A stretch of DNA of 64,000 bases from Candidatus Methanophaga sp. AG-394-G06 (GTDB lineage Archaea > Halobacteriota > Syntropharchaeia > Alkanophagales > Methanospirareceae). The notes under the pieces were generated by a model. That model was not told where the DNA came from. It saw only the letters and a list, made by a program, of their open reading frames with translations, and searched no databases. Shown one piece after another: positions 1 through 64,000 of this stretch. The first letter of the stretch is position 1. Each line of letters starts with the position of its first letter. Location of the stretch: positions 912-64,911 of the forward strand of contig PRCZ01000002.1 in the NCBI GenBank assembly GCA_009903405.1, in the 5' to 3' direction. The position numbers and the translations under genes are program-made.

Positions 1-147
1 GACTACATTGGTAACTTCACCATAGAAAAGAATATGAAGGTGAAAATAAATAAGCCACCAAAGAGTACTCCAGATAATGGGACCTGGTTACCGTGCCCAT
101 TTGGACCTACAGGACTACCCTCGGAATTCTACGAAGGGGATTGCTAG
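1..147 (+). CDS. 3' end of an upstream gene (partial, product unknown)
   Basis: Frame 1 is open from the window edge to a TAG at 145-147. A T-rich tract with hairpin potential follows at about 150-185. Confidence 0.3.
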   Translation, partial: DYIGNFTIEKNMKVKINKPPKSTPDNGTWLPCPFGPTGLPSEFYEGDC

Positions 148-149
148 AC

Positions 150-190
150 GAAGAGTAAAGCCTCTGTCAGGGGCTTTTTTTTACTTTTTT
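150..190 (+). terminator. Putative terminator (GC hairpin followed by T9 tract)
   Basis: The sequence cctctgtcaggggc is followed by ttttttttt. Oligo-T tracts act as archaeal terminators. Confidence 0.35.
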
Positions 191-268
191 GGATAGAGAG
201 AGAAGGGAATAGCAGCGGTATATATAAAGAGGAAAATTTAGAAACTTTTCTAAATAAACGAAAAGGAG

Positions 269-1015
269 GTGATAAGAAAAGAAATGAAGAAACAGAAAGT
301 AATAGTCTTGTTTGCTATTGCGCTCTTATTGGCTGTAGTAATAGGCGGTGTGCAGACAGTAGCAGCGGTGATGGACGTAACTACGTACAAGAATACAATA
401 GAACAGCCGATAGACGTCGGTAAAATCCGATTTGTGAGTAACGCGGTGGATAGCAATTGGGTAAAAGGTACCAAATTCGCAGGGCATCCAATGGAGATTA
501 TGTATTGGGAGAAGAAGACAAAGTATTTGATCGATATACACTTAAATGACTCGGGATACATAGATGACGTGTGTTTCCGGCGGTGGGGCAATGGAATAAC
601 AGAGATTCCTTATGCGCTTGCAAGCCAATCATTAGCGAAATTGCCAGCAGGGCCTCAGCCAGAGCTGATAACCGAAGCGGTGTACAAGGGCATGATAAAT
701 GATCGGGGCCCGGTAGACACCAGTAAAATCAAATACGTGGGCAATGCCAGGCATAACGAATGGGTAATTGGTTCCAAGCCGAAAGCTACAAACTCCATTG
801 GCAGTGGTAAGCCTAGCACAGGGGTAGTCGGTGCACCAGTTGCACACGGTAATACGTTGATATACTGGAACAAGTATACGAAATGGGTAATTATCTTGAA
901 ATTGGATAGCGAGGGCAAAGTGAATTTCGTGGATTTCGGGTTGAACGGTCGTCATAATGTAAAAGTAATTCCACCAAGCTTTGCTAATGAGTCAATAGAT
1001 AAGTTATTCCCGTAA
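269..1015 (+). CDS. Secreted protein with two tandem internal repeats of about 100 aa, function unknown
   Basis: An N-terminal signal-peptide-like hydrophobic segment is present. The block IRFVSNAVDSNWVKGTKF...W.KKTKY recurs as IKYVGNARHNEWVIGSK...WNKYTKW. A GGAGG-like RBS lies upstream. Confidence 0.6.
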   Translation: MIRKEMKKQKVIVLFAIALLLAVVIGGVQTVAAVMDVTTYKNTIEQPIDVGKIRFVSNAVDSNWVKGTKFAGHPMEIMYWEKKTKYLIDIHLNDSGYIDDVCFRRWGNGITEIPYALASQSLAKLPAGPQPELITEAVYKGMINDRGPVDTSKIKYVGNARHNEWVIGSKPKATNSIGSGKPSTGVVGAPVAHGNTLIYWNKYTKWVIILKLDSEGKVNFVDFGLNGRHNVKVIPPSFANESIDKLFP

Positions 1016-1146
1016 GATTAGAGTCCAATTGGAACACTAACAAAAGAGCCTAAAAGCGCACAAACGGTAGCTCCTATAAGGAGCTCTTTTTTTATTTAAT
1101 ATACTGTATAGCATTGTTATTATTATTTATAGGCGTGAAGATAAAG

Positions 1147-1752
1147 ATGAAAGCGAAAAAAGGGAAGGGCGTAAAAAATATTGCTATATTTGTATTAGCA
1201 TTATTGTTTGCCGCGTTCGTGCTGCCGAACATTGCTTCGGCGGGGACCTGCAACTGGTTTACTACGAGTGGGTATGGTGTTGTAGATATAACTAGAAAGT
1301 TTGATAATGACGGTCTTTATTTAATCGGAAGAGTGCAGGGAGAGGGCTATTACTTAGGTAGCCAGCGCGTAGATCTGAATACTAATCCTACCATGCTCTC
1401 TTCAAAAGAGTGGGCTCATATTCAGTCCAAGTCAGGCAACTTTAGTTATGGTAACACAGGTAAGAATTACAAAATAGGCGCGGTAGCTTGTGAAAGTTTC
1501 TCGGATATACAGTATCTGGATACGGATACGAGCTATGCAATGGATAAAAATTCATTCTCCATGTGTACAAACACGTACATGACAGGGAGGGGACATTTTG
1601 GCTTCGCTGCAGTAGACCCGCCAGGGGGTGCAGGTGGCGGTAGCGGTAGCGGTGGAGCAACCGTTTATGGAACTGAGGACTATTGGGGCGACTTCCACAT
1701 TATTCATCATACCGTAATTGGTAGCGGAGGAGACTGGCTGGGGATACCCTAA
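1147..1752 (+). CDS. Secreted hypothetical protein with a Gly-rich segment
   Basis: The start MKAKKGKG is followed by a hydrophobic signal peptide. A GGAGGGSGSGG tract lies near the C-terminus. The start was chosen at the internal Met of the 1114 ORF. Confidence 0.5.
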   Translation: MKAKKGKGVKNIAIFVLALLFAAFVLPNIASAGTCNWFTTSGYGVVDITRKFDNDGLYLIGRVQGEGYYLGSQRVDLNTNPTMLSSKEWAHIQSKSGNFSYGNTGKNYKIGAVACESFSDIQYLDTDTSYAMDKNSFSMCTNTYMTGRGHFGFAAVDPPGGAGGGSGSGGATVYGTEDYWGDFHIIHHTVIGSGGDWLGIP

Positions 1753-1870
1753 GAAATGCAAAAGTTAAAGTTCAATCGATGTCGATTCTGAATTTCGATT
1801 TGCAGTCTGCAGTTTGCAATTAATTGGTCGAAATTTATATGTAGTATCGCCTTCTTTACTATTAGAACGT

Positions 1871-3172
1871 ATGACGCAAAGAGATACCGCCGTAGCGCTA
1901 AAAAAGGTAGTTGTAGTACTTGCACTATGCCTCTACATATCCGCTTTTTCTGTCGTGATGCCTGTTAGTGGTGCGTTATCTTCTGTTGTTATAACCGATG
2001 TAGAGCCAACAGAGTTTCATCCTGGCGAGACAAAGGAAGTTGTTTTGACTGTGAAGAACAATGGAGGGGTAGATGCAAAAGACATAACGTTAGAGTTTGA
2101 TGTTCAAAACACCAAATACGTATCCCTCATAGGACTTACGGTAGTCCAAATAAACACGCTAAATTCATGGTGCTCGAAAGAGGTAAAAATCACCGTTCAC
2201 GCAAAAGAAGGTACTCCTAATGGTGTTTATCCTATGCCCATCGCCTGTACGTGGTATGAATATTCATCTGGTATGGGGGAGGCCTATGCACATATGTATT
2301 TTCTCGATTCAGGAGGGAATCTTGTTCCTGTGTACGAAAAATCAGCGCAATTGGGTATTTCTTTCAACGTAAAAGGAAGTGCGCTAATAAATGTTGGAAA
2401 TGTATATACTGAGCCTACGCATGTAAGGCCCGGAGATGAGGATGTAAAAGTGCTAGTATCCATAGAGAACAGTGGAGAAGCGGATGCAAAGGATGTTGAG
2501 GCAAGATTGATTTGCAATGAACACTTCGAGCCTTCTTGGTCTGGAACAGACCGCGTATATATAGGGCGGTTAAAAACCGGGGGAGAAGGCCGGGTTGGGG
2601 TGAGTTTTCATATTGACATTGCTGATAATGTAGAAGCGGGAACGTATAGCATCCCACTGGTGATAAGATTTAAAGATATTGAGAACCGGGAATACCAAGG
2701 GGTAATGAGTGTTGACATATTAGTGGAGCGAAAGCCCGAGTTAGAAATTGTTTCCTCTTATACCGAGCCCAGGAATATAAGCGCTGGCGATCACATTATA
2801 CTGCATATAAGAGTCCAGAATGTGGGTTCCGAGGAAGCGGAATCTGTTAGCGTTCGAGTAACAGGAGAAGCGGATGTGCCATTTGATTTCGCTGTGAAGA
2901 GCGATCATGTAGGTAATTTAAAGGTGAATGAGACAGGAGATGCGATATTGGAATTTGATGTGGATAAAGATGCCGCGAAGAAGATATATCCTCTGGGTAT
3001 GGAGATACGGTGCGTTGGAGACCGCGACTTAGGCGATGACAAGGTATATATCTTCGATAAGCAGATCCGAGTAGAAGTGACATCAGGCAGTTCTTCTATC
3101 CCCGGGTTTGAGGTTCTATTCATCCTAATCGCCCTTATTCTTGCCTTTATTATGCGAAGGAAGCGAGTCTAA
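1871..3172 (+). CDS. Cell-surface protein with three CARDB/S-layer-type repeat domains and a PGF-CTERM sorting signal
   Basis: A signal peptide is present and three modules of about 100 aa recur (TEPTHVRPGDEDVKV..., TEPRNISAGDHIIL..., VEPTEFHPGETKEV...). The C-terminus reads SSSIPGF, then a TM helix, then RRKR, which is the archaeosortase-type PGF-CTERM pattern. Confidence 0.7.
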   Translation: MTQRDTAVALKKVVVVLALCLYISAFSVVMPVSGALSSVVITDVEPTEFHPGETKEVVLTVKNNGGVDAKDITLEFDVQNTKYVSLIGLTVVQINTLNSWCSKEVKITVHAKEGTPNGVYPMPIACTWYEYSSGMGEAYAHMYFLDSGGNLVPVYEKSAQLGISFNVKGSALINVGNVYTEPTHVRPGDEDVKVLVSIENSGEADAKDVEARLICNEHFEPSWSGTDRVYIGRLKTGGEGRVGVSFHIDIADNVEAGTYSIPLVIRFKDIENREYQGVMSVDILVERKPELEIVSSYTEPRNISAGDHIILHIRVQNVGSEEAESVSVRVTGEADVPFDFAVKSDHVGNLKVNETGDAILEFDVDKDAAKKIYPLGMEIRCVGDRDLGDDKVYIFDKQIRVEVTSGSSSIPGFEVLFILIALILAFIMRRKRV

Positions 3173-3253
3173 ATCATCATGCTCTCCTATCTCCCCTCTC
3201 CCATCTATAATCAAAGATATAAAAAATGGAGAAAAATAAATTATATTATTATA

Positions 3254-3347
3254 GACACAGATTAACGCAGATTAACACAGATGATAAGAATCAACATGGT
3301 TAAATTAAACTAAAATAAATCTGCGTAAATCCGTGTAAATCTGTGTC
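3254..3347. repeat. Imperfect inverted repeat built from tandem ACACAGATTA-like units (arms 3254-3282 and 3319-3347)
   Basis: The left arm is gacacagattaacgcagattaacacagat. The right arm is atctgcgtaaatccgtgtaaatctgtgtc. The spacer is about 36 bp and AT-rich. Confidence 0.6.
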
Positions 3348-3386
3348 TCAAATAGAAGGCAGTTATACATTATCTACAAGGACAAA

Positions 3387-4457
3387 ATGGCACTGCAAGG
3401 AAAGAAGGGTATAGCAAAAGGGTCAAAGAGTTCGTCTCCACCCCAAGGTCCGCAGGGTAAATGGATAATCATAGCAGTGCTGATAATAGCAGTATTCGCA
3501 ATTTCAGGTTACGCTGCGATAGTGCTGCTTTTTCATGGTAACATAGGGGCGCCTGCTTCCGTCTTGCAAGAGCGAGTAGCGAGTAAATTCGGCGGTGAAG
3601 AAACGATATTTATAGCTGTTTGTTTGGACGAGGAAACAAGCGCAAAGAACATTCTTCGTGATATAAGAGCTCCCGCGGTGATACAATCGGTAATTGAGTT
3701 ACACGAACGGCTTGAGAATGAAACAGAGATCGAAAAAGTTCAGTCAGTTGCCACTGCGTTTAAAGATGGTGTTCCAGGCGATTTAGCAGAGGTAGGAGAA
3801 GTTTTGGCTGCCTTTTTCCCGCCGTCAGAAGTAGAAGGATTTGTTAATGACGACTTCAGCATCACGCTGATAAAAGTTAGTCCAATAGCGGGATTAAGTG
3901 AAGCGAAGATGGAAGAAGTAGCAGAAATAATACAGAGGGATATAGCTTCTATTACAAAACCCGCAGGTGTGAAATATATAATATCCGGTGTTGATCCGCA
4001 GACATCAGAACTGATAGCGGATCAATTCCCGGGTAGCCTACGCAAGTTAAACATTGTAGTAGAGCTCGAGCCAAGATTTGCACGATCCGAAGAGATAAGG
4101 GATGTTCGAGACCCAGAGGTATTGAAATATGTTGATTTGCTATCCAAGCGAGCAAAGCTTGTTGATGGTGTTGTGGATGCGCATAGTGCGGCGGAAATCA
4201 TAAAGGAGGCGAATGATGGCAGGATACCAAAAACGTTGAGAAGTGTTGTGTCGCTCTTAGAGGAGAAAGATGAAACGAAAAGACAACAGATATACGATTA
4301 TATTAGCAAAGACTATTCAATGACGCTTGTAAGGTTGAAAATAGATGATGATGCAGAAGCGGCGGAGATAGTGGAAGAGATAAAAGAAGTAATTAATATA
4401 GGGAGACCTGCGGGGACATCTGTGGCTATTGCTGGTGATCTGGTACAGGATGCATGA
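3387..4457 (+). CDS. Membrane-anchored protein, possibly a truncated N-terminal fragment of an RND/MMPL-type exporter
   Basis: A single N-terminal TM is followed by a large soluble domain whose sequence resembles the first periplasmic loop of COG1033 exporters. The ORF stops where TM2 would be expected. Confidence 0.45.
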   Translation: MALQGKKGIAKGSKSSSPPQGPQGKWIIIAVLIIAVFAISGYAAIVLLFHGNIGAPASVLQERVASKFGGEETIFIAVCLDEETSAKNILRDIRAPAVIQSVIELHERLENETEIEKVQSVATAFKDGVPGDLAEVGEVLAAFFPPSEVEGFVNDDFSITLIKVSPIAGLSEAKMEEVAEIIQRDIASITKPAGVKYIISGVDPQTSELIADQFPGSLRKLNIVVELEPRFARSEEIRDVRDPEVLKYVDLLSKRAKLVDGVVDAHSAAEIIKEANDGRIPKTLRSVVSLLEEKDETKRQQIYDYISKDYSMTLVRLKIDDDAEAAEIVEEIKEVINIGRPAGTSVAIAGDLVQDA

Positions 4458-4564
4458 GAGAGGTGATGGGTGATGAGTTTACCCAGTATCAGGCAGCATT
4501 TTCTTATGTGGGGTGGCAGCTTTTTTACCTTCGGTAAAAACATTCACTAAAAACGTTATTTTTG

Positions 4565-4632
4565 TTTTTCTTTTAGCACAGGCTAAATTTTCTTTTTGTA
4601 AAAAAGAAAAAGTGTTGTGTAATCTTGTGGTT
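4565..4632. repeat. Intergenic repeat of about 70 bp with an internal 10-bp hairpin (copy 1 of 2)
   Basis: The sequence TTTTTCTTTTAGCACAGGCTAAATTTTCTTTTTGTAAAAAAGAAAAAGTGTTGTGTAATCTTGTGGTT is nearly identical to 50773-50850. It contains the TTTTCTTTTT/AAAAAGAAAA stem. It lies between two convergent genes. Confidence 0.7.
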
Positions 4633-4646
4633 TGCTAAACAATTAT

Positions 4647-6230
4647 TCATCCTTTTCCCAGAACGGTAATAAAAACAGGCCCTCTTATATCTACCTTCTT
4701 CTTCTTCGAGGTTATAAATCGCATCGCTACGTCTTCTACCTTTATATTTATATCCGCACCGCTCCGCACTATCTTTACTTTTACCTCTTTTTTGTCTATA
4801 TCCTCCGCTTCCTCTATCTGACGAGCGGCGAAAGCGGCAAAAGCATCTAAAAATCTTATGTCCGTTGGTACACCCTCTTCAAATACTGTTTTCCATTCCT
4901 TCTTCCTCGGTATCCCGTATATGGTCCCTTCATGCACGATTATTTCATTCAGATATGCGGGACCGCATAAAAGCGTGTTTTCTTCGGGCTCTGTCACCCA
5001 GACTTCAATATCCCGTCCGAATAGTGGCCCCTGATATGCAAGGAACTCGCAGGGTGATTTCTCTTTTCCTCTCTCTTCGCATACTCGAACGATACTTTTT
5101 GCGATTTCCGCGCCTTCCGCCGTGCTCGGTGTCTCCGCCAGACGGATCATCGCCGCTATTTCCATGTTGCTCAATTCCCAGGGTGCATAAAATTGTGGGT
5201 ATGCTAATGCCCTCATATCCTGTGCATCGTGCAATATCATCGCTAATCGCTCTACGCCCAATCCAAGATTTACTACGGGATAGGGGATCTCGTACTGCGC
5301 CAGTGCAGTGGGCGAATAAATCCCAAAAGTGGCGACTTCCACCCACCCTATCCGCGGATGATAACAGAAAACTTCCGTCTGTGTCTCGGGCATGTAATAT
5401 TTCGACCGTTTCTCGTCCTTTTGGAATCGCATTTTTACAAATCCGAATTGCAGAAGCAGCCCGGTGGCGAGGTCCTTGCCATCGTCTATGCTTACATCCT
5501 CGCTGCAGAAGACACAGGATGCAGAATGGTAATTACGTAGTCGTATTTCGTCCTCTCGCTGCTCCCTTCTGAAGCACCTGTCCACGGAGAAGAATTTTAT
5601 CGGTAATGGCTTTTTATTCCAGACTTCAGCAAGAGTCAAGAACCAGCCGGAGGTCATGTGGCTCCTCAATGTGCTTCTGGAAGGTACAGGCGCGAGGTCT
5701 TTTAGCTCCGGAAAAACCGCCTCAAGCACTTTCGTTACTTCCATATCTGCCACATCCAGACTATTTGCTACTTCATATACTAGATCATCGCCGTCTATTT
5801 CGCCCTTTTTATAGCTGTGCAGTGTATTCTTGAGTGTGTCTATTTCATCATTTGAGAATGGTTTACCGAAGTACGAGTTCATTTGATTCACGCGTTCATC
5901 AGAAATGCCAATGTCCGGGCGAGGCAAGCCAGCGAGATAATAACAGCGATCTAAGACCGCAAGTGCCTCTTTCCCAAATTGCTTCTTCACTTCCGCTTCT
6001 TCTATCGTCACAGGATTCATGACTTCCTCGAATCCGAGCCGCAGATACGCCTCTCTTAGCTTTTGGATCGTTTCAAATACTGGATGTGGCTTACCATAGC
6101 GTAAACGTAGCAAAGACCTTGGATGTCTTTCGTTCACTCGCTTCTCATCTGCATATTTTGTTCCCGCTAGCCATGCGGCTTCAAAATCATTGCTCGTTTC
6201 TTCTCTTATCTGTTTGGGGTTGAATTTCAT
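4647..6230 (-). CDS. sepS: O-phosphoseryl-tRNA(Cys) synthetase (SepRS)
   Basis: The protein is 527 aa with a class II PheS-like core (KPHPVFETIQKLREAYL, FSVDRCFRREQRED, NLGLGVERLAMI). It also carries the SepRS-specific C-terminal anticodon-binding domain of about 190 aa, including YHSASCV, KESPCE and VDIRGPVF. Its length and motifs match archaeal SepRS rather than PheS alpha. Confidence 0.85.
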   Translation of the reverse strand: MKFNPKQIREETSNDFEAAWLAGTKYADEKRVNERHPRSLLRLRYGKPHPVFETIQKLREAYLRLGFEEVMNPVTIEEAEVKKQFGKEALAVLDRCYYLAGLPRPDIGISDERVNQMNSYFGKPFSNDEIDTLKNTLHSYKKGEIDGDDLVYEVANSLDVADMEVTKVLEAVFPELKDLAPVPSRSTLRSHMTSGWFLTLAEVWNKKPLPIKFFSVDRCFRREQREDEIRLRNYHSASCVFCSEDVSIDDGKDLATGLLLQFGFVKMRFQKDEKRSKYYMPETQTEVFCYHPRIGWVEVATFGIYSPTALAQYEIPYPVVNLGLGVERLAMILHDAQDMRALAYPQFYAPWELSNMEIAAMIRLAETPSTAEGAEIAKSIVRVCEERGKEKSPCEFLAYQGPLFGRDIEVWVTEPEENTLLCGPAYLNEIIVHEGTIYGIPRKKEWKTVFEEGVPTDIRFLDAFAAFAARQIEEAEDIDKKEVKVKIVRSGADINIKVEDVAMRFITSKKKKVDIRGPVFITVLGKG

Positions 6231-6351
6231 GTTCCTGATCTCTCCTTAATATATCTCTATGCTATTAATAGAAATCACAGTACCTAACATAAATAGAACC
6301 AAAATCCCAAATTGCTTTTTTATTCTTAATCCAAGAGTTATTATAAAGATT

Positions 6352-6837
6352 ATGACTGTTGATATTGGTATTAACGCGCTATATGAATGTATCACGGTGA
6401 TATTGACGGCGATGACGCCAGTTGGCGAACTCCGTGCTGCTATACCACTTGCAATAGGTTATTATAATATGGGCTATGCTGAAGCTTTTGTCCTTTCCAT
6501 AATAGGGAATATGCTACCTGTAGTGCCGTTACTTCTTTTTCTCGGCCCTGTTTCAAATTGGTTGCGAAGATACGCTATCCTCGACAGGTTCTTTACTTGG
6601 CTTTTCGCACGAACAAGGCGACATAGCAAGAGGATGGAGAAATACGGCTCTCTAGGACTGATACCTTTTGTTGCCATTCCTCTTCCCGTGACGGGAGCAT
6701 GGACGGCTTGTGCAGTCGCGTTCGTCTTCGGCATTCGCTTCCGATACGCATTTGTTGCTATCCTCGCGGGTGTGATAATTGCAGGTATAATAGTGACGCT
6801 ATCTTGTATGGGCGTTTTGGGCGTAATGGATGTTTGA
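6352..6837 (+). CDS. Small multidrug-export-like membrane protein (Sm_multidrug_ex/COG2426-like)
   Basis: There are four to five TM segments and the sequence ELRAAIPLAIGY...AFVLSIIGNMLPVVPLL. The start was set at the internal Met (MTVDIG). Confidence 0.5.
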   Translation: MTVDIGINALYECITVILTAMTPVGELRAAIPLAIGYYNMGYAEAFVLSIIGNMLPVVPLLLFLGPVSNWLRRYAILDRFFTWLFARTRRHSKRMEKYGSLGLIPFVAIPLPVTGAWTACAVAFVFGIRFRYAFVAILAGVIIAGIIVTLSCMGVLGVMDV

Positions 6838-6849
6838 TATTTCAAGATA

Positions 6850-7173
6850 CTACTTCTTTTTCTTAAATAACGATGGCAAATGGATTACATACGAGCCATT
6901 CTCCTTCATCTTCATTACTATCTCCTTCCGCTCTAACAACGCATCCAGATTGAGTTCGTATATGCCTGGGCTCAAAATCTTTAAGCTTTCTATCTTATCC
7001 ACCTCTAGGGGCACCTTATCTTCTACTTTTAGCTGGTCCACCAAGTCCGTTGCACTTGCTTCTTTTCCCTTCTTTATATAGAGAAAAAGATTCCCACCAC
7101 ACACAGGACAGCCATTCAGCATCTCTTCTGTTATCTTTTCGAATTCCTTACCACATTTCAAGCATTTATGCAT
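6850..7173 (-). CDS. Zinc-ribbon protein (DUF2072-like), the last gene of a conserved archaeal three-gene operon
   Basis: The motif MHKCLKCGKEF...CPVCGG is present. The gene is co-directional with the DUF2073 and GTPase genes upstream. The start was set at the second Met to remove the overlap. Confidence 0.55.
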   Translation of the reverse strand: MHKCLKCGKEFEKITEEMLNGCPVCGGNLFLYIKKGKEASATDLVDQLKVEDKVPLEVDKIESLKILSPGIYELNLDALLERKEIVMKMKENGSYVIHLPSLFKKKK

Positions 7174-7189
7174 CTTTATTTCAGGGATC

Positions 7190-7522
7190 TCAGATTGCGG
7201 AAATGATCGCACTTATAAAGTCTTTATCCTTCTTCGTCGTGTGCATCGTCTTCGCGGGTCCTATAACTGTTAGTCTTGTCTTCTTTCTTATATTCAAAAA
7301 TCCCTTTTTAGACGGATATCCACTCATCTCTATGCCAGAAAAATCATCGTCCACCTCCGTCATTGTAAGCTCTATCAGTTTCATCTGCTCCTCTGACGTC
7401 AGACCGCCTTCCAACACTACTATATCCCCCGACTTTACCCCGTCCAGTACAAATCTTAACTTCTCCGTCGAGGTCATCGAATTTATTTTGTCTTCCGAAA
7501 TCAGATTCATTTTTATTTCCAT
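7190..7522 (-). CDS. DUF2073-like protein
   Basis: This 110-aa protein lies between the GTPase and zinc-ribbon genes. That arrangement is typical of euryarchaea. Confidence 0.5.
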   Translation of the reverse strand: MEIKMNLISEDKINSMTSTEKLRFVLDGVKSGDIVVLEGGLTSEEQMKLIELTMTEVDDDFSGIEMSGYPSKKGFLNIRKKTRLTVIGPAKTMHTTKKDKDFISAIISAI

Positions 7523-7534
7523 CGTATAACTCCC

Positions 7535-8257
7535 TCACCGGAATCTCCGCGCCATTTCCTCATATAAGTCCAGCATATTCTCGCCCTTCAGTGCTGATAT
7601 TGGTATGACTGAGTGCTGCGGGAAAGCATTTGCTATCCTTTGTGGCGTGGCATCCACAAGGTCTACCTTATTTGCAGCGATAATAATCGGGATACCCCTT
7701 GCTTCCATGTTCCCGATGATGATAATATTAGTTTGCGTATACGGATCTTCGGTAGAATCCATAAGAAGCACAATGCCGTCAATATCGTCGAGCCATTTTA
7801 TTGCCTCTATAACGCCTTCCGTCGCCTCTTTCGCTCTTTTTTTCGCCTCATCCTCTTCCAAACCATAAGCCAAAAACTCATGAAAATCTATCTTTGTCGC
7901 TAATCCCGGCGTGTCAACCACATCCAGCTTCAGCTTCGCTTTTCCTCGCTTTGGCTTCTCTTTTGACTCGGAATTCAAATCAGGATTTGGATCCTCCAAT
8001 GACTTAGCTTTCAGGTCTATGGTGACTCCCTCTCTCCTGACTGCTCTTCTTGTCTCATGGGGTACCTCTGTGGCTATCCCCACATCTTCGTTCTCATCTA
8101 CAAAAGTATGGATTATTCTATTTGTCAAAGTGGTTTTCCCAGCATTCGGCGGTCCGTAGATGCCAATTTTCGCCGTCCCCTTCCGGAAAGACAAAGCTCT
8201 TCTTAGCCGTGTTAAGATGCTCTTCCACCTTCTCTTCGACTTCATCTCTTCTTCCAT
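7535..8257 (-). CDS. P-loop GTPase (uncharacterised archaeal family)
   Basis: The G1 motif GPPNAGKTTL, the G3 motif DTPG and the G4 motif ANKVD are present. Confidence 0.7.
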   Translation of the reverse strand: MEEEMKSKRRWKSILTRLRRALSFRKGTAKIGIYGPPNAGKTTLTNRIIHTFVDENEDVGIATEVPHETRRAVRREGVTIDLKAKSLEDPNPDLNSESKEKPKRGKAKLKLDVVDTPGLATKIDFHEFLAYGLEEDEAKKRAKEATEGVIEAIKWLDDIDGIVLLMDSTEDPYTQTNIIIIGNMEARGIPIIIAANKVDLVDATPQRIANAFPQHSVIPISALKGENMLDLYEEMARRFR

Positions 8258-8382
8258 CCTCTCTTTTTTATATAATTAAATCCTTCTACTCGAAGATACT
8301 GTCAAATTTGATTTATAATGCATTATGCCTTACTCTTTCATTATACATAGTAAGTTATTATTAAATTTAAATATTTTGCAAG

Positions 8383-8712
8383 GTGGGGCTAGCAGCCGAA
8401 GAGGAGGAAAAATTGTATAAACCTGAAAGTACAGAAGAAGTAATACGTGTGCGTATTCCGGATAAAAGGAGAAGGGAAGTGTTGGCGATAGTAGAGAAGA
8501 TGTTAGGCGGGCGAAGGGTAACCGTGCAGTGCCTAGATGGGAAAGAAAGGATGGCCCGAATCCCGGGCAGATTAAAGAGAAGACATTGGGTAAACGTCGG
8601 AGACGCAGTAATAATAGTTCCCTGGGACTTTCAGGATGAAAAGGCCGACCTTATCTACAGATATAGAAGACCACAAATGGAATGGTTAAGAAGGAAGGGC
8701 TATTTGAAGTAG
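8383..8712 (+). CDS. eif1a: Translation initiation factor aIF-1A
   Basis: An S1-like OB fold is indicated by [51 protein letters not shown] and by [15 protein letters not shown]. The start codon is GTG, and the exact start is uncertain. Confidence 0.85.
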
Positions 8713-9521
8713 AGAAATGGCTAGAAAGGGAAGAGAAGCCATTACCTAAGGGTAAAAGAAAGAATAAGGATTATCGCGATAGAAAAACTGAGCTATCTGT
8801 TCTTGACATTCCCACGTTGGAGACACTGTATAAATTCAGGAAGCGGGGATTATTAAAAGCGTTGGGTGGTCCTATAAGTAGCGGTAAAGAAGCGGTTATA
8901 TTTCATGCTATTGGTGCAAAAGAGGAGGAGTTGGCGATAAAAATGTATAAAGTAAGCACCTCCAACTTCAATGCCATGCTTGACTATATTATTGGCGACC
9001 CGAGGTTTGAAAACATAAAGCGAGACCGAAGAAGTATCGTATCGGCATGGGCACGAAAAGAGCTAAAGAATCTCAAAAGAGCTTTTGACGCCGGAGTTGA
9101 AGTGCCAAAGCCAATAGCTGTTGATAAAAATGTGCTGATAATGGAGTTTATAGGTCGGGACGGGGTAGCAGCACCAAGATTGAGAGATGTTCCTGAGGAC
9201 ATACTCAAAACTGATTTTGAACTTGAAGAGCTCTTTCTTCGCATCATTTCCTATATTCGGATCATGTATGAGAAGGGGCGGATGGTGCATGCAGACCTCA
9301 GCGAGTTTAACATATTGATGAAAGGGTATGTGGAGCGCGAATTTGAAGGTGCTGACGTTGAGATAGAACCGGTAATAATAGATATGGGGCAAGCTACGCT
9401 TTTGCAGCACCCTAATGCCGATGCGTTCCTCCTGCGTGATGTGAGAAATATCGTTACATTCTTTAACAAACTCGGCTTAAATTGTTCATTCAATGAAACA
9501 ATCCGGCTGATAAAGCGATAA
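8682..9521 (+). CDS. rio1: RIO-type serine/threonine protein kinase (Rio1)
   Basis: The sequences [30 protein letters not shown] and IIDMGQA are present. Adjacency of aIF-1A and Rio1 is a conserved archaeal pairing. Confidence 0.8.
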
Positions 9522-9540
9522 GATCATCATTTTTATAGAA

Positions 9541-10860
9541 ATGAACGGTAAAGAGAGAATAATAGAGACGGCGGTATGTCCATTCTGCGCCTGTTTATGT
9601 GATGATGTGGTTATTTCGGTAGACGTAGAGCGAAACAGAATAAAAGAGATAAGAAATGCTTGCACATTCGGCGTTGAAAAGTTCTTATCGGCGGAGAAGG
9701 CCGAGCAAAGGCTAAAGAAGCCAGCAGTAAACGGTAAAGAGACGGATTATGACGATGCAATAGAAAAGGCGGTGGAGATACTAAATGCTGCGAATAAGCC
9801 GCTTATCTATGGGCTTGGCAATAGTGGCTATAACGCTCAGCGGATAGCGTTAGAAATAGCGAAGCTAAAGAAGGGCGTATATGACATCACGGAATCAATC
9901 TGCCATAATCTTCTGTATTTGGAATTAATGAAGAAGGGCCCTTTTTACTATGCTCTGCTAGATGAGATAAGAGACAACGCCCAGGTCGTCATTTACTGGG
10001 GCGCTAATCCCGTTGTGTCGCATCCAAGACACCTTTCCAAGTACTCTGTATATCCAGTTGGAAGGTATGCAATGAAGGGTGTGATGGATAGGGAACTGAT
10101 TACTATTGATGTGGCTGACAGCGAGTTGAAGAAGATCTCAAGATGGTTCTTGCGTGTTAATCCGGGAGAGGATGCGGAAATAGCGGATATTTTGCGGCGG
10201 CTGGTAAAAGGTGAGTTGTTAAAAGAAGAGCTAACGGGCGGGATGGACATTGATACACTAAGGAAAATGGCAGATAGGCTGAAGAAGGCATTTTATGGTG
10301 TTATCTTCGTGGGCCTTGGTATCTTATCAAATAAAAACGGATCAAAGAGCATTGAAGCCATTTTAGCTCTCGTTGATGCGCTAAACAAGGAAGACGTGAA
10401 TTTCGTATTGTTTCCAATGAAGGGGCATTTTAATGTGCTCGGTGCAGTGAATCTCTTGTTACGTGAGACAGGTTATCCATTTGGCGTGGATTTCTCACGT
10501 GACACTATTTTTGAGCCGGGTAAGACGACAGTTTTGGATGTGATAGCTAGGGGAGAGGTAGATGCTGCATTAATCGTTGGTGCAGACCCTTTCTCTTCGT
10601 TCCCAATGGAAATCGCACGGAAATTGCGCGATCTGCCAATAATCTTGATTGACCCTTTTGAAACACCGACTACGCAGTTCGCATCTGTTGCAATCCCCAC
10701 TGCAATTACGGGTGTCGAGACGGAAGAGATAGCGTATCGGATGGATGGCCTCCCATTGAAGCTCGAAAAAATCGTTGATTGCGAATATCTCGCGGATAAG
10801 GATATTTTGGAGCAGATACTTAAAGGGGTGAATGAATCACAAATACCAAATCGGAAATAA
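9541..10860 (+). CDS. fwdB: Formylmethanofuran dehydrogenase subunit B (molybdopterin oxidoreductase)
   Basis: The N-terminus carries the CPFCACLCDD cluster motif. The length of about 440 aa is typical of FwdB/FmdB. Confidence 0.75.
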   Translation: MNGKERIIETAVCPFCACLCDDVVISVDVERNRIKEIRNACTFGVEKFLSAEKAEQRLKKPAVNGKETDYDDAIEKAVEILNAANKPLIYGLGNSGYNAQRIALEIAKLKKGVYDITESICHNLLYLELMKKGPFYYALLDEIRDNAQVVIYWGANPVVSHPRHLSKYSVYPVGRYAMKGVMDRELITIDVADSELKKISRWFLRVNPGEDAEIADILRRLVKGELLKEELTGGMDIDTLRKMADRLKKAFYGVIFVGLGILSNKNGSKSIEAILALVDALNKEDVNFVLFPMKGHFNVLGAVNLLLRETGYPFGVDFSRDTIFEPGKTTVLDVIARGEVDAALIVGADPFSSFPMEIARKLRDLPIILIDPFETPTTQFASVAIPTAITGVETEEIAYRMDGLPLKLEKIVDCEYLADKDILEQILKGVNESQIPNRK

Positions 10861-10866
10861 AAGTAA

Positions 10867-11967
10867 ATGACCGAACTAACGCTTTCCGGGACAGTTGTAT
10901 ATGGCGATGAATTCGAGGAAATGGCAGGGTATGTGGTAATAGAAGATGGAAAGCTAAAAGAAATCGGTGAGGGGCAGATAGAATCAGCAGTAGAAGGCAT
11001 TATAATTCCGGCTTTCGTCAATGCACATACACACATCGGCGATTCGGTAGCAAAAGAGCCTGATATTATGCCTTTAGAGAACTTAGTGGGTCCCGGAGGG
11101 TATAAACATAAAATATTGGGAGAAACAGCACATGAAACGCTTGTTTCCGCGATGAGCGATGCCATTGCTGACATTTTTGCTACTGGTACACAGATGTTCG
11201 CGGATTTCCGTGAAGGTGGCATTTCGGGTATGCAAGCATTGGAAGAAGCTTTCAATCTGGCTGGAAGGCGCGAGAATTTAAGTATGAAATCATTCGGCAG
11301 AATGACAGAGAAAGCGAAGCGTAGCGATGAAGATATTAACGGGCTTTTTGAAGCTGTGGATGGACTCGGGCTGAGCAGTGTGGCGGACTATCCGCAGGCA
11401 GAGTTGATATTTTTGGCCGATGAGACGAAGAGAAGGGGGAAAATGTTCGCACTTCACGCGGGTGAAAGGAATGCCGATGACATAAGTGGCGCGATAGAAC
11501 TTGAGCCCGACTTCATCGTGCATCTTATACATGCATCACCGCAGGACTTCAAGAGGATGCATGATATGGATATTGATTCTGTCGTCTGTATTCGGTCAAA
11601 TCTGGTGACTGGTATGGGACTGCCGCCTTTGCTTCAAATGCTTGAGTCTGGATTAGCTGTGGGTGTCGGCACAGATAACGTGATGCTCAACTCGCCTAAT
11701 ATGTTCTCCGAGCTGGAATTCATCGCCAAGATTTTTCGGCTCGATGAAAGAGAAGTAATGAAGATGTGCACACTTAATTCCGCAAAGATACTGAATGAGG
11801 AAAAATTCACGGGGTCCATAGAAGAGGGTAAAAAGGCGAATTTGTTGGTGATAAAAAACGACACGCCAAATATGCGAAACGTGAGGAATCCAATAAGAGG
11901 GGTGGTGAGGAGAGCGACACGTGATGATATAGCAGCGATAGTGCATGAAGGGGTGATTGTGCAGTGA
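10867..11967 (+). CDS. Amidohydrolase-superfamily metal-dependent hydrolase
   Basis: The HxH motif (PAFVNAHTHIGDS) is present, and HAGE and GTDN motifs occur downstream. The gene is adjacent to fwdB. Confidence 0.65.
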   Translation: MTELTLSGTVVYGDEFEEMAGYVVIEDGKLKEIGEGQIESAVEGIIIPAFVNAHTHIGDSVAKEPDIMPLENLVGPGGYKHKILGETAHETLVSAMSDAIADIFATGTQMFADFREGGISGMQALEEAFNLAGRRENLSMKSFGRMTEKAKRSDEDINGLFEAVDGLGLSSVADYPQAELIFLADETKRRGKMFALHAGERNADDISGAIELEPDFIVHLIHASPQDFKRMHDMDIDSVVCIRSNLVTGMGLPPLLQMLESGLAVGVGTDNVMLNSPNMFSELEFIAKIFRLDEREVMKMCTLNSAKILNEEKFTGSIEEGKKANLLVIKNDTPNMRNVRNPIRGVVRRATRDDIAAIVHEGVIVQ

Positions 11968-12082
11968 CTTGATAAACAAGAGATATGCAAGTTATTTATA
12001 TTCATCCGGAGGGAAGAAACTAATAAAGATGGAAAAGATAAAGCGCGAAGAAACAGTGGGAAAAGTCTAAAATAATTTTTGA

Positions 12083-12676
12083 TCATTTTAACTTTTGTAA
12101 AATGCTATCGACCATTCGCAAATCATCTCGTGTATTAACATTTATGCCAAGTAAAGGATCATTAAACAAAAAAGGTATCGTATCTTTAGAACTCGTGACC
12201 ACATTGATGCCACAGGAAACGAGTTCTTTACCTTCATGCTCGAACGTGTAGCTTGGTATTACCTTCTTTGGCACTATCTTCCGGGAAACAGCGCCTGTGA
12301 TGCTAGTGCGGTGCGAGGAAAAAGCGTCTAGCATCGCATTAATATGCTCAGTTCTTAAAAACGGGATGTCACATGCAACTGATATGAATTCTGGATAACA
12401 CGAGAGCAGATATTGCAAATCTTCGTGATAACCCGCCCCTGGTGTTGCTACTGTTTTATATCTTACACGTTTGCAATACGCCTCTGTTTCTGGTGTGTTG
12501 TCTGAGATAGCCACGATAAAATCCGATACTCTTGATTTGGAAACGCTCTCGACAACCAAATCTATTAGTCGCTTTCCATCTATCTTTGTAACTGCCTTCT
12601 CACCCCCTCTATGCCACCCCATTCTGCTGCTCTTCCCACCTGCAAGGATTATCGCAATCATTACATTAAACCCCAA
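12083..12676 (-). CDS. Nucleotidyltransferase of the MobA/CobY family (probable adenosylcobinamide-phosphate or molybdopterin guanylyltransferase)
   Basis: The motif ILAGGKSSRMG....K is present and the protein is about 195 aa. The true start may be the internal Met at 12661. Confidence 0.55.
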   Translation of the reverse strand: MGFNVMIAIILAGGKSSRMGWHRGGEKAVTKIDGKRLIDLVVESVSKSRVSDFIVAISDNTPETEAYCKRVRYKTVATPGAGYHEDLQYLLSCYPEFISVACDIPFLRTEHINAMLDAFSSHRTSITGAVSRKIVPKKVIPSYTFEHEGKELVSCGINVVTSSKDTIPFLFNDPLLGINVNTRDDLRMVDSILQKLK

Positions 12677-12737
12677 ATTTTAATTGCTCTCTGAATAGTA
12701 AAATTTATATCTTTATAGCTCAATTATACAATGAGAC

Positions 12738-13226
12738 TTGAAAATGAGGATAAAATCATCGGCTGAAATAGCACAGATACTAAAAGAGAAATGGGATAAG
12801 AGCAAGAATAGGGAAGACTGGAGAGTACTATCCGGACGAAATCCAAAAGGTCGGTATGACATGTTCATCTCCAGCTCTGAGCGTATATGGCAGATAAAAA
12901 TTGAGCATACGGGACGTAATGAAGCGATGGGATTTGGCTGTGAAGTAGGGAAAACCGATGATGAAATAGGAAAGCTTATGGTTACAGGCGCGCCAGTTCC
13001 TTTCGGTTTGATCTCGCCTCAAAAGGCCGATCCTGCCATTATAATGGCCGGTATGCAGCAATATTCCTCTGATTCTGCTAATGCGCTTTCTACGGACTAT
13101 ATATCAGAAAAGCAAGCGAAGCTGGATGAGAAGTTGGACCTGGAGATAGAGCGAATGAATAGTGATCCAATGTTAAGAAGAAGGTATAGAGAGCAGAAAG
13201 AGCGGGAGCGAACCCCTTATTTGTGA
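12738..13226 (+). CDS. Hypothetical protein
   Basis: This is a 162-aa ORF with a plausible coding composition. No motif was recognised. Confidence 0.45.
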   Translation: MKMRIKSSAEIAQILKEKWDKSKNREDWRVLSGRNPKGRYDMFISSSERIWQIKIEHTGRNEAMGFGCEVGKTDDEIGKLMVTGAPVPFGLISPQKADPAIIMAGMQQYSSDSANALSTDYISEKQAKLDEKLDLEIERMNSDPMLRRRYREQKERERTPYL

Positions 13227-13813
13227 TGGTGTTGCATATAAACAAAAAGGGGATAAGAGTACTCGGTATTGCAGAAAGCTTCAAGCGCGGAGAAGAGAAG
13301 TCAGTGCTTGCAGGTGTCGTTATGCGGTCAGATAACATTATAGACGGCGTTGTTTTCGACAGTATAGCCGTAGGCGGAATGGATGCTACCGACGGGATTT
13401 TACGCCTATTCCAATCTCTTCAGCGAGATGATATAAACGTGATGATGCTAAATGGATGTGTCATCAGTTGGTTTAACATCGTGGATATAAAGACGGTATA
13501 CAAAAAGCTGCGTATTCCGCTAATCTGTGTCACTTACGAGGAATCGGAAGGTTTGGAAGAGCATATAACCAAGCATTTTGCAACAAGTGAGTGCGATTTA
13601 CGGATAGCCGCCTATAGAATGCTTGGAAACCGTGTGCCTGTGAAACTGCATGATAATTTTGAGATATTAATACGTTTTCTAGGTATGCAAAAAGCCGAAG
13701 CTGGCGCGCTGCTTAAAAAATTCATCTTACATGGCAAAGTGCCCGAGCCATTAAGGGTTGCGAAGATAGCTGCAAGGGCAATCATCAGAACGAATAAAAC
13801 GTTCTTTTGGTAA
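13223..13813 (+). CDS. DUF99/UPF0215 family protein
   Basis: The motif GIAESF...LAGVVMR.D..IDG is typical of the archaeal UPF0215 family. The gene overlaps the upstream ORF by 4 nt. Confidence 0.6.
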   Translation: MMVLHINKKGIRVLGIAESFKRGEEKSVLAGVVMRSDNIIDGVVFDSIAVGGMDATDGILRLFQSLQRDDINVMMLNGCVISWFNIVDIKTVYKKLRIPLICVTYEESEGLEEHITKHFATSECDLRIAAYRMLGNRVPVKLHDNFEILIRFLGMQKAEAGALLKKFILHGKVPEPLRVAKIAARAIIRTNKTFFW

Positions 13814-13840
13814 ATAAAGCTTTTCTTACAAAGAAAAGGT

Positions 13841-14800
13841 TTATAGCAGCACATCTATATCCAACTGCTCTGATAATTCTTTGTATCTGTTCCGGATCGT
13901 AACTTCTGTCACACCCGTAACATCTGATACTTCTTTCTGTGTGCGATGTTCACCACTTAATATTGCCGCGATATAAATAGCTGCGGCTGCTATGCCTATC
14001 GGCCCTCGCCCATTGGTCAGTTCCGCTTCCGATGCTTTTTTTATTATCTCTACTGCTTTTGACCTTATCTCACCGCTCAGATCGAGTTGGGAGCAGAAAC
14101 GAGGCACGAAGTCTACAGGAGAAGCAGGCGTGACTTTCAGATCTAGCTCACGTAAAAGGAATCGATAGGCTCTACTTATCTCCTTCTGCCCGACCCGAGA
14201 CACATCCCTGACTTCTTCCAGAGTTCGCGGCACACCATACTGCCTACAACAAACATACAAGATCGCAGAGGTTATTCCTTCTATGCTCCGCCCGCGAATT
14301 AGATGCTTCTTCATTGCCTTCCTATATAGCATAGATGCCGCCTCACGGATATTTATCGGTAATCTAAGCGCACTTGCCATCCGATCTATCTCAGAAAGTG
14401 CAAAAATAAAGCTCCGCTCTGTTGTATTCGCAATGTGAGTCCACTGTTGCCTTTTCTTTAGCTTATATTGGCCCTGACCCGGTGAACTCCAGGTGACAAG
14501 TGTGCTAAGGCCCTTGTCATGTATCCGATAAGTCATCGGTGCTCCAACCCTAGCCCTTTTTGACGCCTGCTCGGAATCAAAGGCTCGCCATTCAGGTCCA
14601 AGATCCACGATATTCTCGGCTATTACCAGTCCACAATCAGCACAGAAAAGCTCTGCTTTACCATAATCTCTTACCAAGTTCTTAGAACCACACTCAGGGC
14701 ATTCTTTTAGCTTCTCTTCAGCGTCCGCTTTAGCTTTATCCCCTCTCCGTCTATTTCCATTATACTTCCCCTTTTCCTCAATACTCTCTGGGGACACCAT
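13841..14800 (-). CDS. tfb: Transcription initiation factor IIB (TFB)
   Basis: The N-terminal zinc ribbon CPECGS...CADCG is followed by two cyclin-like repeats. Confidence 0.9.
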
Positions 14801-14812
14801 TTTTTATTTACT

Positions 14813-15445
14813 TTACTCCTTAGGCATATATAAATGAACAGTTTTCCAAGATCGTCTCACGTAAGCGGGAATATTGTCCAGCTCTTTCCCTTTTAGTAGC
14901 CCTTTTAGAAATTGAATGGTTTTCAGGTCCGCAGGGTATCCACTTCCTATCTCTGCTCCTATCTCCGCCTCAATCACTCTTATAGATCTATCTCGGTGTA
15001 CCTTCGCAACTATAGATGCTGCGCTGACAACGGGGTAGTGATCATCCGCTTTCCACTCAGAGGTTATTCCGAGCTCCCCGACCCCCTTGTAGTTCGACCT
15101 AAGATTAGCCGCGAACCGCTCTGGCTTTACATCCGCAGCATCAACAAAAGCCCGGGCCGGCTGAAAATGGTTGATCACTTCGGAAAAGAGGTCGACCGTG
15201 ATTTCATTTAAAGTACGCTCTTCTCTCGCTTTGTCTATCTCGCTTGCAGTTATCGCCACGACATAAACCTCGGTCGCATCTTCTATAATTTTCGCCAGGT
15301 ATTCTCTTCTCGAAGCGCTCAATCGCTTTGAATCTTTTACCCCTAGCTCTTCCAGCCCATCATAATTTAAAACACCGGCAACAAACATAGACCCTATTAC
15401 AGGACCTCTACCCGCTTCGTCAACACCTATCTCTCTTAGTTCCAT
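14813..15445 (-). CDS. rnhB: Ribonuclease HII
   Basis: The sequence GVDEAGRGPVIGSMFVAGV is present and the protein is about 210 aa. Confidence 0.9.
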   Translation of the reverse strand: MELREIGVDEAGRGPVIGSMFVAGVLNYDGLEELGVKDSKRLSASRREYLAKIIEDATEVYVVAITASEIDKAREERTLNEITVDLFSEVINHFQPARAFVDAADVKPERFAANLRSNYKGVGELGITSEWKADDHYPVVSAASIVAKVHRDRSIRVIEAEIGAEIGSGYPADLKTIQFLKGLLKGKELDNIPAYVRRSWKTVHLYMPKE

Positions 15446-15588
15446 CTTTTCAATACTTATATTTTCTCTTCAAGTATTTTTATTATCAGCAATTGATCGC
15501 TGAGACTTTTATGAGGTTGGGATGAGGAAGCAATGAGATATTTTAGACTTGGCGAGAGAGCAAGGATAATCACCTATTCCTCTTTTCG

Positions 15589-16053
15589 TTACGTCAAGCC
15601 TAATTTTTCTTCCATTTCCCTATCTTCCGCTTCTTTCATCCATCTATAAGTGATTCCATATTCTTTTATATATATCTTCAAAATCCCCATTAAATCTTTT
15701 AAAATACCGCCTTCGAGTTCAAGCAAATTTTTGCGTCTTCTTTTAACCTCTGTTTTGCACTCTTTAACCTCTTTTCCTTCTCTGAAACGGAGAAACTCCT
15801 TGCCGTATAAACTCCAGAATTTATGATATGTATAGTGCTCGTTTAACTCTTGCTGATTCTTAACAATTAGCTCTGAAATGAATCCAAAATTTTTGTCGGT
15901 AGCTTCAAAACGGCTTTTTTTCTCAGGTTTTTCACTTTTTCTATATTCTTCAAATCTCTCCGAAACAGTGTTTCTGAAATCCGGCAGTGATTTAATTTCA
16001 TCTGCAAACTCTTTCAAGCTCTCTTTTAACTTTTCCACCACATTATCATGCAC
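15589..16053 (-). CDS. Hypothetical Lys/Glu-rich protein
   Basis: This is a 154-aa ORF in an AT-rich segment. No motif was recognised. Confidence 0.4.
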   Translation of the reverse strand: MHDNVVEKLKESLKEFADEIKSLPDFRNTVSERFEEYRKSEKPEKKSRFEATDKNFGFISELIVKNQQELNEHYTYHKFWSLYGKEFLRFREGKEVKECKTEVKRRRKNLLELEGGILKDLMGILKIYIKEYGITYRWMKEAEDREMEEKLGLT

Positions 16054-16055
16054 TT

Positions 16056-16466
16056 CTATTTTTTAGTGACTTTTGAATAAGCTGTCTTAAAATCATCATA
16101 GATAAGTTTCTTTATGCCCCAAAATGGGAACGTAAGTTCTGTAATATTAGTAACATATCGGATATTCCTTATTTTTTCCCATCCAAAATCCCCCTTCTTC
16201 AAGTAACTTTTCTGGCTCTCCAATCTTTTAACCAGAGGATTAATTACAAAATCAGAGATTTCTTGAATGCGTGGCTTCTTTTTCTCTCTTTGCTGTTCCC
16301 GTAAGAGTAAATAAGTTAAAGTTGCGTAAATTACCGTGGCTGTTGCTATTACCACAGAAGACAACGCATTTGCGTAATATTCCAAATTGTAAATCAAGAT
16401 GATAGCTGGTGGTAAAACAAATATCGCTATCAAGGAAAATATGACTCCGATAGCTTTTTTATCCAT
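16056..16466 (-). CDS. Hypothetical membrane protein
   Basis: This is a 136-aa ORF with two N-terminal TM segments, lying in the same AT-rich island. Confidence 0.4.
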   Translation of the reverse strand: MDKKAIGVIFSLIAIFVLPPAIILIYNLEYYANALSSVVIATATVIYATLTYLLLREQQREKKKPRIQEISDFVINPLVKRLESQKSYLKKGDFGWEKIRNIRYVTNITELTFPFWGIKKLIYDDFKTAYSKVTKK

Positions 16467-16605
16467 TTATATAGGTTCTTCACCCCCTTCGCCTTTCATT
16501 TCTGTTCTGAAAGACTTGCAAGCAGTTCCGCATTGCTTAGTGCTTCTGCACAATACTTCGCTAATCTTTCTCGTGGTCGCCCATCCAGCGGTAAATCCCT
16601 TGTCT

Positions 16606-17066
16606 TCATTTTATCCCCTTTGATTTGTTTTTCCGTAAATCGTCATATGCGGAGGTGGCAGCGATAGCGCCTTCCGCACATGCTACTACTATTTGTCTCA
16701 CGCCACCGGTTATGTCCCCTGCAGCATATACCCGCTCGAGGTTCGTTCTCTGGCTTTTATCTGTAATTATGTAACCTCTTTTATGCATCTTAATACCCAT
16801 TTGCGTGGCTAACCCATTTACGTGGCTAACCCATTTACGGGCTCTTCGCCTTTTGTGAGATATGAGTCCTTTTTCGTGATTATTGTCATCTCTTCCGCCT
16901 TGGACTCTACCTTTTTAACTTCTTCCAGCTCGTTTGATAATCCGTCGCATATCCCCTTATCAAGCACTAGTGTCTCCAATCCGCTTCTTACGGCATACAT
17001 CCCCGTGGTTATTCCTACGGGACCCGTTCTGACAACAATCAAATCTTTTTTCATAATCTCAACCAC
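16606..17066 (-). pseudogene. trxB: Thioredoxin-disulfide reductase (trxB) remnant; the N-terminal and C-terminal fragments are present but the central NADPH/CxxC domain is missing
   Basis: The 82-aa N-terminal fragment (DLIVVRTGPVGITTGMYAVRSGLETLVLDKG) matches the FAD-binding fold with a degenerate GxGxxG. The 64-aa C-terminal fragment (RGYIITD...[32 protein letters not shown]) matches the TrxB C-terminus. The two fragments are only 18 bp apart, at a 17-bp tandem repeat. Confidence 0.6.
16796..16842. repeat. Tandem 17-bp repeat (about 2.7 units) at the trxB deletion junction
   Basis: The units read cccatttgcgtggctaa, cccatttacgtggctaa and cccatttacgggc. Confidence 0.8.
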
Positions 17067-17081
17067 AGGAAAATACGATTA

Positions 17082-17089
17082 TTTTATAA
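17082..17089 (+). promoter_or_regulatory. Candidate TATA box for tRNA-Val
   Basis: TTTTATAA is centred about 30 bp upstream of the mature tRNA 5' end. A purine-rich BRE-like stretch precedes it. Confidence 0.35.
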
Positions 17090-17115
17090 GCACGTACTTA
17101 TTATAAATGCTCATA

Positions 17116-17188
17116 GGGCCCGTGGTCTAGTTGGAATGACGTCGCCTTGACATGGCGGAGGTCATGCGTTCAAATCGCATCGGGCCCA
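17116..17188 (+). tRNA. tRNA-Val (anticodon GAC)
   Basis: A manual cloverleaf fits: a 7-bp acceptor stem GGGCCCG/CGGGCCC, a D-arm, anticodon stem TCGCC/GGCGG with loop TTGACAT, and T-arm ATGCG-TTCAAAT-CGCAT. The discriminator is A and no CCA is encoded. Confidence 0.85.
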
Positions 17189-17348
17189 TAGAATCTCCCC
17201 AAAAAGCGGGAAATTTTTGTGCCTGCCGATAATGCAAAATGAAAAGAGCAAAAGTCAAAGTACAACAGATGGCGACAATAAGTGTTTTTGTGGCTGTCTC
17301 ACAATTGATTTTGAATTGTTGGAGAGCCCCTCAAAATCAGTAACAAAA

Positions 17349-17648
17349 TTATGTCCCTCCTTTTTGCGGGCTCAAATGTTCAGCGCGTATAAATAAATCC
17401 TTCTTCCGCTTCGAATCCGCTATCTCAACGATGTAAGCTCTCCCTCGCGTCCCTTTCACCTCGCCCGTCAAGCCGTGGAATCTATGATGTGGCATACCCT
17501 TATGAATGCTGGGGTCTATACGAATGTGCACTTTCTCTCCTAGTTCAAAGCTTTGGATGGCTCTACTTATAGGGGACAATCCTCGCTCTCTCTTCCTTTT
17601 GCTCAACTTCTTCCTTGTTCTTTTCCTCTCTCCATGTGAACGTGGCAT
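17349..17648 (-). CDS. rpl21e: 50S ribosomal protein L21e
   Basis: The sequence [17 protein letters not shown]...[14 protein letters not shown]...[11 protein letters not shown] is present and the protein is about 99 aa. Confidence 0.9.
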
Positions 17649-17727
17649 TTCTTCTACCTCAGCAAATAAATGGTTATTCTTCTATATATATTTGTGTTTT
17701 TTATACGAAAAGACCTAAATTTTTATT

Positions 17728-19020
17728 ATGAGAAAGATGAGAACATCGCGAATATCTGGTTTTTATAAGCTAAGAGTAGAAGAGCGATTAGAGAAGCTAA
17801 GCGATTTTGCAGATCTAACAGAAGAGGAGCTAAAAGTACTTGGCAATACCGGGGCACTTGGAGAGATAGCGGACAGAATGATAGAGAACGTTGTTGGCAC
17901 CATGCCATTGCCAGTAGGAATTGCCGTGAATTTCGTTATCAATGGCAAAGATCATCTGATACCAATGGCAATAGAAGAGCCGTCTGTGGTCGCAGCAGCA
18001 AGCAATGCGGCAAAAATCGCACGGCAAAAGGGTGGGTTTCAGGCAGGTTCCACAGACCCTATAATGATCGGACAGATACAGGTGACGGAGGTTTCCGATC
18101 CGGCATCTGCGAAATTCAGCATTCTCACACATAAGCAAGAGATTTTAGACAGTGCGAATGAAAATGACCCTGTGCTTGTGAGCCTTGGCGGTGGTGCGAA
18201 AGACCTCGAGGTAGAGGTCATTGATACGCTTGCAGGACCCATGGTGATAGTCCATCTTTTAGTCAACGTTAAGGATGCGATGGGTGCGAATGCGGTAAAT
18301 ACTATGGCTGAAGCGGTTGCACCATTTATTGAGCAACTCACGAATGGCAAAGTGAATCTGCGCATCATCTCTAATCTCGCAACGCACAGGTTAGCGTTTG
18401 CACGTGCGGTTTTTGCAAAAGACGATATCGGTGGCGAGGATGTTGTTGATGGTGTCATCAGCGCGTACCTGCTTGCAAAGTCCGATCCGTACAGATGTGC
18501 AACCCATAACAAGGGTATAATGAATGGTATAGACCCGGTTGTAATAGCCACAGGTAACGATTTCCGCGCGATTGAGGCGGGCGCACATTCGTACGCCAGT
18601 ATTACCGGGCAATATCTACCATTAACCAAATGGGAAAAGGATAAGAACCATGATCTGGTTGGTACTATTGAACTGCCCATTGCGGTCGGCCTTGTTGGTG
18701 GTGCCACAACGGTTCATCCGACAGCGAAGATAAATGTCAAGATACTTGGTGTGAAGACGGCAAACGAGCTTGCGGAAATCATCGCCGCTGTGGGTCTAGC
18801 GCAGAATTTCGCGGCACTTCGCGCTTTAGCAACTGAAGGCATTCAACGTGGGCATATGTCCCTACATGCAAGGAATGTCGCCATATCAGCCGGTGCGAAG
18901 GGTGAAATGATAGACAAGGTGGTGGAAGTCATGGTGAGGGAGAAGAAGGTGAGAATCGATAGGGCGAAGGAAGTGCTGGCTGATTTTTTTACATCCACTG
19001 GAGATAATGTTCACGTATGA
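17728..19020 (+). CDS. hmgA: HMG-CoA reductase
   Basis: The sequences [42 protein letters not shown] and GATTVHP are present. The EEPSVVAA motif resembles class II enzymes. Confidence 0.9.
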
Positions 19021-19642
19021 AATCGTAATTCCTTTTGACGTTACTCCGCCCTTTTAGTATCGCCCCATGTCCGGGCAGCAGAAGCTCGGTATCCAGCGTC
19101 GAAATCGTATTAATAGAGTTTATCAGCTCTTCATTGTTACCAAACGGCAAATCTGTTCGCCCTATGCCTTTATCAAATACCAAATCGCCCGAAATCAGTG
19201 TCTTCTTATCCACAGCGTAAAAGCAAATGCTCTCTGGGGAATGCCCGGGTGTATGCTGTATCCTCAACTCGGTGTGCTCTAAACTATCCTCAAACACAAA
19301 ATCCACCTCAAATTTCTTTGCTTCTATGCCTAAAACACGCGATGCTTCCTCTAATAGTATGTCACGATATTCCCATTGTGACACATGTACCGCAACTTTA
19401 GCACAGGAAACATCTTTAAGTGCTGCTGTTGCATCACAATGGTCAGGATGGAGATGCGTAATTGCTATAACATCTACTTCTTTTGGGGCTATGCCATCTT
19501 CCTGCATCTCTTTGAGTAGTAGTCCAAGGTAATTCCCCAGTCCCGGGTCTATAAGGACTGTTTGTTCTCCCCTTATCACGTACGTGTTTGCATCAAGCAC
19601 GCCCTTCTCTCTGTACATGTACACGCCATCTTGAAGTTTCAT
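18989..19642 (-). CDS. MBL-fold metallo-hydrolase
   Basis: The HxHxDH motif ([10 protein letters not shown]) and downstream His/Asp ligands are present. The gene overlaps the hmgA 3' end by 32 nt. Confidence 0.75.
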
Positions 19643-19809
19643 GTTCTTACTTTAAAAATATAAGTGGCTAATATAGCTAATATAAGAGGGGTGCAATAGA
19701 GAGAAGAAATGCTCTGGCGGGAAGAACATCTGCTCGCAATCCTCAAAGTCGGGGAATTAAGCACTTCCGAAGTGGTTGTACGAGCGGATATGAGCAAAGC
19801 AACCAAATT

Positions 19810-20010
19810 GAATTTGAATATGGAACAGGTACCTTGGAAATAATAGGTTCTGGAGTGGCGGGATTAGATGAAGTCCTTGGTGGCGCGTTCGTATCCCCAT
19901 CCATCATACTTATAGGTAGTAACGTTGGCACAGGTAAGACTACACTCGCACTACAAAGCCTGTTTATTGAGCAGATAAAGATAAAAGAGAAAATTGGGTT
20001 ATCAATATAA
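19810..20010 (+). pseudogene. KaiC/RecA-superfamily ATPase remnant (N-terminal residues with Walker A only; frameshifted and truncated)
   Basis: The sequence LEIIGSGVAGLDEVLGGAFVSPSIILIGSNVGTGKTTLALQSLFIEQ is followed by a stop. The ATG at 19810 is in a different frame, with a stop after 8 codons. Confidence 0.5.
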
Positions 20011-20023
20011 TTGTGTTAATTTT

Positions 20024-20039
20024 GTAAAATCTCGTGGTT
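20024..20039. repeat. Partial copy of the GT(G/A)TAATC(T/C)(T/C)GTGGTT motif
   Basis: The sequence gtaaaatctcgtggtt matches the 3' ends of the repeats at 4617-4632, 35100-35115 and 50835-50850. Confidence 0.4.
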
Positions 20040-20145
20040 TTTTGCCCTCGCTGTACAAATACACACAAGAAAATGACACACTTGGAAGAAACGATACCTA
20101 TTAGAAGCATACCCTAATTATATATGTAAAAGCTTATTTGTGTTT

Positions 20146-20316
20146 ATGGAGCTAAAGATGTTGGGTAAGCCGATAGAGACTTTGTTGGTGGAAGACAACC
20201 CGGGTGAGGTGTGTCTGACGCAAGAAGCACTCAGGGACGGTAAGATGCAAAACAACAGTCCAGACATCATCCTGCTCGATTTGAACCTACCGAAAATTTC
20301 TGGTTTACTATTGTGA
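20146..20316 (+). pseudogene. Response-regulator receiver domain remnant with an internal deletion
   Basis: The sequence [33 protein letters not shown] is joined directly to [18 protein letters not shown] and followed by a stop. About 35 aa spanning beta2 and alpha2 are missing. Confidence 0.5.
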
Positions 20317-20341
20317 AACTGCCACCAGAGGGAAGAGTGGA

Positions 20342-20512
20342 ATGAAGAAAATGACAGATAAGCAGATCAAAGTTCTACTGATTGAGGATGAGCCTGGAGA
20401 CGCCCGCCTGATACGGGTGATGATGTCGAAAGCAGATGCCCCTACGTTCTCTATAGAGCATGTGGAGCGGCTCTTGACAGGGTTAGAGAGCGCCTCGCAG
20501 CAGGTAGGATAG
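20342..20512 (+). pseudogene. Receiver (REC) domain N-terminus of the downstream histidine kinase, separated from it by a 1-nt frameshift near 20470
   Basis: The sequence MKKMTDKQIKVLLIEDEPGDARLIRVMM...FSIEHVERL is followed by a frame change. The -1 frame continues RERLAAGRIDVILLDLGLPD directly into the 20515 ORF. Confidence 0.6.
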
Positions 20513-20514
20513 AT

Positions 20515-21756
20515 GTGATTCTGTTAGATCTCGGACTGCCGGACAGTTCGGGGTTGGACACCTTCATCAAGGTGCATGCTCACGTACCAGATGTCCCAAT
20601 TATAATGCTCACCGGTCTCGAGGATGCTACACTTGCAATTAAGGCTGTGCAAGGGGGTGCACAGGACTACCTGTACAAGAACAAACTGGATGGCGAGTTA
20701 CTGGTACGTGCCATACACTATGCCATTGAGCGCAAGAAGATGGAGGAAGCACTGCGAGAGAGCCAGGAGAAATTCCGTGCCCTGGTTGAGACAACCAGCG
20801 ACTGGATATGGGAAGTGGACCAAAAAAGCAGCTATACCTATGTCAGTCCGAGGGTCAAGGACCTGCTGGGATATGCACCTGAGGAAGTGCTCGGCAAGAC
20901 GCCTTTTGACCTGATGCCTTTCGATGAGGCGGAGCGCGTGTCCGGGTTATTCCAAGATATTGTTGATTCCGGAAAGCCTTATTTTAGTTTTGAGAACACC
21001 AACCAGCACAAGAACGGCCGATCTGTATTGCTTGAGACACGCGGAGTGCCTTTCTTTGATGCTGGCGGTGCGATTATGGGCTATCGGGGCATTGACCGCG
21101 ACATCACCAACCGCAAGCGAGCGGAAAACCAAATAAAGAAATCGCTAAAAGAAAAGGAGGTGTTGTTGCGAGAGATACATCATCGCGTGACGAACAACCT
21201 TCAAGTTGTTTCGAGCCTGCTCAATATGCAAGCACGAGCTGCTAAAGATAAAAACGTAAAGGATATACTCTTGGAATCCCGGAACCGGGTAAATAGTATG
21301 GCTCTTATCCATAGTCAATTATATGAAAGCGAAAGCTTATCAGAGATAGATATGAAGGACTTTATAAATAAATTGTTGGTGCAATTGTTCCAGAGTTATC
21401 CCGTTTCCGATACGAAAATCACTCCGATCGTTTATGTAGGGGATTATCCACTTCCAATATCTCTTGCAGTACCGGTGGGATTAATTGTGAATGAACTTTT
21501 GGCAAACGCATTTGAACATGCTTTTGTTAACAGGAAGGAAGGTAAGATAGAGGTTAGTCTCCGTAGATCGGAAAATGGCGTGCTTGATCTGACAGTCAGC
21601 GATGATGGCGTTGGATTACCTGAAGGATTTGATATCGATGCAAATGAAACACTTGGTTTGCGCGTGGTAAAAATCCTGGCTGAAGGTCAGTTAGATGGGC
21701 ATCTGGAGGTCATCAGTAAAGACGGGACAACATTTAAGATAGAATTTAAAATATAA
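20515..21756 (+). CDS. Sensor histidine kinase (PAS, HisKA_2 and HATPase_c domains); probably a hybrid kinase whose N-terminal REC domain is frameshifted upstream
   Basis: The PAS region includes DWIWEVDQKSSYTYVSPRVKDLLGY. The HisKA_2 H-box is EIHHRVTNNLQVVSSLL. G1 and G2 boxes are present in the C-terminal ATPase domain. Confidence 0.75.
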   Translation: MILLDLGLPDSSGLDTFIKVHAHVPDVPIIMLTGLEDATLAIKAVQGGAQDYLYKNKLDGELLVRAIHYAIERKKMEEALRESQEKFRALVETTSDWIWEVDQKSSYTYVSPRVKDLLGYAPEEVLGKTPFDLMPFDEAERVSGLFQDIVDSGKPYFSFENTNQHKNGRSVLLETRGVPFFDAGGAIMGYRGIDRDITNRKRAENQIKKSLKEKEVLLREIHHRVTNNLQVVSSLLNMQARAAKDKNVKDILLESRNRVNSMALIHSQLYESESLSEIDMKDFINKLLVQLFQSYPVSDTKITPIVYVGDYPLPISLAVPVGLIVNELLANAFEHAFVNRKEGKIEVSLRRSENGVLDLTVSDDGVGLPEGFDIDANETLGLRVVKILAEGQLDGHLEVISKDGTTFKIEFKI

Positions 21757-21976
21757 AATGAAAAGCAATGGTGAGTTCAAGTATAGATTATTCGATATAT
21801 TTTGACGCTTATATCAACACCACCGGACCAATAAGGAATGAGACATGCTCATTTACAGAAGCGATAGCGATGATACTAGCACCATAGCGACAACACCATA
21901 ACAAGTCTTTAGGCATAAATAAGAGCAAGAAAAAAATAAATAAAAAAGAAAGAAAGAGGAAAAAAACAAACCTCTT

Positions 21977-22897
21977 CTATTCCATTAGTTTCTTAAGTGG
22001 TGGTATTATCCGGGGATACCCAACAGCCATCATGTGACATCCGGCAGCCGGTGTACCTTTCAGATGCTCCAGGAACCCGGTAAAGAATTCTATGTTTACC
22101 CTATCAACCTCTTCCTTCTTCTTCTCCTTGTCCTTTATCGCTTTCGTCGCCCTCATAGCCTCCAGATAATCCGGTGGCACATCCACACCCGCAACATATT
22201 TATCGAAGAAATCCGCCTGTCCGAAAGTCCTTGCCGGAAATATCCCCACCAGAATCGGGACATCTACTTTACCCAACTCGTCAAAGAACTTATCTAAGAC
22301 ATCAGTGTAGTAAACGACCTGCGTTTGTAGGTATTCCACGCCGGCATTGATCTTCCTCTTCACTTTTCCCACTTCCGCCTTCAAGTGTGCTGCTCCTGGT
22401 GCCGCGGCACCGCCCACATGCAGTTTCGGTGGGTTATGTATCTCATTGCCACCAAGGTCTTTGCCATCATCTACCATCGACCGTATCAGCTTTATAAGCG
22501 TGGTTGAGTCCAGGTCGAATACCGGCTTTGCATCTGGTGTATCTCCCAATGAAACGTGGTCGCCCGCTAACGCTAAGATATTCTTCAATCCTAAGGCACC
22601 TGCGCCAAGCACGTCTGATAGAAGCGCCATACGATTCCTGTCCGAACACCTCAACTGGTAAACGCATTCCATACCCGTCTCTTTCTGGATTAGATATGAC
22701 GCTGCCATACTGTTAACATAAGCGAAACTCTGTGGATTGTCCGTCACGTTACAGGCTACCACCATACCCACCAACTCTCTTGCCATCTCGATCGGCTCGT
22801 TGACGTCACCCGCTTTTTCCGGCTCTAACTCGCCTGTGAAGACGTACTCCCCCTCTTTCAACTCTCTCATCAAATCACTATACACTTCGTCACCCAT
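21977..22897 (-). CDS. metF: 5,10-methylenetetrahydrofolate reductase-like protein (MetF, archaeal/acetogen type)
   Basis: The MTHFR TIM-barrel fold is indicated by GAGALGLKNILALAGDH and an FAD-binding region. The gene is paired with a metV-like gene. Confidence 0.8.
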   Translation of the reverse strand: MGDEVYSDLMRELKEGEYVFTGELEPEKAGDVNEPIEMARELVGMVVACNVTDNPQSFAYVNSMAASYLIQKETGMECVYQLRCSDRNRMALLSDVLGAGALGLKNILALAGDHVSLGDTPDAKPVFDLDSTTLIKLIRSMVDDGKDLGGNEIHNPPKLHVGGAAAPGAAHLKAEVGKVKRKINAGVEYLQTQVVYYTDVLDKFFDELGKVDVPILVGIFPARTFGQADFFDKYVAGVDVPPDYLEAMRATKAIKDKEKKKEEVDRVNIEFFTGFLEHLKGTPAAGCHMMAVGYPRIIPPLKKLME

Positions 22898-22914
22898 TTT
22901 TTTATTCTCCTCCT

Positions 22915-23673
22915 TTATTCATCAAGCTTTGGCTTCGGGCCGAATGTAACAGCCATCATTCCCTTCATAGCACCTATACCGGCAGCCACATCAATCTTTA
23001 CTGGCTTTTCCATCTCGAACAGACGTGGTCTCTTCGTTTTACTCCATTCGTGTGGGTCTCGTATACTTGTGAATTTGTCGAGCTCATCAAGTTTCTCCAT
23101 TCGCTCATATATCTTCACCCAGGCGCAGTCCTTAGTCTCGTCTATTTCACATTTATTACCCTCTCGCACACCACCGCAAGGACCGTTCATCAATCCCTTT
23201 CCGCACGCGGTCAAAGGACAGATACCCGCTGTTTTGCCTAATTCGCACATTCCGCAGGACTGACATGTCTCCTTGAGATGGATAGGTCCACCACCTACAA
23301 GCCCTATTGCATCGTTTGCCGGTATTACTGACTTTGCAATCCCCATTTTCTCGTCCATGTAGTCGGCCACTACTTGCACACCACTACCACAACTCATCAC
23401 TAAAACAGCATCGCGATTCTCAAGCTCTTTTCGGTTCTTTTCCAGAAATACCCCACACTTCTCAATTTCACAAGCTTGAATACTGAACGGCAGGGGGATT
23501 TTGAAGACATCCTTCCCTTCTTTCGTAAGATTCTCGGCCAGCTCATTTACCGCTTTTGTGTCACCCGTACGATAGAATGTAGCACAGCCACCACAACCCA
23601 TTACTACTACCTTCTGTTTACCTTCGAGATAACCCAAAATCTCTTCCATAGGCTTCTGCTCTTGCGCAATCAT
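22915..23673 (-). CDS. metV: MetV-like Cys-rich partner of MetF (methylene-THF reductase C-terminal domain protein)
   Basis: Multiple Cys clusters are present (CGGCATF, CQSCGMC...CPLTACGKGLMNGPCGG, CEI...KDCAW). Confidence 0.7.
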   Translation of the reverse strand: MIAQEQKPMEEILGYLEGKQKVVVMGCGGCATFYRTGDTKAVNELAENLTKEGKDVFKIPLPFSIQACEIEKCGVFLEKNRKELENRDAVLVMSCGSGVQVVADYMDEKMGIAKSVIPANDAIGLVGGGPIHLKETCQSCGMCELGKTAGICPLTACGKGLMNGPCGGVREGNKCEIDETKDCAWVKIYERMEKLDELDKFTSIRDPHEWSKTKRPRLFEMEKPVKIDVAAGIGAMKGMMAVTFGPKPKLDE

Positions 23674-23741
23674 TTTTATACCTCCATTAATTATCTGGAG
23701 AACAGGAAGCTATATAAAAGTTTCTATTTTTACGTCCTAGC

Positions 23742-24392
23742 CTACAAATTTGGATTCATGAACAAAAGCATGTACAGCCCTATCAGCACCAGTATGACTC
23801 CCGAAATCCTTTTAATAATCACACTGTACTTATTAAGCGGTTTTAATGTGAATTGAGAGATATATGCAAGTGCAAGTAGCGGTATCCCCAACCCAAGCGA
23901 ATAGATAGCTAAAAGAATGGCTCCATAGAGTATGTTGCCCTCCACAGCCACAATCGCAAGTATCGCTCCTAGTATTGGACCGACACAGGGAATCCAGATA
24001 ATGCCCAGCGAAAAACCGAACATAAGACCTCCCGCGGTACTTCCCGCGTTTGTCATAGAGAATTTCGGGCTTAGCCCTGTACGTGGTATGATCCTGCGGA
24101 TATTTTGCTCTATTACATCAAAGAGCATACAGAGCCCCAAAAGTATGATTACTACCCCCCCTATTGTATAAAGCATAGTTTGATATTGTTGAAATACCGA
24201 TCCAAAGGCAGAAGCAAGCACCCCCATCAGAGTAAAAGAAGCGGATAGTCCGATAACGATTGTAATGGGTATATATTTGCCCGATTTGGTCGAATATGCC
24301 GCGATTAGCGGGATTACAGGAAGTATGCAAGGCGAAAAAACGCTTAATACGCCAAATGCGAAAGCGATAAGTGGTGACGGTGCACCCATCAT
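23742..24392 (-). CDS. ccdA: Cytochrome c-type biogenesis/thiol-disulfide transporter CcdA (DsbD family)
   Basis: Six TM segments are predicted, with Cys residues in LSVFSPCILPVIPL and WIPCVGP. The ATGA overlap with the upstream gene stop supports a start at 24392. Confidence 0.8.
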   Translation of the reverse strand: MMGAPSPLIAFAFGVLSVFSPCILPVIPLIAAYSTKSGKYIPITIVIGLSASFTLMGVLASAFGSVFQQYQTMLYTIGGVVIILLGLCMLFDVIEQNIRRIIPRTGLSPKFSMTNAGSTAGGLMFGFSLGIIWIPCVGPILGAILAIVAVEGNILYGAILLAIYSLGLGIPLLALAYISQFTLKPLNKYSVIIKRISGVILVLIGLYMLLFMNPNL

Positions 24393-24925
24393 TTCACATG
24401 TCTCCTCCGGGCCCAAAGCCCGCAGATAAAGAGCGAGATCAGTGCGGTCACCACACCAAATCCGGGCGTCTGCTTTTGTGTTGTTTGCGGTGAATCTGAT
24501 GATTCAACTGCCTTCTGCATCTCTTGCACCAGCGTATCGGCATCGCGGTAGCCAACTGTACGATATACCTCTTCTCCCTGTGAGTTCGTGAATACAATTG
24601 CTGGGATGTAGCGAATACCATATTGTCTATCAAGCCCTCTTGAGCCGACAACAGGAACGAAATTTTTCGACATGTTAATCACCCGTGTATCGACAAGTTC
24701 ATCCGCCAGCATCGCGCACGCAGGGCATCCATCGCTAGAGAAGAGTATCATTGCTGGTTTGTTTTGGGACATTGCAATTTGCATACCTTCTTGATCATCA
24801 TGCCATGCTATTTCCGATTGTGCATTTACGCCCGCAGCAGCTAACATTACTATGATCAGTGCGGCGAAAACGAGTGCGGTTATATCTCTTCTCATTATTT
24901 CTATTACCCTCTTTAGTAACTGCAT
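24389..24925 (-). CDS. Thioredoxin-fold thiol-disulfide oxidoreductase (TlpA/ResA-like) with a PGF-CTERM anchor
   Basis: A signal peptide and a CPAC active site (ILFSSDGCPACAM) are present. The C-terminus reads TPGF, then a TM helix, then RRRHVK. Confidence 0.7.
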   Translation of the reverse strand: MQLLKRVIEIMRRDITALVFAALIIVMLAAAGVNAQSEIAWHDDQEGMQIAMSQNKPAMILFSSDGCPACAMLADELVDTRVINMSKNFVPVVGSRGLDRQYGIRYIPAIVFTNSQGEEVYRTVGYRDADTLVQEMQKAVESSDSPQTTQKQTPGFGVVTALISLFICGLWARRRHVK

Positions 24926-24985
24926 CTTTTTGTTTATCGGTGTAGTATATATAAGATAAGTTTAACAAGGTTAATGGTATAGAAA

Positions 24986-25960
24986 GTGATAAAGACCATG
25001 ACACTACCCCTGCCGGATGTGCAAGCGAGCAGTCCAGACATAAAGATAAACTTGACGCGGGTGGGCGTAAATAACGTAAAGAAATTGGTAGAGGTAGCGA
25101 GGCCAAACGGTAAAAGACCGGTAATCCTCATATCCGAGTTCTACATCTATGTGGACCTTCCAAGCGATATAAAAGGTGCAAACCTGTCAAGAAATTTCGA
25201 GGCAATGTACGAAGTGCTGGAAGAAGCGCTTAACATGCCGATATATGAGGTGGAAGAGTTATGTAGTGAAGTAGCGAGGAGAGTACTCCAGCTCCACGAA
25301 TACGCTTCTACCGCCGAAGTAGGTATGAAATGTGAATATATGCTAAAAAGAAGAACGCCTGTAATGAAGATTTCCTGTCAGGAGCCTGCAACTATCTTCG
25401 CAGAGGCAAAAGCTTTTCGCACCGATAACAACGACGTGAGAATAAAGAAAACTATAGGCGCCGAGATTGTTGGGATAACCACCTGTCCATGTGCACAGGA
25501 ACTAATGAGGGATAAAGCCACGGAAGAGTTAACGAAGAGAGGGGTGGCCAAAGAGGATCTGGTCACTTTTTTGGATGCTGTGCCTTTAGCAACACATAAC
25601 CAGAGAGGTAGAGGTATATTATCCCTGGAAGTGAAAGATGATATAAAACTACCTCTGGGGCGGATAATAAGTATAATAGAGCAATCAATGAGTGCAAAAA
25701 CATACGAAATCTTGAAACGGCCAGATGAAGCGGAAGTCGTTGCAACTGCGCATAAAAAGCCCATGTTTGTTGAAGATTGTGTTAGGGCGATGGCGAAGCG
25801 AGTAGTAGAATCGTTTAATGAGCTTCCTGATGACTCTATCGTCTCCATAAAGCAGATAAACGAGGAGAGTATTCATCAGCATGACGCCGTTGCGGAGCGA
25901 ATTGCTTCTATCGGCGATCTGCGCAGGGAGCTAAAAGAAAGCGATGCCGGGGTGGCCTAG
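24986..25960 (+). CDS. mptA: GTP cyclohydrolase MptA (FolE2/COG1469 family)
   Basis: The N-terminal INLTRVGV and the GITTCPCAQE Cys motif are typical of the FolE2/MptA family. The protein is about 320 aa. Confidence 0.65.
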   Translation: MIKTMTLPLPDVQASSPDIKINLTRVGVNNVKKLVEVARPNGKRPVILISEFYIYVDLPSDIKGANLSRNFEAMYEVLEEALNMPIYEVEELCSEVARRVLQLHEYASTAEVGMKCEYMLKRRTPVMKISCQEPATIFAEAKAFRTDNNDVRIKKTIGAEIVGITTCPCAQELMRDKATEELTKRGVAKEDLVTFLDAVPLATHNQRGRGILSLEVKDDIKLPLGRIISIIEQSMSAKTYEILKRPDEAEVVATAHKKPMFVEDCVRAMAKRVVESFNELPDDSIVSIKQINEESIHQHDAVAERIASIGDLRRELKESDAGVA

Positions 25961-26019
25961 TTGGTTAGGGCGCTGAACTCATAATTCAGAGGTCGCGGGT
26001 CCGAACCCCGCCCCCGGCA
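25946..26019 (+). tRNA. tRNA-Met (anticodon CAT, elongator type with G1:C72; could be Ile2)
   Basis: A manual cloverleaf fits: acceptor GCCGGGG/CCCCGGC, anticodon stem CTGAA/TTCAG with loop CTCATAA, and T-arm GCGGG-TCCGAAC-CCCGC. The T-loop is atypical. The tRNA overlaps the last 15 nt of the mptA ORF. Confidence 0.7.
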
Positions 26020-26034
26020 TTATCTTTAATAATG

Positions 26035-27576
26035 CTATTTCTCTTTTTCCTTCACATAAATCGTATCCCCTTCCTTCAGCTTGCTGAGGAAAGACATAGT
26101 TGGTGGCGTGAGTGACGGAAATGAGAGAACCATATTAGCGCCATCGAAGGACTCCCCCGTGGGCCCATACTCTTTGCTGTCATCCAATCGTATACCCATT
26201 ACCCCGCAATTCGCTCTGGACATGTTTGTAACGCCAAGTATGCCCTTTTTAACTGCCCCTTTTGGCAAATTCTCGGGTACTAGTGTCCCGGCTTCATCGG
26301 AACTACCCTTAAATAAAATCAGCATACCAGGAACGCTAAAATGCACATTCAGCTTCCCTATTGGCCTATTAATCAATCCCGTGACCTTTCTGAAATACCA
26401 AAGAGTCCTTGGTGCTTCTTTATGAAATAATTCCACCTCAAGTACCGCCTCACTTTTGACTCCAACTGTCCTTACTGAACCAATATCCATAATATCCATT
26501 GTCAACGCTGGTGACTGGTCTACAACTACCGCATCATCATCAGTATTCCCCTCTCTCACTTGCTCAATGTTTTCACGCTCAAAAAACGCTTCTACTTCCT
26601 TTTGCGTATGCCCCACCATCATCATCCACTTCGGCTCAGTCATGGTGTAAACCGTATCACCCTGCTTTGCATAATCTATCAAGTCCCCGCCCTGGATTAT
26701 CTCGCCAAACACGTTATGGGATGTGTGCGGTAGTCTGTTCCCTTTATATGTATACACTTTCCCCTTCTCTGCGCCTTCATTTCTTACCGTCAGGTAATAT
26801 TTCGACCGATACTGAATATTCTCAATGGGTAAACTAAGCCCTTTTAGTGATTCAGAAGCTAAATAACTAGTCGTATAATCATCTATGTTGAAGGTACCAT
26901 CTCGCGTGAGTGATAAGAAGTGTTCACTTGACATTGGTGCTTCTTGAAGGAGTTTTACTTTTGCATAGGTGAATATCTCCTGCCCTTCTCCTATCTCGGT
27001 ATTCATGTCCGTAGTGACAAAGCCAACTCTCTCCGCCTTTGTCACGATAGGGTTTATCTCCTCTATTTCATCACCTTCGTCCAAATCAGAGATAATACTC
27101 CGTCCCCTCGTTAGTCTTCCAATTACGGCATCTGAGCCTGTACCATAAGCAGCTTCATGCGCTCGCTTACTTATCATTAAGTAGGTCATACCGGGATCAA
27201 AGCCGCCGAATCCAAAGAAGACATCCCACTTCTTGTAGCTATGCTCGCTTTTTTCAACACTTAGATTTGATTTAATGGGCCCAATAGCGGTTATAGCCTC
27301 ACTCTTCCACCCTATCTTGCCGCTTTCACTACACAACCTATTATAGACATCAAGGAAAAAAGAGATAGCTTTTGTTTCTTTTCCGCTAACAATCTTTAGC
27401 CTCGCCTCGCCTTTCGCTGTCTTCAATGAAAATTCATTTTTCAATTCGCTTCGCTCTTTCTCGGAGATAACCCCTATTATGCTGCCTTGTCTGTATGCCC
27501 CATCTAACTCTTCGATAATGTCGCCTAACCTCTTGCTTCTAACTTCTTGTGGCTCGCCATTAAAAGTAATTTTCAT
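26035..27576 (-). CDS. Conserved hypothetical protein of about 513 aa (possibly the methanogenesis marker 3/UPF0288 family, unverified)
   Basis: This is a long ORF with good coding character. No signature could be confirmed by eye. Confidence 0.45.
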   Translation of the reverse strand: MKITFNGEPQEVRSKRLGDIIEELDGAYRQGSIIGVISEKERSELKNEFSLKTAKGEARLKIVSGKETKAISFFLDVYNRLCSESGKIGWKSEAITAIGPIKSNLSVEKSEHSYKKWDVFFGFGGFDPGMTYLMISKRAHEAAYGTGSDAVIGRLTRGRSIISDLDEGDEIEEINPIVTKAERVGFVTTDMNTEIGEGQEIFTYAKVKLLQEAPMSSEHFLSLTRDGTFNIDDYTTSYLASESLKGLSLPIENIQYRSKYYLTVRNEGAEKGKVYTYKGNRLPHTSHNVFGEIIQGGDLIDYAKQGDTVYTMTEPKWMMMVGHTQKEVEAFFERENIEQVREGNTDDDAVVVDQSPALTMDIMDIGSVRTVGVKSEAVLEVELFHKEAPRTLWYFRKVTGLINRPIGKLNVHFSVPGMLILFKGSSDEAGTLVPENLPKGAVKKGILGVTNMSRANCGVMGIRLDDSKEYGPTGESFDGANMVLSFPSLTPPTMSFLSKLKEGDTIYVKEKEK

Positions 27577-27658
27577 AATGTTACATCTATTGTGAACATA
27601 ATTCTTAAACTTTTCCTTTTTGTTTCATAATTTATCTATGGAGAACTCGAAGACACAA

Positions 27659-28102
27659 ATGGCGAAGATAAAGGTCAAAGTAAAGCAAATAGTCAAGAAC
27701 TTCCCCCTACCTGCTTATCAGACTGAAGACGCCTCAGGCTTAGATTTATATGCTGCTATTGGGGTCCCAATACTCATTCAACCCGGTGAGATAAAGCTTA
27801 TACCCACGGGTATAATGCTGTCTATCCCTTCTGGTTATGAGGGTCAAATTAGACCAAGAAGTGGCATAGCCTTAAAGTACGGGATTACCGTCTTAAATAC
27901 CCCCGGGACTATTGATGCGGATTACCGAGGGGAGGTGAATATTATCCTTATCAATATGGGCAAGCAAACCTTTCGGATTAATAGTGGCGATCGCATTGCT
28001 CAGCTTGTCTTCAATCGCGTAATAAAAGCGGAATTTGAGTTAGCGGAAGAGTTGGATGAAACTAGGAGGAATGATGGCGGATTTGGGCATACAGGGAATT
28101 AA
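27659..28102 (+). CDS. dut: dUTP diphosphatase (trimeric dUTPase)
   Basis: The sequences FPLPAYQTEDASGLDLYAA, RSGIALK and GTIDADYRGEV are present. The start was set at the internal Met (MAKIKVKV). Confidence 0.85.
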   Translation: MAKIKVKVKQIVKNFPLPAYQTEDASGLDLYAAIGVPILIQPGEIKLIPTGIMLSIPSGYEGQIRPRSGIALKYGITVLNTPGTIDADYRGEVNIILINMGKQTFRINSGDRIAQLVFNRVIKAEFELAEELDETRRNDGGFGHTGN

Positions 28103-28160
28103 AAATAGTGCATAAAAGCTTTATAATCTATCAAATCTTCACCTAAAGAGGATGCTAGGA

Positions 28161-28199
28161 TAAGATAAAATAAAATAAAATAAAATAAGATAAAATAAA
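28161..28199. repeat. (TAAAA)n pentanucleotide microsatellite (about 8 units) abutting the thyX start codon
   Basis: The tract reads taaaataaaataaaataaaataagataaaataaaa and is followed directly by the ATG at 28200. Confidence 0.8.
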
Positions 28200-28943
28200 A
28201 TGAAAGTGGAATTGCTTAGAGTAACAGAAGGCGGGATAGGTCTGGTTGCCGATGCGTCGAAGGTAAGCGGTGTTTCTTCGACACGCGGCGCAGAAGAGAT
28301 AATAGCGCTAAATGTAGATAACGATTATTCTTCGGTGCTAGAACATATCTATTTCACTTTTGACATATCTGAGATAAGCGTCGCTCTCAGTAGAGAACTA
28401 TTAGAGCACCGGATTGCCAGCCACACTGCGAGAAGCACGAGGTATATAGAAGAAAAGGGGTTTGGCTATTATCTTCCAGAAGAGTTAGAGCGGGAAGGGG
28501 CTGCAGCGGCGATTTACCGTGATGCTATGGCGAGTGCTAATGCGGCATACACAAAGTTGAGAGAGCTCGACATTGCGAGAGAACAGGCGAGATATGTATT
28601 ACCGCTGGCTTTGCATACTCATTATGTGGTAACGATGAATGTTCGCAGCTTGATAAACTTCTTCATGCTTAGGCTATGTGTGAGAGCGGCACCGGAAATC
28701 CGTGCGCTGGCCATGCGCATGTATAAAATATGTATGGAAGAATACCCTCTTATTTTCTCTTCGGTCTGGTGCAGGGGATTCACACTTGGTGTATGCCCCG
28801 AGAATGAAGTCAGACCCAAAGAATGCCCATTCAAAGGTATATTGCCGAAGAAGCGTGAAATAAAGGTTAAATTTGAGCGGCAAGCAAAGAGGATAATAGA
28901 GAAGGAACTGGCCACATACCAAAAAAAAGCTGATACTTTTTAA
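28200..28943 (+). CDS. thyX: Flavin-dependent thymidylate synthase ThyX
   Basis: The ThyX motif RHRIASHTARSTRY is present. The gene is adjacent to dut. Confidence 0.9.
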   Translation: MKVELLRVTEGGIGLVADASKVSGVSSTRGAEEIIALNVDNDYSSVLEHIYFTFDISEISVALSRELLEHRIASHTARSTRYIEEKGFGYYLPEELEREGAAAAIYRDAMASANAAYTKLRELDIAREQARYVLPLALHTHYVVTMNVRSLINFFMLRLCVRAAPEIRALAMRMYKICMEEYPLIFSSVWCRGFTLGVCPENEVRPKECPFKGILPKKREIKVKFERQAKRIIEKELATYQKKADTF

Positions 28944-28969
28944 AGTCATAAAATCATCTTTAAACGAAC

Positions 28970-29719
28970 ATGGGAAAACTCGTGCGAATAGTGGAAGAAG
29001 GGGATGTGGCGTATAATAATCCTATCGTGCTAGAGGGGCTGCCGGATGTGGGGTTGGTGGGCACAATTGCAGCTTCTTACGCTGTGGAGAAGATGGGCTA
29101 TAAGGAGATAGGTTATATCGAATCAGATTTGTTTCCGCCTGTTATGGTAATACACAAGGGCAAATTGAAGAGTCCTTTTAGAATATATGGCAATGAAAGC
29201 GTAGTAATAGTGTTATCAGAAGTTGCGATACCGCCAAATGCTATTTATCCGTTGACTGAGGCTTTGGCCGATTGGTTCAAGGCTATTAACGCTAAACTCG
29301 TTATCTCGATAACCGGGCTGCCCGCGAAGGATAGGATGGATATAGAGAAGCCGGAAGTGTTTGCCATTGGTAACAACGAAGATGCGATGAAGAAGCTGGA
29401 GGCTAAGCAGGTGGATCTACTGGAGGAGGGGTTTATCGCTGGGACTTACGCAATAATGCAACGGGAATGCAGCAAGAAGGATTTGAGTGCTATTTCCTTG
29501 CTTGCTCAGTGCTACCCCGTATATCCCGACCCAGGTGCGGCAGCATCGGTAATAGAAGCCCTTGAGAAATTCTTAGAATTAGGCATAGATGTGGCGGAGT
29601 TAAATGAACGTGCAGAGGAAATAAAACTAAAAGCTCGAGACCTTATGCGTCAAACAGCACTCTCTGCTCCAGAGATGCAAAAGGAGGTGGAGCAGGACAT
29701 ACCCTTCATGTATCAGTAA
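28970..29719 (+). CDS. PAC2-family protein (proteasome assembly chaperone-like, COG1938)
   Basis: The protein is about 250 aa, with EGLPDVGLVGTIAASY near the N-terminus. Confidence 0.55.
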   Translation: MGKLVRIVEEGDVAYNNPIVLEGLPDVGLVGTIAASYAVEKMGYKEIGYIESDLFPPVMVIHKGKLKSPFRIYGNESVVIVLSEVAIPPNAIYPLTEALADWFKAINAKLVISITGLPAKDRMDIEKPEVFAIGNNEDAMKKLEAKQVDLLEEGFIAGTYAIMQRECSKKDLSAISLLAQCYPVYPDPGAAASVIEALEKFLELGIDVAELNERAEEIKLKARDLMRQTALSAPEMQKEVEQDIPFMYQ

Positions 29720-29791
29720 GTAAGTAAGTAATAAAAATTTAGTAACAATAAAACGTTATAATGTTATGGGCGGTGGGAGAAAGGTACAGAC

Positions 29792-30157
29792 ATGGAGATA
29801 GAAAGAGGGGTAATAAAGGCGATGTGGGGATGTGAAGGCAATTTAGAGCCATTATACGATGTAGAAGATAAAGGGTCTGAGATACTTGTTACTTTTGACT
29901 TGCCTCGAGTGAAGAAAGAAGACGTAGAAATAAATACAACAGAGGATACCGTAGAGGTAATAGCGAAGATGAGCAATAGCGTTTGCTGGGAGCGGTGGGG
30001 TGGTATCCAGAAGCGAATAACATTTCAGGCATTCAAGAAGCAGATACGGTTTCCGGTGCACATAGAACCGGAAAAAGCAACTGCTTCGTTCAAAAACGGA
30101 ATACTTAGAATCAATTTACCTAAAATGAGAAGAGCCGTATTGATAGGCATAGATTAA
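29792..30157 (+). CDS. Small heat shock protein (Hsp20/alpha-crystallin family)
   Basis: The alpha-crystallin domain is indicated by EILVTFDLPRVKKEDVEIN...NGILRINLPK. Confidence 0.8.
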   Translation: MEIERGVIKAMWGCEGNLEPLYDVEDKGSEILVTFDLPRVKKEDVEINTTEDTVEVIAKMSNSVCWERWGGIQKRITFQAFKKQIRFPVHIEPEKATASFKNGILRINLPKMRRAVLIGID

Positions 30158-30205
30158 AACTTTTGTGTTGTATAATAACGTACAACTTCCACCTATTTAA
30201 TTTAG

Positions 30206-30251
30206 GACGCAGATTTACACAGATTTAATTTCTTCTGTGTTAATCTGTGTC
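30206..30251. repeat. Inverted repeat of the ACGCAGATTTACACAGATTTAA / TTAATCTGTGTC family
   Basis: The unit is the same as at 3254-3347. It lies between convergent genes. Confidence 0.55.
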
Positions 30252-30309
30252 AATAATTAATTTTGGTTGGCTATTATGCTTTCTTGTGAGTACACCGAAT
30301 AATAGACAG

Positions 30310-31140
30310 CTAAACCACATTCATAGAAAAGCCTAACCACCTCGCAGAATGAGTGATCATGCCAATTGAGATGACGTCAACGCCCGTAGAAGCGAATTCT
30401 TTTATGTTATCCATGTCCATCCCACCAGAAGCCTCCACAATCACCCTATCACGAACTGCTCGCTCATTCAGCAACTTTACGCACGTCCGTACTTCTGCTG
30501 CCGACATGTTATCCAGCATAATTATGTCAACATCCAATTCCGCTACGCTTAGTGCATCCTCTACACTCTCAACCTCCACTTCGATTTTTCTTGTAAAACT
30601 GACCTTCTCTTTTGCCCGTTTTACAGCGCTCTCCATCCCCATCAGCTTTATATGATTGTCTTTTATTATTACCGCTTCGTATAATCCGAATCTATGCGGG
30701 TCGCCGCCGCCGATAGTTATTGCTTTCTTTTCGTATTTTCTGAATCCAGGTGTCGTTTTCCTCGTTCCTGCAACCAAAACACGCTCGTTTACCGCTCTTA
30801 CCTCATTTACACATCTATCCGTTAAAGTTGCAACACCACTCATCCGGCCCAAGAAATTAAGCACTAGTCTTTCCGCCTTCAATATCTTCGCACCCGCGCC
30901 TCTAATAGTCAAAATAATATCGCCACTTTTTACTCTAGCCCCATCTTCAAATTCGGTGGAGTACTGAACACCTAAGTAGTCAAATATCTGTTTCACATCC
31001 TCTAAACCCGCAAGGACACCTTCTTCATTCACCTGTATCTCAGATTTACAAGAGGTATATGGTACTATCTCTTCGTAATCCTCATGCCCTATATCTTCTT
31101 CTAAAAAAGCCTCTATCTCTTTCAGCAGCATTTGTAACAA
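30310..31140 (-). CDS. nadC: Nicotinate-nucleotide pyrophosphorylase (quinolinate PRTase)
   Basis: The type II PRTase fold is indicated by RKTTPGFRK, LDNM and GGMD. Confidence 0.9.
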   Translation of the reverse strand: MLQMLLKEIEAFLEEDIGHEDYEEIVPYTSCKSEIQVNEEGVLAGLEDVKQIFDYLGVQYSTEFEDGARVKSGDIILTIRGAGAKILKAERLVLNFLGRMSGVATLTDRCVNEVRAVNERVLVAGTRKTTPGFRKYEKKAITIGGGDPHRFGLYEAVIIKDNHIKLMGMESAVKRAKEKVSFTRKIEVEVESVEDALSVAELDVDIIMLDNMSAAEVRTCVKLLNERAVRDRVIVEASGGMDMDNIKEFASTGVDVISIGMITHSARWLGFSMNVV

Positions 31141-31208
31141 AAATTTTCCTTCTTTATAAATAAAGAAAGTTACATTTTTAGTAAAGGTTTTCGGTTACAA
31201 AAAAGTTT

Positions 31209-32060
31209 ATGGTGAAAATAAGAGTAGGTGTAGTCGGTTGCGGTTCGATAGGAAGCGAGATATGCAAGGCGATTGACAGCGATGAAGCTAATGGGCTAGA
31301 CTTGGGGATGGAACTGAAATTTTTAATAGATACGAATCAGGCAAATATAGAGCGGTTATGCAAAAGCCTGACGAAGACGCCCGATATACTAAAATATGAT
31401 AACACGGGATTGGATAGCGTTTTAGATACTGTTGACTTAGTAATAGAATGTGCATCGCAGGCTGCGGTTCGTGAATTTATAATCCCTGCATTGAAAAAGG
31501 GTAAAGAAGTGATGCTATTAAGCGTTGGCGCACTGCTATGCGAGCCAGGCCTTTTTGAAGAGATCCAAAGGATAGCAAAGGAGAAGGGATGTAAAGTGTA
31601 TATCCCGTCAGGCGCCGTAGCGGGTATAGATGGGCTAAAATCCGGTGCTATTGGTGGGATACACAAAGTGGAATTGACGACAAAAAAGCCACCATCGGGA
31701 TTTGAAGGCAATAGATATGTGAAGGGGCAGGGAATAGACCTGTCATCAATAAAGAAAGCGGAAACATTGTTCATGGGCCATGCGAAGGAAGCGGTAAAAT
31801 ATTTCCCTGAGAACGTGAACGTAGCAGCTTCTTTGAGTATTGCTGGGATAGGCTCCGAGGCAACGAAAGTGAAAATAGTTGCTGACCCATCTGCGAAGAA
31901 GAATGTGCATGAGATTGTGGTAACGGGCGAATTCGGTAAATTTTTCGTCTGTATAGAGAATGTGCCTTCAATTGCAAATCCAAAGACGAGCTATTTAGCT
32001 GCTCTTTCTGCTATTGCTACTCTTAAGAGCATATCCTATCCAATAAGGGTTGGGACATAA
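31209..32060 (+). CDS. nadX: L-aspartate dehydrogenase
   Basis: The Rossmann N-terminus reads MVKIRVGVVGCGSIGSEICKAI. The gene is adjacent to nadC. Confidence 0.8.
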   Translation: MVKIRVGVVGCGSIGSEICKAIDSDEANGLDLGMELKFLIDTNQANIERLCKSLTKTPDILKYDNTGLDSVLDTVDLVIECASQAAVREFIIPALKKGKEVMLLSVGALLCEPGLFEEIQRIAKEKGCKVYIPSGAVAGIDGLKSGAIGGIHKVELTTKKPPSGFEGNRYVKGQGIDLSSIKKAETLFMGHAKEAVKYFPENVNVAASLSIAGIGSEATKVKIVADPSAKKNVHEIVVTGEFGKFFVCIENVPSIANPKTSYLAALSAIATLKSISYPIRVGT

Positions 32061-32062
32061 AA

Positions 32063-33346
32063 ATGAATCAGAAGGAACTGATGAAGAGATTTTTGGACTT
32101 AGAAGACGAGGAAGAAGTGATAGTCGAAGCATGGTCTCTTTTTATCGCGGTACAAAAGGTGTTTAGAGACGCAGAAGCGGGTATTATAAGCAAAAGGGAA
32201 CGCGATAAAGTGCAGAGGGATTTTATCAAGCATATGCGAAAGAATAAGCTGGGGATGCAGGACGAGGAGGATAAGCTGAAAGCACATGAGGTGGCCATAA
32301 TCAAAGAAGGCATGGCTAAAAACGAGATAACACCTTTAAGCATCTTCGACATCTGGCTTATAGCGGATTTTAAAGATGTCTGCGCTGCGTATGTGGCAGA
32401 CGATCTGAGTAGCGTAGAAGGCGTTCCTGATAGGATGATAGAGTTCTTGGAAGATCCTTCTGTTGATGGACGAATGAAGGAGCGATTGATAGAAAAAGAC
32501 ATAGCGAAGGGTGAAAAACTTCTGAAAACGGTTATTGACGATATCCCTACGGATGTGAACGCCCATTTATTACTCGTTGAGCTTTACGATAGGGAAGAGC
32601 GACATGTAGAAGCAGAAGCGGAATACAAACGATTTCTAAGTGAGACAGACGATGAAGTCGTGTGGGCGAATTATGGTCACTTCCTGGAGAAGAGAGAGAG
32701 ATATGATGAATCTCTTGATGCGTTCAAAAATAGTTTGGCAGGTTGCGAGCGTGCAGGGAAAGAAGAGTACCGTGGGTTTTTGGATGCGGTGAAGGACTCT
32801 ATAGATCGAGTGGAGCGAGTGAAGAACTTAGAGGGCGAGGCAGCGATAAAAGCGCGAGAATATCACGAGGCAGAGTGGTTGATAGAGGATATAAGAGAAT
32901 TCACAGAGAAAAGATTTGAAAAAGAGTTAGCAAAAGCGGAGGCAGAATACAAAGAGGAGCGGGATCTGAAAGCGATTATGCTAGAAGATGCTTTCGATTT
33001 CATAAACTGGTTTGTGTTCAACAGAAAGCTTAAGGATGGTAAGACCCCGGGACTGGTATATGCAGAGGAGAACGGGCTTAGCAGTGACATAATGGCACGG
33101 ATAGAAGGGCTTGGTAACACCGTAGCAGGCAATTTTGAGGTTGTCGGTGTGGATCGTGCAGCCTTTAAACTTATGGTTAAAAACATGACAACAGACGTGG
33201 AATACACGTTGATGGGCAATGTTCCCGAGCTAATAGAGGGGCAAACGTTTGTTGGTAAGATATATCCCTGGGTGGATTTCTATCTTACCGGCGGTGGTTT
33301 GAAGGTACAAGATGAAGAATCAAGTCAGAGTATAAATAAAGAATAA
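32063..33346 (+). CDS. Hypothetical protein (427 aa, acidic, helical)
   Basis: This is a long ORF with good coding character. No catalytic motif was recognised. Confidence 0.5.
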   Translation: MNQKELMKRFLDLEDEEEVIVEAWSLFIAVQKVFRDAEAGIISKRERDKVQRDFIKHMRKNKLGMQDEEDKLKAHEVAIIKEGMAKNEITPLSIFDIWLIADFKDVCAAYVADDLSSVEGVPDRMIEFLEDPSVDGRMKERLIEKDIAKGEKLLKTVIDDIPTDVNAHLLLVELYDREERHVEAEAEYKRFLSETDDEVVWANYGHFLEKRERYDESLDAFKNSLAGCERAGKEEYRGFLDAVKDSIDRVERVKNLEGEAAIKAREYHEAEWLIEDIREFTEKRFEKELAKAEAEYKEERDLKAIMLEDAFDFINWFVFNRKLKDGKTPGLVYAEENGLSSDIMARIEGLGNTVAGNFEVVGVDRAAFKLMVKNMTTDVEYTLMGNVPELIEGQTFVGKIYPWVDFYLTGGGLKVQDEESSQSINKE

Positions 33347-33369
33347 TATACAGAACCTTCTGTAAGGAC

Positions 33370-34983
33370 ATGCCAGTAATAAAACTATATAATGCGGATT
33401 TGGAAAATCTGACCGGAGTGAGCATAGAACGGATAAAGGAGCGGCTGCCGTTACTGTGCGCAGACGTAGAGCGAATAGAGTCTGATAGTCTGGACGTGGA
33501 GTTCTTTCCAAATAGACCTGATCTGTTCAGTGTAGAGGGTGTCGCCCGTACTATGAAACAATTTCTGGACATCAAACCGGGCTTGGCAACGTATAATGTG
33601 GATAAATCGGGAATAGAAATGGTCGTGGAGACTTCCGTGCTGGAAGTGCGACCGTATATTGTTTGCGGAGTAGTCAGGGACTTGCATTTCAATTCGAGTA
33701 CAATAGAATCGTTAATGCTCTTACAAGAGCATTTACATCGCGGTATAGGCAGAAACAGGGCTAAAGTTTCGGTGGGGGTGCATGACCTGGGGAAGGTGAA
33801 ACCACCGTTTCGGTATCTTGCCGTTGACCCAGGGTTCTCTTTCGTTCCGCTCGACTACGAGGAAGAGATGAGCATGGCCGAGATTTTAGAGCGGCATCCA
33901 AAAGGAGTTGCATATAAGTATATTCTCGAAGATAAGACAAATTATCCCTTGATTCTGGATTCCCGAGGTGGTGTTATCTCTTTTCCTCCTATTATCAATG
34001 CAGAGCGGACGAGGGTAACCGAATCCACAACGGATATATTTTTAGATGTTACCGGCTTGGACGACAATGTTTCAGTAGCACTTAATATAATCGCCTGTGC
34101 GCTTGCAGAGCGAGGCGGGCAGTTACAATCGGTGGTTCTTCGTTATCCTGATGCTGAAATAGAGACGCCTTCTTTAGCACCAAAAACGATGGAGACCTCT
34201 GTGGCAGATGTCAATTCGCTTACAGGTTTAGAGTTAAGTGCAGAGGACTGCAAGAAGTGCTGCGAGCGGATGGGACTCAGTGCGAAGCTAAAACCGGATG
34301 GTCTGTTAGATGTGATAATACCTGCTTATCGGTCTGATGTACTCCATCCATGGGACGTAATCGAGGACATCGCTATCGGTTATGGCTATGACAGGATAAA
34401 GCCAGAGATTCCCGGCACGATGGTTATAGGGGAAGTGCACCCAATAGAGGATAAGAAGCGACAGGTAAGGGAAATAATGACTGGCTTGGGCTATTTTGAG
34501 GTGCTAACGTTCACGCTGACCTCAGAGCGGAAACAATTTGAGCTGATGCGACGAAAGAGGCATGAAGAAGAAGTAAAGGTAGCATCGCCGATAAGCACAG
34601 AGCATACAATGCTTAGAAGTACAATTATGCCGAATTTGCTCGATATACTTGCGCTAAACCAGCATCGTGATTTGCCACAGCGTATTTTTGAGGTTGGACC
34701 GGTGGTATTAAACATAAAGGAAAAGTACCGGCTTGCTGCTGTTTCAACACATACAAATGCAAACTTCGCTGAGGTTAGATCGGTAGTGGATTCCGTGCTC
34801 AAGGAGATGTATATGGACGAAGTGGAATTGTCGGAGTCGGAGGATGGTGCTTTTTTAGCGGGTAGAAGGGCAGATATAAAAGTGGACGGCAAGCCTATAG
34901 GCGTTTTTGGCGAACTGCATCCCGCAGTAATCCTTAATTTTGGACTTGATCATCCAGTGGTGGGGTTTGAAGTGGGGGTGTGA
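33370..34983 (+). CDS. pheT: Phenylalanine--tRNA ligase beta subunit (archaeal PheT)
   Basis: The protein is 537 aa. The N-terminal B3/B4-type domains are indicated by FFPNRPDLFSVEGVAR, and the class II-like C-terminal core by GLELSAEDCKKCCERMGL. Confidence 0.9.
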   Translation: MPVIKLYNADLENLTGVSIERIKERLPLLCADVERIESDSLDVEFFPNRPDLFSVEGVARTMKQFLDIKPGLATYNVDKSGIEMVVETSVLEVRPYIVCGVVRDLHFNSSTIESLMLLQEHLHRGIGRNRAKVSVGVHDLGKVKPPFRYLAVDPGFSFVPLDYEEEMSMAEILERHPKGVAYKYILEDKTNYPLILDSRGGVISFPPIINAERTRVTESTTDIFLDVTGLDDNVSVALNIIACALAERGGQLQSVVLRYPDAEIETPSLAPKTMETSVADVNSLTGLELSAEDCKKCCERMGLSAKLKPDGLLDVIIPAYRSDVLHPWDVIEDIAIGYGYDRIKPEIPGTMVIGEVHPIEDKKRQVREIMTGLGYFEVLTFTLTSERKQFELMRRKRHEEEVKVASPISTEHTMLRSTIMPNLLDILALNQHRDLPQRIFEVGPVVLNIKEKYRLAAVSTHTNANFAEVRSVVDSVLKEMYMDEVELSESEDGAFLAGRRADIKVDGKPIGVFGELHPAVILNFGLDHPVVGFEVGV

Positions 34984-34992
34984 GAGACAAGG

Positions 34993-35017
34993 CAAAATGC
35001 AAAATGCAAAATGCAAA
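34993..35017. repeat. (AAAATGC)n heptanucleotide tandem repeat (3.5 units)
   Basis: The sequence is caaaatgcaaaatgcaaaatgcaaag. The reverse complement, ctttgcattttgcattg, recurs at 37431-37447. Confidence 0.7.
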
Positions 35018-35093
35018 GTTCAACGGATTGTGATAACGAGTCTTTTAAAATCAAATAGGCGCTACTCCCTTCTTATTTTATATTTTGCATTCT

Positions 35094-35115
35094 AAATCTG
35101 TGTAATCCTGTGGTT
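35094..35115. repeat. AAATCTGTGTAATCCTGTGGTT motif immediately upstream of the ATG at 35120
   Basis: It joins the two intergenic motif families (ATCTGTGT and GTGTAATC..GTGGTT). Confidence 0.5.
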
Positions 35116-35119
35116 AGAA

Positions 35120-36508
35120 ATGGCGATACAGATAAGAAATGGGACGGTTTACGACCCTGCGAATGGGATAGAAGGCGAAAAGATGGATATTTTCGTTGAT
35201 GATGGCAAGATCGTAGACGAAATAAAGCCGGATGTGATAATAGATGCTACGGACAAAACGGTAATGGCAAGCGGGATAGATGTGCACAGTCATGTGGCAA
35301 CTTATGGCTTGAACTTAGCGCGATTTACGTTTGGCTTTCCCACTGTGGGTGAGATAGGGGATGCATATGCCCTGATGGGGTATACGCATGTGAACGAGCC
35401 GTTAATGACCTTGAATACCGCGAGTTACGTGCATCACGAACTCAGCAGTATACCCTTGGTGGACACATCAGCACTCATTGTTCTAAGCTTGTATGATATA
35501 GATAAAGAGATAAGAGAAGGAGATAAGGCAAGTGTGAAAAGAGCCCTGCCACTTCTTTTGGACCTCACTAAGTCCATAGGCATAAAAATATACGATGTAC
35601 GGGTTCGATATGCAAAGAAAGGGTTCTTTTATCGTGATATAGACGTTACGAAATGCTTGAAATTCTTTTATGAGCTAGTCGAGGAGCCGAAGATTCTGTT
35701 GAGGACATATCCGGAGTTGTTGGACGAAGATACGAGTGTTTTACGTGGCTTCTGCATGGCTCATATCGGCTCGGGCATAGAAGATGACGCGCGATACGAA
35801 GCGGCGATAGAGATATTAAATAAGGGTGGCGCTGTTGATCTCGGCATTGTTAGTCCGTATCAGGATGAAGCTGTAAATATGCGGATTGGCTATAGGGCAG
35901 CAACAGAAAAGTTCGTGAGCATGGATATCGGGTTAGAGCAGCCGTTGATAATTTCTGAAGTAGACGAGAAGAGAGAAGGGAATAATAAGTCACTGAGATT
36001 TGCATTGGACGCATTAGAATATCTACCGTCTTCCAACATCTCCTTTTCTACCGATAGCCCCAGCGGGTGTTTGTTTTCTTCGTATCCTAAGCTATTCGCG
36101 TGGCTGCTGAGTCGCGGTAATAGAAAAGAGCAGATGCCAGATGTTGAGTATTCGTTATACGAACTTGCCGAGATAACGAGGACTAATCCGGCACGGCAGC
36201 TTGGGTTAGAGAATAAAGGGCATTTGGGTATTGGTGCGGATGCGGATATTGCGATATATGACATGGATGAAAATACAGATGGAAGAGAGTTAGAGAAGCG
36301 GCTGGGTAATTGCTCGTTCCTTTTGAAAGATGGAGAAGCGATAATAAGAGAAGGGAAGTTGAATAAAGAAAGAGCGAGAAAAGAGACGTTTTTTTTTGTG
36401 CCGGAAGTAAAAGAAAAGGCATACAAAAGTGAACTGATAGAGCGTATATGCAATAGGAGGTCGTTTAGGGCTGAGCATCTAAGGGTGGATGAATGTTTTT
36501 TGCACTAA
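35120..36508 (+). CDS. FwdA-like amidohydrolase (formylmethanofuran dehydrogenase subunit A family)
   Basis: The N-terminal IRNGTVYDPANGIEGEKMDIFVDDGKIV, HSH, the TDSPSG..SSYPKLFAWLLS region and GIGADADIAIYD resemble FwdA. At 462 aa it is shorter than canonical FwdA. Confidence 0.55.
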   Translation: MAIQIRNGTVYDPANGIEGEKMDIFVDDGKIVDEIKPDVIIDATDKTVMASGIDVHSHVATYGLNLARFTFGFPTVGEIGDAYALMGYTHVNEPLMTLNTASYVHHELSSIPLVDTSALIVLSLYDIDKEIREGDKASVKRALPLLLDLTKSIGIKIYDVRVRYAKKGFFYRDIDVTKCLKFFYELVEEPKILLRTYPELLDEDTSVLRGFCMAHIGSGIEDDARYEAAIEILNKGGAVDLGIVSPYQDEAVNMRIGYRAATEKFVSMDIGLEQPLIISEVDEKREGNNKSLRFALDALEYLPSSNISFSTDSPSGCLFSSYPKLFAWLLSRGNRKEQMPDVEYSLYELAEITRTNPARQLGLENKGHLGIGADADIAIYDMDENTDGRELEKRLGNCSFLLKDGEAIIREGKLNKERARKETFFFVPEVKEKAYKSELIERICNRRSFRAEHLRVDECFLH

Positions 36509-36547
36509 AGCACGACGATTATATGATTTGAGCAGTTCCTTACTAAT

Positions 36548-37390
36548 ATGTCTAAAATCATGACTGAAAATTTAATCTCCAATCAGGACCAGGATTTTGA
36601 AGTTCTAAAATGCCAGATACTTAAAGATAAAGGATTTGATTGCAACCAATACAGGGATACGTATATAAAAAGAAGACTTGCCATTCGGTTAAGAGCGAAC
36701 AACTTGCATTCATACAGGGATTATGCAGAGCTTCTGAATAGTGACCCTATGGAATACAATGAACTGATGGCAGCATTCACGATAACCGTTTCCGAGTTCT
36801 TTCGCGACACTTCGGTTTTTGACTATTTCAGAAAAAACGTTATACCCTCACTTATAGAGGACAAGCGGAAGAAGAAGCAGAAGATAATACGGATTTGGAG
36901 TGCCGGGTGTGCATCTGGAGAGGAAACGTATTCTATCGCAATTTTGATGTACGATTTTTTAGGTGCAACCCCCGAAAACTTCATTATTTCTATTCATGGC
37001 ACGGATATTAACGGTGATAGCATAGCAAAAGCGAAGAAAGGCGAATATACTTTTGAAGAGGTCAAGAATGTTGGGGCAGATTCTTTGTCACAGTATTTCG
37101 TTTTTGATCAGGGGAAATATAGGGTCAGTGATAAGATAAAAGAGCTTGTGAAATTTGAAAAGCATGATTTGATTTCCGGTAAGCCACTTGCGCATTTTGA
37201 TGTAATCTTTTGTAGGAACGTGTCCATATTTTTTTCAAATGCTATGCATGAAAGGCTGCACATGGAGTTCTGCAATGCTTTGAATAATGATGGCTTTTTC
37301 GTTTTGGGAAAGACAGAGATGCTATATGGTACTGCAAGGAAATTGTTTAAGCATGTCAATGCGAAGGAGGGAATATATCAGAAAATGTAA
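36548..37390 (+). CDS. cheR: Chemotaxis protein methyltransferase CheR
   Basis: The sequences TEFFRD, RIWSAGCASGEE.YS and DVIFCRNV are present. Confidence 0.85.
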   Translation: MSKIMTENLISNQDQDFEVLKCQILKDKGFDCNQYRDTYIKRRLAIRLRANNLHSYRDYAELLNSDPMEYNELMAAFTITVSEFFRDTSVFDYFRKNVIPSLIEDKRKKKQKIIRIWSAGCASGEETYSIAILMYDFLGATPENFIISIHGTDINGDSIAKAKKGEYTFEEVKNVGADSLSQYFVFDQGKYRVSDKIKELVKFEKHDLISGKPLAHFDVIFCRNVSIFFSNAMHERLHMEFCNALNNDGFFVLGKTEMLYGTARKLFKHVNAKEGIYQKM

Positions 37391-37450
37391 AAACGCAAGA
37401 TATACGATAGGGATATTGAACTTTGACTTTTGCTCTTTGCATTTTGCATT

Positions 37451-37483
37451 GTCTGCTTAAAAATAGGTGGATTTTTAAGCAGA
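37451..37483. terminator. Perfect 12-bp stem hairpin between the convergent cheR and cheA genes (candidate bidirectional terminator)
   Basis: The sequence is gtctgcttaaaa-ataggtgga-ttttaagcagac. Confidence 0.5.
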
Positions 37484-39049
37484 CACCAACCCACCCACAT
37501 CCAAGATGAGTGCAACCGTGCCATCACCGAGTATTGTAGCACCAGCAAACTCTGTCCTACCTTTGAATCTTAATGGCTTGACTACTATCTCCTGTTGACC
37601 TATGAGTCTACCAACCATAAGCCCAAAGAATTTTTCGGCTCTTTCCACTACCACCACAGGACCTATACGATCTTTGTCCCCTGGTACGTCCAAGAGGTTT
37701 TTCAGTCTCAAGAGTGGCAGAACCCGTTCTCTATACCTAAATATCTCTTTTCCTTCAACACTTTTCAAATCCGTTTCACCAACTGCTACTATTTCACGGA
37801 TTGAATCTAATGGGATGGCATATCTTTCGTCTTCCACACCAACGAGTAATGCTTTAATAATAGCGATAGTCAAAGGCAGATGCAATTCAACGTTTGTACC
37901 TCTGCCTTTTTCTGATTTTATTCTTACGCTTCCACCCAGTGATTTGACCTTTGATGTAACAACATCAAAACCGACACCTCTGCCTGAAATATCAGTGATT
38001 TCTCTCGCCGTGCTCAGCCCGGGCTCACTCAGAAGTTCATAAACATCTGCGTCATTCATGCTCGATGCCTCCTCCTGGGTTATGATTTTCCTTTCCACTG
38101 CTATCTTTTTGAGTTCTTCTATAACTATTCCTCTGCCATCATCTTCAACGGATACAACAACATGGTTCCCTTCTCTTATTGCACTCAATATAACCTTTCC
38201 TTTATCCGTCTTACCAGCCTTCTTTCTATCTTCTGGTTTCTCTATCCCATGATCTACCGCATTACGCAACAGATGCAGTACTGCATCATTTATCTCATCA
38301 AGCACAAGACGATCAAGTTCTATCTCCTTACCAGATACAATAAAATCCAGTTCCTTTCCTGTTTTCTTGCTTAAATCTCGTACTGCTCTTGGAAACTTGT
38401 CAAATAGGTATCCAACAGGGAACATGCGCATCTGCATTACCCGGTCCTGCAATTCTGATGTGCGCCGGTCTATTGTGGCAGTTATCTCATTGAGTTCATG
38501 GCTGGCATATTTTGATGCGATCTGTAGTAGGCTCATCTTTGCTATCGCTAATTCCTCTACAAGATTCTGCAATGCCTGTATCTTTTCTATACTTATCCGT
38601 ATTGATGGACTAACTCTCCCGGCAACCACTCCTTCCGCTGTAACGGTTGGTCGTTCAACATCTTCTTTCTTCTCCGCTGGAATATTTTTCAGTTTTTTAT
38701 GCAATGCAGTAAAATCAAGTTTTACCGTTTTCCCGGTTGCCACACTTTCGACAAGTGTCTCAAGCCCGTCAAGGGATTCGAGCAGAAGATCAACTGTTCC
38801 TTCTTCTGGTTCTCCCCCTTTCCTCAGGACATCAAGCACATTCTCCATCTCATGCGATAGCTCTTCCATATCGGGAAATCCCATTGTGGCTGCCATGCTT
38901 TTCAGTGTGTGTACCGCCCGGAACGTTTCATTTAATGCGTCTGTGTTATCTGATTCTTTCTCCAACGTTAGCAGATTTCTACTTATGCATTGCAGATGCT
39001 CTCTTGACTCGTCTACGAACAGTTCCTTATATTGTGATACGTCAACCAT
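37475..39049 (-). CDS. cheA: Chemotaxis histidine kinase CheA
   Basis: The HPt site is HTLKSMAATMGF. A dimerisation domain, the HATPase (LLRNAVDHGIE, DDGRGI, GRGVGFD) and a CheW-like C-terminus are present. Confidence 0.9.
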   Translation of the reverse strand: MVDVSQYKELFVDESREHLQCISRNLLTLEKESDNTDALNETFRAVHTLKSMAATMGFPDMEELSHEMENVLDVLRKGGEPEEGTVDLLLESLDGLETLVESVATGKTVKLDFTALHKKLKNIPAEKKEDVERPTVTAEGVVAGRVSPSIRISIEKIQALQNLVEELAIAKMSLLQIASKYASHELNEITATIDRRTSELQDRVMQMRMFPVGYLFDKFPRAVRDLSKKTGKELDFIVSGKEIELDRLVLDEINDAVLHLLRNAVDHGIEKPEDRKKAGKTDKGKVILSAIREGNHVVVSVEDDGRGIVIEELKKIAVERKIITQEEASSMNDADVYELLSEPGLSTAREITDISGRGVGFDVVTSKVKSLGGSVRIKSEKGRGTNVELHLPLTIAIIKALLVGVEDERYAIPLDSIREIVAVGETDLKSVEGKEIFRYRERVLPLLRLKNLLDVPGDKDRIGPVVVVERAEKFFGLMVGRLIGQQEIVVKPLRFKGRTEFAGATILGDGTVALILDVGGLVSA

Positions 39050-39111
39050 TAATTTATTGTAATCATCATTTAATTTATTCTTTTCCCGCTTTTTATTATC
39101 TCATTTTGTCC

Positions 39112-39264
39112 TCATTTCATTGCGCATTTCTTCGGCTGAGACGCTATTACATCATCCAGATAGCAATCCTCACACAGCTTAAGACCTCCGAACTCGTAAA
39201 CATCTCCGGATATTGGCTTGCCACATTTCTCGCATTTTATGTTTGTCTTAACGCTCTTTTCCAT
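39112..39264 (-). CDS. Zinc-finger miniprotein (50 aa)
   Basis: The sequence MEKSVKTNIKCEKCGKPISGDVYEFGGLKLCEDCYLDDV is below the ORF-track cutoff. It is co-directional with the downstream LC module. Confidence 0.4.
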   Translation of the reverse strand: MEKSVKTNIKCEKCGKPISGDVYEFGGLKLCEDCYLDDVIASQPKKCAMK

Positions 39265-39435
39265 TTTTAACGTTTAGTTATGGAACTATTCCAATCGCTC
39301 CTCGCGGGCAAGTCATCATGCAGTTAGTGCAACAGATGCCTGCCAGGCTAATAATGGCGATGATTGTTGCATAGCGCTCTAAACTAAAAAATAAAAAAAG
39401 GACAGAGTTATCTCCTCCTTTTCCTCTACCTACTT

Positions 39436-39603
39436 CTACTTGCAAAAGGCACAACTGTCATCGGAAGCGCCGATACTGCAGCTCATGCGGTTTTCAGCGT
39501 ATAGTTTTGACCCGCACTTCTGACAAACCATAATGCGTCCAAGTTCTTTGTGGTCCGCTTCCATTCTACTCCCTTCATTTCCACACAATTCGCATTTACC
39601 CAT
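39436..39603 (-). CDS. Double CxxC zinc-ribbon miniprotein (55 aa)
   Basis: The sequence reads MGKCELCGNEGS...VCQKCGSK...CAFCK. A truncated paralogue lies at 52966-53004. Confidence 0.45.
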   Translation of the reverse strand: MGKCELCGNEGSRMEADHKELGRIMVCQKCGSKLYAENRMSCSIGASDDSCAFCK

Positions 39604-39642
39604 TTTGTTCTCTTCCTGCTTCTAATTAACCCTCTCTACTCT

Positions 39643-39960
39643 TTACTTTCTCAGTTCTTCCAGTCTCTTCTTTATCTGCTCTAACTGGTCCCCAAGCATC
39701 TGTGCCTGCGATTCGAGCATAGAAATCTCCTGCTCTTTCGGCACTGCTGCCATGCCCATTGGTGCAACCGGTGCAACTGCTGGTGCTTGCTGCTGTATCC
39801 AAGAAGCAAACTGCGGCATCTGTCCTGTCTGTGTGAGATACTGTGCACCCGGCGGCATTCCCGTTGGGCTTCTTCCTACCCAACCCGGAGAGTATCCAAA
39901 TCGCATCCAGCCGGGTAAACCAGTCAGATAATACATGTTTCTCCTTCCATATCCACCCAT
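39643..39960 (-). CDS. Low-complexity Gly/Tyr/Trp/Pro/Met-rich protein (105 aa) with a C-terminal coiled-coil tail (copy A)
   Basis: The N-terminus reads MGGYGRRNMYYLTGLPGWMRFGYSPGW and the C-terminus reads EQEISMLESQAQMLGDQLEQIKKRLEELRK. Positions 39640-39942 are 100% identical to 53040-53342. Confidence 0.55.
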   Translation of the reverse strand: MGGYGRRNMYYLTGLPGWMRFGYSPGWVGRSPTGMPPGAQYLTQTGQMPQFASWIQQQAPAVAPVAPMGMAAVPKEQEISMLESQAQMLGDQLEQIKKRLEELRK

Positions 39961-39987
39961 TTTTTTCTTATTGCCTCCTAAATTCTT

Positions 39988-40191
39988 TTACGGTCTTGTC
40001 ATTTTAGATCCGCATTTTGGGCAGGTCTGCTGATAGCATGGTACCCCCGTTGGATGCGGCATTGTATAGCCACAATTTGGGCATCGACATTCTCCGCTGG
40101 GGCCCAATCCGCTGCCACCCATTCTCCCTCGCCCTTGACCTCCTCGTCCTACTCCTTGACCCCTTCCGCCTCCTCTACCCATACCACTCAT
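39988..40191 (-). CDS. RGG-box plus zinc-ribbon miniprotein (67 aa, copy A)
   Basis: The N-terminal box MSGMGRGGGRGQGVGRGGQGRGRMGG is followed by CRCPNCG...CPKCGSK. Confidence 0.55.
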   Translation of the reverse strand: MSGMGRGGGRGQGVGRGGQGRGRMGGSGLGPSGECRCPNCGYTMPHPTGVPCYQQTCPKCGSKMTRP

Positions 40192-40192
40192 C

Positions 40193-40417
40193 TTATCTTA
40201 TCCCCCTCCCATAAGAATAGGGATAGCCATAATATGGCATTGGGTATATCCCTGGAGCTGGAGCTATTGCTCCATACATTCCTGTCCACCACCTTCTGGG
40301 AAGCCACGGGAAATTCCTGCAGCATGGATAAGGGTTGCCCATTCCCATACCTCTTCCTGGTCCAAAACCAGACCAAAAACCTCTTCCAAATCCTCTTCCT
40401 CTTGCCATTTTTTTCAC
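40193..40417 (-). CDS. Arg/Gly/aromatic-rich low-complexity protein (74 aa; present only in copy A)
   Basis: The sequence MKKMARGRGFGRGFWSGFGPGRGMGMGNPYPCC...YPMPYYGYPYSYGRG is wedged between the NifX-like gene and the 67-aa gene. Confidence 0.4.
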   Translation of the reverse strand: MKKMARGRGFGRGFWSGFGPGRGMGMGNPYPCCRNFPWLPRRWWTGMYGAIAPAPGIYPMPYYGYPYSYGRGIR

Positions 40418-41028
40418 CCCCTTTTAAGTTCTTCCATTCTCTTCTTCACTTCTTCCAAATCTTTCGCCAGTCTATTTGCCATGTTCGATAGTTCTTCGAT
40501 TTCTTCTTCTTTCGTTCGAGGCGTTATTGGTGCCTGCGGCGCTTGTGGTTGTGGTTGCGAAGGCACCGTTTGCTGCATGCCAAGTCCCATGCCTCTGCCC
40601 ATGCCTTGCCCTCTACCGCCGCCTCGTCCTCCACCCATGCCAAATCCGCCACCTGGAGCAATAGCACCCATACCTGCATGAGCAGAAACTGTCGAACCCT
40701 CCGTCTCGTTAAGTCCACCGGTTTTATACATTTCAACAGCTTCTTGAACCGTGCCATAGGCGCCAGTTGCAATTTTCACACCCGCCGTGGAAAGCACCTG
40801 AAAGGCATTGGGGCCTATATTCCCTGATATAACTACATTCACCCCTTTATTCACAACGGCTTGTGCTGCTTGAATCCCTGCTCCTCCCGGTGCGGTAATG
40901 GCTTCGTTTGCCATCGCTTCGAACGCCATCGTATCTGAATCAACGAACACAAAGTATTGGCACCTTCCAAACCTCGGGTCTACCTGCGCATTCCGGTCTC
41001 CCGCTGTTGCGGTTACGCATATCTTCAT
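40414..41028 (-). CDS. NifX/NafY-family (dinitrogenase FeMo-cofactor-binding fold) domain protein with a Met/Gly/Arg-rich linker and a coiled-coil tail (copy A)
   Basis: The domain is indicated by MKICVTATAG..VDPRFGRCQYFVFVD...AITAPGGAGIQAAQAVVNKGVNVVISGNIGPNAF. The linker reads GMGGGRGGGRGQGMGRGMGLGM and the tail reads KEEEIEELSNMANRLAKDLEEVKKRMEELKRG. Confidence 0.8.
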   Translation of the reverse strand: MKICVTATAGDRNAQVDPRFGRCQYFVFVDSDTMAFEAMANEAITAPGGAGIQAAQAVVNKGVNVVISGNIGPNAFQVLSTAGVKIATGAYGTVQEAVEMYKTGGLNETEGSTVSAHAGMGAIAPGGGFGMGGGRGGGRGQGMGRGMGLGMQQTVPSQPQPQAPQAPITPRTKEEEIEELSNMANRLAKDLEEVKKRMEELKRG

Positions 41029-41067
41029 CTTTCATCTTCTCCCTTTTTGTTTTTTTTCTTCCACATG

Positions 41068-41081
41068 TGAATATATATTCA
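41068..41081. promoter_or_regulatory. Perfect palindrome TGAATATATATTCA upstream of NifX-like operon A (candidate operator and TATA-overlapping site)
   Basis: The identical 14-mer recurs at 54298-54311 and 54738-54751. Confidence 0.5.
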
Positions 41082-41097
41082 TATGAGTATGTAAATG

Positions 41098-41946
41098 TTA
41101 CTTCTTCTCTTCTTTACCTTCCACAAATGCCTGCACATTTTCCACTATCTGCCCAAATGCGTCTTTTACTTTCGATTCCTTTTGCATGACAAATGGCGTT
41201 CCGCTATCCGCAGCTTCTACCATCTGCGGGTCTAACGGCACTCTTCCAAGAAAAGGCACTCCTAACTCCGCCGCTGCCCTTTCTCCGCCTCCATATTTGA
41301 AGATATTTGTCGCTTTCCCACAGTATGGACACACAAACCCACTCATGTTCTCTATTATCCCTATAACCGGCACCTTCAGCACCCCTGAGAAGTTTACTGC
41401 CTTTCTTGAATCTAACAATGCTAAATCCTGCGGTGTTGTAACAATTATCGCGCCATCTACATTCTTTATCAACTGCGCAACACTGAGTGGCTCGTCGCCC
41501 GTCCCCGGCGGAAGGTCAACAATCATATAGTCCAGCTCACCCCAATCAACATCTGAAAGGAATTGCCTTATCGCATTCATCTTCATCGGTCCTCGCCAGA
41601 TGATCGGGGAATCTCTATCTGGTAACAGAAAACCTATGGACATCGCTTTTAGCCGTGGTGTGACTAAAATAGGCGACATTTTCCCCCCTGATGTCTCTGG
41701 CCGCTTGTCCTCTATCCCCAATATCTTTGGAATATCCGGCCCGTGTATATCAGCATCCATCAAACCCACGTCTAAACCGCTCATAGCGAGAGCAAAAGCA
41801 AGATTTGCTGCTACCGTTGTTTTCCCTACACCCCCTTTTCCACTCATCACCATTACCTTATGCTTTACCTTTCTCATGCTTGTATCAACTGCTTCCGCTT
41901 CTTCTTTCATCCCTCTTTTCCTTTCTTCCTCTTCTCCTTCATCCAT
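41098..41946 (-). CDS. apbC: Mrp/ApbC/NBP35-family Fe-S cluster carrier ATPase
   Basis: The P-loop is [10 protein letters not shown], and the C-terminal CPYCG motif is present. Confidence 0.85.
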
Positions 41947-42056
41947 ATTTTATTTATCACCCCTAACAAACCATAAACTCATAAAATTACCGCTTTCTAG
42001 CCTTATAGCTTTCCGTTCAACAAAAGCTTCCGCTATATATTCACACTATTTAGTGA

Positions 42057-42581
42057 TTAATATTCTATCCCTGAAGTTGTGCCACCTATTTTATCCCAAT
42101 AATGCTTGACCTTCTCCATGTGAGTTGCTATATCTGCCATTTCTATTATTCTATCCGCTGGCTCTCTTCCGCTAAGAATGATGTCAGTATGACCTCTTTT
42201 CTTTAACAACTCTAAGACCGCCTCTTCTGTTAAAAGCTCGAATTTTACTGCGTATAATATCTCGTCCAGAACCAAAAGGTCGGTCTCTTTTTCATCTAGC
42301 ACTCTATGAGCGAGTTCCAACCCCTCTTTAGCCTTTTTGAGATGTCTTTTTCGCGATTCTTCGTCCTTTAAAAAACCTGGAGTCCCGCAAAGATGTATCT
42401 GAAGGTTGTCAACACTTTTTAGAAACTGATATTCTCCGGTAGTTGGCCTTCCTTTCATAAACTGCAATATCACTACTCTTTTGTTATGACCCAACGTCCT
42501 TATGGCATGACCGATAGAGGCGGTTGTCTTTCCCTCGCCCTTTCCATAATAGACAATAATTTTTCCCTCAACTGAGTTCAT
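42057..42581 (-). CDS. cobO: Cob(I)yrinic acid a,c-diamide / cob(I)alamin adenosyltransferase (CobO/BtuR family)
   Basis: The P-loop is YGKGEGKTTA and the protein is about 174 aa. Confidence 0.8.
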   Translation of the reverse strand: MNSVEGKIIVYYGKGEGKTTASIGHAIRTLGHNKRVVILQFMKGRPTTGEYQFLKSVDNLQIHLCGTPGFLKDEESRKRHLKKAKEGLELAHRVLDEKETDLLVLDEILYAVKFELLTEEAVLELLKKRGHTDIILSGREPADRIIEMADIATHMEKVKHYWDKIGGTTSGIEY

Positions 42582-42687
42582 AATTATTATTTAAAATCAC
42601 GCTTTATAATTATTGAACAGAACTTTCAGGTCAGTGATAAGTGATTTTAAAAAATAGAAAAGGAGAAATTAAAAAGAAATCTCCTAC

Positions 42688-42933
42688 TTACATTTCCCGT
42701 TCAAAGGCAACCCAGGTTTCCGTTGTTGAGACCTCTCTGCTCTGGTGGAGGAAATCTATTATTACTTCTGAGTCTTCCGCCTCGTAAATCCATACCGCGT
42801 CATACCTGCCCAGTGTATGATACACTTGCAGGAACTTGACGCCGGTGGGCGGATTTTTAAGTAGCTCGTCGCCGAATTTCTTTGCATCTTCCACCATGCC
42901 TGAATTAACCCTCACGCACGTTATAAACAACAT
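42688..42933 (-). CDS. GYD-domain-like small protein
   Basis: The protein is 81 aa and contains HTLGRYDAVWIYEA, matching the conserved G-Y-D signature. Confidence 0.4.
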   Translation of the reverse strand: MLFITCVRVNSGMVEDAKKFGDELLKNPPTGVKFLQVYHTLGRYDAVWIYEAEDSEVIIDFLHQSREVSTTETWVAFEREM

Positions 42934-43211
42934 CTTTTTTTTCGACCTCCCTATATATATCTAACGATTGAAGTATAATAAAGATATGTTCATTTCTACT
43001 TTTTTAATTCTGAAATTGGGATTTGGGATTTTTCAAGACGGAATTTTTGTTTTTAATGAGACAGAATTTCCAAGCTTTGCACCTATCATTGAATCAATGA
43101 GCGCAAAAATTGCCGGCAACCAGATTATATCACTCCGAGACCAAAATATTTTATATCTTTTTAATCTTTTATAAATCAACCATCACATAAATCGAAAGGA
43201 GAGATATTAAA

Positions 43212-44222
43212 ATGAAAGAGGCGATGTTCTATGAGAAGCTGGAAGGGAACGCTGTTAGATGTCACCTATGCCCACATCATTGCAAGATAAACGAATCGAG
43301 GCGAGGGATATGTGGGGTTAGAGAAAACAGGGGTGGTATTCTCTACAGCCTGGTTTATGGAAAGGTAGTTGCGAGAGGGATTGATCCAATAGAGAAGAAG
43401 CCGTTCTTCCATTTCTATCCCGGCTCTGAGGCATACTCGGTTGCTACGGTTGGATGCAATTTCAGATGTAAAAACTGCCAGAACTTCGAAATTTCTCAGA
43501 TGCCTAAAGAAGACAAGAGGCAGATAGTAGGGGAAGATGTATCTCCTGAAGAGATTGTTGCGACAGCTAAGCAATATGGTTGTAGAAGCATCGCATACAC
43601 GTATACCGAACCGACCATCTTTTTCGAGTTTGCTTATGATACTGCCAGACTGGCGCATAAAGAAGGAATATGCAACACCTTTATCTCGAACGGGCATATT
43701 ACAGAGGAGGCTATACGCACTCTCGCCCCTTATTTAGATGCGGTAAATGTAGACCTGAAGGGGCTATCGGAAGACATGTATCGAAAAATTTGCGGTGGGC
43801 ACTTGAAACCTGTCCAGGATGCGATAAAGCTATACAAAAGCCTGGGTGTTTGGGTTGAGGTAACCACGCTGGTTATACCAACGTTGAACGATTCCGAGGA
43901 AGATTTCAGAGGGATTGCCGAATTCATCAAAAGTGTAGGCGTGGACATACCCTGGCATGTCTCACAGTTCTATCCCATGTATAAGCTAACTCATCTCCCT
44001 CCAACACCGGTTAGTACCTTACGTGAAGCGAGGGAAATTGGGCTGGAGGTAGGGTTGAGATACGTGTATGAGGGCAATGTTCCGGGTGAGGGAGGAGAGA
44101 ATACCTACTGCTACCAATGCGGAGAGTTGCTAATCCGGCGCTATGGATTTCAAATCAGGGAGAATAAAATACTAGATTCAAGATGTCCAAGTTGTGGTAC
44201 CAAGATAGATGGGAGATTGTAA
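43212..44222 (+). CDS. amrS: AmmeMemoRadiSam-system radical SAM enzyme (PFL-activase-like)
   Basis: The N-terminal CHLCPHHC and the radical SAM motif CNFRCKNC are present. The N-terminus has the MKEAMFYEKLE...ICGVREN character of this family. Confidence 0.75.
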   Translation: MKEAMFYEKLEGNAVRCHLCPHHCKINESRRGICGVRENRGGILYSLVYGKVVARGIDPIEKKPFFHFYPGSEAYSVATVGCNFRCKNCQNFEISQMPKEDKRQIVGEDVSPEEIVATAKQYGCRSIAYTYTEPTIFFEFAYDTARLAHKEGICNTFISNGHITEEAIRTLAPYLDAVNVDLKGLSEDMYRKICGGHLKPVQDAIKLYKSLGVWVEVTTLVIPTLNDSEEDFRGIAEFIKSVGVDIPWHVSQFYPMYKLTHLPPTPVSTLREAREIGLEVGLRYVYEGNVPGEGGENTYCYQCGELLIRRYGFQIRENKILDSRCPSCGTKIDGRL

Positions 44223-44278
44223 GTTTACGAGAAATAAAAAGCGAAAAGTATTTATACATGGATTTGTAATCTATTAGC

Positions 44279-44449
44279 ATGGTTAAGTGTCCAAAATGTG
44301 GTAGGGAAATAAAGGGATATGAAGAAGGATGGGATTGTTGCCCCTACTGCGGGGCAAAGTTGTTCGTTGATTGCCCTTTCTGCGACCAAAAACTTGAGGA
44401 GATGTGGAGTTACTGCCCCTACTGTGGGAAACCCACGCCGAAAGATTAA
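44279..44449 (+). CDS. Double zinc-ribbon miniprotein (56 aa)
   Basis: The sequence reads MVKCPKCGREI...CCPYCGAKLFVDCPFCDQ...YCPYCGK. It is not in the ORF track, and I prefer it to the antisense 93-aa ORF. Confidence 0.45.
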   Translation: MVKCPKCGREIKGYEEGWDCCPYCGAKLFVDCPFCDQKLEEMWSYCPYCGKPTPKD

Positions 44450-44762
44450 AGTTTTCCCTTTGGGTGACAAATAGTATTCTGGCACATCCTTTCGTTCCTG
44501 GTAAGGAGATAGCGGAGGCTTTAATGTTCCCATATATATTCTCTAAGGTAATGGTCTGGTACAGTAGCTACAATAAATGCTGTTAACACCAGCAGGGTAA
44601 GGAGTGTTATCCTCTGCCAATTCCATGTCTCCGGTCCCGCTATTCCCATCCCTATTCCCAGCAGTGTGATGAAAAGGAAGAACAAAAGGGCGTATCTGGG
44701 TAAAGAAAGCTTAGGAAATTTCTTTAACAGAAGTTAGTTCCTCCATTTAATACCTCTAATAA

Positions 44763-45341
44763 TTATGAATACTTTACTGTATTTCGTCTTGTTCTGTTTT
44801 CTATTAGTTCAATAATTTCGCCCACAACGAGGGAAGCAATAGCAATATAAGGCAGCAGCACGACCACAAATAATACCCCAAAGTAATAGATCATCAGAGG
44901 TAGCAGTGGTATTTTTATAGCCCTGCTGTACAGAAAAGCAGCAATCAAACCGCTTCTCATCCCCCTGTCTCGAAGATCTTTCAATAAAGGATACCAGACA
45001 TAAATAGGTCCATGGCTAAGTATTCCAGTGGATATAGCTAAGGACCATCCTTTTATTCCGGACCCTTTTCCAACGTACTTTGATACGGTTTTTGGATGTA
45101 AGAAATAATCTAGAAGCGCCATAAAAAGGATAACGAGCAATAACACAGGAATTATCTGAATAATTATGTTTCCGCTCACTTTTAGTGAGTTACATGTACC
45201 TTCCGGGTCAAAGAAAAAGAGAAGGAGATATAGAAAAATAACAGAACCCAAAAAATAGTAATCATAGTGTTTATCCCACTTCCTCTTCGCCGCTTCTCCT
45301 TTGTTTCCTACTTTATTTTCGGTATCTCCCATGACCTTCAT
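44763..45341 (-). CDS. Putative permease, C-terminal half (COG0701/DUF318-like, encoded as two ORFs)
   Basis: The protein is a polytopic membrane protein. It overlaps the upstream half by 4 nt. Confidence 0.45.
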   Translation of the reverse strand: MKVMGDTENKVGNKGEAAKRKWDKHYDYYFLGSVIFLYLLLFFFDPEGTCNSLKVSGNIIIQIIPVLLLVILFMALLDYFLHPKTVSKYVGKGSGIKGWSLAISTGILSHGPIYVWYPLLKDLRDRGMRSGLIAAFLYSRAIKIPLLPLMIYYFGVLFVVVLLPYIAIASLVVGEIIELIENRTRRNTVKYS

Positions 45342-45799
45342 TGGACCACCATCAATGTCGTAACAGTTGCTATGGACACTAAGATAGCGAGAATGAACCC
45401 CAGCGAGTTTCTAATAACTGCGAATCGTTTGCCGAGAAAGGCCGCTTCAGCAGGAAATTGAACTATACTAACCGTTACCCATGTCACTATGAATGCAGTT
45501 ATCGCAAAGAGGCTCACACCCTCTTTCATGAGCTCCCCACCTATTATATAGCTGGTGATAGGATTACCTGCGGCGATACTTCCAATTGCAGAGCCAATTA
45601 CAGTATCACGAAACAATTCCCCTGTAAATACAGATGCAATAAACTGTTTTGATACACATGTTAGGAAAAGTCCCAAAAGCAGGACAACCCCAAGCAACGT
45701 TGGAAGAGCAGCCCCTAAACTTTTGAATGCACGATAAAAAGACCTGACAATACTTTTGGGTTTTTCATTGTCTATACCCGTTGGTTTAGGATTAGTCAT
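45338..45799 (-). CDS. Putative permease, N-terminal half (COG0701/DUF318-like)
   Basis: The sequences GSAIGSIAAGNPITSYIIGGELMKEG and QFPAEAAFLGKRF are present. The gene overlaps the radical SAM start by 8 nt. Confidence 0.45.
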   Translation of the reverse strand: MTNPKPTGIDNEKPKSIVRSFYRAFKSLGAALPTLLGVVLLLGLFLTCVSKQFIASVFTGELFRDTVIGSAIGSIAAGNPITSYIIGGELMKEGVSLFAITAFIVTWVTVSIVQFPAEAAFLGKRFAVIRNSLGFILAILVSIATVTTLMVVQ

Positions 45800-46784
45800 G
45801 CCCTCTCTTTTCCTCCATTGTAAGCCAGAAGACTTTCTCCTGGTATTTCAACTTCTTTATTTTTCCGCTTTTCTCCAGCCGTTTTATACTATCGCGAATA
45901 TTATATTTCTTTGGTAAAGCTTTCTTTTTGAAAGAAAGGTTTCTTAGCGTGTCTATAACCTGCCCCTCTCTCATTGGGTGCCGTCTTATTATTGCTAAAA
46001 TAGCATCTTCTGGGTTTGTGAATCCCTCAGTGGAAAATTCTCCAGTCTCCTCTTCGGTAATATCCACTACATTAGCATCATTAAGAATCGCATGTGCTAA
46101 TGTGATGGCGTCTTTATCAGGCGGTACAGCCCAAGGTTCCGCAGGTGGTCTTATCGGTACATTTATATACGTTCGATTGGGCTCTATCTTCTCAAGCCTG
46201 CTTTTTAGTGCTTTTAATTCTCTTTCTGTGTCATTTAGCCCCTTTACCAGCATGACTTCTACCCATATCTCACCGTTATAATCTCGCCTGAATCGTTCCA
46301 AACCTTCGACAACCGCCTTAAAATCAAGCCCGCGATGCGGCCTGTTTATCTTTCTGTATGTTTCGACAGTGCCGGCATCGAGGGAGGGCATAACAATATC
46401 TGCTTGTGAAAGGTCGTTTCTTACATCTTCTCTGTAAAGCAGGGACCCGTTTGTATCAACAGCTATGGGTATATCTGCTATTTCCTTAGTCTTCCTGATT
46501 AGCCAACCAAGGCTTTTACATAAAGTCGGTTCGCCTTCGCCTACGAAGGTCACAAAATCTATTTCGCGGTGGCTACTTTCTGCTTCTATTACTCTTCTGA
46601 TTTCGTTCAGCAACTCTTCTGGTGGAAAGAAGTCTTTACGCTGATTTGTCATGTGCGTTGTCCTGCCAAGCTGGCAGTAGACACAGGAATAGTTACAGGT
46701 TTTGAATGGGATTGGGTTAACGCCTAAAGAGCGACCAAGACGCCGTGATGGAACTGGTCCATAGACCATTTTCAGTTTATACAT
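45792..46784 (-). CDS. Radical SAM protein (COG0731-like) with a C-terminal extension of about 90 aa
   Basis: The N-terminus is GPVPSRRLGRSLGVN and the Cx3Cx2C motif is CNYSCVYC. Confidence 0.75.
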   Translation of the reverse strand: MYKLKMVYGPVPSRRLGRSLGVNPIPFKTCNYSCVYCQLGRTTHMTNQRKDFFPPEELLNEIRRVIEAESSHREIDFVTFVGEGEPTLCKSLGWLIRKTKEIADIPIAVDTNGSLLYREDVRNDLSQADIVMPSLDAGTVETYRKINRPHRGLDFKAVVEGLERFRRDYNGEIWVEVMLVKGLNDTERELKALKSRLEKIEPNRTYINVPIRPPAEPWAVPPDKDAITLAHAILNDANVVDITEEETGEFSTEGFTNPEDAILAIIRRHPMREGQVIDTLRNLSFKKKALPKKYNIRDSIKRLEKSGKIKKLKYQEKVFWLTMEEKRGHD

Positions 46785-46865
46785 CTATGTACTATTAGAT
46801 GTCACATCATAGTAAACTTTAGCCGCCCTAAAAAAGCAAAATAATCTTATAGAAGCCCCATCCAT

Positions 46866-47349
46866 GTCACGCCCGGAATGAAATAGTGCCAAATGGCCAG
46901 TACTTCAGCATTGGCTGATAAATATAATCAAAACAGAGGTACTGGAAAATGAAAAGGAAGCAGGAAAAAGAGCGATATTATAGACTGCCCTTTAAGACAC
47001 TGGACCGGCAGTTCCAACAAGAAGCGATTGAAGGTTTGAGCTGTTCACCACTGGAGGCAAAAGCACTTACCGAGATTGTTAAAGAAGATTTTTTTAGAGA
47101 AAAAAGATCCGGTACAGGTAGCAAGAGAGACAGATCACAGTCCAGAAGCAGAGGGGAAGTATTGCCAGCAGTTTAATAAAGTGAAGTGGTGTGTGGAAAA
47201 TGAGATGGGTAAGGATGAGATAAGGATTGTTACCGGAATGAAAGCACATTTAATAGATGAATACCTAAAGATTATGGAGGAGCATAAAACAGCCCTTCCT
47301 CCTTAAGGGGTACTGGCCAAATGGCACAACATAAATTCCGGGGCATCCC
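46866..47349. mobile_element. MITE-like element of about 480 bp bounded by imperfect 40-bp inverted repeats
   Basis: The left end reads cccggaatgaaatagtgccaaatggccagtac. The right end reads gtactggccaaatggcacaacataaattccggg. The interior contains a small frameshifted ORF. Confidence 0.4.
46949..47306 (+). pseudogene. Small ORF inside the inverted-repeat element, split across two overlapping frames (46949-47176 and 47076-47306)
   Basis: The T7 and A6 homopolymers at about 47090-47105 are plausible slippage sites. The product is unrecognised. Confidence 0.3.
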
Positions 47350-47370
47350 TTTGTATATGCCCTCGGTTTC

Positions 47371-48129
47371 TTATTTTCTTTCGTTTATTATTTTTGGACA
47401 AACATCTTTAATAGGACATTCATCACACTTTGGATCAGTAGGACGACACCATCCCTTTTCCATTCCTATATCCCATATTGGAAAATCCAATTCACCGGGA
47501 TCCTCGGGATTTAATTCTCTTGCACTTTGAAGTATCGTATTTTTATCATCTGTTTTCGCTAAACCCGTTCTTAAAAAGACCCGTTTAACATGTATATCAA
47601 ATGAAATGTTACTTTCACTTTTATCGCCTACTCCCTTCCTTAAAACACGAATAAGTATATTCGTTGCCATTGATGCTTTTTTCTGCCCGATACCTTTGAA
47701 TAATTCAAATCTCCGTTGCAAATCAGCATATCCAGGGTTACCATTCCAAATGTTTGCTGCGTTTCCCTCATATCTATCTATTAACATTTTACACGCATCT
47801 TTTATATATGCTGCATACTTATTGGGAAATCGGTGCAGTTTTGGTGCTTCATTAAAAATGACTTTTAGTTCATCGTCTTTCATTTCAGAAATCTTTTTAA
47901 CATCGAGATGTCCAAGTCTCTGTTTCAAAATAAAAGGTTTTTCCCACGCCTGTTCCGCAGTTATACTTTGATCAAATATCACACCGAAAAGAAATGCATT
48001 TGGGTCATCTACCAGCAATTTATTTACCTCGGGATTCAGCGTTGGTTCAAATTTTGTCACTTTCAACGTCCGACCGTATTCGAGGATCTTATTTACTACT
48101 TTTTGTTTTTCTTCCATAGTCTGTATCAC
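47371..48129 (-). CDS. HhH-GPD-superfamily DNA glycosylase (endonuclease III-like) with a C-terminal [4Fe-4S] cluster loop
   Basis: The HhH motif is GIGQKKASMATNIL. The Cys loop is WCRPTDPKCDECPIKDVCPK (Cx6Cx2Cx5C). Confidence 0.6.
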   Translation of the reverse strand: MIQTMEEKQKVVNKILEYGRTLKVTKFEPTLNPEVNKLLVDDPNAFLFGVIFDQSITAEQAWEKPFILKQRLGHLDVKKISEMKDDELKVIFNEAPKLHRFPNKYAAYIKDACKMLIDRYEGNAANIWNGNPGYADLQRRFELFKGIGQKKASMATNILIRVLRKGVGDKSESNISFDIHVKRVFLRTGLAKTDDKNTILQSARELNPEDPGELDFPIWDIGMEKGWCRPTDPKCDECPIKDVCPKIINERK

Positions 48130-48135
48130 TAACTA

Positions 48136-48783
48136 TTATTTCCTTGCGTACCATAGGTTCGCTACATAAACCAATAGAGGTATAATGGCAAAATCTACAC
48201 TATATCCCAACAGATTTTCCGCTGTTTTGGAGGTAGTAACTATTCCAATTAGTACGATTAATACCGCTGCAAACCCTATGAAAGCAGAATAAACAATTTT
48301 AGCTCTTTCTGTTAATTTGTACATCCCGTAAAGAGTATAGAAATATGTTACAACCATTATCAAGTATGAAACGACTATTGCACTCATAAAAGAACTGGGA
48401 GACTTTTCACTTCCGACAATACCACCAATTACGAATAAAAGGGCCAAAAATCCAAAGATGCCATTTAGCACCATCAAAACTTTTCGCAATCTGATTTTTG
48501 GCACTAATGTTGACAGATCTGGACTAATCAGTTTGTATCCGGTGTAAATGATAATTATAGATGCGATAATTGCAAGGATAAGTCATATTCCTATATTTGC
48601 CCCTGCTAATGCTCCAAATGGATCTCCTTCAAGTTCACTTTCCATTTGGCGGATAGCATAAGAAACAGCGAGTAAGCTCGTTACACTGAAAATAGCCATA
48701 AGTGCACCAACACCGATTAATCCTTTTGCTTTTGTACTTGGTTTTGACATCCAAGAGATTCCAAATGCCGCTAAAGCCAACAA
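48136..48783 (-). pseudogene. Membrane protein interrupted by a single in-frame TGA (48583-48585)
   Basis: The sequence ...ALAGANIGI is followed by TGA and then LILAIIASIIIIYTGYKLISPDLSTLVPKIRLRK in the same frame. Both halves are TM-rich. Confidence 0.4.
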
Positions 48784-48818
48784 GAAATAAATGGTACCAA
48801 AATAGGTACCACTATAAG

Positions 48819-49106
48819 TTAGCTATAGAACGCATTTATATCTTTTGTAATTCCAAGAATTTGCACTGTCACCCAAGGAAGGAACGATGCTATAATTGCA
48901 AGGGCTGGACCAATGAACAGAGTTATGTCAAATTTCTTCATAACCAATTTCAAATCAGCTTTTTTCTCCTCTTCAAAAAGTTCACACACACAATCTTTAC
49001 AATAATTTTTGCCTTCAATATTCACTCTACACTCAGCGCAGATAGCTTTACCACAATTGGCGCAAACTCCTATCGCCTCGCGTTCGAGATGTTTTTCACA
49101 TTTCAT
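48819..49106 (-). CDS. B-box-like zinc-finger protein with a C-terminal TM segment
   Basis: The Cys/His cluster reads MKCEKHLEREAIGVCANCGKAICAECR...CKDCV and is followed by a hydrophobic helix. Confidence 0.45.
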   Translation of the reverse strand: MKCEKHLEREAIGVCANCGKAICAECRVNIEGKNYCKDCVCELFEEEKKADLKLVMKKFDITLFIGPALAIIASFLPWVTVQILGITKDINAFYS

Positions 49107-49222
49107 TTTTTACAGACGGGCATTTCCTTTTTAAGTCACTATACTTAAGCACGACCGCCGATAACTTAAACTACCCTATTAGCATAGGTATGACCTAGGA
49201 TTATAAAAGCTTTCCGATTTTT

Positions 49223-49760
49223 TTATTTTTGATCTTTCCCTCCAAAAAGTTTGTTATAAAGCGATGTGTACCTGTGCGCTTTAAGTTTCTCCTTTTCTTC
49301 AGCTATCACAGGAGCAGTATCTGTCTTCTCGTAACCCTTCTGCCCCGATATATACCTCTCTACCACTTCCCAGCCATGCCCTACTGAGCCATGATAACAA
49401 GAAGGCGCCCACAGATGACTCGGGCACCACTCCTTAAGCTGCGGGAATCGATCCCTCAACAGCTTACTACTTCTACCCTTTATCCGCTTCGCTATCCAGC
49501 TTACCGAATACTTCGGTGGACTGCGAAGCATTTCTGTGAAACATTTTTGATAAAACTTTTCTTAAATGTTTTGTAAACGCTTTTTCTAAAAGGGTTTTTA
49601 TGAACAAAGGTACATGATCCACATTCATTGCCATGTCTATAATCGCAATATCAAGCTCTTTGCAGGTTTCCCTGAGAATTTCTCCCGCCACCTCTGCAAC
49701 ATCCCCGAGCTATACCTTCCAGCGATATTTCAGTGAAAAACAGGAATTTCATCCCGGTAA
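49223..49760 (-). mobile_element. tnpA: Degraded IS200/IS605-family tnpA (Y1 HuH transposase) with frameshifts
   Basis: The 102-aa ORF reads SPPKYSVSWIAKRIKGRSSKLLRDRFPQLKE...HLWAPSCYHGSVGHGWEVVERYI, which matches the TnpA C-terminal half. The overlapping 72-aa ORF in another frame has DIAIIDMAMNVDHVPLF, corresponding to the HuH region. Confidence 0.6.
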
Positions 49761-49824
49761 AGTTTTCAAACAGAGCAGGGAGCAGGGAGATCAAATACAA
49801 CATTCAATTTGTAATTCATTCATA

Positions 49825-50691
49825 CTAATTTATACCATCCCACACCACCTTTATCGCATCCGATACCACCCCTTCTGCGAATTCAACCACCGGCATACCC
49901 GCAACCATCGCTTCAGTGACCACGGAGTCGTATGGTATGTTGCCAACAACTTGTATTCCTCGCTGTCTGCAAAACTCGGTAATCCTCTTGCTGTTCTCTT
50001 CATTAATGTCGTATTTATTGATGCAGACGGCGGAAGCAATACCGAAATGTCTGGTCACATCCATGATTCGTTCGAGGTCATGCAGTCCGGACATCGTGGG
50101 CTCGGTAACGATGAGCGCAAGGTCCACACCGGCCAATGACGCAATTACAGGGCAGCCGATGCCCGGCGATCCGTCAATCAGAATGAGTTCACAGCCCTCT
50201 TTTTCTGCAACCTGCTGTGCATTGTTTCTAACAACAGTGACCAGTTTTCCTGATGCCTCTTCCGCGATATTGAGCTGCGCATGCACCATTGTGCCATAGT
50301 TAGTCTTTGATATAAATGCATAGCCCGAGACACGTTCTTTCAGCGTAACCGCTTCCTGTGGACACGTAAACACACAAGCGCCACAGCCCTCACAACGTGC
50401 GGGATTGACTGCATAGCCTGATTCTTCGGTCGAAGCAATAGCGTTGAATCGACATGTTTCTTCGCACGTTCCACACTCGGAGCATAGCGTTTTATCTATA
50501 ACGGCAACTTTCACGCCTTTAAACTCCTCCTTCTTTATGATTTCCGGATGTAGCAGCAGATGGAGGTCTGGTGCGTCTACATCGCAGTCTACAATGACTT
50601 TGTTCTCTACAAGGGCCGCGAACGAGCCCACAAGGGTTGTCTTCCCCGTGCCACCTTTTCCACTAATAACCGTTATTTGTTTCATTTGCAT
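49825..50691 (-). CDS. MinD/ParA-family P-loop ATPase with an inserted 2x[4Fe-4S] ferredoxin domain (COG1149, CooC-like)
   Basis: The P-loop is ISGKGGTGKTT. Two CxxCxxCxxxCP clusters are present. Confidence 0.8.
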   Translation of the reverse strand: MQMKQITVISGKGGTGKTTLVGSFAALVENKVIVDCDVDAPDLHLLLHPEIIKKEEFKGVKVAVIDKTLCSECGTCEETCRFNAIASTEESGYAVNPARCEGCGACVFTCPQEAVTLKERVSGYAFISKTNYGTMVHAQLNIAEEASGKLVTVVRNNAQQVAEKEGCELILIDGSPGIGCPVIASLAGVDLALIVTEPTMSGLHDLERIMDVTRHFGIASAVCINKYDINEENSKRITEFCRQRGIQVVGNIPYDSVVTEAMVAGMPVVEFAEGVVSDAIKVVWDGIN

Positions 50692-50772
50692 ATACCTTTT
50701 ATAATCACAAGATTACACACATTTTTACAAAAACCCTTTTCTTAGAAAGAAAAGCTGTACCAAAAGAACTAT

Positions 50773-50850
50773 TTTTTCTTTTAGCACAGGCTAAATTTTC
50801 TTTTTTAAAAAAGAAAAAGTGTTGTGTAAATCTTGTGTAATCTCGTGGTT
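50773..50850. repeat. Intergenic repeat of about 70 bp, copy 2 (see 4565-4632)
   Basis: It is nearly identical to copy 1. It has an extra GTGTAATCT duplication at the 3' end and lies between the two MinD-ferredoxin genes. Confidence 0.7.
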
Positions 50851-51703
50851 ATAATAGAACTTTATCAATTATCCCTGCAAATCGCTCCTTCCACTCCGGC
50901 ATCGCCTTCACAAAGGGCACGCCCTCAGAATAGTAACGTGCAATCCGCGTGTCATGTGGAATCTCAAGCAAAATCGGAATCCCTTCCTTCTCGCAGTACT
51001 CATACACCTTTCGATCCCCAATCCCTGCTTTATTTATAACCATGCCAAAAGGAATCTTAAGCACTCTGAGCACCTCAACTGCAAGCCTCAAATCGTAGAG
51101 CCCAAACGGGGTGGGCTCAGTCACAAGAATGCAGTAATCGCTTCCTTGCACGGCTGCAATCACCGGGCATGCCGTTCCCGGTGATACATCAATAATCACT
51201 GTCTTTTCCGGATCAAGGTCCGCTTTTACCTGGTCGATCAGCGGTGTTGCCATTATCTCCCCGATATTCAACACCCCGTACACGAGGTCAACGTTGCCGT
51301 CACCGCTTTTTCCTGTTTTTATAACGCCGATCTCCCTCGGTTCCTCGCTGATCGCATCCTGCGGGCATACTAAGGAACATAACCCACAGCCGTGGCAAAG
51401 TTCCGGAAACAGCATTACTTCTTTTTGTGGCACCGCAACAAGAGCGTTGTATTCACACGCCGCAGCACACTTACCGCAGTAATCACACAAATCGTAATTG
51501 ACCCTTGGCACCAGCGTATACGCCGGCTTTATCTCCTCGATCACCGGATTAAGGAAGATATGTGAATTTGGCTCTTCTACATCGCAATCCATTAATTGTA
51601 CGTTCGAAAGCGACAGAGCCAGATTAACAGCTACGGTTGTCTTTCCCGTACCGCCTTTGCCGCTTGCTACCGCAATAATCATCGGTTCACCGTTTTGTTG
51701 CAT
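50849..51703 (-). CDS. MinD/ParA-family ATPase with an inserted ferredoxin domain, second paralogue
   Basis: The P-loop is ASGKGGTGKTT and Cys clusters include CDYCGKCAAAC and CHGCGLCSLVCP. The start was set at the internal Met to avoid the overlap. Confidence 0.8.
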   Translation of the reverse strand: MQQNGEPMIIAVASGKGGTGKTTVAVNLALSLSNVQLMDCDVEEPNSHIFLNPVIEEIKPAYTLVPRVNYDLCDYCGKCAAACEYNALVAVPQKEVMLFPELCHGCGLCSLVCPQDAISEEPREIGVIKTGKSGDGNVDLVYGVLNIGEIMATPLIDQVKADLDPEKTVIIDVSPGTACPVIAAVQGSDYCILVTEPTPFGLYDLRLAVEVLRVLKIPFGMVINKAGIGDRKVYEYCEKEGIPILLEIPHDTRIARYYSEGVPFVKAMPEWKERFAGIIDKVLL

Positions 51704-51714
51704 TGTGCGTCCCA

Positions 51715-52074
51715 TTAATGCCGGTGCATTTTGCACGCATTGGCATCACTAGCTTCGTTGAGTCTCCCTGCCTGAAAAGCGCTTATTGCTTCGCTTACCG
51801 TACCACTGGCGCCTACATACACCTCTATCCCCAACTGTTCAAACGCGCTTATTGCACGAGGGCCTAATCCGGAACAGAGCATTATCTCTGCACCCGCACC
51901 TGCTACGAGATCCGGTGTATTGCCTACACCGCCAAAATGTTCACCCGTGTTCTGCACAATTTCCACCTTGTTACTCACCATATCCACAACAGTAAATGTT
52001 GGTGCTCTTCCAAAATGCTCACTTACAAGATCTTCCAATCCTCCATTTCCCAATGAGGGAATGCATAGTTTCAT
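51715..52074 (-). CDS. NifX/NafY-family domain protein (stand-alone, 119 aa)
   Basis: The sequence reads MKLCIPS.........HFGRAPTFTVVD...GVGNTPDLVAGAGAEIMLCSGLGPRAISAF. Confidence 0.75.
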   Translation of the reverse strand: MKLCIPSLGNGGLEDLVSEHFGRAPTFTVVDMVSNKVEIVQNTGEHFGGVGNTPDLVAGAGAEIMLCSGLGPRAISAFEQLGIEVYVGASGTVSEAISAFQAGRLNEASDANACKMHRH

Positions 52075-52078
52075 ATGT

Positions 52079-52570
52079 TCATCTCCTCTCTTTTTTATTC
52101 CTCTTTTTATTCCTATTCTTATTCTTACTCTTATAATCTTCCAGAGCTGCTCTTAGCGTGTCCATTGCAAGCACAGAGCAATGAATGTTTTCTTCCGGTA
52201 AACCACCCAAAACGGATAAAACGTCCTTGCCCTCTACCGTGAGTGCTTCTTCGATTGTCTTACCTTTCACCAGTTCTGTAACCACGCTTCCACATGCCAT
52301 TGAAGCACCACAACCATCGGTTATGAATTTGCAATCTACGATTTTATTCTCTTCAACTTTAATATGCATCTGCAGTGTGTCTCCGCAGGGGCCGGTTACT
52401 CTGGCAGCACCACTGGGGGCTTCCAGTTCACCAACGTTTTTTGGGTTGTATGCCGCCTCAAGTGTCTTCTCAGTGTATATTCCCCTTTCCTCTTCTAATA
52501 TTTCCTCTTCCATCTTCTTGGTTAGTTCATCGAAATCGGAAGTTTCATTTTTTTCGGTTATTTTTTCCAT
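52079..52570 (-). CDS. IscU/NifU-N-like Fe-S scaffold protein with an acidic N-terminus and a polybasic C-terminal tail
   Basis: The conserved ligands are GPCGD, DGCGAS and HCS. The tail reads KSKNKNRNKKRNKKERR. Confidence 0.7.
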   Translation of the reverse strand: MEKITEKNETSDFDELTKKMEEEILEEERGIYTEKTLEAAYNPKNVGELEAPSGAARVTGPCGDTLQMHIKVEENKIVDCKFITDGCGASMACGSVVTELVKGKTIEEALTVEGKDVLSVLGGLPEENIHCSVLAMDTLRAALEDYKSKNKNRNKKRNKKERR

Positions 52571-52619
52571 TTTACCTGCATTTCATCACGCATTTTTTAA
52601 CGTTTAAATATTTACACAC

Positions 52620-52931
52620 TTATAGCTCTTCGATACTTCTTTCCATCTCTTCAACTTTGGACCTTACGACGTTTAATTGCGTTTTTAGCCTCTCTAGTAC
52701 TGGATCTCTCTGCAAAATTGGAGATGAATGTGGGGCTATTTGGATGGCACCCTTTGGACAAGCCCGTACACAAGCAGTGCAGCAGATACACCTGTTAAAA
52801 TCCACTACTGCTTTTTTATCAACAATTCCAATCGCACCGGTACAGCAAACCGCGGTGCACTTTCCACACCCTACGCATAGTTCTTCGTTAACAAAAGCTT
52901 TCCAAGCTAATGATTGTATAGATTGCTGCAT
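52620..52931 (-). CDS. 2x[4Fe-4S] ferredoxin with a C-terminal coiled-coil tail
   Basis: The clusters are [11 protein letters not shown] and [12 protein letters not shown]. The tail reads [25 protein letters not shown]. Confidence 0.75.
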
Positions 52932-52965
52932 AGCACACTAAAAAAGAAAAAGGAGCAAGAAAGAG

Positions 52966-53004
52966 CTATCTTCTCGCTTTTCCACACAGTTCGCATTTAC
53001 CCAT
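52966..53004 (-). pseudogene. Truncated copy of the 55-aa zinc-ribbon gene (12 codons, MGKCELCGKARR-stop) at the edge of duplication B
   Basis: It is homologous to the start of the 39436-39603 gene. Confidence 0.4.
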
Positions 53005-53043
53005 TCCCTTCTCCTCATGTTTCTAATTGGCCCTTTCCACTCT

Positions 53044-53361
53044 TTACTTTCTCAGTTCTTCCAGTCTCTTCTTTATCTGCTCTAACTGGTCCCCAAGCAT
53101 CTGTGCCTGCGATTCGAGCATAGAAATCTCCTGCTCTTTCGGCACTGCTGCCATGCCCATTGGTGCAACCGGTGCAACTGCTGGTGCTTGCTGCTGTATC
53201 CAAGAAGCAAACTGCGGCATCTGTCCTGTCTGTGTGAGATACTGTGCACCCGGCGGCATTCCCGTTGGGCTTCTTCCTACCCAACCCGGAGAGTATCCAA
53301 ATCGCATCCAGCCGGGTAAACCAGTCAGATAATACATGTTTCTGTGTCTATTTCCTCCCAT
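53044..53361 (-). CDS. Low-complexity Gly/Tyr/Trp/Pro/Met-rich protein (105 aa) with a coiled-coil tail (copy B)
   Basis: It differs from copy A only at residues 4-7. Positions 53040-53342 are 100% identical to 39640-39942. Confidence 0.55.
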   Translation of the reverse strand: MGGNRHRNMYYLTGLPGWMRFGYSPGWVGRSPTGMPPGAQYLTQTGQMPQFASWIQQQAPAVAPVAPMGMAAVPKEQEISMLESQAQMLGDQLEQIKKRLEELRK

Positions 53362-53388
53362 TTTTTTCTTATCGCCTCCTAATTTTTT

Positions 53389-53592
53389 TTATGGTCTCGC
53401 CATTTTAGACCCGCATTTTGGGCAGCTCTGCTGATAGCATGGCACCCCCGTTTGATGCGACATTGTATAGCCACAATTCGGGCATCGACAATCTCCGGCA
53501 GGACCCAATCCGCTGCCACCCATTCTCCCTTGCCCTTGACCTCCTCGTCCTATTCCTTGACCTCTTCCTCCTCCTCTACCCATGCCACTCAT
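53389..53592 (-). CDS. RGG-box plus zinc-ribbon miniprotein (67 aa, copy B)
   Basis: The sequence reads MSGMGRGGGRGQGIGRGGQGQGRMGG...CRCPNCG...CPKCGSK. It is identical to copy A at 62 of 67 residues. Confidence 0.55.
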   Translation of the reverse strand: MSGMGRGGGRGQGIGRGGQGQGRMGGSGLGPAGDCRCPNCGYTMSHQTGVPCYQQSCPKCGSKMARP

Positions 53593-53603
53593 CTTATTTT
53601 ACG

Positions 53604-54248
53604 TCACCTCTTTTTAAGTTCTTCTAGCCTCTTCTTCACTTCTTCCAAATCTTTCACCAGTCTATTAGCCATGTTCGATAGGTCTTCGATTTCTTCTTCT
53701 TTCGTTCGAGGCTTTATTGGTGCCTGCGGCGCTTGTGGTTGCGAAGGCAGTGGTTGCTGCATGCCAAGTCCCATACCTCTGCCCATACCTCTGCCCATGC
53801 CTTGCCCTCTACCGCCGCCTCGTCCTCCGCCCATGCCCATACCCATGCTCGTGCCCATGCCAAATCCGCCACCCGGTGCAGTAGCGCCCATACCAGCATG
53901 AGCAGCTACTGTTGAAGTACCTGTCTCACCTAACTTACCGCCTTTATACATCTCAACAGCTTCTTGTACCGTGCCATAAGCGCCTGTTCCAATTTTCACA
54001 CCAGCGGTGGACAACACTTGAAAAGCATTGGGACCTATATTCCCCGAAATGACTACATTCACACCTTTATTCACCATTGTTTGTGCCGCCTGAATTCCCG
54101 CTCCACCCGGTGCGGCAATCGCTTCGTTCGCCATCGCTTCAAATGCCATTGTCTCCGAATCTACGATTACAAAGTATTGGCACCTTCCAAACCTCGGGTC
54201 TACCTGTGCATTCAGGTCTCCTGCCGTTGCGGTTACGCATATCTTCAT
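53604..54248 (-). CDS. NifX/NafY-family domain protein with a Met/Gly/Arg-rich linker and a coiled-coil tail (copy B)
   Basis: The domain is the same as in copy A. The linker is longer (GMGTSMGMGMGGGRGGGRGQGMGRGMGRGMGLGM) and the tail reads KEEEIEDLSNMANRLVKDLEEVKKRLEELKKR. Confidence 0.8.
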   Translation of the reverse strand: MKICVTATAGDLNAQVDPRFGRCQYFVIVDSETMAFEAMANEAIAAPGGAGIQAAQTMVNKGVNVVISGNIGPNAFQVLSTAGVKIGTGAYGTVQEAVEMYKGGKLGETGTSTVAAHAGMGATAPGGGFGMGTSMGMGMGGGRGGGRGQGMGRGMGRGMGLGMQQPLPSQPQAPQAPIKPRTKEEEIEDLSNMANRLVKDLEEVKKRLEELKKR

Positions 54249-54297
54249 CTTTATCTTTCACCTTCTTCCTATAGATTTTGATTTTTTCTTCTTTATG

Positions 54298-54311
54298 TGA
54301 ATATATATTCA
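54298..54311. promoter_or_regulatory. Palindrome TGAATATATATTCA upstream of operon B, with a TATA-like TATATAAA at 54318-54325
   Basis: On the coding strand the order is TTTATATA, 6 nt, palindrome, about 45 nt, ATG. Confidence 0.5.
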
Positions 54312-54332
54312 TATGAGTATATAAATGATAGA

Positions 54333-54734
54333 CTATGATGAAACCAAAGGATCTCCACCACGCCCATGTCTCCCTCTTTTCCAGTCAGGAGACAGTTTCG
54401 AAAGGGGCACATGCGTTTCATTGTTAGCACTCAATATTACATAATTACCGCCTTCTATTCTTATTGCTTTCCCTTCAACAAAAGCTTCTGCTATCTTCCG
54501 ATGTGCTTCGCTTACTATTCGATGGAATGTAGGTTGCGAAACGCCCATTTTTTTCGCTGCTTCTTCCTGACTTAGCCGCTGATAGTCTTTAAGCCTTATG
54601 CTCTCCAGTTCTTCCACTTTCAATATCAATCTTTCATAGACCTCAGGATTAGGCGTTCTTTCACCTCGTCGTGGCTCGAAGAGGAGGAAATTTGGCTTGA
54701 CGCTTACGCACCTGCACAGTCTTCGCCCTGGCAT
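54333..54734 (-). CDS. DUF134 (UPF0251) predicted DNA-binding protein
   Basis: The N-terminus is MPGRRLCRCVSVKP. The sigma-70 region-4-like HTH reads LSQEEAAKKMGVSQPTFHRIV, followed by GKAIRIEGG. The start was set at MPGRR rather than the upstream ATG that lies inside the palindrome. Confidence 0.75.
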   Translation of the reverse strand: MPGRRLCRCVSVKPNFLLFEPRRGERTPNPEVYERLILKVEELESIRLKDYQRLSQEEAAKKMGVSQPTFHRIVSEAHRKIAEAFVEGKAIRIEGGNYVILSANNETHVPLSKLSPDWKRGRHGRGGDPLVSS

Positions 54735-54737
54735 ATA

Positions 54738-54751
54738 TGAATATATATTCA
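54738..54751. promoter_or_regulatory. Third copy of the palindrome TGAATATATATTCA, 3 nt upstream of the DUF134 start codon
   Basis: The site is seen directly in the sequence. Autoregulation is inference. Confidence 0.5.
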
Positions 54752-54852
54752 CAATACACGTTAAAGTTTCACACTTTAATTTTTTCGAGATGTTGCAATC
54801 TTGAGAATACTAGCAGTACAACATGAAAAAGTCGGATCTTCAGCAGAGTGTC

Positions 54853-56037
54853 TTAACCCCCCTTCTTACCCTTATACCCCTTATATACCTCACGTTGTAT
54901 AATAAACCGCATTATCTCATTTGTGCCCGCGGGAATCATAGACAACCTCGCCATCCGGAACGCCCATTCCGCGGGATATTCGTCTGCGAGTCCCCGGCCA
55001 CCCAATATCTGTACAGTGTTATGCGCAACTTCGTAAAACGCCTCAGAAGCAAGAAGCTTTGCCATCGCCGATTCCTGCTCTGCTTCGAACCCCCCATCAA
55101 TCAGCCTAACGGTATGATAGACCATCAACTTAGCAGCTTCTAACTTCGTCACCATGTCCGCGATTTTGAAACTTATTGCCTCGAATCGGCTTATCGCGGT
55201 CCCGAACTGCTCCCTATCCATTGAATATTCGACCGCGAGTTCTAGTATTGGTCTCGCCTCGCCAACTAACATCGCGGCATATAACACTCGCTCAATAGAT
55301 AACTCATCGAACATTACCCTTGCCCCTTCGTTCTCGCCGCCGAGCATATTTTTCCCCGGTACTCGCACATCATCAAACCTGAGATAAGAATTTACCGTGC
55401 CTGGAAACCCGCCCAGTAGCTTATAATCACGCTTCACCTCAAACCCCTTAGTGTCTGATTCCACAATGAACACGCTTATTCCCTTTGCCGGATCAACCAC
55501 AGGATTTGTTATCGCCCATACTAAGAGGACATCCGCTTTACTACCATTTGTTATGTTCCTCTTCTCTCCACAGATCAGATACTCATCGCCTTTTCGCTCT
55601 GCGCTTGTCTTGATACGCATAACGTCACTTCCCGCTTCGGGCTCAGTTATCGCAATTGCACCGATCTTAGCACCGCTTTTCATTGCAGGCAAATAGATAC
55701 TCTTCTGCTCCTCGTTACCATACCGTGCAATCGTTGCGTATGCATAAGAGGAGGTGGAATGTATCCATGCGAGCGGCACGCAAGCAGCACCAAGTTCCTC
55801 TGCCAATATCGCTTCATATACCAATTTCCCCCTGCCACCATATTCTTCGGGCAATACAGGCGCTAAGAAGCAGGCATCGCCTAGTTTAGCGTAGAGTGCT
55901 CGCGGATAAAAATCCCGTTCATATATCTCACGCTCTATCTTCTTCGCATCCACGCCCTCAAGGAACGCTCTCAGCGATTCTCTGAATTCGCTCTCAGCCG
56001 CAGAGAAAAGGATCTCTTCTTTATTTTGCATCTTCAT
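54853..56037 (-). CDS. Acyl-CoA dehydrogenase family protein
   Basis: The ACAD fold is indicated by an N-terminal helical region, a middle beta domain and the C-terminal FGGYG-like region. Confidence 0.8.
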   Translation of the reverse strand: MKMQNKEEILFSAAESEFRESLRAFLEGVDAKKIEREIYERDFYPRALYAKLGDACFLAPVLPEEYGGRGKLVYEAILAEELGAACVPLAWIHSTSSYAYATIARYGNEEQKSIYLPAMKSGAKIGAIAITEPEAGSDVMRIKTSAERKGDEYLICGEKRNITNGSKADVLLVWAITNPVVDPAKGISVFIVESDTKGFEVKRDYKLLGGFPGTVNSYLRFDDVRVPGKNMLGGENEGARVMFDELSIERVLYAAMLVGEARPILELAVEYSMDREQFGTAISRFEAISFKIADMVTKLEAAKLMVYHTVRLIDGGFEAEQESAMAKLLASEAFYEVAHNTVQILGGRGLADEYPAEWAFRMARLSMIPAGTNEIMRFIIQREVYKGYKGKKGG

Positions 56038-56040
56038 TTC

Positions 56041-56946
56041 TCACGCGAATTTAGCAACAAGTTCGCCCCTTCTCACTCCTATATCATCCGCTATTGGTTC
56101 GCATTTCGCTCTGAAGAGGTATATTAACCGGCCGTTCAGATCTAACTTCGATTCAAACTCGGATATTGATTCGTAGTTCCCCATCCCCTTCGCTATCACC
56201 AGATACCTATCATCGCTGAACACGTCCATGAACTCCCCCTCCGCTTCTTCTAATGATACACCTATGTATGCGCCACTCGGAATTATCTTACACCCCGCTT
56301 CGGAAGAAGAGATACCCGCTTCCTTTAGATCTTCTATCGTTGCATCGTTTATAACAGGTGCGCTCTTCGGCGACACAATCACCTCTTTACCCATTTTTAT
56401 CAACTCCCTTATCACAAACACATCGAAAAATACCTCGCCTGCATTGTCCGTTAGATATATCAACCGCTCTCGGCTATTTATCGCGGCTAAAATCACGCTC
56501 CTATCCCAATTAAGTTTCTCGTTTAAAGTCCGCAAGAAATCACGTCTAAAAATTTCATCGCTGTATGAATACCCTTTTACGCCATATTCCATTGAATTCG
56601 CCGCTGCCGCTATCCGTATCAACGCTTCTAGTTTATCTCTTGCCGCATTGTAAAAGGTATACGCTTCTAAAAGCAACCCTTTTGCTACTTTGTTACTTCG
56701 CCGTTTTACCAATTCGTGAGGATCTTCCGCGCCACTTCGCCTCTTTAATATTCTCTCCCTCTCGGTGCCAAAAAAAACAGGCGCGTTCAGTTCACCTTCG
56801 AGATGTTCAAAAAGGAAAGCAATAAAATCCCTCAGCACAAGTATCTTTTCTTTATCATCCTCAAATAGAATATCACACTCATATTTCGTCCTTTCTACCA
56901 AGCAAGGGATACAGTCGGATTTAAGCTTCATTTCCTGTTTGTTCAA
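56041..56946 (-). CDS. DUF89/ARMT1-like metal-dependent phosphatase
   Basis: The N-terminal CIPCLV, the DNAGE motif and the KGMGNYE motif are present. Confidence 0.6.
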   Translation of the reverse strand: MNKQEMKLKSDCIPCLVERTKYECDILFEDDKEKILVLRDFIAFLFEHLEGELNAPVFFGTERERILKRRSGAEDPHELVKRRSNKVAKGLLLEAYTFYNAARDKLEALIRIAAAANSMEYGVKGYSYSDEIFRRDFLRTLNEKLNWDRSVILAAINSRERLIYLTDNAGEVFFDVFVIRELIKMGKEVIVSPKSAPVINDATIEDLKEAGISSSEAGCKIIPSGAYIGVSLEEAEGEFMDVFSDDRYLVIAKGMGNYESISEFESKLDLNGRLIYLFRAKCEPIADDIGVRRGELVAKFA

Positions 56947-57094
56947 ACTTTAGAATGTGCCATCACAAATTTGAATACCTCATACAATAATAAATAAGAT
57001 AGAAATAAACATTTAAGCTATAGTAAAAGAGGATAAAAGAGAGGTAGCTTATAGGTTACAGATTAGAAGAAGAAGAAGGAGGAAAAAGGAAAAG

Positions 57095-58360
57095 ATGGTA
57101 GAGAAAGAGCATATGAATCTGGCAATGATTGGGCATATTGACCACGGCAAGTCAACGCTGTTGGGTCGGTTGCTAACAGAGGCAGGAGCGATAGATCCTC
57201 ATATAATAGAAGAGTACAGGAAAAAGGCAGCAGAGATAGGAAAAGCGACTTTTGAATATGCCTGGGTGATGGATACTTTGGCGGATGAAAGGGAGAGGGG
57301 AATAACAATAGATGTTGCCCACCAAAGGTTTGATACTAACAAGTATTATTATACGATTGTGGATTGCCCTGGACACAGGGATTTCGTAAAGAACATGATC
57401 ACCGGGACATCACAGGCTGATGCAGCGGTGTTGGTAGTAGATGCTAAGGACGGTATAATGGCTCAGACGAAGGAGCACGTATTCTTATCCAGAACTTTGG
57501 GTGTGACTCAGTTGATCATAGCTATAAATAAAATGGACCGTGTTAATTACGATCAGAAGCGCTATGAGGAGTTAAAAAAGGAGCTGCTAGCACTTCTGGG
57601 GTTGGTGGGCTACAAGGAGGAGCACGTCGTCTTTATTCCCGTTTCCGCACTTGATGGTGTGAATATAACAAAGAAAAGTGATAAAGAGTCCTGGTTCGAC
57701 GGGCCTACGCTTTTAGAAGCGTTAGACCTTATGAAAGTGCCGGATAAGCCAGTTAATCTTCCGCTTAGAATACCCGTGCAAGATGTATATACAATAACCG
57801 GTGTAGGGACCGTGCCTGTAGGGCGAGTGGAGACAGGGAAGATGAAGAAAGGAGACACCGTGATTTTCAACCCTCCTGCTGTGAAAGGAGAGGTGAAAAC
57901 AATAGAGATGCACCATGAGGAGATCGAAGAAGCTATCCCCGGTGATAACATCGGCTGGAATGTTCGTGGAATAAGCAGGACAGAGATAAGGCGAGGTGAT
58001 GTTTGTGGGCCTGTGGATAACCCGCCAACGATTGTTGATGAGTTCACGGCACAGATAGTTGTACTCCAGCATCCAAGTGCAATTACCGCTGGATATACCC
58101 CGGTTTTCCATACCCACACTGCGCAGGTCGCTGCTACGATACTGGAAATTACTAAGAAGATGGACCCTAAGACAGGAGCGACAGTGGAAGAAAACCCGGA
58201 CTTTATAAAAGCGGGCGATGCCGCTATCATAAAAGTAAAACCGACAAGACCTTTAGTCATCGAGCGTGTAAAGGAGATACCACAGCTCGGCCGGTTTGCA
58301 GTCCGGGACATGGGGCAAACAGTTGCTGCTGGTATGGTAATAGACCTAAAGGAGAAATAA
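57095..58360 (+). CDS. tuf: Translation elongation factor EF-1 alpha
   Basis: The sequences [17 protein letters not shown] and NKMD are present. The protein is 421 aa. Confidence 0.95.
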
Positions 58361-58388
58361 AGCAAGGCTAGCAGGAAGAGGGAACGAA

Positions 58389-58700
58389 ATGCATCAAAAA
58401 GCACGGATAAAACTATCGAGTATAGACCATATGAAATTGGATGAGATATGCCATCAAGTAAAAAAGATCGTTGAGACCACTGGTGTTAGAATGTCAGGCC
58501 CCATTCCTCTTCCCACAAAGAAGCTGATGGTTCCGTGTAGAAAAAGCCCGGATGGTGAAGGGTCCCCTACATGGGATCATTGGGAAATGCGCATACATAA
58601 GCGGCTGATAGACCTAGAAGCCGATGAGAGAGCTCTGCGGCAACTTATGCGCATACCCATACCCAAAGATGTCCATATAGAGATCGTATTGAAAGGCTAA
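58389..58700 (+). CDS. rps10: 30S ribosomal protein S10
   Basis: The protein is 103 aa and lies immediately downstream of tuf, as in the archaeal str-like cluster. Confidence 0.9.
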
Positions 58701-58771
58701 AAATAGAAAGATATAAATGCTGGCAGTATCATATCTTGCATTTATAACATAAATGGAGGTAGTAATGTAAA

Positions 58772-58996
58772 ATGGGCGTAGTACCAGAAGAGGAAATAAA
58801 GGAGAAGGATGAAGAAATAGCTGCATTGGTAAAGGATATAGGCGATTTAGTAACTGAATTTAAAAGTGCAGCGGAAGAGGATCAGAGGACAGACCTGATA
58901 AATAAAATAACGGAAAAGGAGAAGGACTTGCGTGCCGTAAGACAGAAAAAAGGACAATTTAAAGCAGTGCTAGCTAAACCCACAAAACTCTGGTAA
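58772..58996 (+). CDS. Hypothetical small acidic protein
   Basis: This is a 74-aa ORF with no recognised motif. Confidence 0.35.
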   Translation: MGVVPEEEIKEKDEEIAALVKDIGDLVTEFKSAAEEDQRTDLINKITEKEKDLRAVRQKKGQFKAVLAKPTKLW

Positions 58997-59064
58997 ATTC
59001 ATTCTTAACTCTCTTAAACAAAACAAAAAGAAGAAAAAAAATATTTTTTCTTTTCTATTTTATA

Positions 59065-59955
59065 TTATTTTAGTAATTTCTCTGGCATTGTTGTTGTTTG
59101 CGCGTCCAATCCCACTTCTTTTTCACTGAGTCCCATTGCGAGCCCGAGGAACTGCGTGGCGAATAGTATGGGGAAATCAAAGGATGTGCCGAAAGCCTTG
59201 TTCATCTCCGCTTGACCTCTGTCAAGCTGCAAATGGCAGAAAGCACAGGGATGAACCATACAATCACAGCCTACTTCCATCGCACTCACCAGCTTCTGAC
59301 GCATCCATTCCAGAGATTGAACAGAGTCAGCAGTTCGGTTTCCGCCACCAGCGCCACAGCACATCAATTTATCCTTATAATCTACGTCTTTTGCACCGGT
59401 TACCTTTACAAGATCCTCCAGGATATAGGGTGTTTCCGAAGACCCGTGTCCACGCACCTCTCGTGGTTTGAGGAAATGGCAGCCGTAATGCACCGCTACA
59501 TTCACATCGTTCATCGGTTTCGTTATACGCTCCTTTAGCTTCTCCAAACCAATAAAGTCGTGAAGAACCACAATTGAATGGTTCACCTTTGTAGTGCCTT
59601 TGTATTCCCTGCCAAATTTACCTAATATCTTATTGGTCTTCTCTTTTAACTTTGGATTCTCCCGCAGTAAATGGTCTGCTTCCTGAAGTGACCCGTAACA
59701 GCCATTACACGTTACATATATTTCGAGATCCATCTCTTCCGCAATAGCGAGATTACGCGCTGCGACAGGAAGCCACGTATGCATGTCAAAAGAGCCAAAG
59801 ACTCCCGGCGCTGGACAGCACGAAGCACCCACCATCTCCTTCGTCTCTATCCCAAACTCCGTAAATATCTTCTTCGTTGCTGCTTCTATCCCCGGATACC
59901 TGTTCGGCGTGATACAACCGAGGAAATAAGCATATTCCGTTGGATGTTCCGTCAT
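59065..59955 (-). CDS. hdrB: CoB-CoM heterodisulfide reductase subunit B-like (two CCG domains)
   Basis: The motifs ASCCPAPG and MCCGAGGG, plus further Cys clusters, are present. The protein is 296 aa. Confidence 0.8.
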   Translation of the reverse strand: MTEHPTEYAYFLGCITPNRYPGIEAATKKIFTEFGIETKEMVGASCCPAPGVFGSFDMHTWLPVAARNLAIAEEMDLEIYVTCNGCYGSLQEADHLLRENPKLKEKTNKILGKFGREYKGTTKVNHSIVVLHDFIGLEKLKERITKPMNDVNVAVHYGCHFLKPREVRGHGSSETPYILEDLVKVTGAKDVDYKDKLMCCGAGGGNRTADSVQSLEWMRQKLVSAMEVGCDCMVHPCAFCHLQLDRGQAEMNKAFGTSFDFPILFATQFLGLAMGLSEKEVGLDAQTTTMPEKLLK

Positions 59956-60515
59956 TTCTTACCCCCTTTATCCATCCCTTTTAAGTTCATCGTGTCCCAA
60001 TCAAAATCAATCATCGCGTCATAGCCCGTCGTCTTGAATATTGTCTGCACCTGCTCCAGTTGGTCTTTGTTTTGAGGATGTTGCGCAGTCGGCGGCTGCG
60101 ACTCGAGACCTACCGCTTCCCTCAGTTCCATCTGAGCAGGACCGATCGGCACTGCATGACCTGTTTTCATCACATAAACGCCAATCATCCTGTGTGGAAC
60201 AGACATGTGCCCTTCCTTCGCCGCCAAGTTCCTTATCGTTCTTATTATATCTGTCACTTTTACACCCTTTGGACATCTTTCATAACAGGTGTAACAAGTT
60301 GAGCAGAACCACAATTCGGGGGCGTTAAAAATCTCCTCACGCATATCCACCAGAGCCATCTGCATTAGCTTTCTCGTCCTGAAGGCCGTGTTCCTCCCAG
60401 AGGGACAGCCGCCAGTACACTTACCGCATTGCACGCACTCCCTGAGCGTTTCTAAATGCTCCTTGCCAAAAACCTCTCCACCATAATCAATTATGTCTTC
60501 ATATAACGTTCCCAT
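59952..60515 (-). CDS. hdrC: Heterodisulfide reductase subunit C-like (2x[4Fe-4S])
   Basis: The clusters are CVQCGKCTGGCP and CSTCYTCYERCP. The gene overlaps the hdrB start by 4 nt. Confidence 0.8.
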   Translation of the reverse strand: MGTLYEDIIDYGGEVFGKEHLETLRECVQCGKCTGGCPSGRNTAFRTRKLMQMALVDMREEIFNAPELWFCSTCYTCYERCPKGVKVTDIIRTIRNLAAKEGHMSVPHRMIGVYVMKTGHAVPIGPAQMELREAVGLESQPPTAQHPQNKDQLEQVQTIFKTTGYDAMIDFDWDTMNLKGMDKGGKK

Positions 60516-60608
60516 TTGAGTATTCCTCCTTACATATTATTTACTAATCTTCCTTTTTATATGGGTTTGAGTTATCATTATAAATAATTTGCGCTTTTTT
60601 CATGATTT

Positions 60609-60931
60609 TTACACTTGCACTATCTTCGCCTCATCCTTCTCTAAATCGAGTATGGCAAACGTACTCCTTCTCGTGAGGCGCCCGCAGCATTCTCCGGGAT
60701 TTATCATCAACGCTTTATCCTCTTTCTTCTCTATCTCCGCTTTATGTGTATGCCCATATATCACCACATCATAAGCGCCCGATACCGCCAACGCCCCCAC
60801 TATCTTTGGTTTATGCGTCATAATTAGCTTCTTCGCGGCGAGTGCAAATACAGAAGGGTCTTTCATATAGCACCCCTACCGCTTTTTCTATTGCTTCGAG
60901 ATTATCATGCGTATCTGCGATTATTCCCAGT
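60609..60931 (-). pseudogene. YfcE/MJ0936-family metallophosphoesterase remnant (frameshift plus an internal deletion of about 70 aa)
   Basis: The N-terminus MKLGIIADTHDNLEAIEKAVGVL is in one frame. The C-terminus YDVVIYGHTHKAEI...LMINPGECCG...AILDLEKDEAKIVQV is in another frame. Only about 30 aa lie between them. Confidence 0.55.
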
Positions 60932-61015
60932 TTCATTCATTCCTCTCCCATCTCTACCATAAATAAGTAATTAAAATTATATTTGTGTAGTAATCTGATT
61001 TTAAAAAATAAGCAG

Positions 61016-62236
61016 ATGGCATACTCATCCATAAAACGAAGCTACACCATCGTTGGCATAGATCCCGGTACCACGATAGGAGTTGCCATGCTCGACCTTG
61101 ACGGGAGACCAATAGACGTATTCAGCTCAAAGAATTATTCGGTCTCCGACGTAGTAGCACGGATAATATCGCTTGGAAAGCCTTTGATAGTCGCTTCTGA
61201 TGTCACACCCACCCCTTCAATGGTAAAAAGGATAAGCAGCATCTTCTCCTCTCTTGTCCCAGAACTAGACGAATCCCTCTCACTGGAGGAGAAGATTGCA
61301 CTGACGAAGGGAGCGGGCTACGGATATAAAAACGCACATGAAAGGGATGCTTTAGCTGCTTCTGTCACTGCATTCAAGCGCTATAGGAAGAAATTCTCGC
61401 AGGTACAGAAGAAGACGCCGGCAGGTGTGGACGTGGAAGAGGTGAAGGCGCAGGTGGTTAAAGGTGTCTCTATAAGTGCAGCAATAGACAAATTAATTAG
61501 TCTGAAATGGGAGAATAAAGAAGTTATAAGAGTGGAGCGGCCAGAAGAGAAAAAGAGCAATGACGAAAGCGAAAATATTCTCAGATTACGCGGAATTATA
61601 AAGGGTAAAGACAAAAAGATAGCGATGCTGGAAGAGCTCACGACCGCTTTAAAGACTGTGGACGCTGAAAAAGAGCTCAAAATAAGTCGTTTGAACCACA
61701 AACTCGATTCTATACGGTCTGAAGGGAGAAGGGAGATGGCAGTAATAGAAGAGATACGGCGGAGAGACAATAAGATAGTGCGGCTGAGAGAGGAATTAAA
61801 AGAACAGGACGAGCTGAATGCTGATTTAAGGACGATCATAGAAGAACGGAAAGGAAAAAGAGGGGTAAAGGGCGGGAAAAGGATAAAGCTGATAAAAGCT
61901 TTCTCTCATGATGCAATATTAGATGCACATCGGCGGTATGGGCTAAAAAAAGGAGACGTCATATTCCTCGAGGACAGTAGTGGGGGCGGGGCAAGCACAG
62001 CGGAACTGTTAGCGAAGAAGGGTATTAGTGCTGTAATATATGGTAAAGAGTTATCGCATTTCGCCACTAATACGTTTCTTGTGTTTCGCATTCCCACTTT
62101 TTCTATTGATGAGATACCTTTACTGCTAAAGGAAGAAAATGGCGATTTCGCCTTTGTGGACCAGCATTTGCTGAACGAGAAGATGAAGGAGTGGAAGGCA
62201 GGAAAGAAGAGAAAAGAGGTGATACTGTTCAGATAG
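61016..62236 (+). CDS. DUF460 family protein (RNase H-like N-terminal domain plus coiled coil)
   Basis: The N-terminus is YTIVGIDPGTTIGVAMLDLDG. The start was set at the internal Met (MAYSS). Confidence 0.6.
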   Translation: MAYSSIKRSYTIVGIDPGTTIGVAMLDLDGRPIDVFSSKNYSVSDVVARIISLGKPLIVASDVTPTPSMVKRISSIFSSLVPELDESLSLEEKIALTKGAGYGYKNAHERDALAASVTAFKRYRKKFSQVQKKTPAGVDVEEVKAQVVKGVSISAAIDKLISLKWENKEVIRVERPEEKKSNDESENILRLRGIIKGKDKKIAMLEELTTALKTVDAEKELKISRLNHKLDSIRSEGRREMAVIEEIRRRDNKIVRLREELKEQDELNADLRTIIEERKGKRGVKGGKRIKLIKAFSHDAILDAHRRYGLKKGDVIFLEDSSGGGASTAELLAKKGISAVIYGKELSHFATNTFLVFRIPTFSIDEIPLLLKEENGDFAFVDQHLLNEKMKEWKAGKKRKEVILFR

Positions 62237-62334
62237 ACCCCTAATGTTTTTTGGTCTTTTACACGATTTTTGACAAAACCAGATCATTATAATAAATAGA
62301 GGTGCATGGTATGTAATAGGTGTGGTGGAAAAGA

Positions 62335-63300
62335 ATGATGATAAGCGTGAATGAATATGGATTGGATGTATTTGAAGAGATGATGGACAACGCGGATGAG
62401 CTGCGGGTGGGCATAGACGAGTTGGCTAACGGGACAACGATAATAGATGCCGGGGTGGAAGAAGAAGGGGGACTAGAAGCAGGGTTATACTTATCTCGGA
62501 TATGCATGGCAGACCTTGCAGATCTCAAATTCAGCAGCTTTGATCTCGGTGAAATGGTCGTGCCTGCGATAGAGATTACTACGGACCATCCGGTAATCGC
62601 CTGTATGGCATCGCAATTTGCGGGATGGCGGATAAGTGTGAATAAATTCTTCGGTATGGGTTCTGGACCCGCAAGAGCACTTTCACTCAATCCGAAAGAG
62701 TTATATAAGAAGATAGGGTATGAAGACGATGCAAGTGAGGCCGTGTTGGTTTTAGAATGTGGCAGTATGCCAGATGAAGAAGTGACGGAAGAAATAGCGA
62801 AGGCATGCAGGGTAGAACCAGAAGACCTTTATATCGTGGTGGCACCGACAGCATCCATTGCGGGCTCTGTACAGATTTCTGCCAGAGGCGTGGAAACAGG
62901 CGTTCACAAGCTCGAGTCTTTAGGTTTTGATATAAACCGCATAGAACACGCTCATGGTATCATACCAATCTCACCTATTGTTGGTGATGATGTGAAGTGC
63001 ATGGGTTCGACCAATGATTGTATCATATACGGTAGTCACATTTATTACGTGATAAAATACGATGATGTGGAAGATTTGAAGGGATACCTGAAGAAAGTGC
63101 CTTCGCAGATCTCAAAGGACTATGGGAAACCGTTCTACACAACATTTAAAAATGCGGGTTTCGACTTCTACAAGGTAGATGCAGCCATGTTTGCACCTGC
63201 GCAGATCACGGTAAATGAACTGAACAGCGGAAAGACATTTACAAGTGGGAAGATAAATAAAGAGGTGTTGCGGGAGTCTTTTGGTATTGAGTCACTATAA
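62335..63300 (+). CDS. mch: Methenyltetrahydromethanopterin cyclohydrolase
   Basis: The N-terminus is MISVNE and the protein is about 320 aa with overall Mch-like sequence character. Confidence 0.75.
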
Positions 63301-63317
63301 AATAAAATCCCGGCAAT

Positions 63318-63992
63318 TTAGCCCAGTACCCACACAACCTTCCCCCTTTCTTCTTTACTTTTTATCTTACCGTGATATTCCATATTTACTAATACCTCAT
63401 TTAGGAGGTGATATGGCACGTAAAAGTCAAATTCTTCTTTCATAGCAGCTCTTATTTCTTCTATGCTCAGCCCGCCATTAGCAATCACCCGCCCCATTAA
63501 GTCCATCAAATCCTCATGAATGCTCCAGATATATACCACCCATTTCCATTCTTTCATGAGCTCGCCATAGAAATCGGGAATGAAGGAGGAGGAAGTTTTA
63601 TGCTGTAATGTTGCAGTTCTTACCTCTTTTGCGCCCATAGATTTAATATATTCAACAACAAGATTTATGCTGTCACCGGTGTCCGTTATATCATCTGCTA
63701 TTAATACTTGCTTATCCTTTAGTTTCGCCTGTGCCGCATCGTCAAGCCCATATTTCAGTTCCGCGGTACCGGTAATTGTGGCCGTTACACCCCAGTGTTC
63801 CATCTTCAAGCTGAGCAGATCCTTAAGCAAGAAGAAATCGCAAAGTACACGAGCTAAGTACCAGCCACCCCTTGCCACGCCAACTATAACCTCCGGCTTG
63901 AATCCCGCTTCCTTTATCTCGTCTCTTACATCCTTGCAAAGATCATACGCATAGTTCCAGTCAACCAGAATACAGCTAAATTTGTCTTGCAT
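63318..63992 (-). CDS. Type I phosphoribosyltransferase (purine PRTase-like) with a C-terminal extension
   Basis: The PRPP-binding motif is VLIADDITDTGDSI. Confidence 0.75.
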   Translation of the reverse strand: MQDKFSCILVDWNYAYDLCKDVRDEIKEAGFKPEVIVGVARGGWYLARVLCDFFLLKDLLSLKMEHWGVTATITGTAELKYGLDDAAQAKLKDKQVLIADDITDTGDSINLVVEYIKSMGAKEVRTATLQHKTSSSFIPDFYGELMKEWKWVVYIWSIHEDLMDLMGRVIANGGLSIEEIRAAMKEEFDFYVPYHLLNEVLVNMEYHGKIKSKEERGKVVWVLG

Positions 63993-64000
63993 CTATATAT

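Follow-up and report, generated by a model that had tools for sequence, protein, structure and literature searches.

What does a NifX-domain protein do at the head of a row of miniproteins? On the minus strand of the 64,000-nt stretch of DNA analysed here (the window), which comes from a methane-oxidising ANME-1 archaeon, a 204-aa NifX-domain protein is followed, in order, by p74, p67, p105 and two CxxC miniproteins, p55 and p50 (operon A). The original prediction treated these six genes as one operon, supposed that they encode a scaffold for a metallocluster or metal-handling assembly, and knew of no characterised architecture like it. Here, we describe the genes, their domains and their neighbours, and weigh what the encoded proteins might do.

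A conserved row of genes

All six ORFs were found on the minus strand, in the predicted order (Table 1). Their composition is biased in all five small ORFs, three of which have no significant match to a curated family, and they could thus be read as spurious frames on low-complexity DNA, the NifX gene alone being real. dN/dS was computed for each gene against 8–40 orthologues, giving 0.16 for p74, 0.12 for p67, 0.11 for p105, 0.21 for p55, 0.17 for p50 and 0.15 for the 204-aa protein. Purifying selection acts on all proteins of the row, with a range of 0.11–0.21 for the five small ORFs. The gene order is kept across dozens of ANME-1 genomes, with amino-acid identities of typically ~70–97% among ANME-1 loci. 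In the 42 related loci whose downstream flank is 1.5 kb or longer, p67 lies downstream in 34, p105 in 35 and both in 30, while p74, p67 and p105 are all present in 19; p55 was found (after p105) in 13/42 and p50 in 8/42. The small proteins also have invariant Cys/His and Trp/Pro motifs, and homologues in other phyla that were called as genes by other pipelines. The dN/dS values and the conserved order rule out spurious frames, a reading to which we give practically no credence; the small genes are genuine and keep a common order.

The extent of the unit differs from the one predicted at both ends. The functional unit also takes in the Mrp/NBP35 gene (41098-41946; dN/dS 0.09), which lies directly upstream in 26 of the 45 related loci for which that flank was available. 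At the other end, p50 probably belongs to a separate transcript, because an oligo-T tract, likely the archaeal transcription stop of the row, follows p55, and p50 lies 171 nt beyond. In loci L004 and L025, p50 immediately precedes a unit of NifX and MinD-ferredoxin genes. It has weak DUF7685 and LIM matches, and p55 has weak zinc-ribbon family matches only.

Table 1. Features of the two gene clusters in the window, with positions counted from its first nucleotide.
Feature	Position	Strand	Description and evidence
Mrp/NBP35 gene	41098..41946	-	Mrp/NBP35-type Fe-S carrier ATPase, 282 aa; PF10609, E 5e-101
21-bp conserved box	41065..41085	-	CATATGAATATATATTCACAT; contains the perfect 14-bp palindrome TGAATATATATTCA
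204-aa protein	40414..41028	-	ORP-like NifX domain (aa 1-114), disordered linker (aa 115-170), coiled-coil helix (aa 173-203)
p74	40193..40417	-	74 aa; probably 71 aa (p71) from Met4 at 40408
p67	39988..40191	-	disordered RGG N-terminus (aa 1-28) and small Cys-rich predicted metal-binding knuckle
p105	39643..39960	-	aromatic/Gly/Pro/Met N-terminal region and C-terminal coiled coil; DUF5320-like
p55	39436..39603	-	55 aa, 7-Cys miniprotein (CxxC...CxxC...CxxC), accessory member of the row
Oligo-T tract	39386..39399	-	T7 A T6 after p55; direct sequence reading
p50	39112..39264	-	50 aa, CxxC...CxxC miniprotein, loosely associated with the row
Operon B (paralogous cluster)	49825..54752	-	tblastn, ORFs, Pfam
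Operon B DUF134 HTH	54333-54752	-	Pfam
Operon B NifX-DUF5320	53604-54248	-	214 aa; paralogue of the 204-aa protein
Operon B p67 paralogue	53389-53592	-	
Operon B p105 paralogue	53044-53361	-	
Operon B ferredoxin and coiled coil	52620-52931	-	Pfam
Operon B NifU_N scaffold	52079-52570	-	Pfam
Operon B NifX	51715-52074	-	Pfam
Operon B MinD-type ATPases (two)	50849-51736 and 49825-50691	-	each with 2x[4Fe-4S]

An ORP-like domain and dispersed DUF5320 modules

The NifX assignment of the 204-aa protein was borne out by an HMM search, with a PF02579 match at residues 13-102 (E 7e-25). The best PDB match of this domain is 2WFB, the Desulfovibrio ORP (E 2e-18), with a Foldseek TM of 0.82 and 42% identity, followed by MTH1175, described as an IssA-type protein whose tail is short or absent (PMC5524996). 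AlphaFold2 likewise agrees with the predicted disordered linker and helical tail: residues 1-114 are folded (pLDDT ~90), 115-165 disordered (pLDDT <50) and 173-203 helical (pLDDT ~90). The linker consists of a Gly/Arg/Met part and then a Gln/Pro part, and direct reading confirms that it has the 9-mer GRGGGRGQG in common with the start of p67. Across ANME-1, the GMG...GMGRGMGLGM segment of the linker is kept and the tail is conserved residue by residue, for which reason the tail does not look like a neutral spacer.

Linker and tail together match Pfam DUF5320 (PF17253; residues 118-201, 33.9 bits, cut-off 27), and the NifX-DUF5320 fusion is present in thousands of database proteins, one of the respects in which the architecture is less novel than had been supposed. 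DUF5320 proteins are uncharacterised and ~100 aa long, RG-rich at the N-terminus and ending in a coiled coil; in the literature searched, two papers mention them, both in passing, and one of these gives no function. In this row the family is split over separate genes, with one copy fused to NifX, and p74, p67 and p105 are rearranged DUF5320 modules; relatives of p74 and p67 match different parts of the model. Compared with the family, p67 is the N-terminal RG part plus a Cys knuckle, p74 the central CR..PW.PRRWW part minus the coiled coil, and p105 the coiled-coil part with a divergent N-terminus.

The family cut-off of 27 that the 204-aa tail passes is narrowly missed by p105 (25.8 bits, E 2.6e-5). 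Its C-terminal region has heptad spacing and is homologous to the 204-aa tail (BLASTP 44% over 50 aa, E 4e-9), and the whole protein is 97% identical to its operon B copy. The homologue clusters of p67 (82, in archaea and bacteria) and of p74 (37) carry no Pfam annotation, and P0151, a relative of p67, matches DUF5320 positions 1-54. In p67, C35, C37, C40, H46, C52, C57 and C60 are invariant in the alignment, and AlphaFold2 models residues 31-67 with a pLDDT of 83-90. Homologues of p74 begin at Met4 (MARGRG...), from which we place its probable start at 40408. This cationic Arg/Gly/aromatic/Pro miniprotein has an invariant motif, GNPxPxCRxxPWxPRxWW, and, in its 71-aa form, a pI of 10.4, 9 Arg, 16 Gly, 16 aromatic residues and 10 Pro. 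A profile search finds the motif on its own, together with the DUF5320 coiled coil, or in fusions to 2x[4Fe-4S] ferredoxins. The protein is a DUF5320-type module that lacks the coiled coil, and its composition is that of an IssA tail.

A second cluster, a probable common operator and iron genes

Searching the window by tblastn with the operon A proteins, and adding ORFs and Pfam assignments, revealed a paralogous cluster, operon B (Table 1), which supplies counterparts of the other ORP-complex proteins. The upstream regions of operons A and B are near-identical over 32 nt. A TATA-like element, TTTACATA, precedes the 21-bp box at 41065-41085, and this box has three copies in the window against a chance expectation of zero. 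The other two are at 54295-54315 and at 54734-54754, the latter upstream of the DUF134 gene. The palindrome box was found in 50 of 70 related loci, and of the sites listed nearly all immediately precede the start of a NifX-DUF5320 or DUF134 gene, while a few are upstream of Mrp. The box and the TATA-like element are probably the promoter and operator of the NifX-DUF5320 transcription unit. As the operator is common to operon A, the paralogous cluster and the DUF134 gene, DUF134 is the probable regulator, and the palindrome probably marks a DUF134-controlled regulon.

The neighbours fit the earlier idea of a metallocluster or metal-handling scaffold: Mrp/NBP35, NifU, ferredoxin and MinD-ferredoxin genes in the window, and linkage to FeoAB, Fur and DtxR in distant relatives, whose small proteins are encoded within Fur/DtxR-FeoAB iron-uptake operons. 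One locus reads DtxR-FeoA-FeoA-FeoB-x-p67 beside NifX-MinD-MinD (L073), and another Fur-FeoA-FeoB-FeoC-DUF134-DUF5320-x-x-p74-NifX-MinD-MinD-Mrp (L077). In a third (L075), a CDF transporter carrying a fused NifX domain comes after DUF5320-p67. The window genes scanned, those at 42.0-56.9 kb, include no Feo, Fur or DtxR gene. NifX domains and DUF5320 are either fused or encoded as neighbours, and this Rosetta-stone evidence, together with the ferredoxin fusions, suggests that DUF5320-type modules work with Fe-S domains.

Two known systems and the competing readings

The original prediction's view that no characterised system resembles this one no longer holds, as the NifX domain is nearest to ORP among solved structures and the adjoining Mrp is MrpORP-like (PMC6345978). 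The Mrp/NBP35 protein has a deviant Walker A motif, GKGGVGKT, and a CPYC motif, and matches positions 1-256 of the 365-position NCBIfam MrpORP model (NF041136) with 376 bits, below the cut-off of 450 bits, while the NifX domain of the 204-aa protein matches positions 273-361. The Mrp/NBP35 gene corresponds to the P-loop half of an MrpORP-like Fe-S carrier that is split here. The ORP complex of Desulfovibrio comprises Orp3, Orp4, Orp5, Orp8 (ORP) and Orp9 (MrpORP). All five have counterparts in the window, which holds the ORP-like domain, Mrp, a plain NifX protein and two MinD-type (MinD-ferredoxin) ATPases; a NifU_N scaffold and a ferredoxin come in addition. Unlike in Desulfovibrio, MrpORP is split over two genes, a DUF5320 linker and coiled coil are attached to the ORP-like domain, miniproteins are interleaved (three DUF5320-derived, two CxxC), and the parts are divided between two paralogous clusters. 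Control also differs, with a palindromic operator, probably bound by DUF134, in place of sigma-54 and an enhancer-binding protein. MrpORP passes Fe-S clusters to proteins of the ORP complex; the physiological cluster and role of ORP itself are unsettled, cell division having been proposed (PMC6345978).

The second system is IssA, the thioferrate store of Pyrococcus furiosus, which joins a NifX-type domain to a cationic Gly/aromatic tail and is thus itself a characterised precedent (PMC5524996). Like IssA, the 204-aa protein has an IPR003731/PF02579 domain followed by a Pro-rich and Gly/Arg-rich disordered tail, has few cysteines, and has relatives tied to iron supply. IssA homologues of Methanococcus voltae increase during growth on pyrite, and the cells so grown give a thioferrate-like EPR signal (PMC8516115). 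Unlike IssA, the 204-aa protein is acidic overall, its tail lacks aromatic residues and ends in a coiled coil, its linker holds three Arg only, and the aromatic and cationic segments are on separate polypeptides; the NifX domains are ~32-37% identical. Its pI of 5.9 and the 2.5% Gly of its last 40 residues fall outside two of the three published criteria for the IssA clade. The composition of p71 is close to that of a Thermococcales-type IssA tail (101 aa; 15 Gly, 8 Arg, 18 Pro, 21 aromatic residues, pI 10.0), and both have an RG-repeat-then-Cys-PW-P-RR-W arrangement (hhalign probability 66%), a motif defined post hoc. However, p71 scored against the IssA tail with a HMMER profile no better than composition-matched shuffles did, none of the 11 inspected among 94 matches of the p74 profile (including those matched in the C-terminal part) was fused to NifX, and IssA-like tails gave no match to the DUF5320 model. 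The likeness of p71 to the IssA tail is one of composition and motif arrangement rather than of demonstrable homology.

An archaeal ORP complex could instead serve cell division or positioning. In that case the MinD-like ATPases would be the positioning factors, and the proteins with coiled coils and RG segments would be structural adaptors and not bind metal sulfides. ORP is the best match in sequence and fold, MinD-type ATPases are encoded in the paralogous cluster, and the ORP complex has been called 'putatively involved in cell division', with MrpORP at a cell pole (PMC6345978; PMC4641369). Such a role is nonetheless unlikely: MinD-type genes are absent from operon A, Fe-S domains are found fused to the modules, and the recurrent neighbours in distant taxa are FeoAB, Fur, DtxR, CDF-NifX, NifU, ferredoxins and thioredoxins rather than division genes. 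RGG/RG boxes bind nucleic acids in many proteins, and the boxes here might bind RNA or G-quadruplex DNA, making the small proteins regulators or RNA chaperones and p67 a zinc-ribbon nucleic-acid binder. One automatic annotation labels p67 'ssDNA-binding Zn-finger', and a motif scan in Methanosarcina mazei flagged one DUF5320 and one DUF134 protein for a quadruplex-binding-like RG motif (PMC7565180). We regard this as very unlikely, given that across phyla the neighbours are Fe-S and iron genes and not those of RNA or DNA metabolism, that these modules also occur in fusions with NifX and ferredoxin domains, and that the fold matches of p67 are generic zinc-ribbon or rubredoxin-like ones and non-significant (E >0.6).

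Met-rich Cu(I) motifs occur in other proteins, and the Met-Gly repeats of the linker, a segment conserved in ANME-1, could be soft Cu(I) ligands in an assembly that handles a heterometallic Mo/W-Cu-sulfide such as the [S2MoS2CuS2MoS2] of ORP, although their GMG spacing differs from the usual MxxM or MxM motif. D. gigas ORP homologues carry a non-covalently bound Mo-Cu-sulfide cluster (PMC6345978), and it is to D. gigas ORP that the domain is 42% identical. Against this, the row and the related contexts examined contain no gene for molybdate, tungstate or copper transport or chaperoning, and the contexts indicate iron (Feo, Fur, DtxR, NifU), which makes a Mo/W-Cu cargo quite unlikely.

We therefore favour, with moderate confidence, a role of the ANME-1 row as part of an ORP/IssA-type assembly that handles or stores iron-sulfur (iron-sulfide) species. 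The physical interactions in this scheme, the bound species and the part played in storage or trafficking are all ones that we infer from the genes. From its family membership, the Mrp/NBP35 ATPase would hold a bridging [4Fe-4S] cluster on its CPYC motif and exchange Fe-S species with the NifX domain of the 204-aa protein, which is ORP-like. In ORP and IssA, both characterised, a domain of this kind binds linear, anionic metal-sulfide species with no classical Cys ligation. Several Fe-S-binding heads may be tethered by the disordered 204-aa linker, by the free-standing cationic Arg/Gly/aromatic miniproteins (all of p71, the N-terminal region in p67 and p105) and by matching C-terminal coiled coils (those of the 204-aa protein, p105 and the operon B ferredoxin-coiled-coil protein). 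These parts would also provide cationic and aromatic segments able to wrap or neutralise an anionic iron-sulfide species, as proposed for the cis tail of IssA, here partly in trans, and p67 would contribute a Cys6His metal site. The row would be transcribed from a dedicated promoter with a 14-bp palindromic operator, DUF134 being its probable regulator. On this evidence, we regard the row as an uncharacterised variant of both the orange-protein complex and the IssA iron-sulfur store.

Operons A and B and their small genes

Operon A leads on the minus strand from an Mrp/NBP35 ATPase gene through the gene of a 204-aa NifX-DUF5320 protein into a series of short genes, p74, p67, p105, p55 and p50 (see table). 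The gene row and the domain layout of the 204-aa protein, as described in the original prediction, were confirmed by the reading frames, a PF02579 match, an AlphaFold2 model and a heptad pattern. The p74 protein probably starts at its Met4, giving a 71-aa form (p71), because its homologues start with MARGRG or MPRGRG. This DNA comes from an ANME-1 (Methanophagales) archaeon; a public metagenome-assembled contig is 99% identical to it.

Features of operons A and B and of the DNA around them (positions in the window)
Feature	Position	Strand	Spacing or location
Mrp/NBP35 ATPase gene	41098-41946	minus	69 nt to the 204-aa gene
204-aa NifX-DUF5320 gene	40414-41028	minus	5 nt to p74, counted from Met4 of p74
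p74	40193-40417 (probable start Met4, 40408)	minus	1 nt to p67
p67	39988-40191	minus	27 nt to p105
p105	39643-39960	minus	39 nt to p55
p55	39436-39603	minus	171 nt to p50
p50	39112-39264	minus	62 nt, then CheA-like ORF
Oligo-T tract	39386-39399		3′ of p55
58-aa ORF	39278-39454	minus	between p55 and p50
524-aa CheA-like ORF	37475-39049	minus	directly downstream of operon A
Operon B	49825-54752	minus	
Operon B ferredoxin gene (103 aa)	52620-52931	minus	after p105 paralogue
p67-p105 DNA, operon A copy	39578-40200		
p67-p105 DNA, operon B copy	52979-53601		
Truncated Y1 transposase gene	49223-49531	minus	adjoins operon B downstream
Radical-SAM gene	43212-44222	plus	between operons A and B
Radical-SAM gene	45792-46784	minus	between operons A and B
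Box CATATGAATATATATTCACAT	41065-41085		
Box CATATGAATATATATTCACAT	54295-54315		
Box CATATGAATATATATTCACAT	54734-54754		
Half-site TGAATATATA	42034-42043		upstream of Mrp gene

For comparison, 70 related loci were fetched, and Nei-Gojobori dN/dS ratios were computed against 8-40 orthologues. The resulting values of 0.16 (p74), 0.12 (p67), 0.11 (p105), 0.21 (p55) and 0.17 (p50) stand beside 0.09 for Mrp and 0.15 for the 204-aa protein. In the 42 loci whose sequence extends 1.5 kb or more past the NifX-DUF5320 gene, that gene is followed by p67 in 34 cases, by p105 in 35, by both of these in 30 and by the set of p74, p67 and p105 in 19, while p55 and p50 were found in 13/42 and 8/42 loci, respectively. 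A plain NifX gene and then MinD-like ATPase genes come next in 19/42, and Mrp lies directly upstream of NifX-DUF5320 in 26 of the 45 loci with that flank available. These counts define a core module of NifX-DUF5320, optional p74, and then p67 and p105, with p55 and p50 as accessory genes. Together with the dN/dS ratios, they rule out that the small ORFs are spurious reading frames, an explanation to which we attach practically no probability.

The oligo-T tract 3′ of p55 probably ends the transcript, as judged from its sequence; the sole hairpin returned by a hairpin-terminator scan lies on the wrong strand. The 58-aa ORF lying between p55 and p50 is probably the remnant of a decayed ferredoxin gene, its C-terminus ICCTNCMMTCPRGAIGIVP resembling the operon B ferredoxin at its second [4Fe-4S] motif (12/19 identical, E 9e-8). 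The 524-aa ORF has the look, from its translation, of a CheA-type histidine kinase; this junction recurs in two related loci (L009, L020), and in other loci NifX and MinD-like genes occupy the position.

Operon B is a paralogous cluster in which a DUF134 helix-turn-helix gene is followed by a NifX-DUF5320 gene (214 aa) and by paralogues of p67 and p105, which are 84%, 88% and 97% identical to their operon A counterparts; p74 and Mrp genes are absent. Its remaining genes encode a 2x[4Fe-4S] ferredoxin with a C-terminal coiled coil, a NifU_N scaffold, plain NifX and two MinD-type ATPases with ferredoxin inserts. At the DNA level, p67-p105 is 93.6% identical between the two copies versus 80% for the NifX-DUF5320 gene, which suggests recent gene conversion, or else partial re-duplication. 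Downstream, operon B adjoins a truncated IS200-like Y1 transposase gene that covers only positions 57-121 of PF01797. Between the operons lie two radical-SAM genes and the gene of a predicted permease; a radical-SAM gene also lies 3′ of the cluster in an Anaerolineae locus (L076).

The NifX-DUF5320 protein and its DUF5320-like neighbours

The 204-aa protein matches the NifX/NafY/NifB-C 'Di-Nase' domain PF02579 (IPR003731) with an E-value of 7e-25 (87.6 bits; cut-off 26.3), so the proposed NifX assignment holds. AlphaFold2, run with 24 homologues, models residues 1-114 as a confident domain and 173-203 as a confident helix, with disorder between them at 115-165 (pLDDT <50); hydrophobic residues of the helix show the heptad-like spacing 3-3-4-4-3-4-3. 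Six PDB relatives were found for the NifX domain, and its model superposes on 2WFB, 1RDU, 2YX6, 1O13 and 1EO1 with probability 1.00. The closest is the orange protein (ORP) of D. gigas, 2WFB (sequence E 2e-18; TM 0.82 and 42% identity in the fold comparison), followed by TM1290 and MTH1175, the latter described in the IssA paper (PMC5524996) as being of IssA type but having hardly any tail or none. The protein contains two cysteines, of which C4 is invariant and C23 sometimes Ser.

Residues 118-201 score 33.9 bits against DUF5320 (PF17253), for which the Pfam gathering threshold is 27 bits, and the tail of the operon B protein scores 32.5 bits. The two p105 copies fall slightly below this threshold (25.8 bits for operon A, 26.9 for operon B), and the p105 tail is 44% identical to the 204-aa tail by BLASTP (E 4e-9). 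While p74 and p67 do not match DUF5320 themselves, their relatives P0246, P0239 and P0151 score 38.6, 27.4 and 26.8 bits, respectively, and P0151, a relative of p67, covers model positions 1-54. The tail of the 204-aa protein and p74, p67 and p105 thus appear, by sequence, to be variations on DUF5320.

The p74 family comprises 37 clusters, has no Pfam model and shares the invariant core GNPxPxCRxxPWxPRxWW; its profile gave 94 matches among 1.84 billion representatives. Among the eleven of the 94 sequences inspected, this core stands alone, before a DUF5320 coiled coil (P0246) or behind 2x[4Fe-4S] ferredoxins, and in P0261 p105-like and p74-like segments are joined with a coiled coil. The p67 family, likewise lacking a Pfam model, comprises 82 clusters from archaea and bacteria. 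Its N-terminus is of DUF5320 type (MPRGDGTGP...GRG) and leads into a knuckle with invariant C35, C37, C40, H46, C52, C57 and C60, which include the CxxC pairs C37xxC40 and C57xxC60. This knuckle is modelled with a pLDDT of 83-90, scores 20.3 bits against PF13240 (cut-off 25) and matches only generic zinc-ribbon or rubredoxin knuckles (E >0.6), no specific relative being found in the fold search.

Hydrophobic residues in the p105 helix are spaced 4-3-4-3 over its C-terminal half, and a heptad-patterned C-terminal helix is also seen in the operon B ferredoxin. The likeness of these helices to that of the NifX-DUF5320 protein points to one coiled-coil tail placed on three different heads.

The original prediction knew of no characterised system with this architecture. 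This did not hold: NifX and DUF5320 are combined in thousands of annotated proteins (4653 matches in public data, both domains being present in 120/120 among the matches listed), and ORP, MrpORP and IssA are characterised relatives. In the papers found, DUF5320 and DUF134/UPF0251 receive only passing mentions. Those of DUF134 concern neither this protein nor its DNA site, and one apparent match was to DUF1349.

Likeness to the ORP complex and to IssA

The Desulfovibrio ORP complex is made up of Orp3, Orp4, Orp5, Orp8 and Orp9, the last being MrpORP, which holds a [4Fe-4S] cluster on a CXXC motif and passes clusters on to Orp3 and Orp4 (PMC6345978). Each of these five components has a counterpart gene in the window: Mrp and NifX-DUF5320 in operon A, and NifX-DUF5320, NifX and the two MinD-ferredoxin ATPases in operon B. 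In many related loci, such an ORP-type set is contiguous. The Mrp translation contains a deviant Walker A motif (GKGGVGKT) and a CXXC motif (CPYC), but lacks the N-terminal four-Cys motif of MrpORP, having only two Cys. Against the NCBIfam MrpORP model NF041136 it scores 376 bits (cut-off 450) over positions 1-256 only, and the Di-Nase part of the model (273-361, 38 bits) corresponds to the NifX domain encoded by the gene that follows. The Mrp gene is therefore rejected as an MrpORP; with the model split over two adjacent genes, the Mrp and NifX pair looks like an unfused MrpORP.

In Pyrococcus furiosus, IssA is a store of iron and sulfur, held in nanoparticles as chains of anionic thioferrate. 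It consists of an IPR003731 domain and a 70-residue tail, which starts Pro-rich, becomes cationic, aromatic and rich in Gly, and is proposed to wrap the polyanion (PMC5524996). IssA-clade proteins are defined by a pI of 9 or higher, fewer than five Cys and a Gly content of 20% or more in the final 40 residues (Vaccaro et al. 2017, PMC5524996). As a control, the IssA N-terminus was back-translated from a primer in that paper's supplement and searched in metagenomes, which recovered nine Thermococcales-type IssA-like genes. The eight complete ones all have the three clade properties (pI 9.2-10.0; 28-30% Gly in the C-terminal 40 residues). The 204-aa protein shares the low cysteine count, but has a pI of 5.93 and only 2.5% Gly in its C-terminal 40 residues, on account of the coiled coil that makes up the final 34. 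Failing two of the three criteria, it is rejected as an IssA in the published sense.

The nine control genes lie on hydrothermal metagenome contigs (L078-L086), where a degenerate N-terminal pattern picked them out, each with a tail-less NifX gene within about 0.6 kb downstream; in L080 a metallo-beta-lactamase-fold gene also lies 3′. Their tail end is strictly conserved (...GWGA[RQ]LGYCP..G.P.RR......GWW).

Whereas the cationic and aromatic character of IssA resides in its cis tail, in operon A it lies on neighbouring polypeptides; linker 111-170 of the 204-aa protein is 32% Gly, with only three Arg and no aromatics but for one Phe. The 71-aa p71 (16 Gly, 9 Arg, 10 Pro, 16 aromatic residues, 2 Cys; pI 10.4) is close in composition to a 101-aa IssA-like tail (15 Gly, 8 Arg, 18 Pro, 21 aromatic residues, 1 Cys; pI 10.0), and in both RG repeats run into a Cys and then into PW...P.RR.W. 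An hhalign comparison of p74/p71 with the IssA tail gives a probability of 66% (E 5.5e-5) over 25 columns ending at this Cys, and a motif defined post hoc occurs in 18/18 p74-family members, 5/8 IssA tails and about 5e-4 to 9e-4 of shuffles. However, HMMER profile scores of p74 against IssA tails do not exceed those of composition-matched shuffles, and IssA tails do not match DUF5320. Homology is thus unproven and is not claimed here; the resemblance appears to be one of composition and motif. None of the eleven inspected p74-profile sequences, including those matched C-terminally, is fused to NifX; they carry ferredoxin or coiled-coil partners.

Probable operator, iron-uptake neighbours and proposed function

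Box CATATGAATATATATTCACAT occurs three times in the window, where no copy is expected by chance, and lies 5′ of both NifX-DUF5320 genes and of the DUF134 gene. Its core, TGAATATATATTCA, is a perfect 14-bp palindrome found in 50/70 related loci. Judging from their printed flanks, the listed sites nearly all stand immediately 5′ of the start of NifX-DUF5320 or DUF134, with a TATA-like element similar to TTTATATA about 8-10 nt further upstream. Mrp, which in the window has a half-site upstream, is preceded by a copy in a few loci (L026, L047). Several ANME-1 assemblies contain two to four such loci each. The shared palindrome suggests an autoregulated DUF134 regulon; we infer that it may act as a repressor site in an archaeal promoter, with DUF134 as the autoregulated regulator. 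A sigma-70 promoter scan, ill-suited to an archaeon, gave counts at shuffle level. The Desulfovibrio ORP cluster has a sigma-54 promoter and the enhancer-binding protein DVU2106, instead of which the window has the TATA-like element and the palindrome; an enhancer-binding-protein gene was not found among the window genes scanned. Archaea are not known to use sigma-54.

In more distant loci, relatives of the small proteins recur beside iron genes. A Thermoprotei MAG (L073, 1483-7303) has the order DtxR-FeoA-FeoA-FeoB-x-p67, adjoining NifX and two MinD-ferredoxin genes, and a metagenome contig (L077, 529-8220) reads on one strand Fur-FeoA-FeoB-FeoC-DUF134-DUF5320-x-x-p74-NifX-MinD-MinD-Mrp. In the Anaerolineae MAG (L076), the order is Mrp-NifX-...-p74-DUF5320-NifX/DUF5320-MinD-MinD-radical SAM. 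Another contig (L075, 4114-7078) carries DUF134, then DUF5320-p67 and then a cation-efflux (CDF) transporter fused to NifX, an unusual architecture in itself. Further relatives of the small proteins are found near NifU_N, ferredoxin, thioredoxin and Zip permease genes. Depending on the genome, DUF5320 is fused to NifX or stands beside a tail-less NifX, which is classical Rosetta-stone evidence for a joint function. In pyrite-grown Methanococcus voltae, whose cells display an EPR signal resembling that of thioferrate, expression of two IssA homologues is raised (PMC8516115). Among the genes scanned near the window operons, there is no Feo, Fur or DtxR.

We consider it probable, by a modest preponderance, that the row encodes an ORP/IssA-type assembly that handles or stores iron-sulfur species. 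Beyond domain identity, synteny and motif conservation, its mechanism is wholly what we infer. Mrp would supply or receive Fe-S clusters, and the ORP-like NifX heads would bind anionic metal-sulfide species. Coiled coils may link NifX, ferredoxin and RG/aromatic modules, and low-complexity segments of cationic and aromatic character, both in cis and in trans, may neutralise and organise the bound species. In addition, p67 would contribute a Cys/His site and DUF134 transcriptional control.

Other functions can be read from the same genes. A role in cell division or positioning has been proposed for the Desulfovibrio ORP complex, and the set of counterpart genes would carry it over to this archaeon; beside the Feo and Fur neighbourhoods of the distant loci, we regard it as unlikely. 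An assembly for Mo/W-Cu-sulfide, in which the Met-Gly repeats would serve as Cu(I) ligands, draws on the likeness to ORP, a protein marked by a non-covalent Mo-Cu-sulfide cluster, and is, in our judgement, slightly less probable still. Nucleic-acid binding through the RGG boxes is very unlikely. The original prediction, which saw a scaffold for a metallocluster or metal-handling assembly, was right in what it observed and partly supported in how it interpreted it.

Within the preferred reading of an iron-sulfur assembly, a bolder and rather doubtful proposal is that DUF5320-type modules, together with the p74 and p67 families, are widespread archaeal and bacterial 'IssA tails' acting in trans. 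Such a kit would combine cationic Arg/Gly/aromatic segments with short coiled coils that attach them to NifX/ORP, ferredoxin or Cys-knuckle heads. It would nucleate and hold an anionic iron-sulfide polymer or condensate, thereby storing iron and sulfur in ANME-1 and other mesophilic anaerobes. Switching would be by a DUF134 repressor at the TGAATATATATTCA operator, with coupling to iron uptake through Feo.

What appears to be new is that the DUF5320, p74 and p67 families are recognised as parts of a single modular system linked with ORP-type clusters and iron homeostasis, besides an IssA-tail-like polypeptide as a separate gene product and a conserved operator. Strict anaerobes are full of Fe-S enzymes, yet their means of buffering and storing iron and sulfide are largely open, and IssA is the sole characterised iron-sulfide store. 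The locus joins IssA to the ORP complex, whose function is unsettled, places DUF5320 and two small-protein families without a Pfam model in the same system, and supplies a candidate regulator and operator in DUF134 and the 14-bp palindrome. The vague annotation 'NifX-like hypothetical', found in several ANME-1 assemblies at two to four copies in each genome, and in many further anaerobes, thereby becomes experimentally addressable, and, if the idea of tails acting in trans is true, iron-sulfide storage would be generalised beyond hyperthermophiles.

Follow-up and report, generated by a model that had tools for sequence, protein, structure and literature searches.

The window analysed here, a 64-kb stretch of DNA from a methane-oxidising ANME-1 archaeon, holds nine co-directional minus-strand genes at 49825-54734. 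Read from 54734 down to 49825, they encode a DUF134 protein, a NifX-fold protein with a DUF5320 tail, a Gly/Arg-rich zinc-ribbon protein, a DUF5320 protein, a ferredoxin, an IscU, a second NifX-fold protein and two MinD-ferredoxin ATPases. Domains were assigned by Pfam and NCBIfam profile searches, and the features of this locus and of a related region are as follows.

54738-54751, unstranded: candidate operator, the perfect 14-bp palindrome TGAATATATATTCA, ending 3 nt ahead of the DUF134 start codon
54333-54734, minus: DUF134 protein, 133 aa (PF02001, 91.6 bits; 133-aa gene call in L001)
54298-54311, unstranded: palindrome copy 2; a TTTATATA box precedes it by 6 nt, and the NifX-tail gene follows it after ~50 nt
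53604-54248, minus: NifX-fold + DUF5320-tail protein, 214 aa (PF02579, 88.3 bits; PF17253, 32.5 bits)
53389-53592, minus: Gly/Arg-rich zinc-ribbon protein, 67 aa (below every Pfam/NCBIfam cutoff; without a curated family)
53044-53361, minus: DUF5320 protein, 105 aa (PF17253, 26.9 bits vs cutoff 27)
52620-52931, minus: 2x[4Fe-4S] ferredoxin, 103 aa, with a C-terminal helical extension (Fer4 families)
52079-52570, minus: IscU-type scaffold, 163 aa (PF01592, IscU/NifU_N, 127.5 bits)
51715-52074, minus: single-domain NifX-fold protein, 119 aa, TM1816/PH0822 subtype (PF02579, 78.4 bits)
50849 to about 51703-51736, minus: MinD-ferredoxin ATPase, A type, Orp3/Orp4-like (start 51703 per a 284-aa gene call in L001)
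49825-50691, minus: MinD-ferredoxin ATPase, B type (34% identical to its A-type paralogue)
41975-42043, minus: remnant of a second DUF134 gene (C-terminal fragment) joined to a half palindrome (88% identical to 54443-54494)
41098-41946, minus: Mrp/NBP35 Fe-S carrier ATPase, 282 aa, CxxC motif (PF10609, 337.7 bits)
41068-41081, unstranded: palindrome copy 3, upstream of the paralogous NifX-tail gene
40414-41028, minus: paralogous NifX + DUF5320-tail protein, 204 aa (84% identical to the 214-aa protein)
40193-40417, minus: Gly/Arg/aromatic/Pro-rich protein, 74 aa, pI 10.5, with the motif FPWLPRRWW
39988-40191, minus: second Gly/Arg zinc-ribbon protein (88% identical to the 67-aa protein)
39643-39960, minus: second DUF5320 protein (97% identical to the 105-aa protein)

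The genes named in the original prediction exist, and the profile searches bear out its two MinD-type ATPases, each carrying a 2x[4Fe-4S] ferredoxin domain as an insert (49825-50691 and 50849-51736), its IscU-like scaffold, ferredoxin and DUF134, and the genes said to lie nearby: Mrp, cobO (42057-42581) and a pair of radical SAM genes (43212-44222 and 45792-46784). As a description it is partly confirmed: of its three NifX-fold proteins, two PF02579 proteins lie in the interval and the third (40414-41028) lies outside it, 13 kb off. The 67-aa and 105-aa genes, the DUF5320 tail of the 214-aa protein, the duplication and the promoter palindromes were absent from it. The Mrp-side genes (39643-42043) are a partial duplicate of the 49825-54734 locus, 13 kb away, in which the DUF134 fragment and half palindrome represent a deletion pseudogene; the ORP-type locus (see below) is thereby split over two places.

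The 214-aa protein consists of a NifX-fold domain (residues 1-108), a Gly/Met/Arg repeat (109-160; 44% Gly, pI 12), a Pro/Gln linker and a coiled-coil DUF5320 end, and it differs from its 204-aa paralogue (pI 5.9) by GMGR-repeat indels. Its overall pI of 8.90 and the zero Gly in its last 40 residues, the latter because the Gly-rich part is internal, place it outside the published criteria for IssA and IssX. The 119-aa protein is nearest to the solved structures 1t3v and 1o13 (E about 4e-19). Among the small proteins, the 67-aa protein joins a Gly/Arg-rich N-terminal half (pI 12) to a C4 zinc ribbon, and the 105-aa DUF5320 protein pairs an aromatic/Pro/Gly/Arg-rich N-terminal part with a coiled-coil C-terminus. 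The motif YxxTGxPGWxRFGxSPGW is common to the latter and its homologues in L032, L076 and L078, and the FPWLPRRWW of the 74-aa protein recurs in a 91-aa protein of L032. Polybasic ends are seen on 7/14 cluster ferredoxins and 10/42 DUF134 proteins, and on 1% of ATPases and 0% of Mrp proteins. Cationic tails recur on several components, an observation that we did not meet in the ORP and IssA literature as far as searched.

The A-type ATPase has a deviant Walker A motif, a 2x CxxCxxCxxxC insert and a conserved switch-II Cys, and its AlphaFold model has a pLDDT of 94.1. The A-then-B order is retained in 59/75 loci (median margin 143 bits), and many ATPase representatives are ~600 aa long with two matched stretches, which makes them look like A-B fusions. 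A six-frame search of the window for GKGGxGK[ST] P-loops returned only the two MinD-ferredoxin proteins and Mrp. The last corresponds to the P-loop domain of MrpORP, scoring 376 bits against NF041136 (MrpORP; model positions 1-256) and 256 bits against ApbC; both NifX domains also match the MrpORP model.

In an alignment with cluster-embedded IscUs, the IscU core retains all three Cys plus the Asp and His ligands, and residues 32-152 align full-length to structures 7c8m and 4eb5. The best NCBIfam score (130 bits vs 187.9) is under the equivalog cutoffs of all IscU/NifU models. The termini are as had been claimed: an acidic extension (residues 1-30, net charge -7) and a polybasic K/N/R tail (147-163), which makes up the last 17 residues, KSKNKNRNKKRNKKERR, with a net charge of +10. 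The tail is indeed atypical, since 0/24 cluster-embedded IscUs elsewhere exceed +5 in their last 25 residues, and it is found only in close ANME-1 relatives; an acidic extension of ~30 residues is common to other cluster-embedded IscUs. The window ORFs scanned yielded no cysteine desulfurase gene. The ferredoxin has a counterpart in the ANME-1 locus L086. Some ANME-1 relatives (L086, L087) have truncated forms of IscU and ferredoxin or lack them, so the two are dispensable.

The DUF134 protein, a sigma-70 region-4-like HTH with an N-terminal CxC, adjoins the core in 34/80 loci. It is probably the counterpart of Orp5 and the regulator of the system; Orp5 itself we take to be a DUF134 protein, a view with which the operon order agrees. 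An Orp5 homologue is described as binding a [2Fe-2S] cluster (Maiti 2016, as cited in PMC6345978). The palindrome TGAATATATATTCA occurs in three exact copies in 64 kb, compared with 0.01 expected. It is kept at the same position in the ANME-1 loci L086, L087 and L088, which is weak evidence alone because the intergenic region as a whole is 76% conserved among close relatives; L032 has a one-mismatch palindrome just upstream of the probable DUF134 start. A perfect 14-bp palindrome marks all three predicted promoters, and no such element appeared in the ORP/IssA literature as far as searched. A PF00384 gene adjoins DUF134 in L086 and lies 43 kb distant in the window.

The comparison covered 80 genome loci anchored on the ATPase and 160 related loci in all. 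NifX accompanies the ATPase in 74 of the 80, DUF134 in 34, Mrp in 33, the Gly/Arg zinc-ribbon protein in 21, and IscU and DUF5320 in 15 each. A reverse search anchored on DUF5320 gave 34 loci of at least 6 kb, with ATPases in 28, NifX in 29 and homologues of the 67-aa zinc-ribbon protein in 20. DUF5320 and Gly/Arg-tailed proteins occur almost exclusively as accessories to the core, a role for which we saw no precedent in the ORP/IssA literature searched. The locus is recurrent, not unique, as had been said of the co-occurrence of COG1149, COG1433, COG0489 and DUF134: the same gene set, including IscU and DUF5320, recurs in the 160 loci from many anaerobe phyla. The rest of the original interpretation, which is partly supported, needs revision. 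The setting is not confined to methanogens, since the host is an ANME-1 archaeon and the 80 loci span Bathyarchaeia, Thorarchaeota, Dehalococcoidia, Clostridia, Bacteroidales, Planctomycetes, Desulfobacterota and others. To call the set "functionally uncharacterised" overstates the case, as it corresponds to the D. vulgaris ORP complex (PMC6345978). Nor is the instance "unusually elaborate": the full set is also present in L032 (a Methanosarcinales MAG) and L008 (a Dehalococcoidia MAG), and given the recurrence across the 160 loci the ANME-1 instance is simply complete.

We put at roughly 50% the probability that the locus is the ANME-1 version of an anaerobe-wide ORP-type system that stores, rebuilds and delivers iron-sulfur clusters. 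The best reading is an ATP-driven Fe-S storage and delivery system, putatively autoregulated by DUF134. From the gene content, the homologies, the conservation of gene set and order, the tail chemistry and the palindrome statistics, which are directly observed, we infer the following biochemical steps. The NifX-fold proteins would hold preformed Fe-S fragments without a full Cys ligand set, while the cationic Gly/Arg/Met tails (NifX, zinc-ribbon, DUF5320 and 74-aa proteins) and the polybasic IscU tail would bind an anionic Fe-S polymer electrostatically, as for IssA and thioferrate, with DUF5320 coiled coils oligomerising the tailed proteins. Reassembly of [2Fe-2S] and [4Fe-4S] clusters and their onward transfer would fall to IscU and Mrp. 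The paralogous MinD-ferredoxin ATPases may form an A/B heterodimer that gates the passage of electrons and the transfer of clusters by means of ATP-driven dimerisation, its ferredoxin inserts and the separate ferredoxin. DUF134 would be an Fe-S-binding HTH repressor of its own promoter and of both NifX-tail promoters, acting through the palindrome between TATA box and transcription start.

The cargo could instead be a thiometallate, with the NifX-fold proteins binding anionic Mo/W-(Cu)-S clusters and the tails holding thiomolybdate or thiotungstate and Cu(I), as a Mo/W buffer or supply in sulfidic habitats. Among solved structures, the 214-aa protein comes nearest to 2wfb (E 1.5e-20), the orange protein of D. 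gigas, which was isolated with a non-covalent [S2MoS2CuS2MoS2], a Mo-Cu-S rather than Fe-S cluster (PMC6345978); the NifX tails are Met-rich (10/106 residues), Met being a typical Cu(I) ligand; and in sulfidic sediment, the ANME-1 habitat, Mo is present as thiomolybdate (chemistry: PMC11484787). We nevertheless consider this unlikely, since it is Fe-S proteins (IscU, Mrp, ferredoxin-type domains) that make up the conserved partners, no cluster-linked molybdate transporter or Moco gene was found in the window or the loci examined, and the homologues in M. voltae react to the Fe/S source. The latter is also an experimental hint in favour of the Fe-S storage reading: on pyrite, Mvol_0689, 0691, 0692 and 0693, a pair of Fe-S "cobyrinic acid a,c-diamide synthase" proteins bordered by two IssA-like ones, are up 2.3- to 5-fold, and M. 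voltae cells give thioferrate-like EPR signals.

Tails of the polybasic and RGG types classically bind nucleic acids and membranes, and the closest folds of the ATPases are MinD, FleN, FlhG and ParA. These observations would fit MinD/ParA-type ATPases that position a storage body or the division site, with tails bound to nucleoid DNA or anionic membrane, not to an Fe-S polymer. In Desulfovibrio the ORP complex is linked to cell division, not to storage; MrpORP is polar, and Orp3 and Orp4 reportedly have MinD-like C-terminal amphipathic helices. Against this equally improbable reading, the invariant eight-Cys ferredoxin insert of the ATPases compared and the switch-II Cys, kept in 134/135 MinD-ferredoxin proteins, are foreign to positioning ATPases, the fixed partners are metal-cluster carriers, and no MinE-, ParB- or McdB-like partner was recognised.

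Slightly less probable still is a dedicated maturase of one complex metalloenzyme encoded elsewhere, nitrogenase-like or with another unusual cluster. NifX/NafY/NifB-type domains do carry cofactor precursors in nitrogenase assembly (PMC5524996), and the SIMIBI ATPases NifH, CooC and HypB are maturation factors, HypB and ApbC being among the structural neighbours here. However, the window lacks a nif or nif-like structural gene, the searched-for conserved partners in 160 loci from diverse anaerobes all belong to carrier, scaffold or regulator families, and the system is present in many non-diazotrophs such as M. voltae (PMC9431491). A nitrogenase operon is rejected, as nifHDKENB are absent from the window: a Pfam scan of 40 window proteins (most large ORFs) gave 0 PF00148 matches and no PF00142 match both domain-covering and above cutoff, in line with the P-loop search. 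The original call of a stand-alone metallocluster-handling neighbourhood, not a nif operon, was right.

The Fe-S storage and delivery system proposed here shares with nif accessory genes (NifX, NafY, the NifB C-terminal domain) the NifX-fold superfamily, and its ATPases are in the SIMIBI class with NifH. Unlike NifH, they are nearer MinD/FleN by sequence and fold, and a ferredoxin insert replaces the subunit-bridging cluster ligands. The IscU resembles ISC-type IscU (Methanothrix thermoacetophila 7c8m, Archaeoglobus fulgidus 4eb5) in its core, 32-152, with all ligands, and differs in its terminal extensions, its sub-cutoff NCBIfam scores and the lack of a desulfurase among the ORFs scanned.

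IssA of Pyrococcus furiosus (PF2025; Vaccaro 2017, PMC5524996), an IPR003731 domain with a cationic Gly-rich tail, stores thioferrate and rebuilds ferredoxin clusters, and a similar role in Fe-S storage, akin to that of IssA, has been discussed for methanogen NifX-fold proteins (PMC8351635, PMC8516115). The ANME-1 proteins share with IssA and IssX an IPR003731/NifX globular domain and, behind it, a disordered tail that is cationic, rich in Gly and poor in Cys, and the 74-aa protein is close to the IssA tail in composition (74-aa protein/IssA tail: Gly 16/15, cationic 11/7, aromatic 16/14, Pro 10/11, pI 10.5/10.7). Unlike in IssA, the Gly/Arg segment is internal, Met-rich and followed by a Pro/Gln linker and coiled coil, outside the published sequence criteria; tail modules also occur as separate small proteins, and the genes share an operon with those for the ATPases and IscU. 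The text of Vaccaro 2017 gave no match for "gene neighbo" or "Mrp".

The closest match is the Desulfovibrio ORP cluster (Orp3/Orp4, Orp5, Orp8, MrpORP), for which an archaeal origin has been proposed (PMC8359166, citing Scholten 2007). The D. vulgaris complex has been purified, and MrpORP transfers Fe-S clusters to Orp3/Orp4/Orp8 in vitro (PMC6345978). Like D. vulgaris Hildenborough DVU2103-DVU2109 (Fievet 2011; Pardoux 2019, PMC6345978), the ANME-1 locus has adjacent paralogous MinD-like ATPases with two [4Fe-4S] motifs each, NifX-fold "Di-Nase" proteins, one of them near orange protein, a small DUF134/Orp5-type protein heading the operon and an Mrp/NBP35 carrier that fits the MrpORP model, and both are confined to anaerobes. 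The ANME-1 Mrp, however, has no NifX domain fused to it and is encoded 13 kb off in the duplicate locus, and the sigma-54 activator OrpR is absent, as expected for Archaea, with a palindromic candidate operator common to three promoters. To the ORP plan the ANME-1 locus adds IscU, a free ferredoxin, DUF5320, the Gly/Arg zinc-ribbon protein and long cationic NifX tails, components not found in the ORP literature as far as searched.

The segment 49825-54734 carries nine genes, all on the minus strand and all in one direction, with little space between them. Their identities were taken from Pfam and NCBIfam, and they are listed here in their order along the row.

Genes of the cluster at 49825-54734, first to last
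54333-54734, minus: first, DUF134; an ATG at 54734 gives 133 aa, and the same product is called in the matching contig
53604-54248, minus: second, 214-aa protein with a NifX-fold domain (PF02579, 88.3 bits) and a DUF5320 tail
Third, minus: 67-aa Gly/Arg-rich protein with a C4 zinc ribbon at its end, without a curated family
Fourth, minus: DUF5320 protein, 105 aa (Pfam/NCBIfam)
Fifth, minus: 2x[4Fe-4S] ferredoxin (Pfam/NCBIfam)
Sixth, minus: IscU-type scaffold (PF01592, 127.5 bits)
Seventh, minus: single-domain NifX-fold protein, 119 aa (Pfam/NCBIfam)
50849-51703 (A) and 49825-50691 (B), minus: eighth and ninth, MinD-type ATPases, both with PF01656/PF10609 and Fer4 families

The cluster is genuine, clearly bounded and recurrent. 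The gene list of the original prediction is borne out, except that two NifX-fold proteins, rather than three, lie inside 49825-54734, and that two small genes and the DUF5320 tail of the 214-aa protein had been missed. Directly downstream of the last ATPase gene lies part of a Y1 transposase gene of the IS200/IS605 type (49223-49531, minus); such a fragment occupies the equivalent relative position in another ANME-1 lineage (L086, 14690-14920). An Rfam search of 39000-55200 returned zero RNA-element matches.

The cluster had been described as not being a nif operon, and within the 64-kb window this holds, as no nifH, nifD/K, nifE/N or nifB is found there. Comparison of 40 window proteins, comprising most of the large ORFs, with Pfam yields zero PF00148 matches and no PF00142 match that both covers the domain and lies above the cutoff; PF00142 reaches 25.3 bits (cutoff 25) over a partial stretch of one ATPase, and Mrp (41098-41946) stays under the cutoff. 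Across the six frames of the window there are only three SIMIBI P-loops, those of the two ATPases and of Mrp, and none is of the NifH type. The motif GKGG[IV]GKS was rejected as a NifH screen in the related loci because Mrp matches it too, and it is of use within the window only. The closest homologues are from ANME-1/Methanophagales, and the EF-1alpha encoded in the window has the identical sequence in 'ANME-1 cluster archaeon AG-394-G06'. Elsewhere in the window, 21977-23673 holds a MetF-like methylene-tetrahydrofolate reductase gene, typical of ANME-1, and its C-terminal-domain partner (DUF5981), which together are considered to stand in for Mer in these archaea. Two long ORFs of 513 and 427 aa (26035-27576 and 32063-33346) have no Pfam match at 1e-5.

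The expected recurrence of the neighbourhood is confirmed by a genome scan (one genome per species, partners mapped by local phmmer), which recovered 80 ATPase-anchored loci spread over numerous phyla of anaerobic archaea and bacteria. NifX occurs in 74 of these, DUF134 in 34, Mrp in 33, the zinc-ribbon protein in 21, and IscU and DUF5320 in 15 each. When the search was reversed and anchored on bacterial DUF5320 in metagenome contigs, keeping loci of at least 6 kb (n = 34), the ATPases were present in 28, NifX in 29, Mrp in 15 and IscU in 10. These counts indicate that DUF5320 is a near-dedicated accessory of the system. The suggestion that this instance is unusually elaborate does not stand: its set is complete yet unexceptional, and the same families are found in L008, a Dehalococcoidia MAG.

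Each of the two ATPases has a two-cluster ferredoxin domain with eight invariant Cys inserted after the P-loop, and a switch-II Cys is found in 134 of 135 ATPase proteins. The order A then B is seen in 59 of 75 loci with a median margin of 143 bits, and the two are ancient paralogues in a fixed order. The family comprises 888 representative clusters (E <= 1e-30), many of whose representatives are about 600 aa long with two matched stretches and look like tandem A-B fusions. Such apparent fusions would support an interaction of A with B only, and not one whole physical complex. The AlphaFold model of the ATPase is confident (pLDDT 94.1), and the nearest solved folds are FleN, MinD, ApbC and HypB, at a TM of ~0.55; in this structure comparison the ferredoxin insert was not found in any solved protein.

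The head of the cluster is present twice in the window. The stretch 52979-54330 is repeated at 39578-41100 with 86-96% nucleotide identity, evidently by segmental duplication. The second locus, 13 kb away, encodes a 204-aa NifX-tail paralogue (40414-41028) that is 84% identical to the 214-aa protein and differs by GMGR-repeat indels, a zinc-ribbon protein and a DUF5320 protein that are 88% and 97% identical to their paralogues, and an additional 74-aa protein rich in Gly, Arg, aromatic residues and Pro. Mrp lies immediately upstream of its NifX-tail gene. Upstream of Mrp in turn, at 41975-42043, a C-terminal fragment of DUF134 is joined to half of a promoter palindrome. This remnant is a deletion pseudogene, in which the deletion fuses the half palindrome to codon ~85. 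The duplicate with Mrp has lost DUF134, and the duplicate with DUF134 is without Mrp. Nucleotide identity between the copies is 98% at the 3' end (105-aa gene) and 82% over the NifX gene, a difference suggestive of recent gene conversion. The undivided state is probably represented by L032, a Methanosarcinales MAG whose ATPase is 75% identical to that of the window, where a single row runs DUF134, Mrp, NifX-tail, DUF5320, ferredoxin, DUF5320, a 91-aa relative of the 74-aa protein, zinc ribbon, IscU, NifX, ATPase A and ATPase B. Adjoining the second locus are CheR and CheA chemotaxis genes (36548-39049).

The complete palindrome, TGAATATATATTCA, occurs as exactly three perfect copies in 64 kb, with 0.01 expected, and every copy is at a cluster promoter. 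A chance AT-rich match or an ordinary TATA box had been considered, and chance was rejected on these grounds. One copy ends 3 nt ahead of the DUF134 start codon, and the other two precede the NifX-tail genes, one each, at 6 nt downstream of a TTTATATA or TTTACATA box. Both positions are also present in three other ANME-1 loci, and in L032 a palindrome with one mismatch immediately precedes the probable DUF134 start. Conservation among close relatives is weak evidence on its own since the entire spacer is 76% conserved there. As an HTH protein, DUF134 would be the obvious candidate to bind the palindrome, and a sequence search for solved structures returned no relative of it. All three copies fall between the probable TATA box and the start of transcription, and the palindrome may function as part of the promoter instead of as an operator.

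A second recurring feature is the cationic tail. Gly/Arg-rich cationic segments are found in 19 of 21 zinc-ribbon proteins, 13 of 19 DUF5320 proteins, 12 NifX fusions and 6 DUF134 proteins. Polybasic C-termini, defined as a net charge of +6 or more over the last 25 residues, occur in 7/14 cluster ferredoxins and 10/42 DUF134 proteins, compared to 1% of the ATPases, 0% of Mrp and a crude background of about 6%. The tail of the window IscU, which had been singled out as atypical, carries +10 over 17 residues and is unequalled among 24 other cluster IscUs; the acidic N-terminal extension noted with it is real and is common to cluster IscUs of other phyla. The IscU core has all cluster ligands, three Cys with Asp and His (motifs CGD, GC and HC), and residues 32-152 align to 7c8m (NifU_N fold). 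No aminotransferase class V match, as expected of a cysteine desulfurase (IscS/NifS), was found among the 40 window proteins scanned. IscU tail length differs among close ANME-1 relatives through K/N repeats (P0272, P0279, P0285), as that of the NifX-tail proteins does through GMGR units (53604-54248 versus 40414-41028), which suggests slippage within coding repeats of low complexity. Other ANME-1 lineages have an IscU gene shortened to 97 aa (L086, 12010-12303) or lack both IscU and the ferredoxin (L087, 11418-12098), with the remainder of the operon intact; therefore, IscU and ferredoxin are accessories and not core. The C-terminal helix of the ferredoxin was considered as a homologue of the DUF5320 coiled coil and rejected, as BLASTP gives no alignment and Pfam no DUF5320 match; the resemblance is one of pattern only. 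In the ferredoxins of bacterial clusters (L134, L136, L149, L165, L166, L167, L116), a tail of poly-Arg or RG repeats comes after a conserved helix, LxFxGRxIxPRxAD..LDRR, and these proteins look like an undescribed subfamily.

Our main reading, to which we give a probability of about 0.5 with all of its biochemistry inferred, is that the cluster would be a system for storing, rebuilding and delivering Fe-S clusters, with A and B as an ATP-gated heterodimer and DUF134 as a repressor of its own expression. An extension that we consider unlikely takes the tails, both Gly/Arg and polybasic, together with the coiled coils of DUF5320 as a shared address label. NifX carriers, ferredoxin, IscU, a zinc-ribbon protein and the DUF134 regulator as well would then gather on a single body inside the cell, either a polyanionic Fe-S mineral or a condensate, with DUF5320 as its matrix protein, and MinD ATPases of the Orp3/Orp4 type would load, unload or partition this body. 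If true, anaerobes would have a widespread compartment for iron-sulfur storage, and the ORP complex would be its machinery. As a role for the cluster, cargo positioning or cell division (the ORP complex has been tied to the latter) is improbable, and thiometallate handling is equally so. A paper on thiomolybdate in M. maripaludis (PMC11484787) leaves the cluster unmentioned. A dedicated maturase is slightly less probable still. Should the storage reading fail, the locus still represents a gene cluster common in anaerobes, of which it is an ordinary example. Fe-S enzymes are exceptionally plentiful in the uncultured ANME-1, and the storage and distribution of iron and sulfide in these archaea bears on methane oxidation in sulfidic sediments.

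Storage of this kind has been studied in one organism only, in the form of IssA of P. furiosus, which joins the same globular domain to a cationic Gly-rich tail, stores thioferrate and can rebuild ferredoxin clusters (PMC5524996). The 214-aa protein has the IPR003731 (NifX-type) domain and matches MTH1175, the template for the IssA model, at 2e-18; the tails of the window proteins are chemically similar, and the 74-aa protein almost matches the reported IssA tail composition. Nevertheless, the NifX-tail proteins were rejected as IssA (pI >= 9, <5 Cys, Gly at least 20% of the last 40 residues) or IssX (pI >= 8, <10 Cys, Gly at least 10%), as the 214-aa protein has pI 8.90, 2 Cys and 0% Gly in its last 40 residues, and the 204-aa protein pI 5.93 and 2% Gly. 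The 214-aa protein falls outside both definitions because its Gly/Arg block (residues 109-160, 44% Gly, pI 12) is internal and is followed by the coiled coil. In Methanococcus voltae, Mvol_0689, 0691, 0692 and 0693 are more abundant on pyrite (PMC8516115, supplementary file 2). This set consists of a pair of Fe-S 'cobyrinic acid a,c-diamide synthase' proteins and the two IssA-like proteins that enclose it, and pyrite-grown cells give thioferrate-like signals; the discussion in that paper is confined to the IssA-like pair and does not remark on the ORP-type-ATPase look of the genes between. From their description, we infer that these genes are the same core cluster. A literature search on DUF5320, ANME-1 with NifX, and DUF134 with NifX and MinD found nothing relevant.

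The closest known system is the ORP complex of Desulfovibrio. In D. vulgaris it consists of Orp3 and Orp4 (MinD-like, two [4Fe-4S] motifs each), Orp5, the orange protein Orp8, and MrpORP, which transfers Fe-S clusters to Orp3, Orp4 and Orp8 in vitro (PMC6345978); an archaeal origin has been proposed for the system (PMC8359166). The operons are orp5-orp4-orp3 and orp7-orp8-orp9, and the regulator OrpR is confined to Deltaproteobacteria. No sigma-54 activator of the OrpR type was found among the 40 window proteins compared with Pfam, and archaea are not known to have sigma-54. In L041, L048 and L060, DUF134 heads DUF134-ATPase-ATPase operons, the order of orp5-orp4-orp3 with Orp5 presumably a DUF134 protein. 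The best NCBIfam match of the window Mrp is MrpORP (NF041136, 376 bits over model positions 1-256, the P-loop part; cutoff 450), the same model matches both NifX domains, and the 214-aa protein has as its best PDB match 2wfb, the orange protein of D. gigas (E 1.5e-20, residues 2-106, Orp8 type). Together these matches indicate the Desulfovibrio ORP system. The two adjacent paralogous ATPases, with two [4Fe-4S] motifs each, likewise match Orp3/Orp4 by published description. The cluster differs in that its orange-protein-type 214-aa protein has an added tail, and its Mrp is unfused, whereas MrpORP joins an Mrp/NBP35 P-loop part to a Di-Nase domain; the window Mrp is directly upstream of a NifX-tail gene, which is the gene order of the MrpORP fusion, and genuine fusions occur in L020, L025, L027, L035 and L068. 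The cluster is of the ORP type, with accessory modules for which we found no description in the literature, and the neighbourhood, once considered functionally uncharacterised, is therefore a known and partly characterised one. The cluster will not surprise a specialist in anaerobe Fe-S metabolism, and it gives functional context to DUF5320, which has no literature, and to the unannotated Gly/Arg zinc-ribbon family. The ORP and IssA lines converge in one operon and across 160 loci, which leads to the concrete hypothesis that ORP ATPases work on NifX-bound Fe-S stores and connects the ORP complex with IssA-type storage and DUF5320 in a way that can be tested.

Follow-up and report, generated by a model that had tools for sequence, protein, structure and literature searches.

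The DUF5320 C-terminal helix on NifX-like and 105-aa proteins of an archaeal operon related to the ORP cluster: a putative co-assembly element

The orange protein (ORP) cluster of D. vulgaris and D. alaskensis contains Orp3/Orp4, Orp5, Orp7, Orp8 and Orp9, the last being MrpORP (PMC6345978, PMC8359166). Orp3, Orp4 and Orp8 of Desulfovibrio co-purify, and MrpORP, which sits at the cell poles, feeds them clusters (PMC6345978). An archaeal origin of the system has been suggested in the literature, which still calls the part played by these widespread proteins unclear; the accessible ORP literature does not mention a DUF5320 or coiled-coil component. A second relevant system is IssA of Pyrococcus furiosus (PF2025), a proposed thioferrate binder composed of an IPR003731 domain and a cationic Gly/Arg/aromatic tail, the published tail of 70 residues holding 15 Gly, 14 aromatic, 7 cationic, 11 Pro and 1 Cys (PMC5524996). 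The Fe-S demand of ANME-1 and methanogens is very large, and the storage and trafficking of iron and sulfide are poorly understood.

Gene content compared with the ORP cluster and IssA

The window, meaning the whole stretch of 64,000 nucleotides, belongs to an archaeon of ANME-1 (Methanophagales) and contains two paralogous copies of a gene set, the second of which occupies 39643-41946. The first copy and the genes that accompany it are as follows.

54333-54752, minus strand: DUF134 putative DNA-binding protein, cluster gene 1 (PF02001, 91.6 bits)
53604-54248, minus strand: NifX/orange-protein-like domain with a full DUF5320 (NifX~DUF5320), 214 aa (PF02579, 88 bits; PF17253, 32.5 bits, residues 126-211)
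53913-54248, minus strand: NifX domain of the 214-aa protein, residues 1-112
53703-53912, minus strand: cationic Gly/Met/Arg-rich and Pro/Gln-rich linker of the 214-aa protein, residues 113-182
53607-53702, minus strand: tail helix of the 214-aa protein, residues 183-214, KEEEIEDLSNMANRLVKDLEEVKKRLEELKKR
53389-53592, minus strand: 67-aa protein with an N-terminal Gly/Arg-rich cationic stretch and a C-terminal CxCxxC…CxxxxCxxC zinc-ribbon-like module (weak zinc-ribbon Pfam matches)
53044-53361, minus strand: free-standing DUF5320 protein, 105 aa (PF17253, 26.9 bits)
53047-53142, minus strand: tail helix of the 105-aa protein, residues 74-105
52620-52931, minus strand: 2x[4Fe-4S] ferredoxin, 103 aa (Fer4 Pfam families)
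52623-52706, minus strand: four-heptad amphipathic C-terminal helix of the ferredoxin, residues about 76-103
52079-52570, minus strand: NifU/IscU-type Fe-S scaffold, 163 aa (PF01592, 127 bits; NCBIfam NifU_clost, 130 bits)
51715-52074, minus strand: NifX-like protein without the tail, 119 aa (PF02579, 78 bits)
50849-51736, minus strand: MinD/ParA-type P-loop ATPase with an inserted 2x[4Fe-4S] ferredoxin domain, Orp3/Orp4-like (CbiA, ParA and Fer4 Pfam)
49825-50691, minus strand: second MinD/ParA-type ATPase with a ferredoxin insert, Orp3/Orp4-like (CbiA and Fer4 Pfam)

The paralogous copy contains the following features.

41098-41946, minus strand: Mrp/NBP35 ATPase, corresponding to the P-loop half of MrpORP (NCBIfam NF041136, 376 bits, profile positions 1-256 of 365)
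40414-41028, minus strand: paralogous NifX~DUF5320, 204 aa (PF02579; PF17253, 33.9 bits)
40417-40512, minus strand: tail helix of the 204-aa protein
40193-40417, minus strand: 74-aa Gly/aromatic/Arg/Pro-rich protein with the motif FPWLPRRWWTG
39988-40191, minus strand: paralogous 67-aa Gly/Arg-rich zinc-ribbon protein
39643-39960, minus strand: paralogous DUF5320 protein, 105 aa (tail HMM, 69.2 bits)
39646-39741, minus strand: tail helix of the paralogous 105-aa protein

The 214-aa and 204-aa NifX~DUF5320 proteins are identical at 180 of 216 aligned residues, the 67-aa zinc-ribbon proteins at 59 of 67 residues, and the 105-aa proteins at 102 of 105 residues and 312 of 318 nucleotides. The exact 105-aa, 67-aa and 74-aa sequences were absent from the protein collection searched. 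The 163-aa NifU/IscU-type protein is extended at its N-terminus by an acidic segment and ends in a tail rich in Lys, Arg and Asn.

These genes belong to a conserved archaeal operon of DUF134, Mrp, NifX~DUF5320, a small aromatic/Gly/Arg protein, a Zn-ribbon protein, DUF5320, NifX and two MinD/ferredoxin ATPases, whose order is kept in ANME-1, Methanocellaceae, Bathyarchaeia, 'Thermococci', Syntrophoarchaeum and GoM-Arc1. Among 80 related loci, the NifX and DUF5320 genes are adjacent in 53, DUF134 adjoins the cluster in 51, the 67-aa zinc-ribbon type (pI 9.6, without the tail helix) occurs in 59 and is fused to the NifX domain in L060, and homologues of the 74-aa protein occur in 42. The 74-aa protein of this genome has zero acidic residues, a pI of 10.5 and no tail helix, and proteins of the same type bear the DUF5320 helix in L064 and L066.

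The locus has a set of genes equivalent to that of the ORP cluster of D. vulgaris and D. alaskensis (PMC6345978, PMC8359166). The genes by which such a cluster is recognised lie together here, namely two 2x[4Fe-4S] MinD-type ATPases (Orp3/Orp4), a NifX-like orange protein (Orp8) and Mrp/NBP35 (Orp9), with the small Cys-rich protein perhaps corresponding to Orp5 and the DUF134 gene perhaps to Orp7. The closest solved relative of the NifX domain is 2WFB, 'ORP' (1.5e-20). MrpORP is one protein in Desulfovibrio, whereas here it is split into Mrp and a NifX protein, the two genes jointly covering it; the Mrp protein remains under the 450-bit cut-off of the MrpORP model NF041136 because the NifX half is a separate gene. 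Judged from its gene content, the operon is what archaea have in place of the ORP cluster of Desulfovibrio, with the differences that the NifX protein bears DUF5320, that there are in addition a free DUF5320, the 74-aa aromatic/Gly/Arg protein, a ferredoxin with a tail and a NifU scaffold, and that the gene set is duplicated.

Like IssA, NifX~DUF5320 has an IPR003731/PF02579 domain followed by a disordered cationic Gly/Arg-rich tail (tail pI 10.1, against 10.7 in IssA). The linker of the 214-aa protein contains 23 Gly, 9 Met and 5 Arg in 70 residues, zero acidic residues and has a pI of 12. IssA proteins have been delimited operationally by IPR003731/PF02579, a pI of at least 9, at least 20% Gly in the C-terminal 40 residues and fewer than 5 Cys (Vaccaro et al. 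2017). NifX~DUF5320 matches PF02579 at 88 bits and MTH1175, the IssA-type structural template, at 2e-18, and the 214-aa protein contains 2 Cys, but its pI is 8.90 and that of the 204-aa copy 5.93, and the last 40 residues are Pro/Gln linker and helix with no Gly, the Gly-rich stretch lying just upstream. The tail of IssA is covalently attached and has no predicted terminal helix, whereas here a coiled-coil helix comes after the Gly-rich stretch, which is itself Met-rich and aromatic-poor, and the aromatic part is encoded separately: the 74-aa protein (16 Gly, 16 aromatic, 11 cationic, 10 Pro and 2 Cys) fits the published IssA tail by composition alone. We infer purely by analogy with IssA that the cationic segments of the present locus could bind thioferrate.

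The DUF5320 helix on the NifX-like and 105-aa proteins

An earlier note on this DNA described a common C-terminal tag on three unrelated protein types, NifX-like, 105-aa and ferredoxin. The four tails it quoted are all present on the minus strand, except that the second NifX-like tail (…KRMEELKRG) belongs to the paralogue at 40414-41028 and not to the 52620-54248 interval. The tag itself is not new: profile comparison identifies the tail shared by the NifX-like and 105-aa proteins as the C-terminal helix of DUF5320 (PF17253), a known and uncharacterised Pfam family without assigned function or structure, the tail being the C-terminal part of its model. DUF5320 has only two mentions, both incidental, in the searchable literature, and its profile matched only generic coiled coils (prefoldin, ZapA) among solved structures, with E >= 0.02 and no solved relative.

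The alignment scores point to true homology of the NifX-like and 105-aa tails. The local BLOSUM62 score between them is 79-80, against 25-26 ± 4.8-4.9 for composition shuffles (z about 11), and none of 2000 shuffles scored as high. Comparison of the family profiles of the two tails gave an hhalign score of 39.1 (P 2.4e-10), which was reached by 0/100 column shuffles (9.5 ± 2.3) and 0/100 heptad-preserving shuffles (16.1 ± 3.5); compositional bias, which the earlier note had named as the explanation that would undo its claim, is thereby set aside for this pair; the ferredoxin tail does not clearly exceed heptad-preserving shuffles (see below). Both NifX-long proteins exceed the PF17253 gathering score of 27 (32.5 and 33.9 bits) and span profile positions 17-99 and 20-99 of 99, so that they carry the whole DUF5320 and not the helix alone. 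The 105-aa protein scores 26.9 bits against the same threshold, and many of its 80-95% identical homologues are annotated PF17253 or named DUF5320 (NCBI). Against the tail HMM the 105-aa protein scores 69.2 bits, the model being built from its own family, and the 214-aa NifX~DUF5320 tail 50.6 bits. The PF17253+PF02579 architecture is retained in 120/120 NifX-long homologues among the matches listed.

The helix, as defined from 142 cluster representatives, is roughly 30 residues long, amphipathic and made of four heptads, featuring near-invariant E5, L9, R26, E29 and L30, an a/d heptad core and a position at the extreme C-terminus, and all of these hallmarks are found in the NifX-long and 105-aa tails. 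In the 105-aa protein the tail helix is preceded by a Pro/Ala/Gln linker and, in the N-terminal part, by a conserved MYYLTGLPGWMRFGYSPGW motif. The tail profile matched 500 cluster representatives at E <= 1e-3; among the 150 matches listed, the tail mostly ends within a few residues of the C-terminus and follows very different low-complexity N-termini. The tail HMM retrieved 145 ORFs from the 80 loci: 81 belong to the DUF5320 type, 53 to the NifX type and 2 to the 74-aa type, and the other 9 are either truncated C-termini of NifX type or small proteins rich in aromatic residues. The parts preceding the helix accordingly include the NifX domain, a YYLTGLPGW-motif protein, W/Y/G/P-rich small proteins and a FPWLPRRWW-motif protein, and NifX proteins elsewhere carry the Gly/Arg stretch alone, the stretch with a zinc ribbon, or the helix without the stretch. 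At L047, L061, L063 and L064 the free DUF5320 retains its helix where the NifX protein has none, and therefore hetero-pairing with NifX is not the sole role of the helix. Natural DUF5320 variants with two helices in tandem also exist. The second of these helices was considered as a distinct 'type A' class that might match the ferredoxin better, but a single 29-residue template recovered helices of either type, which makes them diverged copies of a single module and not separate classes.

The heptad-like terminal helix that had been proposed is borne out by eight a/d positions with strict, uninterrupted 3-4 spacing in all three tail types and by the AlphaFold2 monomer model of the 105-aa protein, in which helix 75-104 is the sole moderately confident part (mean pLDDT 58). 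A two-helix DUF5320 homologue was modelled likewise with helices 76-106 and 137-175 (mean pLDDT 59), and Foldseek with this model returned no match. The a/d core of the 214-aa protein reads ILALLVLL and its g stripe E-M-D-R. The e and g positions of the DUF5320 helix, whose net charge is negative, carry acidic residues towards the N-terminus and basic ones towards the C-terminus (g stripe E-Q-Q-R), and the best-conserved non-core positions are E5 (4.2 bits) and R26 (4.1 bits), both at g. Counting e/g charges, a crude rule, gave +4.3 for antiparallel and -2.1 for parallel pairing of DUF5320 tails, antiparallel being favoured in 93% of sequences; cross-pairing of the NifX and DUF5320 tails scored +3 and self-pairing +4 and +2. 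We infer that the DUF5320 helix is a coiled-coil association element, and its e/g charges suggest a preference for antiparallel pairing. Owing to the acid-to-base gradient, any tail-bearing protein could pair with itself or with another tail-bearer.

The ferredoxin tail

The motif EE..L...L..LE.+KKRLEEL+K, stated earlier for three protein types, fits the NifX-like and 105-aa tails only, because the likeness of the ferredoxin is weak: it lacks the KKR patch, has Ser at the near-invariant R26, has no DUF5320 match, and its hhalign score against DUF5320 was matched by 12/150 heptad-preserving shuffles (0/150 random column shuffles). Position E5 is Val, or Asp in the family consensus, while the core and E29/L30 are kept. 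Length, register and the eight a/d core positions are the same as in the DUF5320 helix, with the end at …EEL. Pairwise comparison with DUF5320-type tails gave z 3.0-4.4, and hhalign a probability of 75-87%. PF17253 matched neither the window protein (E <= 0.1) nor 30 orthologues (E <= 10), and the tail HMM gave 5.4 bits (E 0.69). Assignment of the ferredoxin tail to DUF5320 was rejected since neither Pfam nor the purpose-built tail HMM gave a significant match for the ferredoxin family. As judged from sequence, the tail resembles the DUF5320 helix only generically, homology is not established, and it is better described as a lineage-specific coiled-coil helix of the same length.

Absence of the tails from orthologues had been named as evidence against a shared function; the amphipathic heptad helix is kept in all ANME-1 ferredoxin orthologues of about 96-126 aa, as is the PF17253+PF02579 architecture in the listed NifX-long homologues. 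Tail-less ferredoxins stand at the same operon position in other lineages. Small ferredoxin-like proteins with C-terminal helices nevertheless recur in the operon in at least 4 lineages, and among 6604 ORFs they supply 4 of the 13 highest HMM scores below the threshold. The e/g score of the ferredoxin tail is +2 with itself in parallel and 0 to -2 with DUF5320 helices. The tail may dimerise the ferredoxin or dock it to a NifX/DUF5320 assembly.

Co-assembly and its alternatives

The common docking or co-assembly peptide of the earlier note survives for two of the three carriers, with the ferredoxin, whose similarity is generic, left aside: the DUF5320 helix, as read from sequence, probably joins the two neighbouring protein types, NifX-like and 105-aa. 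Co-assembly is the most economical reading because a discrete, conserved C-terminal module is reused on different N-termini, its carriers are encoded side by side in a conserved operon, and it has coiled-coil features. It is somewhat probable, ferredoxin homology aside, that the helix joins cationic disordered pieces and NifX carriers into an assembly for Fe-S handling or storage resembling a split IssA. The NifX-domain protein has acquired a whole DUF5320, made up of a cationic Gly/Met/Arg-rich disordered stretch, a Pro/Gln linker and the helix. Tail-bearing proteins would then pair through antiparallel helices, with themselves or each other, and the cationic disordered segments, which are free of acidic residues, would thereby be cross-linked with the NifX cluster-carrier domain in a single multi-protein assembly, which might bind anionic iron-sulfide species or Fe-S cluster intermediates. 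Such an assembly would be a 'split' version of Pyrococcus IssA, whose cationic tail is covalently attached.

As it stands, the result is mainly the rediscovery of a known domain of unknown function. If the helix does hold NifX-type carriers and cationic disordered proteins together, an uncharacterised Pfam family gains a function, the ORP complex of Desulfovibrio and the IssA of Pyrococcus can be seen as variants of a single modular system, and deletion of 32 residues offers a simple, testable handle. A more far-reaching version, which we regard as unlikely, is that DUF5320 and the cationic segments form a multi-protein, nanoparticle- or condensate-like coiled-coil scaffold with which ANME-1 and many other anaerobic archaea store or channel Fe-S intermediates or an anionic iron-sulfide polymer. 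The scaffold would amount to an IssA split into modules, whose carrier domain, Gly/Arg stretch, aromatic stretch and Cys ribbon are separate or variously fused and share one antiparallel helix, with a dedicated ferredoxin docking by a similar helix to reduce or receive the material.

Co-assembly has to be weighed against the possibility, on the unlikely side, that there is no common docking and that each tail only self-associates into homodimers or homo-oligomers, the ferredoxin tail being an independent, convergent coiled coil. The ferredoxin data agree with this, since 12/150 heptad-preserving shuffles reach its likeness to DUF5320, a Pfam match, R26 and the KKR patch are missing, its top e/g score is with itself, and tail-less ferredoxins hold the same slot in other lineages; so does the free DUF5320 that retains its helix alongside a helix-less NifX. 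The NifX and DUF5320 tails, however, have the same palindromic acid-to-base e/g pattern with a cross-pairing score (+3) nearly equal to self-pairing (+4 and +2), their genes are neighbours in 53/80 loci, and the recurrence of helix-tailed ferredoxin-like proteins in the operon also speaks against self-association only. An improbable reading is that the helix oligomerises Gly/Arg stretches for RGG-type nucleic-acid binding, acting together with DUF134 on DNA or RNA and not on metal clusters. The stretches are indeed cationic acid-free Gly/Arg repeats, DUF134 is similar to helix-turn-helix and sigma-70 region 4 domains, and a survey of archaeal G-quadruplex-binding motifs flagged one DUF134 and one DUF5320 protein (PMC7565180), but all other conserved operon genes are of Fe-S or cluster-carrier type (NifX, Mrp, MinD/ferredoxin, NifU), the stretch is fused directly to the cluster-binding NifX domain and to the Cys-rich ribbon, and IssA, the only characterised relative with such a tail, binds an inorganic polyanion.

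Two further readings concern where the helix would send its carriers. That it is a membrane- or pole-targeting amphipathic helix, similar to the MinD C-terminal helix and placing the Fe-S machinery at the membrane, is very improbable, even though MinD-family ATPases are in the operon and MrpORP is polar in Desulfovibrio (PMC6345978). The helix is net negative, and its hydrophobic face consists of two a/d positions per heptad, the rest being mostly Glu, Gln, Lys and Arg. A lipid-binding helix needs a broad hydrophobic face, and an a/d-only face is a coiled-coil signature; the membrane-helix reading was rejected on the narrowness of this face. Microcompartment cargo is recruited by terminal amphipathic helices behind flexible linkers, and the present tails, which sit behind Pro/Gln-rich linkers, had been likened to cargo-targeting peptides, although no shell gene was visible. 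No shell family was found by Pfam among the 10 cluster proteins and 20 flanking ORFs, nor among the labelled genes of the 80 related loci, and the analogy has no support; the commonest carrier of the helix is, moreover, small, disordered over most of its length and not evidently a cargo. Loading of an encapsulin or bacterial microcompartment shell has hardly any probability. Shared with the encapsulin and microcompartment peptides is a short terminal amphipathic helix placed behind a flexible linker on functionally different proteins, whereas the DUF5320 helix is longer, with four heptads, has self-complementary charges and is carried most often by small disordered proteins.

A shared tail helix and its assignment to DUF5320

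The earlier note held that three unrelated protein types, a NifX-like protein, a 105-aa protein and a ferredoxin, end in a common amphipathic helix, and this observation is partly confirmed, standing for the first two and not for the ferredoxin. Judged by the names of homologues, the window belongs to ANME-1 / Methanophagales, and one identical protein indicates ANME-1 cluster archaeon AG-394-G21. The genes concerned are:

54333-54752, DUF134 gene, upstream of the four genes that follow
53604-54248, minus strand, NifX-like protein, 214 aa
53389-53592, minus strand, Gly/Arg-rich zinc-ribbon protein, 67 aa
53044-53361, minus strand, 105-aa protein, DUF5320 type
52620-52931, minus strand, 2x[4Fe-4S] ferredoxin, 103 aa
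40193-40417, minus strand, 74-aa ORF with a GTG start, a 4-nt overlap with the upstream stop codon and the motif FPWLPRRWWTG

The NifX-like, 67-aa, 105-aa and ferredoxin genes are adjacent and form part of a longer row that resembles an operon, with small intergenic gaps; it continues 3' of the ferredoxin gene with a NifU/IscU scaffold, a tail-less NifX protein and two MinD-type ATPases with ferredoxin inserts. A paralogous second set at 39643-41946, encoding an Mrp/NBP35 ATPase and 204-aa NifX-like, 74-aa Gly/aromatic/Arg-rich, 67-aa and 105-aa proteins, is the source of the second NifX tail quoted in the earlier note. Nucleotide identity between the two copies (39643-41946; 53044-54752) is uneven: the NifX genes are 82% identical, the 67-aa genes 91% and the 105-aa genes 98%, suggesting either gene conversion or, for the last of these, very strong constraint. 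The exact 105-aa, 67-aa and 74-aa sequences (53044-53361, 53389-53592, 40193-40417) are absent from a collection of 15 billion proteins, in which the ferredoxin and NifX-like neighbours of the same genome are present; the three genes may have been missed in the deposited annotation or assigned other start codons.

Pairwise comparison of the NifX-like and 105-aa tails scored about 11 standard deviations over composition shuffles. The family-level profile comparison gave 39.1, against 9.5 ± 2.3 for random column shuffles and 16.1 ± 3.5 for heptad-preserving shuffles, with 0 of 100 reaching the observed score in either control; the similarity of these two tails is judged real. In each of the two NifX-like proteins the C-terminal half matches the Pfam family DUF5320 (PF17253) above the gathering score (profile positions 17-99 and 20-99 of 99), and all 120 homologues listed for the NifX-like protein carry PF17253 together with PF02579; on these matches, the NifX-like protein is a NifX domain fused to a whole DUF5320. 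The 105-aa protein itself reached 26.9 bits at a threshold of 27, and its close homologues bear the name 'DUF5320 domain-containing protein'. In the NifX-like protein the DUF5320 part opens with a Gly/Met/Arg-rich stretch that lacks acidic residues (pI 12; its 70 residues include 23 Gly, 9 Met and 5 Arg), followed by a Pro/Gln linker and then the helix.

At E <= 1e-3, a tail-only profile matched 500 of 1.84 billion cluster representatives. The 150 matches listed are small proteins, with the matched segment mostly ending no more than a few residues from the C-terminus and with diverse N-terminal parts that are always low-complexity and rich in W/Y/G/P/R; some carry two helices in tandem, some are NifX fusions, and none is a ferredoxin. 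Four matched proteins (P0318, P0406, P0422, P0431) hold a Cys-containing insert between the N-terminal motif and the tail helix, e.g. HKDCISFVPPNKCSLKGIEVEPTGSACEDF, which may be a small metal-binding module. No solved structure related to the DUF5320 tail was found, and the literature searched has only two incidental mentions of the family.

Module shuffling and likeness to the ORP cluster

In total, 80 loci with the 105-aa family were retrieved from ANME-1, Methanocellaceae, Bathyarchaeia, 'Thermococci' MAGs, Syntrophoarchaeum and GoM-Arc1, sharing the order DUF134, Mrp, NifX (with or without the tail), 74-aa, 67-aa, DUF5320, (ferredoxin), (NifU), NifX and two MinD/ferredoxin ATPases. Our tail HMM found 145 ORFs in them, comprising 81 of DUF5320 type, 53 of NifX type, 2 of 74-aa type and 9 others, the last being small aromatic-rich proteins or truncated NifX-type C-termini. 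The NifX, Gly/Arg stretch, ribbon and helix modules are shuffled between lineages: NifX carries the Gly/Arg stretch only at four loci (L047, L061, L063, L064), the helix is joined directly to NifX at L077, and in Bathyarchaeia (L064, L066) it sits on the 74-aa protein type. At L060 (2716-3324, plus strand), from one Methanobacteriota MAG, the NifX domain, Gly/Arg stretch and a CxCxxC…CxxC zinc ribbon form one 203-aa chain, a gene fusion which shows the 67-aa protein to be a further module of the same system.

Among solved structures, the best relative of the NifX domain is the orange protein of Desulfovibrio (2WFB, 1.5e-20); 1RDU and MTH1175 come next, in that order. The Mrp/NBP35 gene (41098-41946, minus strand) matches only the P-loop half of NCBIfam MrpORP (positions 1-256 of 365, 376 bits), and the next gene, NifX-like (40414-41028, minus strand), matches its NifX half (positions 265-363), making the pair a split counterpart of Desulfovibrio Orp9 (MrpORP), in which the two halves are fused. 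Together with the two MinD/ferredoxin ATPases, they make up the gene content of the ORP cluster, whose products co-purify in Desulfovibrio and whose role is still termed unclear (PMC6345978, PMC8359166). The small Cys-rich protein may be the counterpart of Orp5.

The 74-aa protein has 16 Gly, 16 aromatic, 11 Arg/Lys, 10 Pro and 2 Cys residues with no Asp/Glu (pI 10.5), has homologues in 42 of the 80 loci and found no match in Pfam or NCBIfam. In IssA of Pyrococcus furiosus the same domain as in NifX is joined to a disordered tail of 70 residues, cationic and of Gly/Arg/aromatic type; this tail is proposed to wrap anionic thioferrate, and the protein forms large particles (PMC5524996). Compared by composition, the free 74-aa protein agrees almost item for item with the published IssA tail, and the tail of the NifX protein is likewise cationic (pI 10.1). 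By the operational filters for IssA (pI >= 9; >= 20% Gly in the last 40 residues; PMC5524996), the ANME-1 NifX proteins fall outside its membership, because the helix occupies their C-terminal end.

Helix geometry and proposed pairing

AlphaFold2 shows the tail as a helix, the only moderately confident segment of the model. Its core keeps strict 3-4 spacing, and the most conserved surface positions form a g stripe, E-Q-Q-R, in which E5 (4.2 bits) and R26 (4.1 bits) are on par with the core leucines; the e stripe reads E-(E/Q/G)-K-K. In antiparallel coiled coils g lies opposite g' and e opposite e', and an acid-to-base stripe would be self-complementary in the antiparallel orientation only. A simple e/g count over the tail family gave +4.3 favourable pairs for antiparallel versus -2.1 for parallel pairing, with 93% of sequences preferring the former.

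The docking role proposed in the earlier note is partly supported. Tail helices could pair in antiparallel fashion, and the NifX carrier domains would then be tied to disordered, cationic segments, which might in turn bind cluster intermediates or an anionic iron-sulfide species; the tandem two-helix variants fit as an intramolecular version of the same pairing. The main rival is pure self-association without common docking, on which the antiparallel scores in the window bear: +4 for 105-aa with itself and +2 for NifX with itself, beside +3 for 105-aa with NifX, indicating that the helix could join tail-bearing proteins to themselves and to each other. An RGG-type nucleic-acid role for the Gly/Arg stretches is suggested by DUF134 and by PMC7565180, but the uniformly Fe-S surroundings argue against it. 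Membrane targeting by the tail helix is unlikely given its narrow hydrophobic face and negative net charge, and for the analogy with cargo peptides no shell gene was found among the 30 proteins scanned.

Surprise is limited, as the main feature belongs to an already catalogued domain of unknown function and the architecture, too, is on record. In the literature searched, nothing explicitly ties DUF5320 to the ORP cluster and to IssA-like cationic tails, and neither the modular shuffling of these pieces nor the antiparallel-pairing signature of the DUF5320 helix is described.

The ferredoxin tail and the surrounding genes

The ferredoxin helix is genuine and conserved, being kept by every ANME-1 orthologue with a length of about 96-126 aa; it has the same eight core positions as the DUF5320 tail, ends in …EEL and was aligned in register by hhalign (probability 75-87%). 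The likeness is nevertheless that of coiled coil to coiled coil, with homology possible: 12 of 150 heptad-preserving shuffles reached its score of 24.5, the Pfam DUF5320 model matched 0 of 30 orthologues even at E <= 10, our tail HMMs gave only about 5-7 bits, and Ser replaces the near-invariant Arg in a tail without the KKR patch. On the e/g count, pairing of this tail with DUF5320 helices scores 0 to -2 and parallel pairing with its own kind +2; the tail may do no more than dimerise the ferredoxin.

Where other lineages have a ferredoxin at the same place in the operon, it is short and has no tail. At L051 (6275-6499), L061 (2540-2755) and L078 (2107-2319), where the tail HMM found no DUF5320-type helix on the NifX protein, unrelated 71-75-aa half-ferredoxins lie between the NifX and zinc-ribbon genes, each with a single CxxCxxCxxxCP motif and then its own C-terminal amphipathic helix. 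That helix-tailed mini-ferredoxins recur in this operon hints at a possible docking of the ferredoxin to the proposed assembly.

The NifU/IscU scaffold (52079-52570, minus strand) has an acidic N-terminal extension of 31 residues and the C-terminal tail KSKNKNRNKKRNKKERR; charged appendages of this kind are uncommon on IscU and might make contact with anionic clusters or with the acidic tail of the ferredoxin. In the stretch that separates the MinD/ferredoxin gene from the genes upstream (49223-49691), short ORFs overlap one another and, by eye, read like transposase fragments (…HLWAPSCYHGSVGHGWEVVERYI…). The flank at 57095-63300 encodes EF-1alpha, ribosomal protein S10, HdrB-like CCG and HdrC-like ferredoxin-domain proteins and methenyl-H4MPT cyclohydrolase (Mch), core archaeal genes and genes of methane metabolism, as would fit an origin from an ANME-1 chromosome.
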